DNA of 64,000 nucleotides, taken from assembly GCA_002269645.1 (NCBI GenBank), contig NIVC01001392.1:124001-188000 (forward strand), in the 5' to 3' direction. The position numbers were made by a program, and so were the translations under genes. Origin of the DNA: Macrostomum lignano (Eukaryota). How positions within the stretch are numbered: position 1 is the stretch's first letter; each line of letters begins with the position of its first letter. This document shows positions 1-64,000 of the stretch, in pieces. The notes under the pieces are model-generated. The model saw only the letters and a list, made by a program, of their open reading frames with translations, was not told where the DNA came from and made no database searches.

Positions 1-2460
1 GTTTGACATGGTGGCTCTTTTATGTTTGGCATGGTGGCTCTTTTATGTTTAACATGGTGGCTCTTTAATGTTCGACATGGTGGCTCTTTAATGTTTGACA
101 TTGAGTCACGTAAATGTTTGACATGATGGCCCTTTTATATTTTACATGGTAGCTCTTTTATATTTTACATGGTGGCTCTTTATGTTTGACATGGTGTCTC
201 TTCTATGTTTGACATGGTGGCTCTTTAATGTTCGCCATGGTGGCTCTTTTATGTTTGACATGGTGTCTCTTCTTTGTTTGACATGGTGGCTAAGTTGTTT
301 GACATTTGGCTCTTTAATGTTTGACATTGAGTCACGTATACGTTTGACATGATGGCGCTTTAATGTTTGACATGGAGTCACGTATATGTTTAAAATGGTG
401 GCTCTTTTATGTTTGGCATGGTGACTCTTTTATGTTTGACATGGTGGCTCTTTAATGTTCGACATGGTGGCTCTTTAATGTTTGACATTGAGTCACGTAC
501 ACGTTTGACATGATGGCTCTTTTATATTTTACATGGTAGCTCTTTTGTATTTTACATGGTGGCTCTTTAATGTTCGACATGGTGGCTCTTTAATGTTTGA
601 CATGGTGGCTCCTTAAGGTTTGACATTAAGTCACGTATATGTGGCTGTTTTATGTTTGACATGATGGCTTTTGTAAATTTGACATGGTGGCTCTTTTATG
701 TCTGACATGGTAGTTCTTTTATGTTTGACATAGTGGCTCTTTACTATTTGAGATTGAGTCACGTGTATGTTTCACATGGTGGCTCTTTTATGTTCGACAT
801 GGTGGCTCTTTAATGTTTGACGTGGTGGCTCTTTAATGTTTGACATGATGGCTCTTTAATGTTTGACATGGTGGCTCTTTAATGTTTGACGTGGTGGCTC
901 TTTAATGTTTGACATGATGGCTCTTTAATGTTTGACATAGTGGCTCTTTAATGTTCGACATGGTGGCTCTTTAATGTTTGACGTAGTGGCTCTTTAATTT
1001 TTGACATGGTGGCTCTTTAATGTTTGACATGGTGGCTCTTTAATGTTTGTCATGGTTGCTCTTTAATGTTTGACATGCTGGCTCTTTAATGTTCGACATG
1101 GTGGCTCTTTAATGTTCGACATGGTTGCTCTTTTATGTTTGACATGGTGGCTCTTTAATGTTTGACTTGGTGGCTCTTTAATGTTCGAAATGGTGGCTCT
1201 TTAATGTTCGAAATGGTGGTTTTTTAATGTTTGACATAAAAACACCTATATGTTTGACATAAAGTCACTGATATGTTTGACATAAAGTCACTTTTACGTT
1301 TGACATAGTGGCTCTTTAAAGTTTGACATGGTGGCTCTTTAATATTCTACATGGTGGCTCTTTAATGTTCGACATGGTGGCTCTTTTATGTTTGACATGG
1401 TGGCTATTTAATGTTCGAAATAGTGGCTCTTTAGTGTTTGACACGGTGGCTTTTTAATGTTCGACATAGTGGCTCTTTAATATTCTACATTCTGGCTCTT
1501 TTATGTTCGATATGGTGATTCTTTAATTTTCTTCATGGTGGCTCTTTAATATTCGAAATGGTGGCTCTTTCATGTTCGAAATGGTGGCTCTTTAATGTTC
1601 CACATGGTGGCTCTTTAATGTTTGACATGCTAGCTCTTTAATGTTCGACATAGTGACTCTTTTACGTTTGACATGGTGGCACTTTAATGTTCGACGTGGT
1701 GGCTCTTTAATGTTAGACATGGTGGCTCTTTAATGTTAGACATGGTGGCTCTTTAATGTTCGACATGGTGGCTCTTTAATGTTAGAAATGGTGGCTCTTC
1801 TATGTTTGACATGGTGGCTCTTCTATTTTTGACATGGTGGCTCTTTAATGTTCTACATGGTGGTTCTTTAATGTTCGACATGGTGGTTATTTAATGTTTG
1901 ACATGGTGGCTCTTTAATGTTTGACATGGTGGCTCTTTAATGTTCTACATGGTGGCCCTTTAATGTTCGACATGGTGGCTCTTTACTGTTAGACATGGTG
2001 GCTCTTTAATGTTCGATATGGTGGCACTTTAATGTTTGACATCATGCCAGATTTATGTTTAACATGGTGGCTCTTTAATGTTCTTCATGATGTAGCTCTT
2101 TTATGTTACACATGGTGGCACTTTAACGTTCGACATGGTGGCTCTTTAATGTTTGACATAAAGTCACATATATGTTTGACATGGTGGCTCTTTTATGTTC
2201 GACATGGTGGCTCTTTTATGTTCGACATGGTGGCTCTTTAATGTTTGACATGGTGGCTCCTAATTGTTTGACATGGTGGCTCTTTAATGTTCAAAATGGT
2301 GGCTCGTTAATGTTCGAAATGGTGGCTCTTTAATGTTCGAAATGGTGGCTCTTTTATGTTTGACATGGTGGGTCTTTTATGTTTGACATGGTGGCTCTTC
2401 TATGTTTGACATGGTAACTCTTTTATGTTCGATATGTTGGCTCTTCTATGTTTGACATTG
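1..2460. repeat. 23-bp tandem satellite (GTTTGACATGGTGGCTCTTTWAT), ~105 copies, runs off the window start
   Basis: Period of 23 read directly (unit restarts at 1, 24, 47); interspersed variant monomers GTTTGACATTGAGTCACGTAWAT. Overlapping ORFs are repeat artefacts. Confidence 0.95.
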
Positions 2461-2519
2461 CGCTTCTTTGATGTTTAGCAGTTTTGTTGTGTTTTTAAGG
2501 TGTTTTAATAAAAAAATCT

Positions 2520-2585
2520 TTTTGCACTACTAAGATTCGAACCCAGGTCGCTATATTAGCATTCCAGTCTGTTCGCATCAAGGCT
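2520..2585 (-). mobile_element. degenerate tRNA-derived SINE head fragment
   Basis: GATTCGAACCC on + reads GGGTTCGAATC (B-box/T-loop) on -; no foldable tRNA. Confidence 0.35.
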
Positions 2586-3099
2586 ATCTCTTTTCAATTG
2601 GAGAACATGAATTGTGGCCCTTATAATTCAATTCTTACAGCAAGTCAATTGGAGTAAAAAGTTATGACATAATCAATTTCTCAGTCAGCCAGTATCAGTC
2701 TCACTTCAAGTTAGCAATATGGTTACGCAATCTAAATCATGTCGTGTGTGCATTTCTTCGGCACTGTTTTCTACTTGTTGTGATGCAATCTTTATCACAA
2801 TCGGAATTCAGTCAGTCAGTTTTTTCTCTAGCATTCTTACAATGCATCTCAAGTCGAAAATTTTGCGTGACCTTTGCAAAAAAGCATGTTTTTCGAATAT
2901 TTAATCCCTTTAACATTGAGCAATTTCTTAGCCAAGATGCATGTACCGTCCCAGGAAAATTTCTGATCGAATGGTGCAAGTTTGAAGAAAATCGGTTGAG
3001 CCAATTTTTCTGAAATCTATCGCATACCCACAGACAACTCATTTTTAGTATATAGGAAGGATGCACACTTTGCGTACAAAAAAACCCTGGCCTACAACA

Positions 3100-4227
3100 T
3101 AGTGCAACAGCTGATCTCTGCTAGGCCCCTATCATGGCACTGTATCAAGACACCACCACCGCAGTAGTGATGCCAGATGGATCATTGGACCTATTTAGCA
3201 TGACCTCTGGAGTGCTATAGGGTAACACTTTGGTGCCCTTTCTCTTTGTGCTGGTGATGGACTAGGTGCTTAGGACTAGCCTACCAACAACAGAGGATAG
3301 TTTTCTGCTGCAAAGGCACACCATTAGACGGCACCTAGAGAAAAAACTATCTGTCCTTGGCTATGTGGACAACCTTGCCCTGCTGTCTTCGACAGCCAAA
3401 GGTGCCTAATGGCTGCTGAACAGCCTGACTATGGCGGCAGCAAGGGTCAGTCTTGTCATCAATGCCAAGAAGACCAAGGTGCTGATGGTGCCACATGATC
3501 AACCCGCTGAGATTCAACTTTGAGATGATAACAGCCCTGGGATAGCACTCCCAAAGTGCTTTCAGTTTGTCTACCTTGGAGGACTGGTGCTTGACATCAG
3601 TGAAAACCCAGCAAGATGGCGTGGCAAGGCCTGGGCTGCCTTCTAATCTGTGCAGGCAGTGCTACTTTCTAATGCCCTGTCCAACGGCGCCAGGTCTCAG
3701 CTATTCTAGGCAGTTGTTAAGACTGCCCTGCTGTACAATGCTGAGACTTGGATGCTGACTAGGGCGCTTGAGGCGCAGCTTGATGCAGTCATGCGGAGCA
3801 TGCGGCCCTAGGCCCCTAGTCTGCGCCATTTTTGGCACCCGCCATGGCCTTGGTAGCGAGACAACTAAGTCCCTATATAAGCGCATAGGCCTAAGCCCTA
3901 ATGCGGCCTTTTGCCCCGCTAAGTCAACAGCGCCTGCAGCTTGCCAGACATGTCATTCGGGCCAAAGCCTACTGCCCAGAGCCACTGCAGGACGTCCTGC
4001 TATGGAACCCACAGGGACCACGCAGGCATGGCCAGGGACAATCAGCCCACTATATCAATTGCCTTTTTGAAGATACACGAGCTGCAAGCACCCAGCCAGG
4101 TGGCCGGTGTGAAGTATGTTAGAGACCTAGCTCTGAGAGGCGCGATTTGATGCTCCCCCCTCTTGGCCACTCCTGTGGCTGGTGTGGCCGTGGGGTGTAA
4201 CTAGGCCCTATTATTATTATTATTATT
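3100..4227 (+). mobile_element. 5'-truncated RTE-like non-LTR retrotransposon relic (RT pseudogene), heavily C>T/G>A mutated
   Basis: One frame over ~3149-3790 reads GVL*GNTLVPFLFVLVMD*VLR ... LGYVDNLALLS ... FVYLGGLV ... LLYNAETWMLT, matching RT motifs GVLQGDTLAP, YADD, F.YLG and LLY..ETWTL. Six in-frame stops; (TAT)n tail at 4209-4227. Confidence 0.9.
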
Positions 4228-5531
4228 GTTAGGGGCTATAATATGTTAATACATTTTTTCAAATTAAGGTCTAGGAACCATTGGCCTACTTATGACTCAT
4301 GGGCTTACTCATCTAATAATTGATAGGCTTAATTCACACTTATAAGATTTTTATATTCCACACTTATTCATTAATTTTTTTAACTTTTTACACATAAGTT
4401 TCATGAAAATTGTAGGCCTAGTCATAGTCATTCTTATTTTACCTAGGAGGTACCAACAGACCATTCATTATAGCATAATGGAAAAAATATGAAGCAAGTT
4501 CACATTTGTAAAAAATCAGAACATTAATGTTTATTTTATCTGCAGTCTGCATGTAGAATGCAATGCATTATTATTCAAGACATTGTTTCTTGGAATAATT
4601 GATGCGTAATATTTTATGTTTTAAAATCTGGCTAATTTAGAAGTATTAACAAATGCTCCTTGCTGTAATTTTCAGTTAGCCTAGAACGAACAAAAGACAG
4701 TAAATATGTTTTATTTATTTACATTCTATATATATCTGCAAAATATATTGCTTGTTGCATGCGCTGATTGTTAGGGTAAGCCGTTGTTAAACGCTGTAGT
4801 AGTGCGGCTAAATTGCTTTTCATTCATAATTTGAATAAAAATTCAAGTCTGGCATGCACTAATTTAAATATTTAAAATCCAATGCACCTATTATAAATTC
4901 CTAAAGTTCAGTGGGATTTTAAGCAGTCACATGTCGATTGTCGGTGTTATTATTTGCCGTTGGAACCGCCGTAGGAACCCATGCAAGTGCGCATGCATGT
5001 AATGTTACTATTACTATATATATACATATACTAGCTCTGTATCGTTAAGACTAAATAGAAAAACTTACTGCCTTTGCGTCTGATTTATTTGAATTCCCTG
5101 CATATGAAGCATAGTTATTAGTACGCAGCATTTTATTTTTTCGGATGCAATCATTTTACTGCACTCATTAATGTTAATTTACATAAATATAAATACATTT
5201 GGGTAAAGTCACTTGACAAAACTGTTTTGATTGGTCTCTCGACTGTATATCCATGCTGGTACAGTACAGCAAAATTGACCCAACGGATCGTTTCGTTAGA
5301 ATTAATTATATAGTGCATAGCGTGTGTAGTCTTTTTTGACATTATAAAAACACAAATGTTCCAATATTATACGCATACAATTATTGCTATATAAACCTTA
5401 ACTTTATACTGTAAATTTATCGGTAGCAAAAAACATTTCACTTCAGTTAGTTTGAGTCGCGAGTTCACAGTTCTACTCTCTGCAACCTCTCGGTATCGAA
5501 TTGCAGTCGAATCAATTAAGTTTGCAGAAAT

Positions 5532-5571
5532 TTAAACATAGTCAGAGCGCTGACTGCCAGCCTCACGCGAC
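5532..5571 (-). CDS. putative terminal exon of the acidic repeat protein gene
   Basis: Acceptor CACTCACAG, phase 2 matching the donor at 5731; reads (G)SREAGSQRSDYV*. Confidence 0.35.
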
Positions 5572-5731
5572 CTGTGAGTGGTTCAGGGGGGAATGACTGT
5601 CAGTTTATACTCGCATGCTGATAAAAGTAGTAAAATGAGGTAATAATATAGTAGACTGATCGATCAGCCTATGTAAAAAGCCTCCGTAGTACTGAAGTAT
5701 ATAATTTAGAATCTGCTACATATGTACATAC

Positions 5732-6540
5732 CCAACGCACTTTTTGTCGTCGCCCGATGAGTTCAGTTTGATAGCATCGTGGGAAGCATTTGCTTCATCA
5801 TCAGCTGTGGATGAAGAGTTTTTAGCCTGTGGAGCTGTCTCATTAGCGGTTTCAGCCTCCGGAACAGCCACTCCAATGGTTGCAGTTTCCAGAACAGCCT
5901 CATCAACGGTTCCAGTTTCCAGAGCAGCGTCATCAACGGTTCCAGTTTCCAGAACAGCCTCATCAACGGTTCCAGTTTCCAGAGCAGCGTCATCAACGGT
6001 TTCAGTTTCCAGAACAGCCTCATCAACGGTTCCAGTTTCCAGAACAGCCTCATCAACGGTTCCAGTTTCCAGAACAGCCTCATCAACGGTTCCAGTTTCC
6101 AGAGCAGCCTCATCAACGGTTCCAGTTTCCAGAACAGCCTCATCAACGGTTCCAGTTTCCAGAGCAGCCTCATCAACGGTTCCAGTTTCCAGAGCAGCGT
6201 CATCAACGGTTTCAGTTTCCAGAGCAGTCTTATAAAAAATTTCAGCTTTCGAAGCAGCCTCATCAAGCGGCTCGCGCCGATTCAGACTTTCTTTTTGTTT
6301 GTCCTCCTCAGAATCATTTCGTCCACTCGAACCTCGGGCCGGCTCGAACTCCTGGCCGCTGTCGTCTCCAGAGTCGCTCTGCAGATCCGCAGAGCCGCCG
6401 AAGCTCTTGCCAGCCTCGCTGAGTCGTTTCCGACGCTTGATCTCCGCCATCACCTTCACCGGATGCGAATCGGGGATGGTGCAAAGCGTTGGATATTGTT
6501 TTTGTGATGATTTCCGCTTGTGCAGTACATGTAGAATGTC
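5732..6540 (-). CDS. internal exon of an uncharacterised acidic protein containing 11+ copies of a 10-aa repeat (ALETGTVDEA)
   Basis: The 247-aa ORF extends upstream without a stop to a phase-0 acceptor (CTAG|GAC at 6540); donor GG|GTATGT at 5731; non-repeat parts look protein-like (KVMAEIKRRKRL, acidic stretches). Confidence 0.55.
5878..6227. repeat. 30-bp coding tandem repeat (TCCAGTTTCCAGARCAGCSTCATCAACGGT), ~11.5 copies
   Basis: Direct period of 30; keeps frame inside the exon. Confidence 0.95.
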
Positions 6541-6589
6541 CTAGGTCTCTATAAAATGCTTAATGGTCGAATAACCTTGAGATTTTTAA

Positions 6590-6935
6590 GCAGCGGACAG
6601 GGGGGATAGTGGGGCAGCGGACAGGGGATAGTGGGGCAGCGGACAGGGGGATAGTGGGGCAGCGGACAGGGGATAGTGGGGCAGCGGACAGGAGATAGTG
6701 GGGCAGCGGACAGGGGGATAGTGGGGCAGCGGACAGGAGGATAGTGGGGCAGCGGACAGGGGGATAGTGGGGCAGCGGACAGGGGGATAGTGGGGCAGCG
6801 AACAGGGGATAGTGGGGAAGCGGAAAGGGATAGTGGGGCAGCGGACAGGGGGATAGTGGGGCAGCGGACAGGGGGATAGTGGGGCAGCGGACAGGGGATA
6901 GTGGGGCAGCGGACAGGGGATAGTGGGGCAGCGGA
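6590..6935. repeat. 22-23-bp G-rich minisatellite (CAGCGGACAGGGGGATAGTGGGG), ~15 copies, intronic
   Basis: Direct periodicity; two G4-5 tracts per unit. Confidence 0.95.
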
Positions 6936-7479
6936 AAGTAATTGTGATCTTGAATGATAAAAGATAAAGACGAGTCTGCTTCGTTTCTTTCAGTCATAAA
7001 ATGTCAACATGTGAATTGCCTTTCACCGGCCGGGTCATGCCAGTTGCAGTTGTTATACATTGGAGAAAACAGACACATTGAATCGGCTAGAATGCGAGGG
7101 GAAGTCGCGGTCGGGTTTAGCAACAGAGTTACTGCTCTCTTGGAGCAGTGACTGCATGCGGCATTCAGCAGATAATTATGGGGTTGTGTATAAGGACTGA
7201 ACATCACAATACAACATCAGGTGGCACTCGGAGCTAGGGATCCTTCCCTCCTATCCTTCGATTTCTCAGATTCTTACTAGCGCATTATTTTTCGAGCAGT
7301 ATAACTGCATCAAAAAGATGGGGTATAGTTCAATGAAGCTTGAAACTGGGGATAAGCTATTGAGCAGCAGTGGAGAGATCGAGCAGCGACAGGTGGAAAT
7401 TCAAGAAAGGGAAAGCTGATTAATTAAAACTGATGCGTGGTTCTGAAATTCTCGAATTTCTTGCTTGTGAAAATCAGAA

Positions 7480-8901
7480 TGGGATTGGCATTGGGATTGG
7501 GGGATTGGGATTGGGGTATTGGGATTGGGATTGGGATTGGGGCATTGGGATTGGGGCATTGGGATTGGGATTGGGATTGGGATTAGGATTGGGATTGGGA
7601 TTGGGATTGGGATTGGGATTGGGGCATTGGGATTGGGGGATTGGGATTGGGGCATTGGGATTGGGGGATTGGGATTGGGATTGGGGGATTGGGATTGGGA
7701 TTGGGATTGGGATTAGGATTGGGATTGGGATTGGGATTGGGGCATTGGGATTGGGATTGGGATTGGGATTGGCATTGGGATTAGGATTGGGATTGGGGCA
7801 TTGGGATTGGGATTGGGATAAGGGCATTGGGATTGGGGCATTGGGATTGTGGGATTGGGATTGGAATTGGGATTGGGGCATTGGGATTGGGGCATTGGGA
7901 TTGGGATTGGGATTGGGATTGGGATTGGCATTGGGATTAGGATTGGGATTGGGGCATTGGGATTGGGATTGGGATTGGGGCATTGGGATTGGGGCATTGG
8001 GATTGGGGCATTGGGATTGGGGGATTGAGATTGGGATTGAGATTGGGATTGGGGGATTGGGATTGGAATTGGGATTGGGATTGGGATTGGGGCATTGGGA
8101 TTGGGATTGGCATTGGGATTGGGATTGGGATTGGGATTGGGATTGGGGCATTGGGATTGGGATTGGGGCATTGGGATTGGGATTGGCATTGGGATTGGGA
8201 TTGGGATTGGGGCATTGGGATTGGGGCATTGGGATTGGAATTGGGATTGGGGGATTGGGATTGGGATTGGGATTGGGATTGAGATTGGGATTGGGATTGG
8301 GATTGGGATTGGGATTGGGATTGGGATTGGGATTGGGATTGGGATTGGGGGATTGGGATTGAGAATTGAGGGATTGGGATTGGGACTGGGATTGGGACTG
8401 GGTTTGGGAATTGGGAATTGGGATTGGGGATTGGAATTGGGATTGGGATTGGGAATTGGGATTGGGATTTGGGGATCGGGATTGGGATTGGGATTGGGAA
8501 TTGGGATTGGGATTGGGGCATTGGGATTGGCATTGGGATTGGGATTGGGATTGGGATTGGGGGATTGGGATTGGGATTGGGATTGAGATTGGGATTGGGA
8601 TTGGGATTGGGATTGGGATTGGGATTGGGATTGAGAATCGAGGGATTGGGATTGGGACTGGGTTTGGGATTGGGAATTGGGATTGGGGATCGGAATTGGG
8701 ATTGGGATTGGGAATTGGGATTGGGATTTGGGGATCGGGATTGGGATTGGGATTGGGATTGGGAATTGGGATTGGGATTGGGATTGGGATCGGGATTGGG
8801 AATTGGGATTGGGATTGGGGATTGGAATTGGGATTGGGAATTGGGATCGGGATTGGGATTAGGATTGGAATTGGGATTGGGATTGACAATTGAATTGGGA
8901 T
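7480..8901. repeat. (GGGATT)n microsatellite with GGGGCATT/GGGAATT variants, ~1.4 kb, intronic
   Basis: Direct reading; the long ORFs across it are low-complexity artefacts. Confidence 0.95.
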
Positions 8902-8933
8902 TAATATTGCCAATGTACCTGTTCAGCTCTCAC

Positions 8934-9245
8934 CTGCATGTCAATGTACTGCTGCAGCACTTTCTTGCTATCCTCGCGCCTCATCCGGTCCCGTTTTCCA
9001 GCCTCCTCGTTGGCGAGCACCTCGGCCCGCTCCATCGGGTTGGTCTCAATCAGCAGGGCGTCCTTGTTAGTCAGCGACTTCTCGTTGTCGTCGTCGGTCT
9101 CCTCGGCTCGGAGTCGCTCCTCTCTGAACCTGTCCAGCTCCTCCAGCTGCCGGTGCACTACCTTCATCCTGGTGCTCACCTCAACTTGGCAATCTTCGCC
9201 AGCAGCCGCTCCCGATTGGTCAGCATCTGTACCGGCTGCCGCCAT
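8934..9245 (-). CDS. first coding exon of an uncharacterised charged protein; probably splices to 6540
   Basis: GC-rich [13 protein letters not shown]...QQYIDMQ; ATG in GTCATGG context; phase-0 donor CAG|GTGAGA at 8933, compatible with the acceptor at 6540. Confidence 0.6.
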
Positions 9246-9394
9246 GACGATGGGGACCTTCTAGACCTGCTGCTGTTGTCGTTTGGGAGCGGCAGAGAGG
9301 AGAATGGGGAGAGAGAGAGAAAAAGCTGTTGGCCAGGTGGCAGAGTTACAGATGAGGTGAGATTTGAAATGAGATACTTGGTAGCGTCTCTCTG

Positions 9395-9806
9395 TCCCCC
9401 TAGACTAGAAGTCCTTGGTACGCAGTCCCTCTCTAGTTAGTCTAAGAAGTCCTTGGTACGCAGTCCCTCTCTAGTTAGTCTAAGAAGTCCTTGGTACGCA
9501 GTCCCTCTCTAGTTAGTCTAAAAAGTCCTTGGTACACAGTCCCTCTCTAGTTAGTCTAAGAAGTCCTTGGTACACAGTCCCTCTCTAGTTAGTCTAAGAA
9601 GTCCTTGGTACACAATCCATCTCTAGTTAGTCTAAGAAGTCCTTGGTACACAGTCCCTCTCTAGTTAGTCTAAGAAGTCCTTGGTACACAATCCATCTCT
9701 AGTTAGTCTAAGAAGTCCTTGGTACACAATCCCTCTCTAGTTAGTCTAAGAAGTCCTTGGTACACAGTTCCTCTCTAGTTAGTCTAAGAAGTCCTTGGTA
9801 CACAGT
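9395..9806 (-). repeat. 38-bp tandem repeat, ~11 copies; variant of the 38.3-46.5 kb satellite in opposite orientation
   Basis: Reverse complement TAGACTAACTAGAGAGGGACTGTGTACCAAGGACTTCT versus the 31-mer TAGACTAGAGAGGGACTGTACCAAGGACTTC. Confidence 0.9.
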
Positions 9807-10655
9807 CTCTCTAGTGCCTCTCCTAAATTCAGCTGAAATACAAATAAAGTACATACTCGTACACTGTTGCGTGAGGCTCGAGCTTACCTGCTGGCTCAAG
9901 CCGGAATCAACCCGAGCAATTCGATGCTTGGCGTTGGCTCTGCTGGGCGGCAATTTTAAGCATGAATATGGATAAAGAGGTGGGGAGACAGGGGGGGGGG
10001 GGGAGGTTGAGATCAAAGCAAATCACATCCCGAAGAGAGGAATGGGCAAGCGCTATGGAGCAGGTAGGTAGGAGGGACGGAATTCGCTAGAAAAGCTTCT
10101 CTTCGAAACAAGTGCCAACAGCCTGAGCTTTACCTGTGCTCACGGCAATAAGCGGGATGTTGCACAAGGCCGAGACTTAAAGCAGCCAGCTGCGGCCTGC
10201 GAGCACTGATTGCTGCTTCTTGTAAAGTTGGAAAGCGAAAGGAAAACACGTGGATGATGGAGGAGAGCAGCCAACAGCGCTCAGCTGACCAGCCTGTAGG
10301 AGGTTGATGAAGAGAAGAAGCTGGCTAGCTGGCTGGATTCCTGCATAGCCGTCACGCCCTGCCTTTTGCTCATCCAAAAAATGCTAATGAAGCAGGAAGT
10401 GCATCGGCCCGTAGTGACTGCACAGATTTGATATGCAGATGCGCTAATCCGGTTGCGACTGAGCTAACATATAATGATGCCATACAAGTACAAACCCCAG
10501 GGGCTGCTGGCCATAAAATATTTTGGGATGTTTGTGTGCGAGAATATGGGCGTTCCGAGTACTAGAGACACGTGAACAGCTACTCCATCCTAATGCCGAG
10601 ACTGGAGAGATCCAGTGCGATCGGCTTGGATTTTTCTGACTGTCGGATTTTTTTC

Positions 10656-11044
10656 CGACAGATTGGCCTGACAGATTGGCCTGACAGATTGGCTGCCTGA
10701 CAGATTGGCTGCCTGACAGATTGGCTGCCTGACAGATTGGCTTGACAGATTGGCTGCCTGACAGATTGGCTTGACAGATTGGCTGCCTGACAGATTGGCC
10801 TGACAGATTGGCTGCCTGACAGATTGGCCTGACAGATTGGCTGCCTGACAGATTGGCCTAACAGATTGGTCTGACAGATTGGCCTGACAGATTGGCCTGA
10901 CAGATTGGCCTGACAGATTGGCCTGACAGATTGGCTGCCTGACAGATTGGCTGCCTGACAGATTGGCCTGACAGATTGGCCTGACAGATTGGCTGCCTGA
11001 CAGATTGGTCTGACAGATTGGCTGCCTGACAGATTGGCCTGACA
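10656..11044. repeat. 13/17-bp minisatellite (CTGACAGATTGGC[TGC]C)
   Basis: Direct reading. Confidence 0.95.
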
Positions 11045-11493
11045 TGCAGATTTATAGGCGTAAAGTTGAGTGAGTTCTGTCAGCATTGAGTGGGAAAGGT
11101 ACGTTAAAGATCAGACCAATTATCGTTGGAACCTGGCTGCCAGCTTAAGTCGCACTGCGGGAGAACTGCTCTGATGCACAGAAGCCAGCCGCTTCCATAA
11201 AGTCATTAGCGACAAACAAGATAAGGTAAGCAAACAGTATAAAGAGCTGCTCTCCGGCCTTCATCGCTGATCGCAAATATTGTGACAGGTCAGAAAAAAT
11301 ATTCGATTCGCGTAATCGGCAGGTGATAGATAATGGGCATTCCAGAATGTATTTTGATACAACGAAGTGACAAAAATAAACGGACATACTAGCCACGGTC
11401 AGACAAATCTAAGGTAATAAAAAACTAAGATCGCTTTTCGAAAAATTTCCTACAACAAATTCTGCTCTTAAACAGCTTTGTCCACCTACCTAT

Positions 11494-11680
11494 CCTAGAC
11501 CCTCCGTGTCCTCCCATCCCTGACCTAGACCCTCTGTGTCCACTCTCTGACCTAGACCCTCTGTGTCCACTCTCTGACCTAGACCCTCTGTGTCTACCCT
11601 CTCTGACCCTAGACCCTCTGTGTCTACCCTCTCTGACCTAGACCCTCTGTGTCTATCCTCTCTGACCCTAGACCCTCTGT

Positions 11681-11762
<82 letters not shown>
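11494..11762. repeat. 27-28-bp repeat (CCTAGACCCTCTGTGTCYACYCTCTCTGA), ~7 copies, running into (TC)n
   Basis: Direct reading. Confidence 0.9.
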
Positions 11763-11765
<3 letters not shown>

Positions 11766-11887
11766 TTCTCTCCCTCATCTCCATACAGAATAGTTATACA
11801 AGCGTACTTGTCTCACTTAAATTGTACCTATGAAAACAGTTAATCGTTCAGTAGAATCTTGAGATCAAAAGTTTTCTTAGAGATGAG

Positions 11888-12679
11888 TTAAGGTTGTCCA
11901 GCCAGAAGATGGTGATTATAGCTGACAGCTCGAGATCTTTTCGACACGCAAGTCTGCAACTGGCTAAAAAAGTTCGGCGTGTGCTCCAGCAGGCTCCAGG
12001 ACAGCGTTGGAAACAGCTTCATTCCCGACGGCAAGTGTCTGACCGTGGCCGCGTCAACTGTGATGCAAAATGTGGGATAATTGCGATACTTCTGCTGTAT
12101 AAGCAGACGCCAATAGTCCGAACACTCTGCCAGGTACTGCTGAGACACCAGCAGGACGCTAATGAAGCATCTATCAACCACGTCAGACACGGGGAAGTCA
12201 GTTGAGGACACCATCTGGCTGTCTAGCAGGATCCACCGAGGCTCCAACTGTTTGAGCTTCTTAATCAAGCATTTCGCTTTGCCAGCGTCGCTCTGATGAT
12301 AGCCAACGTAAACGTGGTAATACTCGACAAACAGGCGCGAGTCCAGTCTCTGCATGATGTCAGTTCTCTGTAGAAGTCGCAGGCATTCGAATAAATTTCT
12401 CAGCGTTGCCTGCTGCGGACTCGATTGCAGCCACTTGCGCAGCACCCAGTTCAAGTTGCTATTGCTTTCAGTGAGCTCGGCTTTCTCTTCCATATAGCGC
12501 ACGTTGAGCAGCTCGAATAGGCCTAACAGATCGCTTGTGTACTCGCGACCGTCCCAGGTTGGAGTGGCCACAGACTGAGCGTTCAGGTGATCGGCTACCA
12601 GGGCCAGGTTTGCTCGGCTCAGACACCAGACTGGCAGCTTGGCGTGGCGCTCCATCACTTGCTGCAGTTTCAGCTCCAT
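11888..12679 (-). CDS. death domain + TIR domain adaptor, MyD88-like (263 aa, single coding exon)
   Basis: N-terminal half ends WLQSSPQQATLRNLFECLRLLQRTDIM (death-domain W...ATV..L...L..L.R.D pattern). C-terminal half has a TIR box-1-like YHVYVGYHQSD and RCFISVLLVSQQYL (betaC). In-frame TAA directly before the ATG and an acceptor-like TATTAG just upstream of that (6 nt before the ATG). Confidence 0.75.
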   Translation of the reverse strand: MELKLQQVMERHAKLPVWCLSRANLALVADHLNAQSVATPTWDGREYTSDLLGLFELLNVRYMEEKAELTESNSNLNWVLRKWLQSSPQQATLRNLFECLRLLQRTDIMQRLDSRLFVEYYHVYVGYHQSDAGKAKCLIKKLKQLEPRWILLDSQMVSSTDFPVSDVVDRCFISVLLVSQQYLAECSDYWRLLIQQKYRNYPTFCITVDAATVRHLPSGMKLFPTLSWSLLEHTPNFFSQLQTCVSKRSRAVSYNHHLLAGQP

Positions 12680-13985
12680 TTACGCCTAATAGTTGGTAAA
12701 TAGTTAGTTGAACCTGTGCAAGGCTTGGCTGCCTTAGCCGTGTGTGCGAGAGTGTGGAAACTCTGCCTATTTCTATGCCCACACAGCTGTGCGTACAGTG
12801 AATGCCACAATCTCTCCTAGCCATCTCTGTCTCTTTCTCTAGCCTCCAGTCTGCCTCTCGCGCAGGCAGGCGTTCTATCTTTTGAAGGCATGAAGACAGT
12901 GACCGGCAATTTATTAATCTGCGAGGCCAGTCCTTTAAATTTCTTTTATAAAAGCATAGAAATGAGAAAGAAGAAAGAAGTTTGAGTACATTGTACAAAA
13001 ATAACGTCTCAATCTGGATGCAGCAATACATGTACAGGGGCAGGACAGCTACACCGAAACCTCTAGCAAAATTTTCGCGATTCGGGATTGTGTAGCATCC
13101 TGTCTCAAGTTGTCCATGTTGCGATAGAAGTTCCTCTTCGGCTTAGCACAGGGGTGCCTCCTAGCCATCTCGATAACTGTTTGGGATCTGCTACCGACCA
13201 CACCCAGTTTTTTAGTAATCTATGCCTTTTGCGGTTCATTCGATACGATGCAGTATACTTTGAATTGTATATTGCTACGTAGCTAGCTATTTAGACGTAG
13301 CTAAAATGTATTGCGCAATATTTGCAAAGTTTACTAAAAGTAGAGAGTCAAGATTATTAGTCCAAACTATTCGCAATAGTATTAACAATAAAATGATTAT
13401 TTCTGTATTTGGATGTTTGATTTTATATTACTCGATATTGAACCTGGTAAGCTATACCTGAAAAAAATGGAGTTTCGCTGTGTACTTTATTTAATTTTCA
13501 GACTGGTTTACTCTCGAAGTTTACTCTCGTTACTCTTGTATTGGTTGCAGCAACCACCAGATAAAACTTGTTTTCTTACTCAACAAGATTCTGTGAGACG
13601 TTCTTTCACCTGTTTGCTGTAAGTTAAAGCGCCAATTTTATTAGTGGATAAATTTATTAGTGGCGTAATATTAGTGGAAGGTGTTGCCATGGCCTGCTGT
13701 ATAATGAGCCTAAAACGAGAGCAGCAACAGTCTGTTTAAACAAAAAACATTAGCTACACTTTACGTCGCCTCGTCTAAGAAGTGTCAATGGCACTCAATG
13801 ATGGTAACTATAGTCCTGTTTTAAAGACCTGTGCAGCGGACCATCGTTTCACTCAGTCATTCTGTCCGATTCCCTTCCCTGTCAACTTACGTTAGCCAAA
13901 AAAGGGGGGGTGAATAGCCGTGCATTGTTGCACGATGGAGGAGAAGGCTTAATTTATTGCCAATGCTTCTCAAAACGTTTCTTTA

Positions 13986-13989
<4 letters not shown>

Positions 13990-14032
<43 letters not shown>

Positions 14033-14045
14033 TCTCCCTCTCTCT
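13990..14045. repeat. (CT)n microsatellite between the divergent genes
   Basis: Direct reading. Confidence 0.9.
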
Positions 14046-14457
14046 CGTTCCTCCGGGCTCGCCCTCTTGCTCTGTCGCTCTGTAACGTGCATTATTGTGT
14101 GCTCCGCTGCACCCGCTCGGGGCGCAGGTGAGCCAGTGAGTGCTTGGAACTCTGAAAAGAAAGACTGCATTGGTCCTGCAGCTTGGCTTGGATCGGGGGA
14201 GGGGGGGTGGCTGCGAAGTGTACAACTGGGTGCATTCACTCTATACGCAAGACCTTTCTGGTGTTGCCAGGCTACTTCGAGACAAGCCGGCGCGAGAGTG
14301 TAGAAAAAAGAGAGAAAAATAACGAATAGAAAAAGCGGTCCAAGCGCTGTTAGATTTAGTTATTGGTATACAAAAATTACAAGTTTACCTGGCTGGCAAC
14401 AACAGTCAAAGCAGTCGAGCTCCGCATTCCTACACTTAGTGAAGAATCTTATCAGCC

Positions 14458-17400
14458 ATGAGCAAGCGACGGCCCGGCGGCCGGGCTAGGAAGGAGGTCC
14501 GCATCCAGGAGGAGGAGGAGGACACCAGTCGGCTGTACCGGACGCCACTATCGGCGGAGGCGGCTAAGTACTGTAGCCGGCCAGTGGCCGAGTCGCCGTG
14601 GGGCCTGGACGGCCTGGCTGAGATTCAAATCAGCGGAGACAGGCACTATCGACCCGAGCGGCTGCCCTCCGGGCGCAAGGAGCGACCAAAGAGCGCCCGT
14701 CTGCACACGATGTATTATCAAAACTTGGACTACGTGCACGGCATCGCCGACACGCTGCGCACCCTGGAGCTGAGCAACACGGGGCTGTTCGCCTTCCCGC
14801 AGGAACTAGTCGAACGCCTGTTGAATATCGAGACGCTTATTTTAGACGACAACAATTTGACGACCGAAGGCTTCCCAACATGCTTCAAGGACCTGGTGTC
14901 GCTCACTAGTCTGAGCGTGCGCAACAATGGCCTGACTGGAATTCCATCCAGCTGGTCCTATCTGTTCCAGCTGACAAGCCTGTTGGCCGACAACAATCAG
15001 ATATCCAGTCTGAAGCACCTCGAACGACTCACTAAACTGCAGGTGCTCAGCTTGCAAGGCAACTGCATTGAAGAGATTCCGCGCGAGTTTTACGCACTGA
15101 AGAAACTGGAATGCCTGAACCTGAGTCACAATAGCATCGCTTCCGTCACTGTGGATGTAAAAAGGCTTATCAACCTCAGGGAGCTCGACTTGTCCCACAA
15201 TTGTCTAGCATTCCTCATCCCGGATCTCTTTCTGCTGCCAAAGTTGGATGGCCTCCAAGTTAGCAACAACGAGGTGGTAAAGATTCCTACGGTTGCACTG
15301 AAGACGAAGAATAAGCGAACGATCGATTCAGTTGATCTATCATTCAACAAGCTTACCAGGTTCCCAGAAAACGTCTTCTTGATTGCGGAAAAGCTTGACT
15401 TGACGTCAAACTCTATCAGAGTGATCAATAATTCCGCATTCAAAAAACTGGACTGGCGCACAACCAAGCAGCTTTGTATGCACGACAACCCGCTGAACAA
15501 TCCGCCAAGGGACGTTGCAGAGGGCGGCCTGAAAGCAATGCTGCACTATTATTTCGAGACAAAGGTTGACAGCAAGATCTATCAAGGCATCAAGGTGTTT
15601 CTGCTCGGATCTGGCGGCTGCGGCAAGTCCAGTCTTGTCCAGACCTTTCTTGACCAGCAGTCGCGGCTGTGCACCGAGGATGAGGAGACAATTTGCCTCG
15701 ACATCTACGACTATCAAATCGACACGTCGGACGACTTGGCAGATCCGCGGCCTCTAAGCCTGTCTATCTGGGACTGCTCAGGAAATCCAGACTACATGCC
15801 GTACATCTTTCCATTCTTACACTTTCCCTCGCTGGCTCTCATTCTGTTCGATCTGACTGAGTACACCACCGAGAACTTCTCAGAGCTGATTGGCCAGTGG
15901 ATCGATACGCTAATTTTGCGCAACAATCGTGCCGTGTTCATTCTGATTGGAACCAAGGCGGACCTGTGCAAGGAGCCCGAGAAGGTGCTGGAGCTGGCCC
16001 AGAAAGACACCGAAGAGTACATTAAGAATTATCTCGATAGCATCGACCATGAGATTGGCTGCATAGAGCGACTCGATCAGATCTCAGCTGCTTTTAATGA
16101 GCAGTACAAACAGTATCTCAGCCTGAAGAACTTCAAACCACTGTTTCACCCGGAAGCTCTCATCACTAGCAGTGCTCAAATGCTAGGTTTCAATCGGCTT
16201 GAGTCCGTACTAGTAGAGCTTGCTACCCAGACAAAAACATTCCCATCCGTGATGCGGGTCATCCCAGCTCTCTGGGGTGACGCCGAAAATTTCTTTGACG
16301 ATTTAGGCCAGAATCAGAACATCATCAGCTTCAACGAGCTGGCGAACATCGTTCACAAACAGTTCGGCCTGAGACACCTCACGGGCCAGATTTGTCAGTA
16401 CTTGCACGATAGCGGTCGAGCAATCTTCAACGAACGGGAGCCTTCGTTTAAGGAGACCGTTGTCCTGCGACCAAGCGTGCTGTTCGAACACACCTGTACG
16501 CTGTTCCGACACAACCTCTACGACTTTCTAATGGATCCTAGTGATAAAGAGGAGGTTAGGGAAAGATTCGTTAGGGATTATTCAGCAGCCGAATTCACAA
16601 AGGCGGTAGAGCTCTGCACAGTACACGGTATTCTGCTACACAACCTTCTCAAGATGTTTTTTGGCACTGGAAAGCGACGCTTTACCTTAATAAACTACCT
16701 GTGCGACTGCCTTCAGTGGTGCTACCGCATTGGTGGGCCAGTGGAGAACCCTGACAGCGAGCTGCCGCATCAGCGCGAGCTTAACTTTGACCTTGAACGA
16801 GACGAAGACGGCAAAGTGAAGACGGACACATCCAAGGTTAGCCTTCTCGTGCCGAACCTGGTCCGGTCTCCCGAGCCTACGGTGGCGCAGACGCATTGGC
16901 AGAATGCGGCATTGCGCGTTAGTGCCGGTTTTCGCTTCAGCCGTTTCACTCCGTCGATGTTCTTCGAGCGACTGCTAGTCTGCCTGCACACGGAGCGGCT
17001 GAGGTACCAATACCACTGGCAGAACGGCGTCCTGGCATTCGACGCCGAGGACGACAACGTGTGGATTCGAGTGACAAAGGAAGACCCTGAGGACAAATCT
17101 TATCTAGTTGTGCTCTCCTGCGGCGTCGTCACTGAGGAGAGATTCAACTTCGTCCGAGAAGAGCAAACTCCTACAGAGGAGCCCGTTGAGGATAGCGAAG
17201 AGGTCCTTGCGTTAAAGACTCAGCTGGCTCGAGTCTGGAGGTGCCTCTTACCGTCACTACTAGAAGCAGAAAAAGTGCTTAAACAGTATCCAGGTAAGTC
17301 ACAGTTGTGCAAGGATGGCTTAGCTAAGTTGGACAGAAAACTTAAAACTTCGTTTCTAAGAAAATCTTCAAAAAGATCGGCTTTTTGTAGGAAACTGCAA

Positions 17401-18086
17401 AATACACTATTGTGTTATGAAATTTTCATTTTTACTAAAGAATTTTAGACAAAACTCCTTAAATTACTCAGCATGCTTTTAATTTGGTTCCTTTATTACG
17501 CGCTGCTAATTTACATAATTGTCACTTATTTACAAACTAAGTTATATATGTCAATCAAATGAATCACTTAGTTTCACGAGTACAAAGAAAGCTTTGCAGT
17601 AATTTTGTATCTATGAAGTAACAAAAAAGGTCAGTTAGATTACTTATGACGCCCTTGCCTGCGCGTCCTGAGCAGGTCGCGTGTACTAAATTAGAAAGAC
17701 TGCCCATAAAATTGCTAAAATATTCTAACTATCGCGTCCTCACTGCAGCGGCATGGTTTCGGCGTGAGGTGAAGTGTCCCGAATGCGGCGAGATGACTTT
17801 CTGGGGCGAGTGGCTTTCGCCGAAGGAAGCACAGGACTCGGAGGCCAAGCCCTGTCGAGCCTGTCACGCGGACATTCTGTCATGTCTGTTGGTCCAGCCG
17901 AGGGTCAGCAAGAGAAGCACCAGGCCAACAATACGGAGCGACGTCGCTGTTAAACTGCAGGATTCTCCGGCGCCCGGCGCTGCGGCCGCCAATCCGGCTG
18001 ACGGCGAGGTGAACGAAGCGCTGAACTTCGATGCCAGTCAGAAGCGAGTCGCAACGGAGGGTCGAAAGAGCGTCAGTTTTATGTGA
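14458..18086 (+). CDS. MFHAS1: LRR-ROC-COR (ROCO) protein, MFHAS1/MASL1-like; exons 14458-17293 and 17749-18086 (~1057 aa)
   Basis: Tandem LxxLxLxxN LRRs; ROC G1 GSGGCGKS, G3 WDCSG, G4 GTKAD; COR starting IPALW; no kinase domain. Phase-1 intron CAG|GTAAGT...CTGCAG|CG; C-terminal CPEC and CRAC cysteines. Confidence 0.85.
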
Positions 18087-19234
18087 CTCTCGATTCTGAG
18101 CAGTTCGTGTGCATGTCTGCATCTTGTTTTGAGCTCACTCTCAGCCACAGCAAGTGTGGTATTTTATTTTTCTCTAAATCTAAATTGCCTACATTGACTC
18201 AATAATATTGAAGCTACATACGAGCTATAGCAGGCAATCTGTCAACTAGATCGGTGCGGACTCTTTGTTAGATGTTCGCTACAGATTAAATAGCTACAGA
18301 TAAATTATGACAAAAATCTATAGCTGTGTATTTAAAATTTGTACACTCTTAATGTGCGTCAGATAGAATAGAGTATTTTCGCTTTAGAATGGCAAATGAT
18401 GTATATGTATAGTGTATTCCAATTCTTCTATTTTGCTGTCATTTTTCTATAGATTGACTTGTAAGAATATAATTGATATGAATGGAAGTTTTGTGACGTC
18501 ATGCCACGTGTTTCCAATGTGTATAGACAGGGGGCAACGTGTCACCGTTCCAGCAGGTTCGCGAGATGTGAACTGGACAATGTGGATATTGTCTGGTGTT
18601 GCCCTCACGTCGACGTCATTGGGAGAATAGCTAGTGTGACATAGTCGTTATGATTTTTTAGTTAGACGTACATTACAGATATGTGCAGATATAGCGGTAG
18701 CGATGGCGATCCGGGGACGATAGATTTATGCAGGATACTAGTATAAATAGGATGTACTGTGTACATCTACGGATCGTACGTATTTACGGGTGATCATCCG
18801 TTTGCATGTGAGTGCTGCACTGCATTCTACGATAGATTTATCCACCAGCCATGCTACAGAAAGTAGGATGTACGAATCACTTCGCGGTACATGCACTGTA
18901 CATACTAGACCCGCGGATGATAAGCAGAAGTATGATCGGTGAATACGCGGTCCTGTCAATTTTCTTTTCTACTCTGTATACATGTATATTGAAATTGAAT
19001 AGTAAAATTAATTTAAATCTTGCAGGGTGGAACAGCTATTGTTAATGATACGTACGATGAAGAAACATACGAATTATATTACATTATACGAGCGTAAATA
19101 CAGAAGTCCTTTTAGGCATTAATTTTTTCGAAACAATACTCACTCGCGGATCCGATCTTGTCTAGCATGTTGATCGTAAAGATCCGCTTGAGAACATATG
19201 AGATTTTCTGGTTTTACAACTGCAAAAATAACAA

Positions 19235-20420
19235 GGCACACCGCCGGGGAACAGAGTACAGTTCACAAAGGGCGGCGTGTGCCTGGCCGATCATCCCAGA
19301 GTCATCCAGCAGGCAATCCACGTAGCAGCGCTTCCGGCCGTAGCCTCGGCGCCAGGGGCCCTGCATCGTGAGCAGCAGGACTTCCTGCGCCGGTTGAGGG
19401 CAGGAGTAGGCAGCTCCGCACGGATGGTGTGGCCCGCCAGTTGAAGTCTTCTCCTGGGGAGGGTTTCGCTAGGTGGTCGCAGCCCTGCGCGCTGGTAGAG
19501 GGCTGCGTTGGAGATTGCGTCCGGGTAGCTGATGCTGAAGGCCGGCTCGCAGCAGGGCCGAATGTGCTGCGTCCAGCAACGTCTCCAGAGTCTCGGTCAG
19601 CGTCCACATCTCGACGTTGTAGGTCTCGGCCCTCAAAAGATGTAGCAAGCTGGAAAACTCGGATAGAGCGGGAGGCCACCGAGTCCAGGCCCCTGCGTCG
19701 CGCCAAGTCCTCCTGGACACTGGGCACGAGACCGCCGAGGTACGCGAAGCTCGTGCAGCGAGTTAGAGTTCCTCCGTTTTCTCGATGTCATTGCTTTTCG
19801 CTTTTCATCTCGCTGGCCCGACCGATGCCGCAGCTGCCATTAGGCTGTCTAGCATGCGCTGGGCTCCATCAGCCGTAGAGGCGAGCAGCATAACCCATGA
19901 GCGACAGCCGTGTCTCAGGTTGGCGGCTGCATGCTTGTTCGTCGTCAGAGCAGCAGGAAGCCGTCCTCATCTGTTGGCAGGGCTCTTTGCAGCCCCAAAT
20001 CGAAGCACCAACAGGAAAAGGTAGGGTGCAAGCGTGTCATCTTGCAGCACCCCATAGGTCGTGTTGAACAAGTCACACAGTCCGTCAGGTGTCACCACGG
20101 CGGCCGATCGAGTCTCCTGATAGAGAGCTATTGGTCGCTTTGGCACGTGGTGCGACCGCAAGACCGGTACGAGGAATCGCGAACCACAGAGTCGAATAAG
20201 GCCTTCCTGCTGAAATCTACGAAAATGAAGACAAAGGAGATGGCTTGGTGGGTGCGCGCTTTTTCTATATAATCCGCCTAAAGTCCAGGATTTGCGTCGC
20301 TGTGCCCCAGTGTGGTCGGATGCCGTTCTGCTCCAGCCGGAGAAACGGTTCCAGCACCGGCGGCAGAGCCGCATCAGCAAGATCTTGTTGAAGAAAGATC
20401 AAGCTTCGCGGCGCACGACA
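19235..20420 (-). mobile_element. RTE-like LINE relic (RT fragment), same superfamily as 3100-4227, decayed mainly by indels
   Basis: Fragments EPFLRLEQNGIRP, GVLQDDTLAPYLFLLVL, GYA..LLASTADGAQRML, FAYLGGLVPSVQEDLARRRG and YNVEMWTLT in shifting frames; CpG-rich. Confidence 0.9.
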
Positions 20421-21007
20421 GCACGCGGAAAGCACTTGAAACTCGTCTAATCTAACTCGACGTATTACAAATGACGCATTTAGACCATGTAGCAAAGTAC
20501 AAGTATGACATCCAGGTCTGCCTCAGTGAGACTGTACATATGTCTTGGACAACAGAGTATATACGAGACGGACTTTATAATCTATTTTTTTAGAAATGAG
20601 CTAGAGGCTGGGCTGGGTAGATCGATCGAAATTATATTTGTGGTATCGCTAGTACATTTAGTATTGCTTGCGCTGAATGGGGTCTCCACCATAGGAAAAT
20701 TTGGAAGCGAAAATCTGCAGTCGAAAAATCTTTTTTCTTGAGAGCATGCAGTGGTTGTAGCCGTGGCTTGGTGGTGGAGGTAGTTGACTGGTTCCAAAAA
20801 TCCAATTTATATTTAATCCAGTGGAAAAACATAAACTAAGTAAATTCACTATAGTTGAAAGAGGTCTTCAAATAAACAGAGAGGAAACTATTCGGAACGT
20901 TCGCCAGCGACGCGTTAAAGATAATAATGACGATTACAAATTTCTTAGAATGCGACGCGACCCTAAGCGATGGTTCATCGATTGGTGTTCATTTCAATTT
21001 AATGTTG

Positions 21008-22513
21008 TGTAACGAAATGAATTGCCGATACTAACACTTGAACTTTCAGCCGTCGAGAGTGCCAAGTCAGAGCGCGAACTCTTATTAACAATCGATGATT
21101 TATATTTATATTGGTTACTTATCAGTCATTAAAACAAAAGTTTCATTATAAAATTATCTTGCAAAATAACATAAATTACATACAGTAAAAAGTACAGTGA
21201 GATAAATACAATATAAATACTATAATACCAATACAACCTGATAAGAGTAAATACGAAATTATTTACTTTTAAATTACATACGCAGATATGTTACATTATC
21301 CTCCTCTTAGAAAAGACAATGTCCACATTGTCAAAAGTACAATTAACAAAAGAGTAGAATACAAAGTATAGAAAATAACTATTAAATATACAGTACATGC
21401 TAAATTTTGAGCAAAAAAAGATTGAACTCGCATTCCCAACTAGACATCGCAATGAGGTGACAGAACACATTTTAAAACAATGGTCTGGACCAAAAGAGAA
21501 GCTAGTTAACCAACACAAAAACCAGAACCCAACAGGGTTAGCAGAGCCCTGGGTTCTCCCCACCACAACCAGTGCAGAGCACAGCATGAATGAAGCAAAA
21601 AACACTTTTTTAATAAAAGGAATTGCCTGTGCACACTATTGTGATACACTGCCATTGGGTGAAACCTTACAAAACACAGAAGAAAATACAGTACAACATT
21701 GAAAAATTATTTGAAAAGTAAAGTACATCATGGCAATTGCCAAAATACAGTATAAAGTACATATGAAGGAATTACAGTAAGTATATAAATTAACAATTAA
21801 GTACAATTACATTAAAATCAATCAACAAAGCATAGGAATTGGAAAATGCAGCTTCCTGGTTCTGGACTTTAGAACAGCATAATTACAAATTTAAAAACAA
21901 AATTTTGCTCTGAACTGGGTACACATCTACATGTACATTCTACAGCTAGTATTGTATTTGAACATAGAGATGCTTTTAAAAAAACAAATATAATATTCGA
22001 AATCATTCAGCGACTGACAGTATCTGCAGCACCTGTCCTTTGGCAGCATCTTCGGCACCTGTGATTTTGTTGGCCTGGCTCGCGGCTGGCTGACATACTG
22101 GTTGGCGTCGGCTAGCTGGACGCGCGCTGCATGCTGATGTGATTGGCTGCGTTGCTGTACATTTGCGGTCGATCAGAAGATTCAGCGGAGTCCTTCATGG
22201 AATCCGAGTTCTGGTGTGGTCGCCATTGTAAAATAATGAATTGCCGATACTAACACTTGAACTTTCAGCCGTCGAGAGTGCCAAGTCAGAGCGCGAACTC
22301 TTATTAACAATCGATGATTTATATTTATATTGGTTACTTATCAGTCATTAAAACAAAAGTTTCATTATAAAATTATCTTGCAAAATAACATAAATTACAT
22401 ACAGTAAAAATACAGTGAGATAAATACAATATAAATACTATAATACCAATACAACCTGATAAGAGTAAATACGAAATTATTTACTTTTAAATTACATACG
22501 CAGATATGTTACA
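21008..22513 (-). mobile_element. intact non-autonomous LTR retrotransposon (TRIM-like), 1506 bp
   Basis: Near-identical LTRs 21008-21295 and 22227-22513 with TGTAA...TTACA ends; 4-bp TSD GTTG (21004-7 and 22514-7); PBS TGGCGACC 1 nt after the 5' LTR on -; PPT AAGAGGAGGATAA abutting the 3' LTR; no gag/pol ORF. Confidence 0.92.
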
Positions 22514-22653
22514 GTTGATTGAAATTGTGGACCTAAGCCTCCCTACGAGTAAATCATAACGTCTTAAACTTTATCATGTCATTATTCATTCCTAATATCT
22601 AGGGCCTAAGGTTTGAAATCATAATTATCTATCACAGTAGGCCTAGGCCCCTA

Positions 22654-23426
22654 ACACCTTTTTGCGTTCTATTTCGATAAAACTGCATTCAATTTCGGCA
22701 AACTGGCTTTCATTTTCGACATCAGCTACGGCCGCACATCCAAACTGCATTCGAATTCGACAAACTGAGAAACAATTTCGGCAACTCGAGTTTATTTAGA
22801 TAAACTGATATTTATAAACTAAAACGAAGGAATGCCAGACTGTCTATGGAAATAAGCGCATCTAAACCCAAAACAGATTTTCAATTGTGCATGAATACTA
22901 TTGTACATACTGTGCAATTGTTTCTGGCTATGCACTTTGTTCCTTCGTGCGCTATTGCTTGCTGATGAGTGCACAGGTTTTTGCATGTTCAATTACACCT
23001 TAACTAATAACTATATTCCAAGTGCAGTACTTGTTCAGAATTTAAGAAATCCCTCTCTTCTGTTTTTATCCCCTTTTTAGATTGGCGCTATCAAAATTGA
23101 GTGCAGTTTGCCAAAATTGAAAATCAGTTTTGGGTTTAGATGCACTTATTTCTATAGATAGGGCATAGTCTGTGTCTGAGGTGCTGGCTATCAAAATTGA
23201 ATATACTATGCTGAAATTCAATGCAGTTCTCCAAATTTGAATATCAGTTTGTCAAAATAGAAACTCAAGTTGCTGAAATTGAATGCAGTTTGCCGAAATT
23301 GTTTCTTGGTTTGTCAAATTCAAATGCAGTTTGGATATGCAGCCATATTTGATGCCAAAAATGAAAGCCAATTGGCAATTGCTGAAATTGAATGCAATTT
23401 TATTGAAATAGAATGCAAAAAGGTGT
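22654..23426. mobile_element. MITE/foldback element with long (~170-200 bp) terminal inverted repeats and an inner inverted pair
   Basis: Left ACACCTTTTTGCGTTCTATTTCGATAAAACTGCATTC versus right-arm reverse complement ACACCTTTTTGCATTCTATTTCAATAAAATTGCATTC; inner pair ~22840-22887 / 23117-23163; TSD not clean. Confidence 0.85.
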
Positions 23427-24019
23427 AGTAGTAATAAATTTTACAACCCTGCTAGGTCTACTGTAAATATTGTCTTAGGCCTATATTAGGCCTAGTAGGC
23501 CTGTACTAAGCCTTATTAAGCAATGGTGAAGCAATGTCTAGTAAGAATATAAATTGGCCCTAACCCTAGTTTTATAAGGACTAGGCCTATGGTCCAGTCT
23601 TGTTATTGTAATTTAAACCTAATTTTAGGTCTACTGATGCTCAACAAAAGAGTCTAGAGTTAAGCCTAGACTCTAGAGAACATTGTTTTAGATTTCATAT
23701 ATTTAGGCTGGCTGCTGGCTTTATAAAATCATAGGACATAGCTATTAGTATTAGGCCTATATTTTAAATTTTTATTTTAGCTAAATATCATATTACATTT
23801 ACATAGATGATAGTCCTAATGATGTAATGGTCTAAAGTTAATGAATGCGATTGAATTTAAATTTTAATTAAAATTAAAAAAAGAATAGGCATAAGATTTA
23901 AAATTTTAATATTAAATAGGCCCTAACAATTGGCCTATTTTTTGCCATTGGCATTGGATATAATATCAACATAAATTTAATAAAATAATCAACTTATTTT
24001 ATTAACTTAACATTATAGA

Positions 24020-24212
24020 CAGTGGTGCAACCAAAGGGGGGCAGGGGGTGGTTGCCCTCCCTTAGGCAGTTGCCCTCCCTTAGGCTAGAAAAAATCTGAA
24101 ATGGGGCCAAGCAAATTTTCACCAAAATAGAGCCATCTCTTTGCCCCCTCCTCCTGGGTCTTTACCCTCTAGAATTCACCCTCCTCTCAAAACATTTCTA
24201 GTTACACTACTG
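24020..24212. mobile_element. 193-bp hAT-like MITE
   Basis: TIRs CAGTGGTGCAACCA versus (rc) CAGTAGTGTAACTA; 8-bp TSD ATTATAGA / ACTATAGA. Confidence 0.75.
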
Positions 24213-25604
24213 ACTATAGAATCTGTAGTCTATTATATTATTACACTTAAGCCTATACAAGGCCAAATTCTAAAAAATTAAAATAACCTTTATTTTAACT
24301 TTTATCATCCATTTGACATAGGCCTATATAGTATTATAGATTTAAAAAAGTCAATAGGCTTTTTATATAAAGTAGATCCTAGATATAACTTATAAGTCAT
24401 TTTAATAGGCAATTGGTGTATATTTTGATGTCTATTTTAGTATAAATAAAAGACTTTTATATTAAATAGTTTACTAAACACAATTTAGACCCTAAATTTT
24501 GGGTAAGTTGGCGACACACTGCCAGCTAGCCTCAAACTGTTCAATCCACCTGTAAACCATTCATCAATTGATAGCATCGGGAGTTGGGTCCATGAAAGTT
24601 GATTAGGTGTTTGTGAATTTCAGGGCATTTCTGACCAAGGCTTTAAAGTCTAAAAATTGTGTGTCTCTGCCCTTCTGTAGAGTGAATGTTAGGGTCCATG
24701 ACTGGAATAAATCTTGCTGCTGTTTTGCAACTCTGTGCTTGATCAGCTCTACTTGTGGCTTTCTTCTGAGTGAGCATAGAAGCACTATGCTGTGTGTATT
24801 TCTATGGCCAAGGGTCTGCAAACAAATGCATGCTGTTTACAGCAGGAAGCACTTATAAAATTCCGACTTTTGTGGCATGAAAGCTAAAATAAGCCACTAA
24901 CTTTTAAGGCATATGATTTTTTTATCACACATTAATACTTGTTGAAGCAAGCAAAAGTGACACAACTTCTGGAATGCCCCTCATAGTAATCTTCCTAAAA
25001 GAAGCTTAAAAGTAATTGGTAAAAATTTTCTTTTGGTAAACTACAGTTGATACAATTAGTAAAACAAAAACTTTTTATATAAAATATTTACTATTACTAT
25101 ATATAATTAGTGTTAAGCACCAATCTATTAATAAGTGTTAACAAACATTAAGATTCTTTATTAACAATAATTGACTGACTAGGCCTGTTAAGATTGTTTT
25201 TTACTAATAGATTAATTAAATTTCATTTATAATTTTGTGAGTAAACACAAATTTATTAATGTTAATGACTGTGCCAATGAGACCAAAGTTGCAAAGAAAG
25301 AACAAAAAAGCTGGAAAAGAGGTTAAAACATCATAAATTTATTTTAATTTACCCAAATGCCAAATTAATCTCTTTTTATGATGATGATCATACCAATGTA
25401 ACAAGTTTTTACTTATGAATTTTAATGAATTAAAATTATGAACTTTATTGTTTGCTAATGAGTATTGCTTTAATTTGCTTCTTTTCTTTCCTAATCTTTA
25501 AAAACTTTCTCTGTACCTGCTAGTGTTTTGAAACAATTTTATTGTTTATATTTTAATAATGAATTAGCTTTCAAGTTTCAAATAAAAAATCTATTTCTTT
25601 TACT

Positions 25605-26330
25605 TTATGCTTGACTTACTTGACTTAGTTGCAGGGAGGGTGGTCCAAAGATACAGCAGGGGGCAAGTGCCACCTATGCCTTGGGCTGGCAAGCATTGTC
25701 TAGGGATAGGTTGGGTCCAAGCCAAGGAAGTGGAGCTAGTCTCAGTTGAAAGCTGGACAGTAGCAGACAAAGTGCTTATTATCTTCATTCTCGAGGTTAT
25801 AGAAGGTGTAGAGTTCACTCCAGCAGATGCCTTGGAGGAAATGTGGCTAAGGGCTAATGAGCAAGTGTGAACTACCTGTCTTAGTGAGGGAGTCAGCAAG
25901 CTCATTACTTTTGAAACTAGCATGTCCTAAGATCCAAGTGAGCTAGATAGTGTTCCTCCAAGCCAGCTTATTGAGCTGCCCAATACCAGTCATGGACTAT
26001 TTGTGAGTTTGTTGTGGTGTGACACAGGGCCTGCAAGGCATCCTGGCTGTCAGAGTGGAAGAAGATTCTTCTGGCTTTGAAGTCCTTGCAGTAGAGCTCA
26101 GCAGCATAGGAGCTGATGGCAAGGACTTTGTTTTAGAAGACATCAGAAAGTCTACTAGTGTATTGGGTGTGAGTATGTGGCCATTAATAAGGATGCAGAT
26201 TCCAAAGCCAAATGTATTGTCTTTGAAGGATCCATCAGTGAAGCAGTGGACCTCCTGGGGGGCAGCTGTATATATAGATAATTTACAATAGTCTATACTC
26301 GTATCTTTGAGATAGTTATAGCTATAAACT
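25605..26330 (-). mobile_element. 3' end of an RNase H-bearing non-LTR retrotransposon (I/R1/LOA-like), pseudogenised
   Basis: Reads VHCFTDGSFKD..FGFGICI, VF*NKVLAI, FHSDSQDALQAL, I*LTWILGHASFKSNELADSLTKTG (RNase H), then LYTFYNLENEDNKHFVCYCPAF (degraded CCHC knuckle). Confidence 0.85.
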
Positions 26331-26439
26331 AGCAATCTTTGCCCCCCGATGGGGGACATCTGTATAGAATCCTTGTTCTTTACAAATAACAAATAGACAA
26401 CGAAATAAAGCCTTCATAAAAAAAACAACAGACATTCCC

Positions 26440-26870
26440 CCTAAAAACAAAACATCCCAAGACAGCAAGCATCCCCAGAAAGCATTCAAGCATCGATCCC
26501 CAAATAGCAAGCATCCCCCAGACTGCAAGCATCCCCCAGATAGCAGGCATCCCCCGATAGCAAGCAACCCCAGATAGCAAGCAACCCCAGATAACAAGCA
26601 ACCCCAGATAGCAAGCATCCCCCAGATAGCAAGCATCCCCCAGATAGCAAGCATCCCTCAGATAACAAGCAACCCCAGATAGCAAGCATCCCCCAGATAG
26701 CAAGCATCCCCCAGATAGCAAGCATCCCCCAGACCGCAAGCAACCCCAGATAGCAAGCATAACCTGGATACAAAGAGACCTTATAGATATCTAGCAACCC
26801 CCTCTCAGATAGCAAGTACCCTCCACCCCCAAGAGCAAGCATCTCCCAATAGCAGGTTACCCCAGTAGCA
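26440..26870. repeat. ~18-bp minisatellite (CAGATAGCAAGCATCCCC)
   Basis: Direct reading. Confidence 0.9.
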
Positions 26871-27441
26871 AACTGTCATGGAATATTATTATACTTGCTA
26901 GATTGTCCTTTGTACTTGAAAATTCGGATTAACACAAATGACACTTTTAAAAGGCAATTAAGAAAATCACATAGCCCTAAAACTTTGTCTATGCACATTT
27001 TTCACTAGCCTAAGATGCTAGTTGAGTTTAGTTGGCTCCTAAATGGATTATTACTGCGCTAGTTTGATTTGGTATTCATACTTTTTATCTAAGATATTTT
27101 TTATATTGTTCAAACAAATGCTAAAGTAGTTAAAGTTTAAATGATTACCATTTCATTGAAGTGTGACTCTTCTTTATGCAACCTAGCTTTCTCCTAAAGT
27201 TCTTCAAGTTGAATCTTAATTTTTTAATTTGTACCAGACAACACATAGATGCTTTCATGAGAACCCAACTGCTCTTTACTTCCTACCTACCAGAGAATCC
27301 CACAATGTCTCTACTGAAAATTCCCTAAAACTAAAACTACTAAAAGTAGTGTAGAAGCAAATCTGCGCGAAGCATGCATATCAGTGCCGGTTAGCAACAA
27401 TACTTGCCCAAATCTAGCCAAAGCCAATTGCAATATTTCAG

Positions 27442-29640
27442 GCCAGTAAGGCCAAGTGCAGCGGGCCAGCTGCCTCCGTGCAGCCCCCGTCTCCATCTCA
27501 GCAGAGCCTGCAGATGCCTCTTGGCCCAGCAGACCTCATCTCCCCCTGTCACTACACTGGCGGCCTGTCAGCTCGCGAGCTTGGCGCCATAGACGATTTA
27601 GCCAATTGCATGGTTGTCGACTCCCTGTTGGGCATTGTCAGCCACAAAATGGCCGAAAGATTTCGTCAGCCATCGGCCTCGCATATTCGGCGATGGCGGG
27701 CTGCTGTTGAAGACTTCGTGGTTGATCAGGTAAAGCTCATGCTGATTGCTCAACTCAGTGTACAAAAGGTAACTATACTACCCTACATCAGTGTACAAAG
27801 GGCAGCTGTACTACCCTACCCTATAGATCAGAGTACCAGGCACTCGCCACTCTCCCTACAAACCCGCAGGACTACGCAGTCGCCTATGCCCGTCTAGTCG
27901 CCCGACCGCCGGATTCCAGCGAATCCGGGCGGCCATTCCTAACCGAGGCGCGTCGCAACGATCCCAGCTTGCGGCTGCACCTGTACCGCTACCTGCACCT
28001 GTTCGACAGGCGCTCCGGCGTGCGAATCGAACTGTGCCGCCGGTACGCGCACGAGAACCGGACTGGAGCCAGGATTGTGTCGACTAGAGACTGGGAGGCC
28101 AACGAGAAAATTGACATGCTTATTGGTAGGTTGCTGTTTGTATTGGCTGTGTAGCATCTGTGTTAATTGTCAGTAGTTAGGTGGCTGTTAGCAGTCAGGG
28201 GGTTGTCATTCAGCTGTCAGGGGGCTGTCAGTCAGCAGTCAGGGGGTTGTCAATCAGCTGTCAGGGGGCTGTCAGTCGGCAGTCAGGGGGCTGTCATTCA
28301 GCAATCAGGGGGCTGTCAGTCAGCAGTCAGGAGGCTGTCAGTCAGCAGTCAGGGGGCTGTCAAGTCAGAAGTCAGGAGGCTGTCAAGTCAGAAGTCAGGA
28401 GGCTGTCATTCAGCAATCAGGGGGCTGTCAGTCGGCAGTCAGGGGGCTGTCATTCAGCAATCAGGGGGCTGTCAGTCAGCAGTCAGGAGGCTGTCAGTCA
28501 GCAGTCAGGGGGCTGTCAAGTCAGAAGTCAGGGGGTTGTCAGTCAGCAGTCAGGGGGTTGTCATTCAGCTGTCAGGGGGCTGTCAGTCAGCAGTCAGGAG
28601 GCTGTCATTCAGCAGTCAGCTGTCAGTCAGCAGTCAGGAGGCTGTCAGTCAGCAGTCAGGAGGCTGTCAGGTTCCGTTAGTCAGCAGTCAGGGCTATCAG
28701 GATTCAACTCGCAGTCATTAGTCAAAAGCCGCGCCCCCCCCCGTGCAGGCTGCATCGCGGAGATGACGCCAGACGAGGAGCGCAGCTATCTCAGACCGGG
28801 CCACAACGATTTCTCAGTGATGTACTCAACCAGGAAGCACTGCTCGCAGCTGTGGCTGGGCCCGGCCGCCTATATTAATCACGACTGTCGGCCCAATGTG
28901 AGATTCGTCCCAACCGGTCCACACTCCGCTTACTATCAGGTGAGCTGGAAACTGAATTATTTGTTGAAAATCAAAATTTGCATGTTACTACTCGTGTCGT
29001 GTAAGTAGTGCAAGCTGGCTACTTATTTATTCATTTTCCCCAGGTGATCCGGCCGATACGCAAGGGCGACGAAATTTTATTATTCTACGGCGCCCACTTT
29101 TTCGGCAAGTCCAACTGCGAGTGCGAATGCGAGACCTGCGAGCGACGGCTTGCTGGCGCCTTCGCCCAGCAGCAGCCGGGCGGCTCTGGCGACGACAGCA
29201 ATGGCTATCGGTTCCGGGACACCGACAAACGGCTGCGACGCCTGGCCGCTGCCGCGTCTAAACGGCAACGCGAAGAAGATGAGGCGGCGGAGCCTGTGGC
29301 AGCGGCGCCGTCAACAGACAAGGCGGAGACAAGCCGGCAGGCTCAGCAACAGCAGCAGCAGCCGCCTTTGAAGCTGCCACGTCTGCTAATTCGAATCAGG
29401 CAGCTGGGCGATCCGCTGCGATACGAGCTGGTAAGTCTGGCCTCTGCAACTTCTGCTCTGGCCTCCGAGTCCGCCTCCGAGGAGTCCGAGTCCTCCCCGG
29501 CCTCTGCGCCCGCCTCTGCCGCGTCCACCGCAACCGCTGCTGGCCCCGCCTCTGCCGCGGACGCCAGCGACGGCCGCAGCTCGTCCACTCCGGCCTCGTC
29601 AATTGACTGCAGCTCCCCGGCCAATCGCAGCCCGGCCTGA
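27442..29640 (+). CDS. SUV420H1: histone H4K20 methyltransferase Suv4-20/KMT5B-C; exons 27442-27729, 27870-28125, 28749-28939, 29044-29640
   Basis: [26 protein letters not shown]; [15 protein letters not shown]; [31 protein letters not shown]; [18 protein letters not shown] (post-SET). All introns GT-AG and phase-consistent (0,1,0). Start is ATG 27514 or an unseen upstream exon. Confidence 0.95.
28167..28700. repeat. ~22-bp minisatellite (GTCAGTCAGCAGTCAGGGGGCT) in Suv4-20 intron
   Basis: Direct reading. Confidence 0.9.
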
Positions 29641-29890
29641 GCTGCCCAACCCACCTCCGCCTGCCCACCACCGGCTGCTCACCCCACCTCCGCCTCCCCA
29701 CCCCACCGGCTGCTCACCCCACCTCCGCCTCCCCACCCCACCGGCTGCCCACCCCACCGCCTGCCCACCCCACCTCCGCCTGTCCACTCCACCGGCTGCT
29801 CACCCCACCTCCGCCTCCCCACCCCACCGGCTGCTCACCCCACCTCCGCCTGCCCACCCCACCTGCCCACCCCACCTCCGCCTACACACT
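29641..29890. repeat. C-rich ~31-35-bp repeat immediately after the Suv4-20 stop codon
   Basis: CCCACCTCCGCCTCCCCACCCCACCGGCTGCTCAC units. Confidence 0.85.
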
Positions 29891-30541
29891 TAACTTCGCT
29901 GATGCTTTCGTGTTAATCCTGTAAATAGTGTATGCTGTTTTATGTCATTTTTATCGGATGCTCTGACTGTATTTTATTTTACATTTTAATTGTAAATACA
30001 TTTTCTATGTTTTAACACCTGCATGTTTAATTTTGTATAGAGAGTAGCAACCTCTGTCGGTCTTTGACTATTTGCTCGCTATGCGATTCTTTCAAATCCA
30101 GCTTGTTTATTAATGTATGTATGCTAATTAATTATATTTATTATAGCTAGGATTTCAATCTACAATAATTTCAAATTATCTTTACTGCTTTCCAAAGCAT
30201 TAATTAGTTAATCGTTTGGATCACCTGTACTTTAATTAAGGCGAAGCAGTGCAGGTTCGCAAAGTTTAAAACTAAATTGTAAATAGAACTCCAGAGTCTT
30301 TGTTTTGCATTGAATATTTTTATTCTATATTTTTTGTCTTATCTTGTTTCACCTGTTTTTCAATAGTGAAGATATAAATTTTTATTAACTGCTTTAACTA
30401 CTAATTTAAGTAGCTTCTATGCAACATTGCGTATCAGTTGATTTATTTAAAGGTAATAAAACTATTTTGTCTCGTGGAGTGCTTTCATAAATCAATTATT
30501 TTATTATATATCTCTGCTGTGCTTGCGTCTGTGGTAACTAC

Positions 30542-30750
30542 TATTTATTTCCCACTTAGGCATGGCCATAGACTACAGAACACGTATTTATTCCCCGCTT
30601 GGACTTTTGCCATAGACTACAGAACACGTATTTATTCCCCACTTGGGCCTTGGCCATAGATTACGAAAACATGTTTTTCTCTGCTTAGGCTTTGGCCATA
30701 GACTACAAAAACGTGTTTTTCTCTGCTTGGGCCCTACCATAGACTACAGA
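30542..30750. repeat. 41-44-bp degenerate tandem repeat, 5 copies
   Basis: CCATAGACTAC-like core at 30566, 30610, 30654, 30696, 30737. Confidence 0.85.
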
Positions 30751-31464
30751 AGCTGTAAATTAATATAATAGTGCGTATTATAATATTGAGGAAAATCAAG
30801 GTAAGTCAGTGTGGCTGGCAGCATTTTGAAGCGACTTATTATCATTATTACTATTATTAACCTACTGTCAGTAGTCCGCTGGCTAATTAAACCAATTTAT
30901 TGTGGGGTAACCAATAATGTTTTTAATTGTTGATGCTTTCAAATTTGGAATCTTGTCACCCGTGTTTGCTAGCTGGTGTACAAACTCTGGTATTGTTGTG
31001 TAACTATTTAAATAATTTGTAAAAGTTATGAAACAAATAAAGAAATAATTGAAGCTCAATTGGCTTCTTTATGAACTAAATTGTAATGCTATAATTAATT
31101 AGATAAGAATTTACTCTTTTATCTTGGTCTTGTTTTCGGAATGCCTTAATTGACTGACGTACGCTCGCCTGCTGGTCGGGCTACTGAGGTGGCTAATTAA
31201 AATTTCCAAGGGCCGATTTGATAATAATTAATTTCACCCGGCTGCCTGCTGTATTGAAGATAGCTGGCTGAGTATCTCTGTCTCCTTTTTGTCTTGTCTC
31301 ACTCTCCCTCTGTTTGATGACCTCACGAGAGCCCGCCTATAGTTAGATTTTTTCGTTTTACGTGATGAAATTAGTGAAATGTTTTTCCTCTCTGACAAGC
31401 CTATGGGCTATGATGTTTTTCGTTACTTAAAGAACAAAAGTTTTAGAGTCATGCAAAATGTTTT

Positions 31465-32437
31465 TGACGCGCCGAAAAGATGATGCAGTGAGGCGCCGAA
31501 AAAAGTATACAGTGAGGCGCCGAAAAGATGATGCAGTGAGGTGCCAAAAAATTATACAGTGAGGCGCCAAAAAGATGATACAATGAGGCGCCAGAAATAT
31601 GATTCAGGGAGGCGCCAGAAATATGATGCAGTGAGGCGCCAGAAGAGTGATGCAGTGAGGCGCCAGAAGAGTGATACAGTGAGGCGCCAGAAAGATGATG
31701 CAGTTAGGCGCCAGAAATATGATGCAGTGAGGCGCCAGAAATATGATGCAGTGAGGCGCCAGAAATATGATTCAGGGAGGCGCCTGAAAGATGATGCAGT
31801 CAGGCGCCAGAAGAGTGATGCAGTGAGGCGCCAGAAGAGTGATGCAGTGAGGCGCCAGAAAGATGATGCAGTCAGGCGCCAATAAAAGTGATGCAGTGAG
31901 GTACCAGAAATATGATGCAGTGAGGCGCCAGAGAGATGATGCAGTGAGGCGCCATAAATATGATGCAGTGAGGCGCCAGAAATATGATGCAGTGAGGCGC
32001 CAGAAATATGATGCAGTGAGGCGCCAGAAATATGATTCAGGGAGGCGCCTGAAGGATGATGCAGTCAGGCGCCAGAAGAGTGATGCAGTGAGGCGCCAGA
32101 AGAGTGATGCAGTGAAGCGCCAGAAAGATAATGCAGTGAGGCGCCAGATGAGTGATGCAGTCAGGCGCCAATAAAAGTGATGCAGTGAGGTACCAGAAAT
32201 ATGATGCAGTGAGGCGCCAGAGAGATGATGCAGTGAGGCGCCGAAAATATGATGCAGTGGGGCGCCAGAAAGATGATGCAGTGAGGCGCCAGAGAGATGA
32301 TGCAGTGAGGCGCCGAAAATATGATGCAGTGGGGCGCCGAAAATATGATGCAGTAGGGCGCCGAAAATATGATGCAGTGAGGCGCCGAAAATATGATGCA
32401 GTGGGGCGCCGAAAATATGATGCAGTGGGGCGCCGAA
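31465..32437. repeat. 24-bp minisatellite (TGATGCAGTGAGGCGCCAGAAATA), ~40 copies
   Basis: Direct reading. Confidence 0.95.
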
Positions 32438-33505
32438 AAGGACGGAACCATAGTGACTGAAGAGCAAGTTAATCGTTTCCATTCCAGAGAATGCCTCCTA
32501 AGCAGCGACTGCAATAAAATGAGCCATAAAATGCCTGCCAAGTTGGGAAAGAAGAATTGCGAATTCGCGCATTTTGTGAAGTCAATAAAAATCTGAGAAA
32601 CAACTTATTTCTAGCTTTGCTGATTCTTCATAGATCGCAGTCCTTACCAGCTACATGTAGTTATTATAACACAAGGGCCTGGAAACTGTGGTTTCAGCAG
32701 TTACACGCAACAATTTGTCATCATTAAATCTATGAGCCAGTGAATTCTTGGAAAAGTAGCCTTTGAATATCTACGCAGGTAAACTGAGTTTTGCTAGCAG
32801 TCAGGCCCATTGAGCACTGACCCCTGATCACTCGTACACACGCTCGCACAGGGTGTACACAGCGGCCCTGACTGGACTAGTGAACTGTGGCGCGAGAGTA
32901 GGACGAGGCTTGTCTGTCTACTGGCCCATCTTGTGCCTATAAGATCTGTGTCCCTCTCTCTTCATTGCCTGACCGCTGAATCGACCGGTGGATCCTCAAC
33001 TTATTGAAGTTTTTCCCCACGATTCTCGAGTGTAATTCTACGAAAGTGCAATCGGGGATCAAACTTGCTCATCTCTCTTCCCCTCTGCTTAACTCAGCGA
33101 AGCGAAAAGAAATGTCTAGAAAGACCTGTGGCAAGACTGGCTACTTCATATCTATTGCTTCCTCCCCTCTATCTCTCTCTCTCTCTCTCTACCTACTCAA
33201 TCTGAATCTCATTCTCAACTACGGCCACGCAGACCAAATTCAATTTCCGATTCTAAGCCTTTACAGCCCACTGCATTTCCCATCGAGTGTAGCCAGACTC
33301 TTCGCATCCTAGGAGAAAGTACATTCTCTATACGACCCTTCTATTAAGCTGAAATACTGAACGTCCAGGGTAGAAGGGCAGGAGTGCGCTTTCCGTGACA
33401 CAAAAATTCCCTTGCAGTCACGACGTCTCCCCACCTTGTCCCTGGGGAAGATTCCTGTACAGTCTAATTCACCTTGTTTCACCCCTGTCCCTTTGTCTAT
33501 CATTC

Positions 33506-33511
33506 CATCTT

Positions 33512-33545
<34 letters not shown>

Positions 33546-33558
33546 ATCTATCTATCTG

Positions 33559-33632
<74 letters not shown>

Positions 33633-33633
33633 C

Positions 33634-33700
<67 letters not shown>
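33506..33700. repeat. (TCTA)n microsatellite
   Basis: Direct reading. Confidence 0.95.
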
Positions 33701-33701
<1 letters not shown>

Positions 33702-34400
33702 GCCTATGTATCTATTCTAATTTATGTATTATGTATGTTCAGCATTTTACGTAGGCCGTTTGGCACACAGGCCAATCTTTTTGAAGACAAAGGTGTATTT
33801 AGTCAAGTAGCACCCACACCAGCTGTGCAACCGATTTCTTGCTCTCAGCCCTGTCGCCATTCTTTAGGATCTGCCCCCACCCCTCTTAGTGCGCGCTAGC
33901 GGGCAATTGTCTGAGAGTTTGCCATTGCTATTACGAGCGTAAGCATTAGCGGTGTGGCACAGCTAGAGAGAGGTGGCGCAGAGCGCACGAACAGAAGAGC
34001 AGCCGATAGCGGACAGTTCACGCCAGCCAGTCAGTCAGTCAGTCAGTCAGTCAGTACGATTGCAAAAAGAGCTGCTGCTGGCAGCGCTGGCGGGCAGGAG
34101 GGAGGGTGGCGTGCAGGGGAGAGCGAGGGTTGGCTGAGAGGAGGAGAGGGACCGCCTGTTGCACACAGCGCAAGTGTCAGAAAGAAAACTCAGGCTTAAA
34201 TAATGGCACTGTATCGCTGGTTGCGCAGACGCTCCACTACTTGCGGCTTTCATTGCGCGCGCTTGACCTACCCTGGACGGAGTTGTGGTTTTTCTTATTG
34301 AGGTATTGTTTCCCAAATCTCATTGTTGATTTTGACCTTTTGTTGCTTATCAATGTACTGTTTTAAATTGACAGCTTATCGTAGCTGCAGTTTTATTTTA

Positions 34401-34854
34401 CTGCAGGTTTATGTAACTGCAGGCTTATGTAACTGCAGGTTTATGTAACTGCAGGTTTATGTAACTGCAGGTTTATGTAACTGCAGGCTTATGTAACTGC
34501 AGGCTTATGTAACTGCAGGTTTATGTGACTGCAGGCTTATGTAACTGCAGGCTTATGTAACTGCAGGCTTATGTAACTGCAGGTTTATGTAACTGCAGGT
34601 TTATGTAACTGCAGGCTTATGTAACTGCAGGCTTATGTAACTGCAGGCTTATGTAACTGCAGGCTTATGTAACTGCAGGTTTATGTGACTGCAGGCTTAT
34701 GTAACTGCAGGCTTATGTAACTGCAGGCTTATGTAACTGCAGGCTTATGTAACTGCAGGTTTATGTAACTGCAGGTTTATGTAACTGCAGGCTTATGTAA
34801 CTGCAGGCTTATGTAACTGCAGGCTTATGTAACTGCAGGCTTATGTAACTGCAG
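34401..34854. repeat. 16-bp minisatellite (CTGCAGGYTTATGTAA), ~28 copies
   Basis: Direct reading. Confidence 0.95.
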
Positions 34855-35409
34855 CAATGAGAAAACTTCATTCGTTTTTAATTCGATTATGGGTTCACTT
34901 GGCTAAGAACTCAAAAAATCTTTGCTCAAACCACTAATTGATTCAGATGAAATCGATCAGAGAAAATCATAGCAATATATATAGTTTCTAAAACGAGAAT
35001 CTGCGAGAATCTCCCATAGCACATTATTATTTCGCATAGTCAATTTGTATGTTGCTGCTCAAATTCACATGCAAAAAAGCGAGCTGTCTTGCCAACAGTT
35101 TAAACTAAATAGAGTGTCTATTTTTTCTGGAATTTTTCCCCAAAAAACTTTGTACATACATTCTCTATCCATGATTGCTTCCGGTTGAACCTGTTCGAAT
35201 CCAGAGGCTTCAACTGCTGCTTCAGCCTGGTTGAGGACTGGCTTGGTAATTGCTGTTGCTGGGGCAGATAAGTTGGGAATATTTATGGCAAGCGCAATGT
35301 GAGTTAATCATCATCTGTCGTATGGAGCGGCGCACAGTTTCACATTTTTGAGTTGACAACTTTTCCGTGGCACGAAACTTACTGATTTTTGTAATAAGAT
35401 GGCAACGAC

Positions 35410-35772
35410 GTACATTTTGCTCATAGATAGTGTTTCTGGTCAGTACATTGTGCTCTTAGACAGTGTTTCTGGTCAGTACATTGTGCTCTTAGACAGTGTT
35501 TCTGGTCAGTACATTGTGCTCTTAGACAGTGTTTCTGGTCAGTACATTGTGCTCATAGATAGTGTTTCTGGTCAGTACATTGTGCTCATAGATAGTGTTT
35601 CTGGTCAGTACATTGTGCTCATAGATAGTGTTTCTGGTCAGTACACTGTGCTCATAGATAGTGTTTTTGATCATTACATTGTGCTCATAGATAGTGTTTC
35701 TGGTCAGTAAATTGTGCTCATAGACAGTGTTTCTGGTCAGTACATTGTGCTCATAGATAGTGTTTTTGGTCA
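35410..35772. repeat. 33-bp minisatellite (CAGTACATTGTGCTCATAGATAGTGTTTCTGGT), ~11 copies
   Basis: Direct reading. Confidence 0.95.
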
Positions 35773-36045
35773 TTTTGATTAATTGCTTTTACACAGTAAT
35801 TACGGGTCATTACACTCGGGTCTGCATGGAAACGATTTTAAATTTCCCATCACTTCTACCAGTGCGTGTGGATTTGCTTTCTGTTTTTTTTCTTGAGCTG
35901 AACAGTTGAGGTCACTGGGTTCGTGTCACCCGAGCATGACCTTTGAATTTTTTAAATTCTATAAAACCGGCAGTTTTGGATAAACAGTCGCGCCTGGCTC
36001 ATCCCGAACACTCATTATTCGCAGTAGTCGGAAAGAGGCGGACCG

Positions 36046-38218
36046 ATGGACAGCAAAGCGGAGGAATTCCTGCGTCAATGCGAGGCGCTCCTTCTGGTCC
36101 GGTGGGTTTTCGCGGATCTCAACGGCATCGCCCGACTCAAGGAGATCCCCGGCGCGATGTGTCGCAGATTCTTCAAGTCCGGCGGTCGCGACTGCTGCTC
36201 CGCGGTGCTCTCGCTGGCCTGCACCAGCTTCGCTCCTGAGGTGCAGTGGATTGTCGACAACGGCTTCCCTGACTGCTCGATGCTGCCGGATCCAGACTCA
36301 TTCCACCTGGTCTCCTGGTCCCGCTGCCCTCCCGGCCAGGACGGCGCCGCCCGTATTGGCCAGGTGATCTGCAGCTCCGCCTGGCACGACGGCACCCCGG
36401 TGCAGTTCGACTCGAGGAATGCCGCGAAGCGCCAGATCGAGCGGCTGGCCGGGCACGGGCTGGCCCTGTACAGCGCCGTGGAGCTGGAGTGGCGCCTCTT
36501 CATCAAACCGAAGGTCTGCATTTTTGTCGATTTAGACTAACCTGGGGAAAGGGGATCTGAGGAAGTGGGGGATCTGAGGAAGTGGGGGATCTGAGGAAGT
36601 GGGGGATCTGAGGAAGTGGGGGATCTGAGGAAGTGGGGGATCTGAGGAAGTGGGGGATCTGAGGAAGTGGGGGATCTGAGGAAGTGGGGGATCTGAGGAA
36701 GTGGGGGATCTGAGGAAGTGGGGGATCTGAGGAAGTGGGGGATCTGAGGAAGTGGGGGATCTGAGGAAGTGGGGGATCTGAGGAAGTGGGGATCTGAGGA
36801 AGTGGGGATCTGAGGAAGTGGGGGATCTGAGGAAGTGGGGGATCTGAGGAAGTGGGGGATCTGAGGAAGTGGGGGATCTGAGGAAGTGGGGGATCTGAGG
36901 AAGTGGGGGATCTGAGGAAGTGGGGGATCTGAGGAAGTGGGGGATCTGAGGAAGTGGGGGATCTGAGTTCCAGCTAAATTTGAACTCGCACCCCAGGAGG
37001 ACGCGGCAGAGTACACCTGGCACGAGAGCCGCGTGGATCCCTACTGCAGCATCCTGGCGCACAAGTACGAGCCTCTGCTGCTGGACATTCACCAGGCCCT
37101 GCAGTCTGCCGGCCTGCGCGTTGAGGCGCTGCACACCGAGTTTGGCTGCGGCCAGATGGAGGTCACCATGGCGCCCAAGTGGGGCATCTGCGGTCCTGAC
37201 GAGGGCTTCCTCTATCGGGACATTGTCAGGCAGGTGCGTTCTGGCCTAGCCCCTTTGCGGGATTTTTTCAACTAATTATTAATATGCGTTTTTAAAAACC
37301 GTGACATAGCCACTCAGTAACAAATCATTTGTCACCATGAGAAATAATAATTATTGAAAAACATTTGAAAAAGATTCCACACAGCTTAGAGGATATCATC
37401 AGAAGAATCATCACGATCCTCAGAGAAAATAATCATCAGTAGAATCATCAGTAGAATCATCAGTAGAATCATCGCATTGCAGAAAAGATAATCACCAGTA
37501 GAAGTCTAGAGGGACAGAAAAGCCATCCCGGGTTCCATTCCAGGTGGCCCAGAACCACGGCTACATCGTCTCATTCATGGCGGTGCCGTGCAGCGGCGAG
37601 GCCGGCAGCGGGCTGCACTTCAACCACTCGCTCTGGTCTGCAGACCGCCGCGCCAACGCCTTCTTCGACGCTGCCCAGGAGCGCAAAATGTCGGCCGTGA
37701 TGCGGCACTGGCTCGCCGGCCTGATCCACCACTCGGCCGCCATCGCCGCGCTTACCTCGCCGACGGTGAACTGCTATCGCCGATTGCACCTGCCGTTCAC
37801 GCCGGACTTTGCCGACTGGGCCGTGCAGTCCCGCAACGCCACCTTCCGCGTCAAGCTGGGCTCCGACGCCAACCCGGGCGGCAGCTACATTGAGAACCGG
37901 ATGCCCAGCTCCGCCGCCAACGCCTACATCGTGACCGCTGCCACCCTGGCCGCCGGGCTGGACGGTTTGGAGCGTCAGCTGACTCTGCCACCGGAGGGCA
38001 GTCGGGACGCCGGCCGCCTGCCGAGCAGCATGGTGGAGGCGCTGGCGGCGCTGGAGGCCGACACGGTGATGCAGCAGGCGCTCGGCCCGCAGCTCATCGA
38101 GTTCTACGTGACGTTGAAGCGCCAGTTTGACCTCGGCTTGGTGCAGGCCAGCATGCCGACTGGCGATGATGCCAAGAAGCTGGCCTGGGAGCGGGCCCAG
38201 TACCTGGAGAATCTGTAG
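36046..38218 (+). CDS. type-I glutamine synthetase-like / lengsin-like protein; exons 36046-36513, 36997-37233, 37544-38218 (459 aa)
   Basis: VRWVFADLNGIARLK, AVELEW, HTEFGCGQMEV, GSGLHFNHSL, NCYRRL, RNATFRV and YIENRMPSSAANAY are GSI-fold motifs; two phase-0 GT-AG introns. Confidence 0.92.
36549..36967. repeat. 17-bp G-rich minisatellite (GGGGGATCTGAGGAAGT), ~24 copies, filling intron 1 of the GS-like gene
   Basis: Direct reading. Confidence 0.95.
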
Positions 38219-38310
38219 ACTGATGAGGCTACCACGTCTTAGAAAGTGAAAAATGCTGTGTTGCATGGACTTCTAACCTAGAAGGACCATAACCAATGAC
38301 TAGGCTAGGT

Positions 38311-41300
38311 GGGACTGTACCATGGACTTGTAGAGAGACTGTACCAAGGACTTCTAGACTAGAGAGGGACTGTACCAAGGACTTCTAGACTAGAGAGGGA
38401 CTGTACCAAGGACTTCTAGACTAGAGAGGGACTGTACCATGGACTTGTAGAGAGACTGTACCATGGACTTGTAGAGAGACTGTACCAAGGACTTCTAGAC
38501 TAGAGAGGGACTGTACCAAGGACTTCTAGACTAGAGAGGGACTGTACCAAGGACTTCTAGAGGGACTGTACCATGGACTTCTAGAGGGACTGTACCATGG
38601 ACTTCTAGACTAGAGAGGGACTGTACCAAGGACTTCTAGACTAGAGAGGGACTGTACCAAGGACTTCTAGAGGGACTGTACCAAGGACTTTTAGAGGGAC
38701 TGTACCAAGGACTTCTAGAGGGACTGTACCAAGGACTTCTAGACTAGAGAGGGACTGTACCAAGGACTTCTAGAGAGACTGTACCATGGACTTCTAGACT
38801 AGAGAGGGACTGTACCATGGACTTTTAGAGGGACTGTACCAAGGACTTCTAGACTAGAGAGGGACTGTACTAAGGACTTCTAGACTAGAGAGGGACTGTA
38901 CCATGGACTTCTAGAGGGACTGTACAAAGGACTTCTAGACTAGAGAGGGACTGTACCATGGACTTTTAGAGGGACTGTACCAAGGACTTCTAGAGGGACT
39001 GTACCAAGGACTTCTAGAGGGACTGTGCCAAGGACTTTTAGAGGGACTGTACCATGGACTTCTAGAGGGACTGTACCATGGACTTCTAGAGGGACTGTAC
39101 CAAGGACTTCTAGAGGGACTGTACCATGGACTTCTAGAGGGACTGTACCAAGGACTTTCAGAGGGACTGTACCATGGACTTCTAGAGGGACTGTACCATG
39201 GACTTCTAGAGGGACTGTGCCAAGGACTTCTAGAGGGACTGTACCATGGACTTCTAGAGGGACTGTACCAAGGACTTCTAGAGGGACTGTACCAAGGACT
39301 TTTAGAGGGACTGTACCATGGACTTCTAGAGGGACTGTGCCAAGGACTTCTAGAGAGACTGTACCATGGACTTCTAGACTAGGGAGGGACTGTACCAAGG
39401 ACTTCTAGACTAGAGAGGGACTGTACCAAGGACTTCTAGAGGGACTGTACCAAGGACTTCTAGAGGGACTGTACCAAGGACTTCTAGACTAGAGAGGGAC
39501 TGTACCATGGACTTCTAGACTAGGGAGGGACTGTACCAAGGACTTCTAGACTAGAGAGGGACTGTACCAAGGACTTCTAGAGGGACTGTACCAAGGACTT
39601 CTAGAGGGACTGTACCAAGGACTTCTAGAGGGACTGTACCAAGGACTTCTAGACTAGAGAGGGACTGTGCCAAGGACTTCTAGAGAGACTGTACCATGGA
39701 CTTCTAGACTAGGGAGGGACTGTACCAAGGACTTCTAGACTAGAGAGGGACTGTACCAAGGACTTTTAGAGGGACTGTACCAAGGACTTCTAGAGGGACT
39801 GTACCAAGGACTTCTAGACTAGAGAGGGACTGTACCAAGGACTTCTAGAGAGACTGTACCAAGGACTTCTAGAGAGACTGTACCATGGACTTCTAGACTA
39901 GAGAGGGACTGTACTAAGGACTTTTAGACTAGAGAGGGACTGTACCATGGACTTTTAGAGGGACTGTACCAAGGACTTCTAGAGGGACTGTACCAATGAC
40001 TTCTAGAGGGACTGTGCCAAGGACTTTTAGAGGGACTGTACCATGGACTTCTAGAGGGACTGTACCATGGACTTCTAGAGGGACTGTACCAAGGACTTTT
40101 AGAGGGACTGTACCATGGACTTCTAGAGGGACTGTACCATGGACTTCTAGAGGGACTGTGCCAAGGACTTCTAGAGGGACTGTACCATGGACTTCTAGAG
40201 GGACTGTACCAAGGACTTCTAGAGGGACTGTACCAAGGACTTTTAGAGGGACTGTACCAAGGACTACTAGAGGGACTGTACCATGGACTTCTAGAGGGAC
40301 TGTGCCAAGGACTTCTAGAGAGACTGTACCATGGACTTCTAGACTAGGGAGGGACTGTACCAAGGACTTCTAGACTAGAGAGGGACTGTACCAAGGACTT
40401 TTAGAGGGACTGTACCAAGGACTACTAGAGGGACTGTACCATGGACTTCTAGAGGGACTGTGCCAAGGACTTCTAGAGAGACTGTACCATGGACTTCTAG
40501 ACTAGGGAGGGACTGTACCAAAGACTTCTAGACTAGAGAGGGACTGTACCAAGGACTTCTAGACTAGAGAGGGACTGTACCAAGGACTTCTAGAGGGACT
40601 GTACCATGGACTTCTAGAGGGACTGTACCATGGACTTCTAGACTAGAGAGGGACTGTACCAAGGACTTCTAGACTAGAGAGAGACTGTACTAAGGACTTC
40701 TAGAGGGACTGTACTAAGGACTTCTAGACTAGAGAGGGACTGTACCATGGACTTCTAGAGGGACTGTACCAAGGACTTCTAGACTAGAGAGGGACTGTAC
40801 CATGGACTTTTAGAGGGACTGTACCAAGGACTTCTAGAGGGACTGTACCAAGGACTTCTAGAGGGACTGTGCCAAGGACTTTTAGAGGGACTGTACCATG
40901 GACTTCTAGAGGGACTGTACCATGGACTTCTAGAGGGACTGTACCAAGGACTTTTAGAGGGACTGTACCATGGACTTCTAGAGGGACTGTACCATGGACT
41001 TCTAGAGGGACTGTGCCAAGGACTTTTAGAGGGACTGTACCATGGACTTCTAGAGGGACTGTACCAAGGACTTCTAGAGGGACTGTACCAAGGACTTTTA
41101 GAGGGACTGTACCATGGAATTCTAGAGGGACTGTACCATGGACTTCTAGAGGGACTGTGCCAAGGACTTCTAGAGAGACTGTACCATGGACTTCTAGAGG
41201 GACTGTACCATGGACTTCTAGACTAGAGAGGGACTGTACCAAGGACTTCTAGACTAGAGAGGGACTGTACCAAGGACTTCTAGAGGGACTGTACCAAGGA

Positions 41301-44300
41301 CTTCTAGACTAGAGAGAGACTGTACCATGGACTTTTAGAGGGACTGTACCAAGGACTTCTAGACTAGAGAGAGACTGTACCAAGGACTTCTAGAGGGACT
41401 GTACCAAGGACTTCTAGACTAGAGAGGGACTGTACCAAGGACTTCTAGAGAGACTGTACCATGGACTTCTAGACTAGAGAGGGACTGTACCATGGACTTT
41501 TAGAGGGACTGTACCAAGGACTTCTAGACTAGAGAGGGACTGTACCATGGACTTCTAGAGGGACTGTACCAAGGACTTCTAGACTAGAGAGGGACTGTAC
41601 CATGGACTTTTAGAGGGACTGTACCAAGGACTTCTAGAGGGACTGTACCAAGGACTTTTAGAGGGACTGTACCATGGAATTCTAGAGGGACTGTACCATG
41701 GACTTCTAGAGGGACTGTGCCAAGGACTTCTAGAGAGACTGTACCATGGACTTCTAGAGGGACTGTACCATGGACTTCTAGACTAGAGAGGGACTGTACC
41801 AAGGACTTCTAGACTAGAGAGGGACTGTACCAAGGACTTCTAGAGGGACTGTACCAAGGACTTCTAGACTAGAGAGAGACTGTACCATGGACTTTTAGAG
41901 GGACTGTACCAAGGACTTCTAGACTAGAGAGAGACTGTACCAAGGACTTCTAGAGGGACTGTACCAAGGACTTCTAGACTAGAGAGGGACTGTACCAAGG
42001 ACTTCTAGAGAGACTGTACCATGGACTTCTAGACTAGAGAGGGACTGTACCATGGACTTTTAGAGGGACTGTACCAAGGACTTCTAGACTAGAGAGGGAC
42101 TGTACCATGGACTTCTAGAGGGACTGTACCAAGGACTTCTAGACTAGAGAGGGACTGTACCATGGACTTTTAGAGGGACTGTACCAAGGACTTCTAGAGG
42201 GACTGTACCAAGGACTTCTAGAGGGACTGTGCCAAGGACTTTTAGAGGGACTGTACCATGGACTTCTAGAGGGACTGTACCATGGACTTCTAGAGGGACT
42301 GTACCAAGGACTTCTAGAGGGACTGTACCATGGACTTCTAGAGGGACTGTACCAAGGACTTCTAGAGGGACTGTGCCAAGGACTTTTAGAGGGACTGTAC
42401 CATGGACTTCTAGAGGGACTGTACCATGGACTTCTAGAGGGACTGTACCAAGGACTTCTAGAGGGACTGTACCATGGACTTCTAGAGGGACTGTACCAAG
42501 GACTTCTAGAGGGACTGTACCATGGACTTCTAGAGGGACTGTACCAAGGACTTCTAGAGGGACTGTACCATGGACTTCTAGAGGGACTGTACCAAGGACT
42601 TTCAGAGGGACTGTACCATGGACTTCTAGAGGGACTGTACCATGGACTTCTAGAGGGACTGTGCCAAGGACTTCTAGAGGGACTGTACCATGGACTTCTA
42701 GAGGGACTGTACCAAGGACTTCTAGAGGGACTGTACCAAGGACTTTTAGAGGGACTGTACCATGGACTTCTAGAGGGACTGTGCCAAGGACTTCTAGAGA
42801 GACTGTACCATGGACTTCTAGACTAGGGAGGGACTGTACCAAGGACTTCTAGACTAGAGAGGGACTGTACCAAGGACTTCTAGAGGGACTGTACCAAGGA
42901 CTTCTAGAGGGACTGTACCAAGGACTTCTAGACTAGAGAGGGACTGTACCATGGACTTCTAGACTAGGGAGGGACTGTACCAAGGACTTCTAGACTAGAG
43001 AGGGACTGTACCAAGGACTTCTAGAGGGACTGTACCAAGGACTTCTAGAGGGACTGTACCAAGGACTTCTAGACTAGAGAGGGACTGTGCCAAGGACTTC
43101 TAGAGAGACTGTACCATGGACTTCTAGACTAGGGAGGGACTGTACCAAGGACTTCTAGACTAGAGAGGGACTGTACCAAGGACTTTTAGAGGGACTGTAC
43201 CAAGGACTTCTAGAGGGACTGTACCAAGGACTTCTAGACTAGAGAGGGACTGTACCAAGGACTTCTAGAGAGACTGTACCAAGGACTTCTAGAGAGACTG
43301 TACCATGGACTTCTAGACTAGAGAGGGACTGTACTAAGGACTTTTAGACTAGAGAGGGACTGTACCATGGACTTTTAGAGGGACTGTACCAAGGACTTCT
43401 AGAGGGACTGTACCAATGACTTCTAGAGGGACTGTGCCAAGGACTTTTAGAGGGACTGTACCATGGACTTCTAGAGGGACTGTACCATGGACTTCTAGAG
43501 GGACTGTACCAAGGACTTTTAGAGGGACTGTACCATGGACTTCTAGAGGGACTGTACCATGGACTTCTAGAGGGACTGTGCCAAGGACTTCTAGAGGGAC
43601 TGTACCATGGACTTCTAGAGGGACTGTACCAAGGACTTCTAGAGGGACTGTACCAAGGACTTTTAGAGGGACTGTACCAAGGACTACTAGAGGGACTGTA
43701 CCATGGACTTCTAGAGGGACTGTGCCAAGGACTTCTAGAGAGACTGTACCATGGACTTCTAGACTAGGGAGGGACTGTACCAAGGACTTCTAGACTAGAG
43801 AGGGACTGTACCAAGGACTTTTAGAGGGACTGTACCAAGGACTACTAGAGGGACTGTACCATGGACTTCTAGAGGGACTGTGCCAAGGACTTCTAGAGAG
43901 ACTGTACCATGGACTTCTAGACTAGGGAGGGACTGTACCAAGGACTTCTAGACTAGAGAGGGACTGTACCAAGGACTTCTAGACTAGAGAGGGACTGTAC
44001 CAAGGACTTCTAGAGGGACTGTACCATGGACTTCTAGAGGGACTGTACCATGGACTTCTAGACTAGAGAGGGACTGTACCAAGGACTTCTAGACTAGAGA
44101 GAGACTGTACTAAGGACTTCTAGAGGGACTGTACTAAGGACTTCTAGACTAGAGAGGGACTGTACCATGGACTTCTAGAGGGACTGTACCAAGGACTTCT
44201 AGACTAGAGAGGGACTGTACCATGGACTTTTAGAGGGACTGTACCAAGGACTTCTAGAGGGACTGTACCAAGGACTTCTAGAGGGACTGTGCCAAGGACT

Positions 44301-46480
44301 TTTAGAGGGACTGTACCATGGACTTCTAGAGGGACTGTACCATGGACTTCTAGAGGGACTGTACCAAGGACTTTTAGAGGGACTGTACCATGGACTTCTA
44401 GAGGGACTGTACCATGGACTTCTAGAGGGACTGTGCCAAGGACTTTTAGAGGGACTGTACCATCGACTTCTAGAGGGACTGTACCAAGGACTTCTAGAGG
44501 GACTGTACCAAGGACTTTTAGAGGGACTGTACCATGGAATTCTAGAGGGACTGTACCATGGACTTCTAGAGGGACTGTGCCAAGGACTTCTAGAGAGACT
44601 GTACCATGGACTTCTAGAGGGACTGTACCATGGACTTCTAGACTAGAGAGGGACTGTACCAAGGACTTCTAGACTAGAGAGGGACTGTACCAAGGACTTC
44701 TAGAGGGACTGTACCAAGGACTTCTAGACTAGAGAGAGACTGTACCATGGACTTTTAGAGGGACTGTACCAAGGACTTCTAGACTAGAGAGAGACTGTAC
44801 CAAGGACTTCTAGAGGGACTGTACCAAGGACTTCTAGACTAGAGAGGGACTGTACCAAGGACTTCTAGAGAGACTGTACCATGGACTTCTAGACTAGAGA
44901 GGGACTGTACCATGGACTTTTAGAGGGACTGTACCAAGGACTTCTAGACTAGAGAGGGACTGTACCATGGACTTCTAGAGGGACTGTACCAAGGACTTCT
45001 AGACTAGAGAGGGACTGTACCATGGACTTTTAGAGGGACTGTACCAAGGACTTCTAGAGGGACTGTACCAAGGACTTCTAGAGGGACTGTGCCAAGGACT
45101 TTTAGAGGGACTGTACCATGGACTTCTAGAGGGACTGTACCATGGACTTCTAGAGGGACTGTACCAAGGACTTCTAGAGGGACTGTACCATGGACTTCTA
45201 GAGGGACTGTACCAAGGACTTCTAGAGGGACTGTGCCAAGGACTTTTAGAGGGACTGTACCATGGACTTCTAGAGGGACTGTACCATGGACTTCTAGAGG
45301 GACTGTACCAAGGACTTCTAGAGGGACTGTACCATGGACTTCTAGAGGGACTGTACCAAGGACTTTTAGAGGGACTGTACCATGGACTTCTAGAGGGACT
45401 GTACCATGGACTTCTAGAGGGACTGTGCCAAGGACTTCTAGAGGGACTGTACCATGGACTTCTAGAGGGACTGTACCAAGGACTTCTAGAGGGACTGTAC
45501 CAAGGACGTTTAGAGGGACTGTACCATGGACTTCTAGAGGGACTGTGCCAAGGACTTTTAGAGAGACTGTACCATGGACTTCTAGACTAGGGAGGGACTG
45601 TACCAAGGACTTCTAGACTAGAGAGGGACTGTACCATGGACTTGTAGAGAGACTGTACCATGGACTTGTAGAGAGACTGTACCAAGGACTTCTAGACTAG
45701 AGAGGGACTGTACCAAGGACTTCTAGACTAGAGAGAGACTGTACTAAGGACTTCTAGACTAGAGAGGGACTGTACCAAGGACTTCTAGAGGGACTGTACC
45801 AAGGACTTCTAGACTAGAGAGGGACTGTACTAAGGACTTTTAGAGGGACTGTACCAAGGACTTCTAGACTAGAGAGGGACTGTACCAAGGACTTCTAGAC
45901 TAGAGAGGGACTGTACCAAGGACTTCTAGACTAGAGAGGGACTGTACCAAGGACTTCTAGACTAGAGAGGGACTGTACCATGGACTTCTAGAGGGACTGT
46001 ACCAAGGACTTCTAGAGGGACTGTACCAAGGACTTTTAGAGGGACTGTACCAAGGACTTCTAGAGGGACTGTACCAAGGACTTCTAGAGGGACTGTGCCA
46101 AGGACTTTTAGAGGGACTGTACCATGGACTTCTAGAGGGACTGTACCATGGACTTCTAGAGGGACTGTACCAAGGACTTTTAGAGGGACTGTACCATGGA
46201 CTTCTAGAGGGACTGTACCATGGACTTCTAGAGGGACTGTGCCAAGGACTTCTTGAGGGACTGTACCATGGACTTCTAGAGGGACTGTACCAAGGACTTC
46301 TAGAGGGACTGTACCAAGGACTTCTAGAGGGACTGTACCATGGACTTCTAGAGGGACTGTACCATGGACTTCTAGAGGGACTGTGCCAAGGACTTCTAGA
46401 GAGACTGTACCATGGACTTCTAGACTAGGGAGGGACTGTACCAAGGACTTCTAGAGGGACTGTACCATGGACTTCTAGAC
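38311..46480. repeat. 8.2-kb satellite of 24-bp (GGGACTGTACCAWGGACTTCTAGA) and 31-bp monomers with a 3420-bp higher-order duplication
   Basis: Rare variants recur at +3420: TACCAATGAC 39991/43411 and CATGGAAT 41113/44533; identical ORF pairs 39929/43349 and 40784/44204; 560-bp sub-duplication (41113/41673). Confidence 0.97.
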
Positions 46481-47091
46481 TTATTAGTAGAAATACTAAA
46501 ATTCTGATCTCGCAGATTTCTTCATTAACTATTAACACTAGAAAGATTTGTTAGTGAATACTGCACCGAATTTAGGTCGTCAAAAATTTCCATTTAGCGC
46601 TCCTTTGTACTTTAGTAGTCCATGTGATATAATAGATAGAAGAGTGTCTTAACGTTGCTTCGCGTGGAAAGTTCAATTCAACAGCATATAGCAATGGCGC
46701 TTTATTATCCTATTTACCACTAAACTGAGGTTTCTTATTAAATTTTTCCGAAAAATTCAATGCAGACGCTATAAGTAGTTGTTGCTTATTTCTCTTGCTA
46801 GCGAGCAGTACACAGTAGTTTTGATGCTTTACAATAATGATACGCTTTAACTATGTGCAAAATTTATGAGCAATATTAGCACTATTATTATTATTATTTA
46901 ACCACAACCATTTTAAATAAATGTGCAAATCACAATTCTTTGAATTATCGATCATTCAAATAGATGCTTAAATTTGCCATTTACTTGTATATATCTTGAC
47001 AAAAATGCTTGAATTTTAACAAATGCCCATAGTACATGACCTTTTGGTGCATAATAGTTGTGAAAGGATAAAAAATTTCTAATTCAGAAGT

Positions 47092-48085
47092 CCTCGAGAT
47101 TAGCAATCCATTGTATTCCTGCATCCATGATGTAGGCTAGATTAGCAATCCATTCTATTCCTTCATCCATGATGTAGGCTAGATTAGCAATCCATTGTAT
47201 TCCTGCATCCATGATGTAGGCTAGATTAGCAATTTCTTGTATTCCTTCATCCATGATGTAGGCTAGATTAGCAATCCATTGTATTCCTGCATCCATGATG
47301 TAGGCTAGATTAGCAATCCATTCTATTCCTTCATCCATGATGTAGGCTAGATTAGCAATCCATTGTATTCCTGCATCCATGATGTAGGCTAGATTAGCAA
47401 TTTCTTGTATTCCTTCATCCATGATGTAGGCTAGATTAGCAATCCATTGTATTCCTGCATGCATGGTGTATTCTAGATTAGCAATCCCTTGTATTCCTTC
47501 ATCCATGATGTAGGCTAGATTAGCAATCCATTGTATTCCTTCATCCATGATGTAGGCTAGATTAGCAATCCATTCTATTCCTTCATCCATGATGTAGGCT
47601 AGATTAGCAATCCATTCTATTCCTTCATCCATGATGTAGGCTAGATTAGCAATCCATTCTATTCCTTCATCCATGATGTAGGCTAGATTAGCAATCCATT
47701 CTATTCCTTCATCCATGATGTAGGCTAGATTAGCAATCCATTCTATTCCTTCATCCATGGTGTAGGCTAGATTAGCAATCCATTCTATTCCTTTATCCAT
47801 GATGTAGGCTAGATTAGCAATCCATTGTATTCCTGCATCCATGATGTAGGCTAGATTAGCAATCCATTGTATTCCTGCATCCATGATGTAGGCTAGATTA
47901 GCAATCCGTTCTATTCCTGCATCCATGATGTAGGCTAGATTAGCAATCCATTCTATACCTTCATCCATGATGTAGGCTAGATTAGCAATCCATTCTATAC
48001 CTTCATCCATGATGTAGGCTAGATTAGCAATCCATTCAATTCCTTCATCCATGGTGTAGGCTAGATTAGCAATCCACTCAATTCC
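47092..48085. repeat. 42-bp minisatellite, ~23 copies (reads MDEGIEWIANLAYI on -)
   Basis: Direct reading; 322-aa repeat ORF on -. Confidence 0.95.
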
Positions 48086-48431
48086 TCCAAAGAGTCAAAT
48101 TCAAAGCAGACCGGCTCCCAATAGCAACGCTGCAAACTCCAGGATATACCTGGGCAGGCATTCACAGGAGCCACTGCTCCCAAGCGTACAATTTAACCAA
48201 CTCAATTAAATCCGCGCACTCATTTCAAGGTATTCTAAGTTTAGAACTAGAGGGTCATAAATTTGACTTGTCTGAATAAGACGTCAGCTTTGGCCTCTGC
48301 GTTGCGGCCCAGGTGAAAGGTCGCTAAAAAATCTTTACCTGCAAATAAGTTTACACTTTACACATCATTTGTATATTTAACTGATTGGCATGATTAGGGA
48401 GCAATCTGCAGCCTCCATGCTATAATCACTA

Positions 48432-49913
48432 TCAGGGTCTCTGAGCTGGCTGCCTCTGAGAGGCGCCGCCGCCGCCGCTGCCGCTGCTTCCGTTGCCGCT
48501 GTGCAGCCGGACAGACAATGCGTCGATGAGTTCGCGCCGTTTCTGGGCGCTTCTCACCCGCTCCAGGCCGCTCTTGGGCCGCTGCGCCTCGAAGCCGAGC
48601 TGACCGCTGCCAAGCCAAGGACCCGCGTCCTCCTGGCCGCGCCGGCAGAACGGGACGCCACCCTCGCTGGCTCGGGTCGGAACCCGCAGCCTCGACACCA
48701 GCGCGGCCTCCTCCTCCTTGCCCCAGGTCTCCGCCGGTGCCGCCGGCTTCTCCACCGGTGCCTCCTTGGTGTCAGCCGTCGTCGCCGAGACACCGTCGGC
48801 GAGCTCCCCGCAGTGCCGACACTCCGGCCGCTGCTGCTTCTCGCCTTTGCCGTTTATCGCCAGCTTCTGCTGCCACTCAGCCGCCAGCTCCGGCATCTCC
48901 TGACAGAAAGGACAAACTCCGCCGCTGCCGCTGACGCCCTTGAACCGGCTGGACACCGTCGGCCTGCTCAGCTCGGCCAGCTGCATGTCCCGCCGATTCT
49001 CCCGCTCGTAGTCGCGCACGAACTCCGTGGCGTTGACGATCTCCCAGTCTGAGCGCAGCTGCTTGGCTTGCTGGTCCCGCTGCCGCTGCTGCAGCTCCTC
49101 GCGCTTCGCCCGGTAGCGCAGGCGGCCCAGCGCGCCAAACACCGCCGTCGACGCCACCGTCTGCTCGGCGCCGCCGCCGCCGTCCTGGTCCCGCCTGGCC
49201 GCCGTCCGGAACACCAGGCCGAACGGGCTGGCTCGCTGCTTGGCCGCCTCCTGCCGACGCTCCGGCGACTGCTTTGCCGCCGCCCGGTTCGCCAACCGGC
49301 TGAAGCCGATGACAGCGGACAGGCTGGGGCCCTGGCGCTGCTGCTGCTGCTGCTGCGGCTTCTCGGCTGGCGGCGGGAGCTGCGGCGGCGCCTTGGCAGC
49401 GGCGTTGATGTCGCGAATCGGCGCGTAGTCGGGCGACTCGCCGGCGCCGCGGCTGCACAGCCGGTGCGGGTCGAGGCCGCGCTGCTTGCACCGGCTGCTG
49501 AAGGTGTGCGACCGGCCGAGGCGGGCGAACAGCGCCCTGGAGTAGCTCTCGGCCGCCAGGAGGCGCCGCGGCCGGGAGTCCCGCCACAGGCTGGCCTGGT
49601 AGCGCTCGCAGACGGAGCCGTCCGAGTCGTCAACGCACGCATCGTCGTCGTCATCTTCCTCATTGTCCGCGCTGTCGTTGTCGACGCGCGACGCCGACGA
49701 GGCTGCAGCAGCGGCAGGAGCGGCAGAAGCCGGCCGACCTTCAGCTGCTGCCCCGCCGGCCCGATGCGAGCCGGAGGCCGCTGTAGCCGGCCGCTGCGGC
49801 GCAGTCAGGCGGGCCACAATGTCCCGCTGGCGGGGTCGGTCGACGGCCCCGAAGCCGTACATCTTCGCCGGCGCCTGCCGGGCCTGCAGCCGCATGAACA
49901 GGCCGCTGGCCAT
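48432..49913 (-). CDS. uncharacterised 493-aa protein (low complexity, coiled coil, CxxC...CxxC)
   Basis: 1.48-kb GC-rich ORF with ATG start, preceded by an acceptor-like TTGCTATAG; CPFC and CRHC pairs; charged helical segment. Confidence 0.7.
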   Translation of the reverse strand: MASGLFMRLQARQAPAKMYGFGAVDRPRQRDIVARLTAPQRPATAASGSHRAGGAAAEGRPASAAPAAAAASSASRVDNDSADNEEDDDDDACVDDSDGSVCERYQASLWRDSRPRRLLAAESYSRALFARLGRSHTFSSRCKQRGLDPHRLCSRGAGESPDYAPIRDINAAAKAPPQLPPPAEKPQQQQQQRQGPSLSAVIGFSRLANRAAAKQSPERRQEAAKQRASPFGLVFRTAARRDQDGGGGAEQTVASTAVFGALGRLRYRAKREELQQRQRDQQAKQLRSDWEIVNATEFVRDYERENRRDMQLAELSRPTVSSRFKGVSGSGGVCPFCQEMPELAAEWQQKLAINGKGEKQQRPECRHCGELADGVSATTADTKEAPVEKPAAPAETWGKEEEAALVSRLRVPTRASEGGVPFCRRGQEDAGPWLGSGQLGFEAQRPKSGLERVRSAQKRRELIDALSVRLHSGNGSSGSGGGGASQRQPAQRP

Positions 49914-50412
49914 CGTAGCTTCGGACGGTTACTATAGCAACTAATTCAGCTGCGAAATTGAGCTCTTTTTTCCAGCCTCTGGTGCTGCAATTATAGCAGC
50001 TTATTTTTTAGCTTTTCTTTCACCGCCTTCCAGCGCCACCCCTCCTCTCTCTCTATTATTTTCTCTCTCTCTCTCCTCCTCTGTCGCTCGTGGCCATTCC
50101 GGGGGCTGTCGATTGGAGGGGAGGCGCTGGCTCAGCGGCCCGAGGGCCACCTGCTTTCCATTCGGCTATTTTTTTCGCACTACGGCCGCCTTTCTGTGTC
50201 TGGCCACGCTCGCACTTCTGCCAACGCTCAACTCAACTGCTCAGACTGCATGTCATCCAGTTACTGCTGCAGTTACTGCTGCGAATTCTGGCGCTTGGCA
50301 ACAATTGGTGTTGAGATAATAGCACTCTTAATGCATACCAGCGCTCTGCCTACCTATTCATTCGCCTCCCTACTTACCAGTAGGGAGGCCTACTTACCAC
50401 TAGCTGTGTAGC

Positions 50413-50582
<170 letters not shown>

Positions 50583-51109
50583 CCTGTGTATCACCATAAA
50601 ACATTTTAAATTCATTGGAACTAACCTGGATGCAATATTAAAAAATAATTCGATTCAAAGAGGCAACAGTATTGGTTTGTACTGAACAAATGTAATTGAA
50701 AGTCACAGCCTAAAGCACGTAGAAGCTCAAGTGCAAGGCAGCAAGCTTTTTTCAAAGCCGATATCAATGAGCAAAAGTTCAAAAAAGGTCTTCAATACGC
50801 TAAAGCAAATTCCGGGCATAGTTTAAAAGTAGTTAGTGAACTATAACAAAAATATTTCTGCATCGCTATAAAGCCAAAGCAATAGGAACAAATATGAGAC
50901 AATTTGGGCAGATGTTAGAATAAAAATCAGGATATTCTAATCTAAAAGTCTGTCAATAGATATTAACAAAATTTATATTTTATTAATAAACCAATTAGGT
51001 TCATTTAGACAGTCACTTGCACAGATACTAGAAAACAAAAATAAATAAATAAGGTTTACAGCTTCTAATGGTCCAATTGTAAAAATATGCCTGCTTTGGA
51101 AGGACCACA

Positions 51110-51405
51110 ATTATAATCACAATCATAATCATAATCATAATCATAATCACAATCATAATCATAATCATAATCACAATCATAATCATAATCATAATCATAA
51201 TCATAATTATAATCATAATCGTAATCATAATCATAATCATAATCACAATCATAATCATAATCATAATCATAATCATAATCATAATCATAATCATAATCAC
51301 AATCATAATCATAATCATAATTATAATCATAATCGTAATCATGATTAATCATAATCATAATCATAATCATAGTCATAATCATAATCATAGTCATAGTCCA
51401 TAATC
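51110..51405. repeat. (AATCAT)n microsatellite just downstream of a stop codon
   Basis: Direct reading. Confidence 0.95.
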
Positions 51406-51428
51406 ACAATCTAATTCGTAATAATAAA

Positions 51429-54327
51429 TCACTTCAACGAGCAGCTCCAATTGATGGGGTTGTACTTCAGCTGCTCCCGGTCGAACTGAAGCTCTCGCTG
51501 CCGTTCGGCTCGGAGGCGCTGCGCCTTCTCCTCCATCATCTGCATCGGCGGTTGTGACGCGGGGGGAGGGGGGTTCTGTTATGCCGATGAGCAACTGGCA
51601 GTTGTTACTTTGAGTAGAATAGAAACAGTTTGTGGCCTATCAATTTATTTGACTTTATTTGTACTCTTTGCAACCAATACTTGGCTGGCTGTATTATGTG
51701 ATAATCAGGATGCTCACTGGAAACTCGCACTGGATTAGAGCCGAATGAAACCCTCATGATCCCCTCATGATCCCCTCATGATCCCTCATGATCCCCTCAT
51801 ATTCCCTCATGATCCCCTCATATTCCCTCATGATCCCCTCATAATCCCTAATGATCCCCTCATGATCCCTCATGATCCCCTCATAATCCCTCATAATCCC
51901 TCATGATCCCTTCATAATACCTCAAGATCCCCTCATAATCCCTCATGATCCCCTCATATTCCCTCATGATCCCCTCATATTCCCTCATGATCCCCTCATA
52001 TTCCCTCATGATCCCCTCATATTCCCTCATGATCCCCTCATATTCCCTCATGATCCCCTCATATTCCCTCATGATCCCCTCATAATCCCTCATGATCCCC
52101 TCATATTCCCTCATGATCCCCTCATATTCCCTCATGATCCCCTCATGATCCCTCATGATCCCCTCATATTCCCTCATGATCCCTCATATTCCCTCATGAT
52201 CCCCTCATATTCCCTCATGATCCCCTCATATTCCCTCATGATCCCCTCATAATCACTCATGATCCCCTCATGTTCCCTCATGATCCCCTCATAATCCCTC
52301 ATGATCCCCTCATGTTCCCTCATGATCCCCTCATATTCCCTCATGATCCCCTCATGATCCCTCATGATCCCCTCATGATCCCTCATGATACCATCATGAT
52401 TCCCTCATAAACTATCATGATCCTCTTAAGACCCCTTCCTCTTGATGCCATCATAATCCCTGCATGGGATTGATACCAACCCCGTGACCTACTTGGATTG
52501 TGTAGATCACGACCCTCATGACCTAAACTGAATAGGAAGCTAAACGACCCTCATGACCCAAACTGAATGGGGAGCTAAATGACCCACCAAGCAGATCCAT
52601 AAAAGACCCTCATACCATTTTATTGGCGTCCCGGTACTGCGTGAGGAACTGGTGCTTAGAGGCCCTCTGCACCTGTTCGCTCTCGATGTCCTGCCGATCG
52701 CGTGAAAAAGCAACGGAACTCTCTGTGGGAATTATGAGTCATGCAGTTGGAGAGTTGTCTAATCATAATAATCCCCCACCTTTCATCATTTTAATAATCC
52801 CCCTGGGGATTTCGCTTGAAAATTTCCTATTAGAGTTCCCCTGAGGATTCCCCCAAGGATTTCCCTTGTGGATTTCCCCCTGAAAATTTGCCATTAGGAT
52901 TTCCCCTGAGGATTTCCATGAGGATTTCCCTTAAAAATTTCCCATTAGGATTTCTATGAGGATTTCCCCCAAGGATTTTCTCTGAGGATTTCCTTGAGGA
53001 TTTCCCTGAGGATTTCCCCAAAGGATTTCCCATGAAAATTTCCCATTAGGATTTCTATGAGGATTTCCCTGAGGATTTCCCTAAAGGATTTCCATTAGGA
53101 TTTCCATTGAAAATTTCCCATTAGGATTTCCATGAGGATTTCCCCCAAGGATTTTCCCTGAGGATTTCCCGTGAGGATTTTCCCATAGAATTTCCCCAGA
53201 GGATTTCCCATTAGTTAGCATTTTGTCGGTGGATTTTCACAGAAGAATTCTCCTAAAGATTCGCCTTACCCTGCGCCTTCTCCCGAAAAACTCGCCGGTT
53301 CTTCTCGTCGCTGTCGCGCATCTGCTGCTTCAAGCCCTCGCGAAAGTACCGGCTGGAACCGATATGATTTACTGGCAGATTAAATATTGCTTTTGACACG
53401 GTTATCTTATCTATCCGTATTGTTCGGAATGGGTCGAGAATCGAACCCCCGACCTTTCAGTCGTACGTGTAAGTTCGACGCTTTAACCACTAGGCTACAA
53501 CTTTCAGACATTGACGTTGATTTTACGAACTAGCTTCAAGGCGAGTAAAGTAGAAGGAATGTAAAAATCTCCCTCCGGGTTTTAGTAAATTAGACGATTG
53601 CAGCCCCCCATGGGGTCTATATTCTCCCTCCGGAATTTAGTAAATTAGACGATTGCAGCCCCCCATGGGGTCTATATTCTCCCTTCGGATTTTAGTAAAT
53701 TAGACGATTGCAGCCCCCCATGGGGTCTATATTCTCCCTTCGGATTTTAGTAAATTAGACGATTGCAGCCCCCCATGGGGTCTATATTCTCCCTTCGGAT
53801 TTTAGTAAATTAGACGAGTGCAATCCCCATGGGGTCTATATTCTCCCTCCGGAATTTAGTAAATTAGACGAGTGCAGCCCCCCCCCCATGGGGTCTATAT
53901 TCTCCCTCCGGAATTTAGTAAATAAGATGAACACAACGAACCCCCAATCCATATTCTCCCCCGACACCTACTTGTGCAGCTCCTTTTCAGCCACCGAGCC
54001 GTAATAATAGCGGCTCCAGGCGTTGTGGAACCTGTGGAACTGCTTTCTCTCCAGCATGGCCAGCCGCTGCTGGTTTTGATAGTGCGGATCGCCGGTCTCC
54101 GTCACGCAGGTCATCCGTTCCGGCGGCTGCGGCCTCAGCGGGTTCACCCGTTTGGGAATCGGGACATCGGCCGGCGGGTCAGGCGGGTACGGATCGTAAA
54201 CGGAGGGCACGGGCATTCGGGCTGCCTCCGAGTGCACCTGGCAGCGCCTGGGCTGCGGTGGTGGCGGCTGCCGCACCACCTGCATTATTGGTGAGGGCAC
54301 GCCTGGCGGCTGGCTGAAGGTCGCCAT
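51429..54327 (-). CDS. uncharacterised 218-aa Pro-rich/coiled-coil protein; exons 54327-53972, 53352-53270, 52722-52616, 51539-51429
   Basis: Four GC-rich exons joined by GT-AG introns in phases 2,1,0 give ...RYYYGSVAEKELHNRYFREGLKQQMRD...KAQESSVAFSRD...QYRDANKMMMEEKAQRL...YNPINWSCSLK*. Confidence 0.8.
51750..52410. repeat. 10/11-bp (21-bp composite) minisatellite ATCCCCTCATATTCCCTCATG, intronic
   Basis: Direct reading. Confidence 0.9.
52800..53215. repeat. degenerate GAGGATTTCCC-type repeat, intronic
   Basis: Repeated GGATTTCCC core. Confidence 0.75.
53428..53500 (-). pseudogene. tRNA-derived pseudogene/SINE head (Val-TAC-like loop)
   Basis: A-box TAGCCTAGTGG, loop CTTACAC, B-box GGTTCGATTCT; the acceptor stem does not pair, so it is not a functional tRNA. 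Confidence 0.6.
53569..53925. repeat. 55-bp tandem repeat, ~6.5 copies, containing the palindrome CCCCATGGGG
   Basis: TTTAGTAAAT at 53581 and 53636 (period 55). Confidence 0.95.
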
Positions 54328-55913
54328 GACAACTCGTACTTGCAGAACAATATAGAGGCTTGCTAGCTGTCTGGCTGGCTGAAAATGATTGGCGTGGAGT
54401 GTTGAGTTTGAGTTAGTTTTTCTGTTAATATTATCTGGTGAAATTTTGCACTCTTAAATCTACTGACGCTAGCACAGCGCTCAACTCCTGTTGTACACTT
54501 CTACATATACTGTGCTATTGGCTGTGTCGCACTAATCAATGCTTAAGCTAAAGTACCAATTTAGCTATTTAGCAACCCTATTTAGCTTGGCCGATGTCGG
54601 GGATCGAGCCCAGGCCTACTGACTCCTAGTAGTAGCAAATGCACGATCTCGAAATCACGATGCCCTCCTACTGTAATAAAAAACTTCTGAATTCTAGTTT
54701 TAATTAACCACCAAAGTTCACAGGTAATAGCAGACAGAATGAAATTTATTATGTCAACTCACATTGAAAAGCTTCTGATCGAGTCGACTGTCGACGATTA
54801 GTCTACTATCAAGTTTGTTAAAATTGAATTCGAAGCCAGATGAGCACTGGGCTGCTCAAGTTGCAGGATTGGCGGATAAGAATGCTCTTTTTTTCGCTCT
54901 CAACACAGCTGTCTATGCGCGCTGCTCTCTCACCTTTCCCACAAGTTCTGTGCGGCTCTAGCTAGTGTATTTCTATAGTCCCGTGCCACTCTCAGTTGCC
55001 AAGGAGTAAAAATTGCGGTCTCGGAGTGGGGCTGGAAGAGACACAAAGCGTGCGTTAGAGAGAGAGAGAGAGGGGGGAGAGAGAGAGAGATGAAAAGATG
55101 GAGTCTGAATGATGCGGCAAGCTGAGCTATGCTTTTTTGCCCCTATAGCAAACCAACTGACCAATGTTATATTGCTATTGGCTATAATATAAATTTTGGG
55201 CATGGGAGGCAGCTGGAAGAGTGGGGGGGCACAGTTGAGGCAGGAGTGTGAGCAGAGGCCCACGCAATGCAGTCGTTAAAAGATATGCGAGTCTGACCAA
55301 AACTTGAAGACGCGGGAAAAAGACGCGCAGAAGCTGGAAGGGTGCAGGGTGGTGGTTGGTAGGGGGGGGGGGCTCGGGGAGTTATTGTGTGCAAACTTGA
55401 GCGCGCGCGCTGTTTGTGTGCTCAAACAGCAGCCCTACCTATTGTTGGTCTTTTTCTTGCCATCTCTAACTTTAAAGACTACAGTATGCTGGCTTCCCTT
55501 AGCTCTCTCCTGGGCTGAAAGCAGACGGTCTGTCCCAACTGCCCCAGCTATTATTACAGACTGAAAGATTATCTCCTTAAACTGCAGCAGCACTCTGTAG
55601 CCATGGCAACTACTGCTGGGGCAGGAATGGCTGTATTTTGGTGAAGAATTAAAACCTTTTATGTGTGACTTCTAAATTCAGGGATCTGCTTGGGGGATAA
55701 ATTGCATGGATAGGTTTAATTACAGAGAGTTTAATCTGCGTTCCTATGGAAACGTAGAAATTCTAGAAACTTCTATAGAATTTCTAGAAACACCAATACA
55801 TGTAGTTATATCATCGGTGTTTTCTAAAGTTCTAGTGTAAAGATCTCTCGATAATTATGGAAGTTCTACCGTGGGCTGATATGGCGCGGACACTGAAGTG
55901 GAGTCAATTAACG

Positions 55914-56050
55914 GACAAAAATTCGACTTGGGATAGGGGAGAACAAGCAAGGGCCTAATTAGGAACTCCATTTTATGAGCTTAAGTTCATATAATAGTCC
56001 CTAATTATCTTCCTTGCTTGTTCTCCTCTATCCCAAGTCTAATTTTTGTC
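55914..56050. mobile_element. 137-bp near-perfect hairpin (short MITE-like element)
   Basis: GACAAAAATTCGACTTGGGATAGGGGAGAACAAGCAAGG versus right-arm rc GACAAAAATTAGACTTGGGATAGAGGAGAACAAGCAAGG. Confidence 0.6.
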
Positions 56051-56338
56051 GCCTTTTGGCCAAACCCAGCTTCCTAGTTTCACCGTGAGCAGAATGCATA
56101 TGACGTATCATTTGTGTACATATAGGTTAATTGGGCTCCACTTTATGCAGAGCTTAAGTTGACAGGCCCTTTGGGTGTTGTATTTGAGGCTTAATTTAGT
56201 GGGTGAATGAGATCAGGCTCAAGTACGCTAGTAAAAAGGAAAAGTTGATTGCTGTTATATACGAGCTGTGCCATAGACAGCATCATTCGTCTGTCCTGGC
56301 GTTAAACACACATCCAACAAGTGCTTCTTATATTTCAG

Positions 56339-58515
56339 CAAATTTGCACAGAAACACGCGCGCCGCAAATGCTACCCGAGCAGCAGCCGGCCGACAGCGC
56401 CAGCAGACGGCGCCAGCGCCAAATGCTGCGGCGCCATCTAAGCGACAGAAGAGGCTACAAAGCCGGCTGCGGCGACAGGTCGAGCCGTCTACAGGCCAAC
56501 TTGTATAGGTTCCTGGGCGAGCGCCCATCGGCCGAGATGCAATCCTTGCGCACGGATGAGAGAGACGGTAAGACCGACTGTTTCCCTCTAAATCCGGTAA
56601 AACTCTAGCCAGGATTTCCAAGGATTTTAAGCACAGGAGTTTTTGGATTAAGTATTGCACTTTAAACGACATTGTCGCGGATAACCGGCGAGACGCCGTG
56701 AGAGGCATTACTGCCCGTTCCGCCGACTCCCCTGAGCAGGCGGCACACACTCACACAGGAGTGTACAGCGGTCCAACTTTATTTATCGTTAGGCATGTAC
56801 ACTTCACTGCGCCTTGGGATTGGGGGTTGTAGGGGGTTGCATGCATGGTCTTTCCTGCCTCATTGTTATTGGCTAGAGTTTATTCATAAAGTAGGCATGT
56901 ACACTTTGGCAGTTCTCTCTCTCCCCCTAGTCCCCTATCAGAGCCCACGGCGCGCGTAAATTGTTCAAAATTTTCTTTCTCCAGTCACCCACCTCACGCC
57001 GCGCTGGGACACTCCTTTTTAATTACCGGTCAAACAGCGTTGTAATCTAGTGGTTAGAGCATCGGACTGAAGGTTTGGGGGGGGGGGTCGATTCCCCGAT
57101 CCCACAGCAAACAAATTTGTGTCCTTGAGCAAGACACTTAACTCTGCATTGCTTCAGTTCACCCAGCTGTAAAATGGGTGCCAGCATTAGCTGGGTTAAT
57201 TGAGGGTGTGTGTGACGACCCTCCAGTCGTCGGCCTGAACAGCCGTACGCAGCCTTCAGATGCGCCGCGCAATAGCTGCGGCTGAGCTGTCGGTTGCACA
57301 TCTGCCTATTAGCCAAACAGCTACTCCAGTTATTTTATCAAAACTAGGCAAAACTAACGTCAATAAGCCGGAGAGGCGCGATGTCCTGCTAGGAGCAATA
57401 GAATCGCTTCAGCGCCTGTCCATGGAGCCCGCGAACACTACCCTGCTGTCCGGCAGCAACGCCAATGGCTGCACGGAGCCACACAAGCCATTACTGTCCG
57501 ACAATGGCCATGAGCTGACGGAGCAAGCTCAACTACTGGGCGACAATCTGCGCTACCTGGCATTGGCCTGCAACCCGGCGGTCACGCGCGCCAGACCAGG
57601 CAGATCGAGCTGCGCTGGAGCCGAGATCACCCAGCGAATCACCGGCGCTCGACGCAAGATTGATAGGCTGCTGCGGCAGCTGAGCGGCCTCGAGTCCGGC
57701 TGCTGCACTGCCCGCGCTTCCGCACCTGTTGACGGCGCTCCCTGCCAGCAGGATCCATTGTTCTGGCGCTTCCCCGCCTGCGAGTCGGCTGGCGCGTCCG
57801 ATAAGTCGCAAGTGCGGCACCACGAGTGCAGCCAGAAACTGAGACTGAGACGCGGACGTCGACAGCAACGTCAGGACGACCCGGTGGCTCAGCAGATGGC
57901 CCTGTCCAAGACTGCGCTAATCGGCGATCCGGTGTTTCAGGTCAACTGCTTCGGTCAGGAGCACAGGTGCGCGGATGCATGGTTTTTAAAGCTTCTTAAA
58001 ATAACAGGTGATTTATATAATAATTGGTCCGATAACTAATGTAATTACCGCCCAAAAGGTGGGGACGCATGACGCTGCCAACAATTAGTGCCGGTCTCAA
58101 CGCTGCAGACCGGCTCGGCCGCAAAAATTTGCACCGTCGCCGTTTGACTGAACACCGCGATGCAGTTCGCGCCGAAATTGTTGACTTTGCCAACAGGATG
58201 GAAGAAAAATGGGAAGCATTTGAAGACGATCGTATGGATAAGTCTATTGATGCTGCTTGTCGGAGGCTGCGCCGAGCGCTTCGTCTTGGTCCGAAACGGA
58301 AGTCAAAGAAGCAACGACGACCTGCGCTGCACACACAGCTGCCAACACCAACCCCGCAGTGCTCAGCCGAGTTTGTTTCGCAAACGAATGGGCTACCTTC
58401 TATGATGGATATTTCTGAAGGCGCTTCAAATAATGTTCTTCAATCAGGTAACAGAAGTCTACGTCGCGTCAAAACCTACGTGTGTAGTTTGGGGGAAGAC
58501 CAAAATATGCTGTAA
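56339..58515 (+). CDS. uncharacterised protein; candidate exons 56339-56567, 57393-57966, 58059-58515
   Basis: Three GC-rich ORF segments joined by phase-consistent GT-AG junctions (GACG|GTAAGA..CTAG|GA; CACAG|GTGCGC..AAAG|G); no recognisable domain; ends uncertain. Confidence 0.5.
57038..57255 (+). mobile_element. CORE-type (MIR-like) tRNA-derived SINE, intronic
   Basis: A-box TAATCTAGTGG, B-box GGTCGATTCC, then TGTGTCCTTGAGCAAGACACTTAACTC...CAGTT...CTGTAAAATGGG, matching the MIR/CORE domain layout. Confidence 0.75.
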
Positions 58516-60848
58516 TAAAACAGTAAAAATCTCTATCCTAAGAGTCATGATCACCACAATCCCCATTCCATCGGTTCGATACGCCCAAAGTTTTATAGTG
58601 TCCGATGTGTTAAATAATAACAGTTTTCTTGAATCTTCAATGATGACATTTTCATGTCTTATACGTACAACTTTGGTGAATTACGAAGAAAGCATCCATT
58701 CGATCCTTGCTCAAAATCAAATAAGAAAAAGGGAAGCGTATGACAAAGATCGTACCAAGGACCCCTGTAGTACATTTATAACAAACTAAACGTACAGTTT
58801 ATACCTCTACAGTGGTCCTTGGATCGCTCAGCCAGGGATGATAAGCAGGGTCCATGAGAATTGCCAGCAGAATTGCCCGCATTGCCCGCCGAGCTTCCGA
58901 CGCAGTGCATGCTTTTGCGACGCGTTTTGCCCCCAATGCTTACGCTAAGGAGAGATACAGGGGTAATAAAATTACAGGGGTATTATACAGAGATTTATAA
59001 GCAGTCTTAATAAAGAGATTTAGGAGATAATGCATATGCATGAATTATAACAGCTCACCGATGTAACCCCCTACATGCGTATAGAAAATGCACAAAATGG
59101 GGATGAAAATGTAGCAAAATGCGCTGTTGGAAAAAAAGCATTGTGGGGCAAACCTCGGCGGGAAAAATCTGCAGGAAATTCGTTCGCGGGTAGTTCACTC
59201 GCGGGCAAATTGCAGTGTGGGAAAATTTCGGAGAGCAGTTCTCGGCGGTCGCTCGTCGGGCAATTTTCACTCACGGGCAAAATATACACGCACTGCATGC
59301 GGGCAAATCTCGACGGGAAAATCTCGGTGGGAAATTCATCTGTGAGCGATTCTCGTGCTCCCGATAACCAATATTTTATTATGTTGTCCACATGAAGACA
59401 TGCAGACATTTACGGAGTTAATTTATTCGAAAAAAACGCTTTGGCTATGCTAAAACAAATAATTCCAAGCAGCATATGTGATGCGGCAAGGAATTAGTGT
59501 ATAATTAAATTTTATAATACTTTTTAAGGTTCTTAATTATTATTGGGTGTTATTAGATGCGTTAATTTTTTACTTACAGTGCTTTTAAATTTAGAATATT
59601 TCTTTGCAAAATCTTGTAAAGTTTGTTTAAGAAGTCCCTTCCCTCGTGCCTCGTATACTTGAGACTGCAGATGGAGAGCCATCTTATGGAGGAGATGGAG
59701 AGCCATCTTATGGAGAGCCAGATGGACATCTTAGTAGGCTAAATATAACATAAGAATAAGATTACTCCGTTTGTTAGTAACACTGTAGTAATTTTACAAA
59801 AATTTTAAGAACTCAAGTAAAGACGTAAAGTTGTATTTTTAGTTTCTGAAAATTTTCAGACATGCTTTCTTTAAAAGGTGTTAATCTGATGCAATGCCAA
59901 AGTTATTTTGGTCGATCCATTTTTACCGATCTGTTGATCTAGACCGTGTGATATCTATGAGTATGTTAAAACTTAAAAGCTAGGATATTGAACATGTACG
60001 GTGTGTACCATGTATCATTTTGATATTTTCAATAATTTTTTATAATCATTAACTTTACACTTTCACTTTCAGATAACTGCAGCTTCGAATGGGAAGTTTA
60101 ACAGCTTTGCAGTAGAGGATGGGTCTAAATTTTCTTATTTCTATTATTAAAACTGATGGTGATGCTTCCAGTTTCTAAAAATGACATGACAATGCCAATG
60201 GCATAAAATGTCTTGAATGACTTTTATCAGAACTATCCTATAACAATCAATGTTTTCAACCATTATAAACTTGATGTGAAAATATAAGAATGCAACATAA
60301 AAAGTATTTTCTTTAACTAAAATATGAAAAAGAAAATTTTTTGAAAATACCATTTTACCAAGACATTTGACTTTGTGATTTATTCATAACTTGAACTTTT
60401 TCATGTTCAAAGGATTTAAAATTTTATAAAACTTGCTTTAGGCCTATATATTATTAAATTAGATCATTTTTTGTCATTTTGTAGCCCCCCTATAGGCCTA
60501 GTAGGGAGGCCTTGGTATTTATTTGATTTAGGCCTATTATTTCTCATTTCTAGTTTATTAATCTGCTACCAATTTGTTAATTAAATAGACAAAAAGCCTT
60601 TTCTTAGTAAGCCTATTGTAATATTTTCACAAATTCATTTTTGAGGGCTTTTTTATTTTGAAGACATCAGGCTATATATATTTTTATTAATTTCTAAACT
60701 GGTAATAAAATGTTTTTACTAGGGCCTACCTGATGGCAATTTAGGCTACTTTGTTAAAATGCCACACTTAGAGACATGGCAACTGTGTCTATAATGCAGA
60801 AACTTATAGACTCAGTGGCCGTGTCAATGAAACTTGCATGGCAGCCAT

Positions 60849-60955
60849 GTTGTTAATATTGAATGGGTTCACACTTAGAGACATGGTGGGTGGCCCTGTC
60901 ATTAATATTGAATGGGTTCACACTTAGAGACATGGTAGGTGGCCCTGTCTCTAAT
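60849..60955. repeat. ~46-bp tandem duplication
   Basis: TAATATTGAATGGGTTCACACTTAGAGACATGGT repeated. Confidence 0.8.
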
Positions 60956-60985
60956 ATTGGAGATTATAGGCATGGCTACCATCGC

Positions 60986-61556
60986 CATGTATACCAGTGT
61001 ATGGATCATGTACCCGTGTATGCCAGAAAAAATTCAGGTGTCAAGGACTTTGTATGCTAGTGTACACCAAAAACAAAAAGTTGCACTAAAATGTACACCA
61101 AAAATTCTTAAAAAAGGGCATTCAGTTTTCACAAGTAGAGTTTTCTAAGAAAGGCTTTCATATGAAAAGTGTTTTTAAGATATTATGAATATTTTCAATT
61201 TAAACAAACTTAAATTATACCTACAAAAAATATGATGCAAAATTAATACTCTTAGCAAAAATTTACACTAATTTTATTTATTATTAATTTAAAAGAAGCA
61301 AAAAGTTTATCACTGACAATATAAATTTTCCTTTACTTTACATAAAAACATTAAATTACATTACAATTTTCATGCACAGCATGAATTTATTCACCAAAAT
61401 TTATACGCCAAAAAAGTATGCATGGCTGTGTTACTTGTGTATGCCAATAGTGTACGCCAACAAAGTGCGCCAAGGGTTGTGTACATCGATTGTGTACGCC
61501 AAGGACTTAGGGTGGCCGTTTTGTACGCCAGAAAAGTTCTGGCATACATGCATACC
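60986..61556. mobile_element. degenerate MITE-like element with short terminal inverted repeat and sub-terminal TGTACGCCA motifs
   Basis: TGTATGCCAGAA (61017) inverted against TTCTGGCATACA (~61538); motif clusters at both ends around an AT-rich core. Confidence 0.45.
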
Positions 61557-61859
61557 ATCTGCAACCTGGCATGTATATAATCATCAATCAGATGAAAAGA
61601 TTGATTGATTGAAAAGTCTGAGTTTTTTATTTTAGTTTTTAAAAAAATTAAATTAAATTAATTCTTAAGAGTGCCGCCACAAATATATATGTAGCTACTG
61701 GAAAGAAATAATTTTTCGATACATATTTGTTGCACTTTAAGATTTAGTGTTACTCTTATTAATAAATTTAATTTAATTTATTTTATTTTTTTAAACTTAA
61801 AAAGTTCAAGATAGAAAATTTTCTGTTTGCTAAAAAAATTCAAATTAAAAAAAACTTCA

Positions 61860-61927
61860 ACCACTTGGGATTCAAACCTAGCTACTTGCAATCACAAGGC
61901 AATCAACATACTCACTAAGCCACCACT
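61860..61927 (-). mobile_element. eroded tRNA-derived SINE head
   Basis: Reverse complement GTGGTGGCTTAGTGAGTA...GGTTTGAATCCCAAG, i.e. A-box and B-box with C>T/G>A changes. Confidence 0.5.
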
Positions 61928-63215
61928 TGCTTATAAAAGGGCCCTACAGAACATGCATTTTATATTAATGATTATAGCCATGCCTATAAGCTCAAATATT
62001 ATAGACACAGCCACTGTGTCTATAGGTAGGCCTACTCTGTTGTTAAAATCATATTTTTTCTAGTTTTTTTAAATTTTAAATATTTTCTATTTTGCAATTT
62101 TATTATTTTCAAAAGCCAATTTTTTAAAAAGAAAAATGGCAGAAGAGATATGAAAAGTCTTTTTCATCATATTACAAATAAAATATACATTATTGCATTT
62201 AATTTGCATGATTGTATATTTTAGTCAATAAGAATGTCACAAATTTTTTTAATCACTTGACTAATACAAGCACATATAGTGTATAATATAAGCTATCTCT
62301 AGGCTTTGCCATCATTTTAGATATGATACAATTGCCAAGCCTACTTTCCCTATCTTCTTTCTACATATTTGTTACTTTAACTTTGTTATTTTTCATACCT
62401 TTTTTGAATTTTCCAAAACATTATAATGCTTTGCAGAAAATAAAACTTTTGTGATTTACTAAAACATTACTTTGCTAAAATATCCTATAGCCAATAAGAT
62501 AAAAGCTAAGGGCCTACCAATTATTATCTGTCTATAAACTATAGTAGGAATAAATATAACTAAAGTTTAAATTTAAGAGAATAGAAATGAAAAGAATGTC
62601 TAAATATTATTTTTATATTGTTTTTCTTTTAGATTATAGAGAACAAGGCTTCTTTTGACTAGACTTGCTTATGCTATAATTGAAATAAGGTAAAAAGGAT
62701 AATTACTGGGTTCCTTAGCTTTATATCAGTTTATCAATAGAGAAACTTTATTAGAAAATTTTTGTCTATCTAGCAGATATTAGGGATTATAAATGTTTAT
62801 AGGTTATGCCAATACTATTATATCTATTATATTAAAAGCTTTAAAAATAAATAGAAATACTAATTTATAGTTATTAGCTATGAAATAAAGAACCCTGTTT
62901 AAATGTGATTATTACAGATAATATCTAGCATAGTTAAAGGGAGTTTGTAAAGTATATTATACTGCTAGCCTACTTTTAAACCAAACTCAAAGCCAAGTAT
63001 TACTTAAAACTGACATAGGCATAGAATAGCATATATTATTATAGTTGCTACTGCAATGCTAATGGCTATACCAAGTCAAGGGTGAACAAATTATTGCACT
63101 AATAAAAATGGTATAGCCATAAGTGTGGCAATAATAAACATAAATTAAAATAACTCATGGATCGCAGCAATCTGCAATTCGCCATTGGCTAGCAGACTAA
63201 TTGGAATCCAATGCA

Positions 63216-63988
63216 ATGAGTTTTAGCAGTGATGAAGTCAACTTTCTCGTGTTTAGATATCTGCAGGAGTCAGGTAGGCATTTCATGCAACTTGTTACAT
63301 ATTACTAAGAAGTCTTCATTAAACGAAACGTTTTCTTGAAATTCTGTTACAATTTCTATCAAACTCGTGCACCGCAGGCTACCTGCACTCTGCCTACCTA
63401 TTCGGTGTCGAGAGCCACATCTCCAGCACGAACATCAACGGCTCCATGGTGCCGCCGGCCGCTCTGTTGCAGATCATCCAGAAGGGCCTGCAGTACACCG
63501 AGGCCGAAATCAGCATAGGCGATGGCGGCTCAGAGAGAGTGGTGGAGTCCCTGTCCCTAATCGACTCGGTGATGCCAGAGGTTGTTGACATGCGCAAAAA
63601 GCAGGTCGCCGAAGCTGAGCGAAATCGACGAGGCGGAGGCCGAATGAAACCTGAGGCGCATAACGGCGGCGAAGATGACCATAGCAACCATCACCAGGCC
63701 GTTGCTATGGACGCGGAGAGCAGCGGAGGCGGCGGTGGTGGAGGCTACTTCCCAGCCAACAGGGTGACGGTGCTGCGCGGTCACGAGTCCGAGGTGTTCA
63801 TCTGCGCTTGGAATCCCAAGACCGACTTGCTGGCCTCGGGATCCGGAGATTCAACGGCCCGAATCTGGGACGCCACGGACCCGGCCTCGGCCGGCGAGGC
63901 CAAGAAGCAGCTGGTGCTGAAGCATTGCATTAGTAAAGGCGGCCTCGATGTGCCTAGCAACAAGGATGTCACTTCTCTGGATTGGAAT
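63216..63988 (+). CDS. TBL1XR1: TBL1X/TBL1XR1 (ebi) LisH-WD40 corepressor subunit, 5' partial; exons 63216-63273 and 63378-63988
   Basis: MSFSSDEVNFLVFRYLQESG|YLHSAYLFGVESH (LisH) ... LRGHESEVFICAWNP..DLLASGSGDSTARIW ... SNKDVTSLDWN|GTGAGT; continues beyond the window. Confidence 0.97.
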
Positions 63989-64000
63989 GTGAGTCGTTTG

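What the first reader, a model, noticed from the sequence alone, without database searches (positions are those of the whole stretch)
22900..27300. Candidate RIP-like / methylation-driven genome-defence system: islands of near-pure C>T erosion of repeats in an animal genome
Seen in sequence: three AT-rich islands (~3.1-4.5, ~22.9-27.3, ~60.1-63.2 kb). In them, every recognisable repeat (LINE RT, MITE arm, hAT MITE, RNase H LINE, SINE) differs from its expected consensus or partner almost only by C>T/G>A. The contexts are CpG but also CpA/TpG (CAG>TAG, TGG>TAG, TGC>TAC). Neighbouring genes and some repeats stay CpG-rich. Established: repeat-induced point mutation (CpA>TpA) is a fungal process; CpG decay from 5mC is common, but strong non-CpG decay of repeats is not a standard feature of animal genomes. 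Inference: a regional, repeat-targeted cytosine methylation/deamination process with sharp boundaries.
Basis: partly seen in the sequence, partly recalled or inferred. Interest (0 to 1): 0.85.

Follow-up and report, generated by a model that had tools for sequence, protein, structure and literature searches.

The report
Methylation-type CpG decay blocks in a flatworm
This stretch of the Macrostomum lignano (flatworm) genome contains sharply bounded blocks of intergenic repeat DNA that have lost about 90% of their CpG sites, which is the ordinary footprint of cytosine methylation rather than a fungal RIP-like defence, with only a weak hint of extra decay at CAG/CTG sites.

Summary
The window comes from the flatworm Macrostomum lignano. 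Two of the three claimed islands are real. Block 22951-27365 has 15 CpG against 141 expected (o/e 0.11). Block 60087-63162 has 12 against 62. Flanks and all seven gene bodies checked sit at o/e 0.7-1.1, the edges are under 150 bp wide, and windowed CpG o/e is bimodal. The claimed island at 3.1-4.5 kb is not AT-rich and is only moderately depleted.

RIP indices are negative: product about 1.0, substrate 1.35-1.48, composite below 0, against 1.6, 0.2-0.3 and 1.3 in fungal RIP regions. In polarised comparisons of an RTE LINE copy, C>T is specifically raised at CpG (0.37 against 0.11 per site, p=1e-7). The five control branches, including a decayed CpG-rich copy in the same window, show no such rise. 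C>T makes up about half of all changes, so the erosion is not "near-pure". A paired MITE has one arm outside and one inside the block, and only the inside arm lost its CpGs (9 of 10).

The best reading is regional germline CpG methylation followed by 5mC deamination. Reviews report that the species keeps DNMT1 and DNMT3. The target here is intergenic repeat blocks, not gene bodies. An island-specific excess of C>T at CAG/CTG (interaction p=0.015 to 0.002) is suggestive but unproven.

The parts
22951..27365 (.). Main CpG-depleted, AT-rich block (the 'island' of the finding). GC 0.36, CpG o/e 0.11.
   Evidence: 15 CpG observed against 141.4 expected, P=6e-42. CpG positions are listed.
22654..22889 (.). 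Outer arm of a long inverted repeat (MITE-like). It lies outside the block and is CpG-rich (o/e 1.50).
   Evidence: Inverted repeats I1-I3, alignment, composition.
23112..23426 (.). Inner arm of the same inverted repeat. It lies inside the block. Nine of 10 CpGs have become TpG or CpA (o/e 0.12).
   Evidence: One search counts 9 CpG C>T, 7 non-CpG C>T, 2 reverse transitions and 4 transversions in 185 aligned bp.
25600..26300 (-). Decayed 3' fragment of a non-LTR retrotransposon with an RNase H domain, many stop codons and two frameshifts. CpG o/e 0.03 at GC 0.46.
   Evidence: Six-frame translation. Pfam RNase_H PF00075, E=1.7e-6, 28.7 bits. Composition.
26453..26760 (.). 18-bp minisatellite inside the block. 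Its consensus unit has no CpG, so it says nothing about decay.
   Evidence: TRF.
27366..29640 (+). CpG-rich 5' flank and first exons of a KMT5B/SUV420H-like H4K20 methyltransferase gene (first in-frame ATG at 27514). Its start marks the right edge of the block.
   Evidence: ORFs. Pfam SET domain. PDB KMT5B match at E=1.6e-42. CpG o/e 0.71-1.05 in exons and intron.
60087..63162 (.). Second CpG-depleted, AT-rich block. GC 0.285, CpG o/e 0.19. It contains a small cluster of retained CpGs at 61406-61717.
63216..64000 (+). 5' end of a TBL1-like gene (LisH motif MSFSSDEVNFLVFRYLQESG). It starts 54 bp after the right edge of the second block.
   Evidence: Sequence. Pfam LisH PF08513, E=6e-6. CpG o/e 0.93.
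3126..4182 (+). GC 0.54, CpG o/e 0.34. This copy was used for the polarised substitution spectrum.
   Evidence: Pfam RVT_1. BLAST and MAFFT against L001-L004. Spectra.
19200..20330 (-). Decayed, frameshifted copy of the same LINE superfamily that remains CpG-rich (o/e 0.90). It serves as the internal control.
   Evidence: Translation. Alignment. The branch spectrum is flat, with CpG C>T at 6/66.
21296..21998 (.). Small CpG-poor block of about 0.7 kb, bracketed by 288-bp direct repeats that are 98.6% identical (21008-21295 and 22227-22513).

Best explanation
The blocks are stretches of intergenic, repeat-derived DNA that have been CpG-methylated in the germ line or stem-cell lineage of Macrostomum lignano for a long time. 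The flanking genes, their introns and some neighbouring dead repeats have not been methylated. 5-methylcytosine deaminates to thymine, so methylated CpGs decay to TpG and CpA several times faster than other cytosines. Over time this removes about 90% of CpGs and lowers GC content by a few percent. Ordinary AT-biased neutral drift explains most of the remaining AT-richness.

SHOWN: the CpG-specific deficit, its sharp edges, its continuity across unrelated elements, a CpG-specific excess of C>T on the lineage of a copy lying in a CpG-depleted stretch (the 3.1-4.2 kb one), and its absence in control lineages.

FROM THE LITERATURE: the species retains DNMT1 and DNMT3 and has low overall 5mC.

INFERRED: that methylation is the cause, that it is or was germ-line methylation, and that the right-hand edges are set by protection of active gene 5' ends.

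The target differs from the canonical invertebrate pattern. Here gene bodies look unmethylated and intergenic repeat blocks look methylated.
For: Organism: the 996-aa ROCO ORF is 100% identical to M. lignano A0A1I8IKK2.

CpG deficit: o/e is 0.11 and 0.19 in the two blocks against 0.76-1.08 in flanks. The distribution is bimodal. Seven gene bodies and two introns sit at 0.71-1.19.

Polarised spectrum of the RTE copy, with ancestral states from four metagenome relatives plus the second window copy: C>T is 50/134 at CpG, 11/57 at CpA, 12/100 at CpC and 8/73 at CpT, and T>C is 13/160. CpG against CpC+CpT gives OR 4.6, p=1e-7. The five control branches give OR 0.4-1.5.

No strand bias: sense-strand C>T and G>A rates are similar, at 33/79 against 25/76 at CpG and 25/149 against 32/168 elsewhere. 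This is as expected for deamination of double-stranded genomic DNA.

MITE pair: both arms belong to one inverted repeat, and only the arm inside the block lost CpGs (9 of 10).

Age alone does not explain the pattern. The CpG-rich RTE copy is at least as broken by frameshifts and deletions, yet shows no CpG hypermutability.

GC balance: CpG-normal non-coding flanks have GC 0.385. Losing one G or C per CpG predicts about 0.35, and the block has 0.344-0.358 (my arithmetic).

Literature: DNMT1 and DNMT3 are conserved and 5mC is low in M. lignano (PMC11292947; PMC9246332; PMC10658182).
Against: No methylation data were available, so methylation is inferred only from its mutational footprint.

The CpA/TpG excess in the blocks is small (o/e 1.14 against 1.07-1.16 in flanks). 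The decay must therefore be old and relaxed towards equilibrium, or part of the sequence arrived already CpG-poor.

The polarised spectrum comes from the weaker block at 3.1-4.2 kb, not from 22.9-27.3 kb. For the main block only the 185-bp MITE pair is available, and it cannot be rooted.

The outgroup copies come from unknown organisms in metagenomes. Alignments are at 50-70% identity and parsimony ignores multiple hits.

Overall 5mC in this species is reported as low, so the process could be historical rather than ongoing.

The AT-core (GC 0.23-0.31) and the second block (0.285) are more AT-rich than CpG loss alone predicts.
Confidence: 0.75

Rival explanations
1. Age mosaic. An ancestor methylated most of its genome. 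Methylation was later largely lost. The blocks are simply the oldest non-coding DNA, and the CpG-rich sequence around them is younger (recent transposon insertions, duplications) or under selection.
For: Overall 5mC in M. lignano is reported as low. The blocks contain heavily decayed elements. The CpA/TpG excess is small, as expected for very old decay. The small CpG-poor block at 21296-21998 sits between 98.6%-identical direct repeats, so at least some boundaries are junctions between sequences of different origin.
Against: A frameshifted, deletion-ridden RTE copy at 19200-20330 keeps CpG o/e 0.90 and shows no CpG hypermutability on its branch (6/66). Introns of KMT5B and TBL1-like are CpG-normal. 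The two arms of one inverted repeat differ in CpG fate.
Confidence: 0.12
2. RIP-like or deaminase-driven genome defence. An enzyme recognises repeats and converts C to T in CpA and other non-CpG contexts, as in fungal RIP or APOBEC-type editing.
For: C>T is the commonest change. There is an island-specific excess at CAG/CTG, with interaction OR 2.9, p=0.015, rising to OR 3.5, p=0.002 when the MITE is added. TpC sites are hit more often than other non-CpG sites on the island branch (OR 3.2, p=0.009).
Against: The RIP product index is 1.01-1.03 and the substrate index 1.35-1.48, so the composite is negative. Fungal RIP regions give 1.6, 0.2-0.3 and +1.3 (PMC7882544). TpA is not enriched and CpA/TpG are not depleted. 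Only one member of each repeat pair is affected. The TpC bias also appears on control branches L001 (OR 5.4) and L004 (OR 2.6), so it is not island-specific. There is no strand asymmetry. C>T at non-CpG, non-CWG sites is no higher than in controls (0.121 against 0.114).
Confidence: 0.03
3. Inherited composition. The blocks are made of elements that were already CpG-poor and AT-rich when they inserted, for example families that spent their history methylated or that came from another genome. No in-situ regional process is then needed.
For: Some boundaries coincide with repeat junctions. The CpA/TpG excess is modest. The octamer TAGGCCTA is shared by the AT-rich parts of the two main blocks, with the core AGGCCT also in the 3-4.5 kb stretch. 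This suggests common sequence families.
Against: The depletion runs without a break over a MITE arm, unclassified AT-rich DNA, a LINE fragment at GC 0.46, a minisatellite flank and unique sequence, and it ends at gene 5' ends. The outer and inner arms of one inverted repeat differ. Sub-repeats in the second block exist as TGTACGCCA, TGTATGCCA and TGTACACCA side by side, which indicates decay in place.
Confidence: 0.06
4. The pattern reflects a regional difference in fixation bias or repair rather than methylation. For example, the blocks could be recombination-poor heterochromatin lacking GC-biased gene conversion.
For: The blocks are more AT-rich than CpG loss alone predicts. Non-CpG C>T slightly exceeds T>C on the island branch (0.135 against 0.081, OR 1.8, p=0.11).
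Against: A fixation bias acts on all G/C sites. The observed excess is about 4-fold and specific to CpG, with other contexts at control level.
Confidence: 0.04

Closest known systems
Mosaic DNA methylation of invertebrate genomes, with its bimodal CpG o/e footprint (for example Ciona, sea urchin, oyster, annelids)
   Same: CpG o/e is bimodal, with sharply bounded CpG-poor domains next to CpG-normal domains. C>T hypermutability is CpG-specific. The DNMT1 and DNMT3 toolkit is reported for the species.
   Different: In the canonical pattern the methylated, CpG-poor compartment is the bodies of constitutively expressed genes (PMC11292947). Here all seven gene bodies in the window are CpG-normal, and the depleted compartment is intergenic repeat DNA abutting gene 5' ends.
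Transposon- or heterochromatin-directed CpG methylation with CpG decay (vertebrates, some invertebrates, plants)
   Same: Dead transposon fragments and other non-coding DNA are CpG-depleted. Gene 5' ends are spared. The CpG o/e of 0.1-0.2 is as low as or lower than in vertebrate bulk DNA (my knowledge for the vertebrate value).
   Different: The effect is not genome-wide. A dead LINE copy 3 kb away is untouched, so targeting is regional and patchy. No methylation map exists to confirm it.
Fungal repeat-induced point mutation (RIP)
   Same: Both produce AT-rich blocks with sharp edges, made of repeats, in which C>T is the commonest change.
   Different: The context is CpG rather than CpA. The RIP indices are negative. 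Only one copy of each repeat pair is hit. The organism is an animal.
Non-CpG (CpA, especially CAG) methylation by DNMT3 enzymes in mammalian germ cells and stem cells
   Same: It is a minor non-CpG component that accompanies dense CpG methylation. CpA is the next-best DNMT3 substrate after CpG, and a DNMT3B-CAG complex structure exists (PMC7335073). Non-CpG methylation accumulates in male germ cells and oocytes (PMC3553940, PMC3630097).
   Different: Here the excess is equal at CAG and CTG (8/39 each), meaning both strands of CWG. Mammalian non-CpG methylation is described as asymmetric (title of PMC3553940). The statistical support is weak.

Membership tests
Fungal RIP | Dinucleotide signature: TpA enriched and CpA/TpG depleted (high product index, low substrate index, positive composite index) | tested here: not met
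   Blocks give product 1.01-1.03, substrate 1.35-1.48 and composite about -0.3 to -0.5. Fungal RIP regions give 1.6, 0.2-0.3 and 1.3 (PMC7882544).
Fungal RIP | Both copies of a duplicated sequence are mutated | tested here: not met
   Only the inner MITE arm and only one of the two RTE copies are affected.
Fungal RIP | A RID/DIM-2-type cytosine methyltransferase homologue acting in a fungal sexual cycle | not testable with these tools
   The organism is a flatworm.
5mC-driven CpG decay in a mosaically methylated animal genome | Strong CpG deficit with bimodal CpG o/e along the genome | tested here: met
   Blocks have o/e 0.11 and 0.19 against 0.76-1.08 in flanks. The histogram is bimodal.
5mC-driven CpG decay in a mosaically methylated animal genome | C>T substitutions are elevated specifically at CpG on the lineage of the depleted copy, on both strands | tested here: met
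   Rates are 0.37 at CpG against 0.11-0.19 elsewhere, OR 4.6, p=1e-7. Controls are flat. There is no strand bias. This was tested on the copy at 3126-4182. For the main block only the unrooted MITE pair is available.
5mC-driven CpG decay in a mosaically methylated animal genome | The organism has maintenance and de novo DNA methyltransferases (DNMT1, DNMT3) | not tested
   Taken from the literature only: PMC11292947 and PMC9246332.
5mC-driven CpG decay in a mosaically methylated animal genome | Residual CpGs in the depleted domains are actually methylated in the germ line | not testable with these tools
   No methylome data were accessible. The primary paper with bisulfite data (Wasik 2015) is not held.
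Canonical invertebrate gene-body methylation | The CpG-poor compartment corresponds to transcribed gene bodies | tested here: not met
   The ROCO, death-domain, KMT5B, glutamine-synthetase-like, ORF493 and TBL1-like genes have o/e 0.71-1.08. The depleted blocks are intergenic.
AID/APOBEC-type editing | A 5'-TpC (or WRC) preference specific to the edited copies, and strand asymmetry | tested here: not met
   The TpC bias is also present on control branches L001 and L004. C>T and G>A occur at equal rates on the sense strand.
Non-CpG (CWG/CpA) cytosine methylation | C>T is elevated at CAG/CTG relative to other non-CpG sites, and only in the depleted blocks | tested here: inconclusive
   RTE island branch: 16/78 against 18/149 (p=0.12). 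Controls: 32/410 against 101/883. Interaction p=0.015. MITE: 5/14 against 2/38 (p=0.011, chosen post hoc). Combined interaction p=0.002. CAG/CTG trinucleotides are not depleted in the blocks.

The most novel reading that the evidence does not exclude
Macrostomum lignano directs germ-line cytosine methylation to discrete intergenic repeat blocks that run right up to gene 5' ends, and not to gene bodies. There it methylates both strands of CWG (CAG/CTG) as well as CpG, leaving a double CpG plus CWG decay footprint. That would be a plant- or fungus-style, transposon-directed methylation system with a symmetric non-CpG component in a bilaterian animal, from a phylum usually treated as methylation-poor.
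Probability: 0.18. Interest if true: 0.6.

Novelty: new member of a known kind. Interest (0 to 1): 0.35.

Why it matters
Flatworms are usually cited as animals that have lost or nearly lost DNA methylation. [quoted passage not shown] This window shows from sequence alone that M. lignano carries a strong, sharply compartmentalised footprint of CpG methylation. In these 64 kb the footprint lies on intergenic repeat blocks rather than on gene bodies. If that holds genome-wide, this experimentally tractable species (transgenesis is available for it) would be a good place to study how transposon-directed methylation is targeted and bounded in an invertebrate. The CAG/CTG hint is cheap to test genome-wide. 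The finding does not reveal a new kind of genome defence.

Tried and rejected
(1) RIP. The indices were computed per kb and per block and are negative.

(2) APOBEC-like editing. A TpC preference appeared on the island branch but also on two control branches, and there is no strand bias. Rejected.

(3) A general CpA effect. CpA against CpC+CpT gives OR 1.8, p=0.18 under strict context. Not significant.

(4) A general non-CpG C>T excess. The rate is 0.135 against T>C 0.081 (p=0.11). Non-CpG, non-CWG C>T equals the control level.

(5) Relatives of the RNase H LINE fragment in the main block. The protein search returned nothing, so that fragment could not be polarised.

(6) Other genomic copies of the locus or of the MITE. 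The exact-protein look-up for the ROCO ORF found nothing on record. A metagenome scan with the MITE sub-repeat pattern gave 0 hits. Self-BLAST of the window found no further dispersed pairs.

(7) Trinucleotide composition as a test of CWG decay. CAG/CTG is not depleted in the blocks (1.09 against 1.08). This is uninformative, because CpG decay of CGG/CCG replenishes CAG/CTG.

(8) 'hAT' and 'SINE' identities. There is no Pfam or tRNA support.

(9) The primary paper with bisulfite data for this species is not in the held library.

(10) A pure age explanation is weakened by the decayed but CpG-rich RTE copy.

Full report
ORIGIN OF THE WINDOW. The 996-aa ROCO-type ORF at 14458-17448 is 100% identical to UniRef A0A1I8IKK2 of Macrostomum lignano, a free-living flatworm. 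The window also carries a death-domain gene, a KMT5B/SUV420H-like SET-domain gene (PDB KMT5B match, E=1.6e-42), a glutamine-synthetase-like gene and a TBL1-like gene with a LisH motif. Many minisatellites are present.

THE OBSERVATION. Per-kb profiles and CpG position lists show two strong CpG-depleted, AT-rich blocks. Block 22951-27365 has GC 0.36 and 15 CpG against 141 expected (o/e 0.11, P=6e-42). Block 60087-63162 has GC 0.285 and 12 CpG against 62 expected (o/e 0.19). Flanks are at 0.76-1.08. With tandem arrays masked, CpG o/e in 400-bp windows is bimodal: 34 of 193 windows fall below 0.3, the main mode is 0.6-1.1, and there is a trough near 0.4. The edges are narrower than about 150 bp. 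The third claimed island (3.1-4.5 kb) is not AT-rich (GC 0.48-0.52) and is only moderately depleted (o/e 0.33). A small extra CpG-poor block lies at 21296-21998. All seven gene bodies and two introns tested are CpG-normal (0.71-1.19). The right edges of both strong blocks lie just upstream of + strand genes: 148 bp before the first in-frame ATG of KMT5B (27514), and 54 bp before the ATG of the TBL1-like gene (63216).

IS IT RIP-LIKE? No. TpA/ApT is 1.01-1.03 and (CpA+TpG)/(ApC+GpT) is 1.35-1.48 in the blocks, which gives a negative composite index. Fungal RIP regions have product 1.6, substrate 0.2-0.3 and composite 1.3 (PMC7882544). Symmetrised dinucleotide odds ratios show only CpG strongly depleted. 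CpA/TpG are slightly in excess (1.14) and TpA is not enriched (0.92).

SUBSTITUTION SPECTRA. Two natural experiments were available.

(a) The MITE pair. A long inverted repeat straddles the left edge of the main block. Its outer arm (22654-22889) is CpG-rich, with o/e 1.50. Its inner arm (23112-23426) is inside the block, with o/e 0.12. Over 185 ungapped bp there are 22 differences: 9 CpG>TpG/CpA (9 of 10 CpGs), 7 non-CpG sites with C outside and T inside, 2 in the reverse direction, and 4 transversions. One of the 7 non-CpG sites is best read as an ancestral CpG hit on both arms.

(b) The RTE LINE copies. An RTE-type LINE reverse-transcriptase copy sits at 3126-4182 (o/e 0.34). A second, frameshifted and deletion-ridden copy of the same superfamily at 19200-20330 is CpG-rich (o/e 0.90). 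A protein search and a metagenome scan recovered four related DNA copies, L001-L004, with GC 0.55-0.65 and CpG o/e 0.85-1.04. Parsimony polarisation on a MAFFT alignment, requiring confirmed ancestral neighbours, gives these rates for the depleted copy:
- C>T at CpG: 50/134 (0.37)
- C>T at CpA: 11/57 (0.19)
- C>T at CpC: 12/100 (0.12)
- C>T at CpT: 8/73 (0.11)
- T>C: 13/160 (0.08)

CpG against CpC+CpT gives OR 4.6, p=1e-7. Of the C>T changes, 62% are at CpG. C>T makes up 81 of 139 changes, or 168 of 326 with more sites. All five control branches, including the CpG-rich window copy (CpG 6/66), show no CpG effect. Sense-strand C>T and G>A rates are equal. The erosion is therefore CpG-centred and symmetric between strands, but it is not near-pure.

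NON-CpG COMPONENT. CpA as a class is not significantly elevated (p=0.18). Non-CpG C>T against T>C gives OR 1.8 (p=0.11), which is compatible with ordinary AT-biased drift. A TpC preference on the island branch (OR 3.2) also appears on control branches L001 and L004, so it is not island-specific.

I noticed that four to five of the non-CpG events in the MITE were at CAG/CTG, so I tested CWG. In the MITE it is 5/14 against 2/38 for other non-CpG sites (p=0.011, post hoc). On the RTE island branch it is 16/78 against 18/149 (p=0.12), with CAG and CTG at 8/39 each. In pooled controls it is 32/410 against 101/883, so CWG is lower than the rest there. The island-by-CWG interaction is p=0.015 for RTE alone and p=0.002 with the MITE added. 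C>T at non-CpG, non-CWG sites is at control level (0.121 against 0.114). CAG/CTG is not depleted in block composition, but CpG decay of CGG/CCG replenishes it.

MECHANISM. The most economical explanation is long-standing germ-line or stem-cell CpG methylation of these blocks, followed by 5mC deamination. Reviews report that M. lignano has conserved DNMT1 and DNMT3 and low overall 5mC (PMC11292947, PMC9246332, PMC10658182). [quoted passage not shown] Low global 5mC fits methylation confined to a CpG-poor minority compartment. The GC balance fits as well. CpG-normal non-coding flanks have GC 0.385. Loss of one G or C per CpG predicts about 0.35, and the block has 0.344-0.358 (my arithmetic). The AT-core and the second block are lower still, which implies extra AT drift or an AT-rich starting composition. 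Age alone does not explain the mosaic, because a thoroughly decayed LINE copy and introns remain CpG-normal. Inherited composition alone is unlikely, because the depletion runs unbroken across unrelated elements, ends at gene 5' ends, and splits one inverted repeat. Sub-repeats in the second block also occur as TGTACGCCA, TGTATGCCA and TGTACACCA side by side.

COMPARISON WITH KNOWN SYSTEMS. This is the classical footprint of mosaic methylation. One departure is worth noting. In the canonical invertebrate pattern the methylated compartment is gene bodies (PMC11292947). In this window gene bodies look unmethylated, and intergenic repeat blocks look methylated right up to gene starts. It is not a member of the RIP family, because three defining features were tested and not met. 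The possible CWG component resembles DNMT3 side-activity on CpA/CAG, which is known from mammalian germ and stem cells (PMC7335073, PMC3553940, PMC3630097). It differs in appearing symmetric.

LIMITS. No methylome, no other copy of the locus and no family consensus from the genome itself could be reached. The main block is polarised only through a 185-bp pair. The outgroups come from unknown organisms at 50-70% identity. One 64-kb window cannot establish a genome-wide rule.

VERDICT. The feature is real and strongly supported, and it is an ordinary kind of thing found in a less-studied phylum. The RIP-like reading is rejected. The methylation-decay reading is supported with confidence of about 0.75. 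A small CAG/CTG signal remains open.

Noticed in passing
AGGCCT at 3627, 3887, 4414, 22639, 23477, 23488, 23497, 23583, 23753, 24320, 25181, 60440, 60494, 60507, 60530, 62028: The palindromic octamer TAGGCCTA (core AGGCCT) is concentrated in the CpG-poor regions. Sixteen of the 20 AGGCCT sites in the window lie in or at the edge of them. TAGGCCTA occurs 5 times against 0.10-0.23 expected in the main block, and 4 times against 0.06-0.27 in the second (Markov order 1 and 2). Its meaning is unknown. It could be the terminus of a small element family, or a motif whose cytosines sit in slowly decaying contexts.
   Followed up: partly
window 21008-21295 and 22227-22513: Two 288-bp direct repeats, 98.6% identical, bracket a 0.7-kb CpG-poor segment followed by a 0.23-kb CpG-rich segment. 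This may be an LTR-like or duplicated element. It shows that some CpG boundaries are junctions between sequences of different origin.
   Followed up: partly
window 60990-61100 and 61400-61530: Degenerate sub-repeats of a unit like TGTACGCCA(A/G) occur inside the second block in three forms: intact (CG), TG and CA. Nine retained CpGs cluster at 61406-61717, inside an otherwise CpG-free 3 kb. This could be a younger insertion or a locally protected patch.
   Followed up: no
window 38311-46479; also 1-2476, 7480-8885, 31465-32440, 47097-48086, 51751-52408 and others: Tandem arrays occupy a large share of the window. They include an 8.2-kb array of a 24-bp unit with higher-order structure and no CpG at all. 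They create false CpG-free stretches and must be masked in any CpG o/e scan.
   Followed up: partly
window 27478-29640 (+): The gene immediately right of the main block encodes a KMT5B/SUV420H-type H4K20 methyltransferase. The position is probably coincidental.
   Followed up: no
L001 (1338 bp), L002 (890 bp), L003 (1332 bp), L004 (1210 bp): Short environmental metagenome contigs (JGI and ENA) carry GC-rich (0.55-0.65), CpG-normal relatives of the window's RTE-type LINE, some with open reading frames. The source organisms are unknown, possibly meiofaunal flatworms in the samples.
   Followed up: partly
window 11888-12679 (-) and 14458-17448 (+): Long single-exon ORFs encode a death-domain protein that looks MyD88-like by eye (only the death domain has Pfam support) and a 996-aa LRR-Roc-COR protein. 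Both are CpG-normal.
   Followed up: no

Follow-up and report, generated by a model that had tools for sequence, protein, structure and literature searches.

The locus and its three copies

The window, i.e. the whole stretch of 64 kb that was analysed (NIVC01001392.1:124,001-188,000, Macrostomum lignano), contains a locus (10000-28086, identical to L002) that is found in three copies on separate contigs, namely the window itself, L001 and L003. L001 and L003 may be paralogues or uncollapsed haplotypes, a choice without effect on the conclusions drawn here for arms and CpGs. The positions of the main features are collected in the table. The LRR-Roc-COR (ROCO) gene has an open reading frame at 14458-17448 (996 aa) with 100% identity to a Macrostomum lignano UniProt entry, and the 90% cluster of this protein consists of three GenBank proteins, Mlig022820 g1, g2 and g3. 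It is adjoined by a death-domain ORF on the opposite strand (11888-12679, minus), and both occur in three near-identical genomic copies. Further downstream lies a SET-domain gene whose protein, when rebuilt from its spliced parts, has 441 aa. CpG observed/expected ratios (o/e) of the three coding sequences in view range from 0.82 to 1.07.

Features of the locus (positions in the window)
Feature	Position	Strand	Remarks
CpG-replete domain	14000..22950		CpG o/e 0.99 over 14000-21007
LRR-Roc-COR (ROCO) gene	14458..18086	+	CpG o/e 0.94
LTR-type (TRIM-like) insertion	21008..22513	+	1.5 kb; 288-bp direct repeats, TG..CA ends, GTTG target duplication
Candidate target-site duplication, left copy (TAA)	22652..22654		called from the sequence
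Left arm, CpG-rich	22655..22889	+	11-12 CpGs, o/e 1.47
Subterminal direct repeats, about 21 bp, AAACTGCATTCAATTTCGGCA	22681..22762 (copies 22681-22700, 22743-22762)	+	
Unpaired central region	22890..23045		holds the transition zone
CpG-depleted domain	22951..27360		16 CpGs in 4.4 kb, o/e about 0.1
Right arm, CpG-poor	23046..23425	-	CpGs only at 23086 and 23294; TpG+CpA o/e 1.69
Mirror copies of the subterminal repeat, reading TTTCAGCA	23209-23228, 23271-23290, 23380-23399	-	
Candidate target-site duplication, right copy	23426..23428		window TAG, L001 TAA
Decayed RNase H domain of a retrotransposon	25600..26290	-	frameshifts and stops; stitched translation against PF00075, E = 8e-8
SET-domain (KMT5B/Suv4-20-like) gene	27448..29640	+	CDS CpG o/e 1.07

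Between these two genes the locus changes abruptly in CpG content. The o/e stays at about 1 up to ~22,950, and only 16 CpGs follow in 22,951-27,350, in agreement with the preliminary description, which had placed a mutational boundary inside a small inverted-repeat element. The depleted block comprises the right arm of this element, an AT-rich stretch and the decayed RNase H domain, and its far edge lies about 90 bp upstream of the SET-domain gene. Taken over the whole window in 500-bp steps, CpG o/e is bimodal, with 12 steps below 0.2 and a main mode at 0.6-1.2. The same description had located the boundary at the edge of an AT-rich island. A border is indeed present there, but it is better described as the edge of a 4.4-kb CpG-depleted domain than as one of AT content alone, since the block includes stretches of 46-48% GC that are equally CpG-depleted, while the left flank is as AT-rich (28-35% GC) and yet retains its CpGs.

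Transposon insertions mark the copies individually. The TRIM-like insertion is specific to the window, its site being empty in L001 and L003, and is therefore recent; it lies 140 bp from the inverted-repeat element. All 8 CpGs shared by its LTR pair (21008-21295 and 22227-22513) are retained, both repeats being located within the CpG-replete domain. L003 has a copy-specific insertion of its own (15870-21847 of L003), composed of a BEL/Pao-type LTR retrotransposon (1051-aa gag-pol ORF) and an ORF bearing RNase H, and its CpG o/e of 0.96 indicates that young transposons here are without CpG depletion. A protein search gave no M. lignano entries for the BEL/Pao pol and three UniRef-only proteins for the RNase H ORF.

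Elsewhere in the window, minisatellites are unusually abundant, with ~25 distinct arrays (1-2476, 7480-8885, 38311-46481 and many others), one of which extends over 8 kb with a 24-bp unit, no CpG and almost no GpC. An Rfam search of the window gave no match. The window also holds a second AT-rich, CpG-poor island (60100-63150, GC 0.28, CpG o/e 0.19), inside which a segment of roughly 570 bp (60986-61555) displays short inverted ends and TGTAYRCCA sub-repeats. Its left cluster of sub-repeats has TG/CA forms only and its right cluster has five CG forms, so that here, as a second case, CpG decay may have been unequal between parts of the same small element.

An inverted-repeat element with unequal arms

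The element spans 22655-23425 (771 bp; 906 bp in L001) and has termini CACC...GGTG. The inverted repeat noticed in the preliminary description is real: the terminal 48 nt are 92% complementary, and further pairing is found over 87 nt (85%) and, in an inner pair, over 50 nt (90%). As seen in the fuller copies, L001 and L003, arm pairing extends over about 290-330 bp; the left arm of the window has lost part of its inner section, each copy having its own deletion among the sub-repeats, and has an internal deletion or rearrangement of its own around 22785-22835. The subterminal repeat gives 5 matches against 0 expected by chance. When its 20-nt form was compared with metagenome and prokaryote contigs, 9 single chance hits and no wider similarity were obtained, and there is no second family copy in the 64-kb window, L001 or L003.

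Concerning its class, the element is non-coding (longest ORF just 59 aa), small and bounded by terminal inverted repeats, which on structural grounds would make it a MITE-like non-autonomous DNA transposon; no transposase related to it turned up in the sequence analysed. Non-coding character, a length below 1 kb, terminal inverted repeats, subterminal repeats of ~21 bp and a flanking TA or TAA are shared with MITEs that combine long inverted repeats and internal direct repeats, such as the Tc1/mariner IR-DR and the PIF/Harbinger Tourist types, but the CACC...GGTG termini differ from the canonical ends of both superfamilies. The flanks, compared among three copies that are all occupied by the element, read TAA/TAG in the window and TAA/TAA in L001, and fit either a 3-bp TAA or a 2-bp TA. 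The former could correspond to the TWA duplication of PIF/Harbinger (Tourist-like) elements; the TA duplication of Tc1/mariner (Stowaway-like) elements would be possible only if the two termini differed by one base.

The two arms differ sharply in CpG content, as had been proposed from a first reading of the sequence. The left arm contains 11 CpGs, at 22665, 22675, 22696, 22717, 22729, 22733, 22752, 22758, 22779, 22787 and 22825, against a single one in the outer right arm (23294), to which the inner right arm adds 23086. Counted over 12 aligned ancestral sites, CpG is kept at 11/12 on the left and at 1/12 on the right (Fisher p = 1.1e-4), and chance is thus ruled out as the source of the asymmetry (p = 1e-4). 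At nearly all positions where the arms differ, a C or G of the left arm corresponds to a T or A of the right arm, and TpG+CpA o/e is 1.10 in the left arm as compared with the raised value of the right arm. An alignment of the left arm with the reverse complement of the right one reproduces every change quoted in the preliminary description (GCGT>GCAT, TCGA>TCAA, TACGG>TATGG, CCGC>CTGC and TTCGAATTCGAC>TTTGAATTTGAC) and yields two further ones, TCGG>TCAG and CTCGAG>CTTGAG. The TpG>TpA changes reported for the right copy of the inner pair, CTGTC>CTATC and ATGG>ATAG, are both present as well.

Polarity, persistence and CpG specificity of the changes

The same element sits at the same site in all three copies, with left arms that are all CpG-rich and available right arms that are all CpG-poor, which excludes a recent conversion confined to one copy. 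The direction of change follows from the right arms of the window and L001, without recourse to other family copies, which the preliminary description had proposed for this purpose. Here TCGA has decayed to TCAA in one copy and to TTGA in the other, and TTCGAATTCGAC to TTTGAATTTGAC in one and to TTCAAATTCTAC in the other; L001 also retains TTTCGGCA where the window reads TTTCAGCA. Decay of the same CpGs in different directions means that the common ancestor had a CpG there, as the left arm has, and this excludes a family consensus with asymmetric arms, one of the ways in which the earlier reading could have been wrong.

Within the outer 122 bp, four CpGs were lost before the copies separated, all of them in the right arm and none in the left. 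Changes acquired since then number 9 and 7 in the right arms, against 2, 1 and 0 in the left arms (binomial p = 1.6e-4). A hand count of CpG states kept across copies gives about 38/44 for the left arms and about 3/38 for the right arms. Since the left arms carry deletions of their own in columns 128-276 of the six-arm alignment, these columns were excluded from the comparisons. Read in arm orientation, the right-arm changes comprise 11 C>T and 7 G>A and thus affect both strands, and a strand-specific process, either transcription-coupled or due to a one-strand deaminase, is rejected. In the centre of the element, the CpGs at 22946 and 22950 have each been lost in one other copy, a pattern that points to a gradient extending over some hundreds of bases. 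The border is placed in the element's centre, with a width of roughly 250-400 bp, and has been in place since before the locus was triplicated.

Mutation rates at CpG sites were compared between copies on both sides of this border. In the depleted domain 9/18 surviving CpGs differ between copies, a rate about 20 times that of other sites. For the window and L001, 4/13 CpGs differ by transition in 24,591-27,350, against 0.8% at other sites, and all of those in 22,951-24,590 differ (5/5). The corresponding figures for the left domain are 9/448 CpGs (2%) and about 0.6% at other sites; Fisher p for these contrasts lies between 2e-4 and 8e-10. Transitions of the left domain, once polarised with the three copies, amount to 1.2% at CpG, 0.85% at other G/C and 0.87% at A/T sites, hence there is no CpG hypermutability on that side. 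After allowing for local divergence, hypermutability is CpG-specific and restricted to the right side.

Some of the variation is of another kind. The right arm also shows a non-CpG C>T excess (about 7-8 GC>AT against 1 AT>GC), and divergence between the window and L001 reaches 6-10% in 22.5-24.6 kb (22514-24590), against 0-2.5% on either side, a value that also holds for the remainder of the CpG-poor block. This divergence could reflect an older haplotype segment with deeper coalescence, or local hypermutation, as a second process that is not CpG-based; L003 ends too early for the changes at 23.2-24.6 kb to be polarised.

Recurrent presence/absence indels of 6-7 bp also separate the copies. 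They consist of CTAGGC or TAGGGCC beside CTA, create (C)TAGGCCTA palindromes, and are located in the window at 22603-22609, ~22930, ~23555, ~23709, 23754-23763 and ~24473. Where about 1 occurrence of TAGGCCTA would be expected in the 64 kb, there are 13, most of them inside the two AT-rich CpG-poor islands. A transposon that targets TA and has GG..CC ends may have left the indels behind as footprints of its excision.

A putative methylation border and its alternatives

The arm asymmetry is probably explained by a stable border of germline 5-methylcytosine (5mC) running through the centre of the element, a reading that draws on base composition and copy comparison. A non-autonomous cut-and-paste transposon would have landed across this border, its left arm falling in DNA unmethylated in the germline and its right arm in an AT-rich block of old repeats whose CpGs are methylated there. 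This block would start at the element's centre and stop about 90 bp upstream of the next gene. The right-arm CpGs would then have been turned into TpG or CpA on both strands by spontaneous 5mC deamination, and the left-arm CpGs would have mutated at the background rate only. CpG depletion, TpG/CpA excess, changes on both strands and faster CpG mutation inside the domain only are the marks of methylation-driven decay, and all four are found here. From these marks we infer 5mC as the cause of the decay. Against such a border stand the non-CpG C>T excess of the right arm, the 6-10% divergence of 22.5-24.6 kb, and gene bodies that lack CpG depletion, unlike the usual invertebrate pattern. According to recent reviews (PMC11292947, PMC9246332, PMC10658182), M. 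lignano has kept both DNMT1 and DNMT3, its 5mC level is low, and methylation patterns of free-living flatworms are unknown.

Two of the alternatives draw on some of these features. GC-biased gene conversion or recombination among the three copies could repair C>T losses on the left, leaving an unconverted right block to drift towards AT. It is in line with the low copy-to-copy divergence of the left domain, where GC>AT (0.85-1.2%) and AT>GC (0.87%) transitions are balanced, and with the high divergence of the 22.5-24.6 kb block. However, 24,591-27,350 has a low divergence (1-2.6%) and is equally CpG-depleted, with hypermutable CpGs; moreover, the bias is not CpG-specific, and four CpG losses in the right arm, as against none in the left, predate the copy split. 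We therefore regard such conversion as an improbable main cause, which could nevertheless have contributed to CpG retention on the left. About equally improbable is local hypermutation independent of methylation, through cytosine deamination where AT-rich DNA melts easily, or through error-prone repair of breaks linked to repeated small insertions or excisions in the island. The non-CpG C>T excess of the right arm would suit it, as would the high divergence and the recurrent CTAGGC indels of 23.2-24.6 kb, but it leaves unexplained both the TpG/CpA excess and the ~20-fold faster change of CpGs in the low-divergence part, and the left flank kept its CpGs at the same low GC content.

The remaining two, which the preliminary description had named as possible refutations, have far less in their favour. 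Had the left arm been replaced before triplication by conversion from another family copy, or been a separate younger insertion, the four pre-split differences would be accounted for; but the rate asymmetry continues in every copy after the split, and the arms form a single element, paired over about 290 bp and enclosed by one pair of TAA/TAR triplets, which makes this origin very improbable. An assembly chimera or another assembly or sequencing artefact has practically no chance of being the cause, because three independent contigs agree on the same asymmetry and the differences are base substitutions of one class and not homopolymer indels, the typical errors of long reads. The methylation border is retained as the preferred explanation.

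This mechanism is already known, and the locus is a clean new example of it, a natural experiment rather than a new kind of system. With CpG decay in the germline-methylated DNA of mosaic animal methylomes it shares a CpG o/e near 0.1, a reciprocal excess of TpG/CpA, changes that affect both strands, hypermutability specific to CpG, a sharp edge and, at the other edge, a gene start that looks unmethylated. In most invertebrates the CpG-depleted compartment is formed by gene bodies, whereas here it is AT-rich intergenic repeat DNA, with coding sequences staying close to expectation. As in the dating of LTR pairs, two copies that were alike at insertion record later mutations, but the arms of this element lie in different mutational domains, and so a position effect is measured and not age. 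Fungal RIP with AT-rich isochores shows likewise C>T decay of repeats, sharp-edged AT-rich blocks and some TpG>TpA; here only one repeat arm is affected and the host is an animal. RIP is recognised by a CpA>TpA bias, low (CpA+TpG)/(ApC+GpT), high TpA/ApT and hits on both repeat copies. It is rejected, since the decayed arm has the opposite values (2.86 and 0.42, respectively) and only one arm was hit.

Regarding the biology of the flatworm, the locus provides an indirect, internally controlled hint about its methylome: a stable, sharp border, with intergenic repeat DNA on the decaying side and genes on the intact side. Arms that were alike at the start and had different outcomes argue for marking determined by position, and disfavour marking determined by sequence, e.g. 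guided by small RNAs, because both arms would then have been hit. Rather speculatively, M. lignano might aim its sparse methylation at AT-rich blocks of old repeats, with borders as narrow as 1-2 nucleosomes and unmethylated gene bodies, so that the blocks become CpG-free islands. If this were true, block targeting together with the broader C>T drift would resemble a genome defence that is determined by position and independent of the sequence silenced, given that identical arms fared differently. The arm-versus-arm and copy-versus-copy tests can be scaled genome-wide, and would measure by how much methylation raises the mutation rate in M. lignano.
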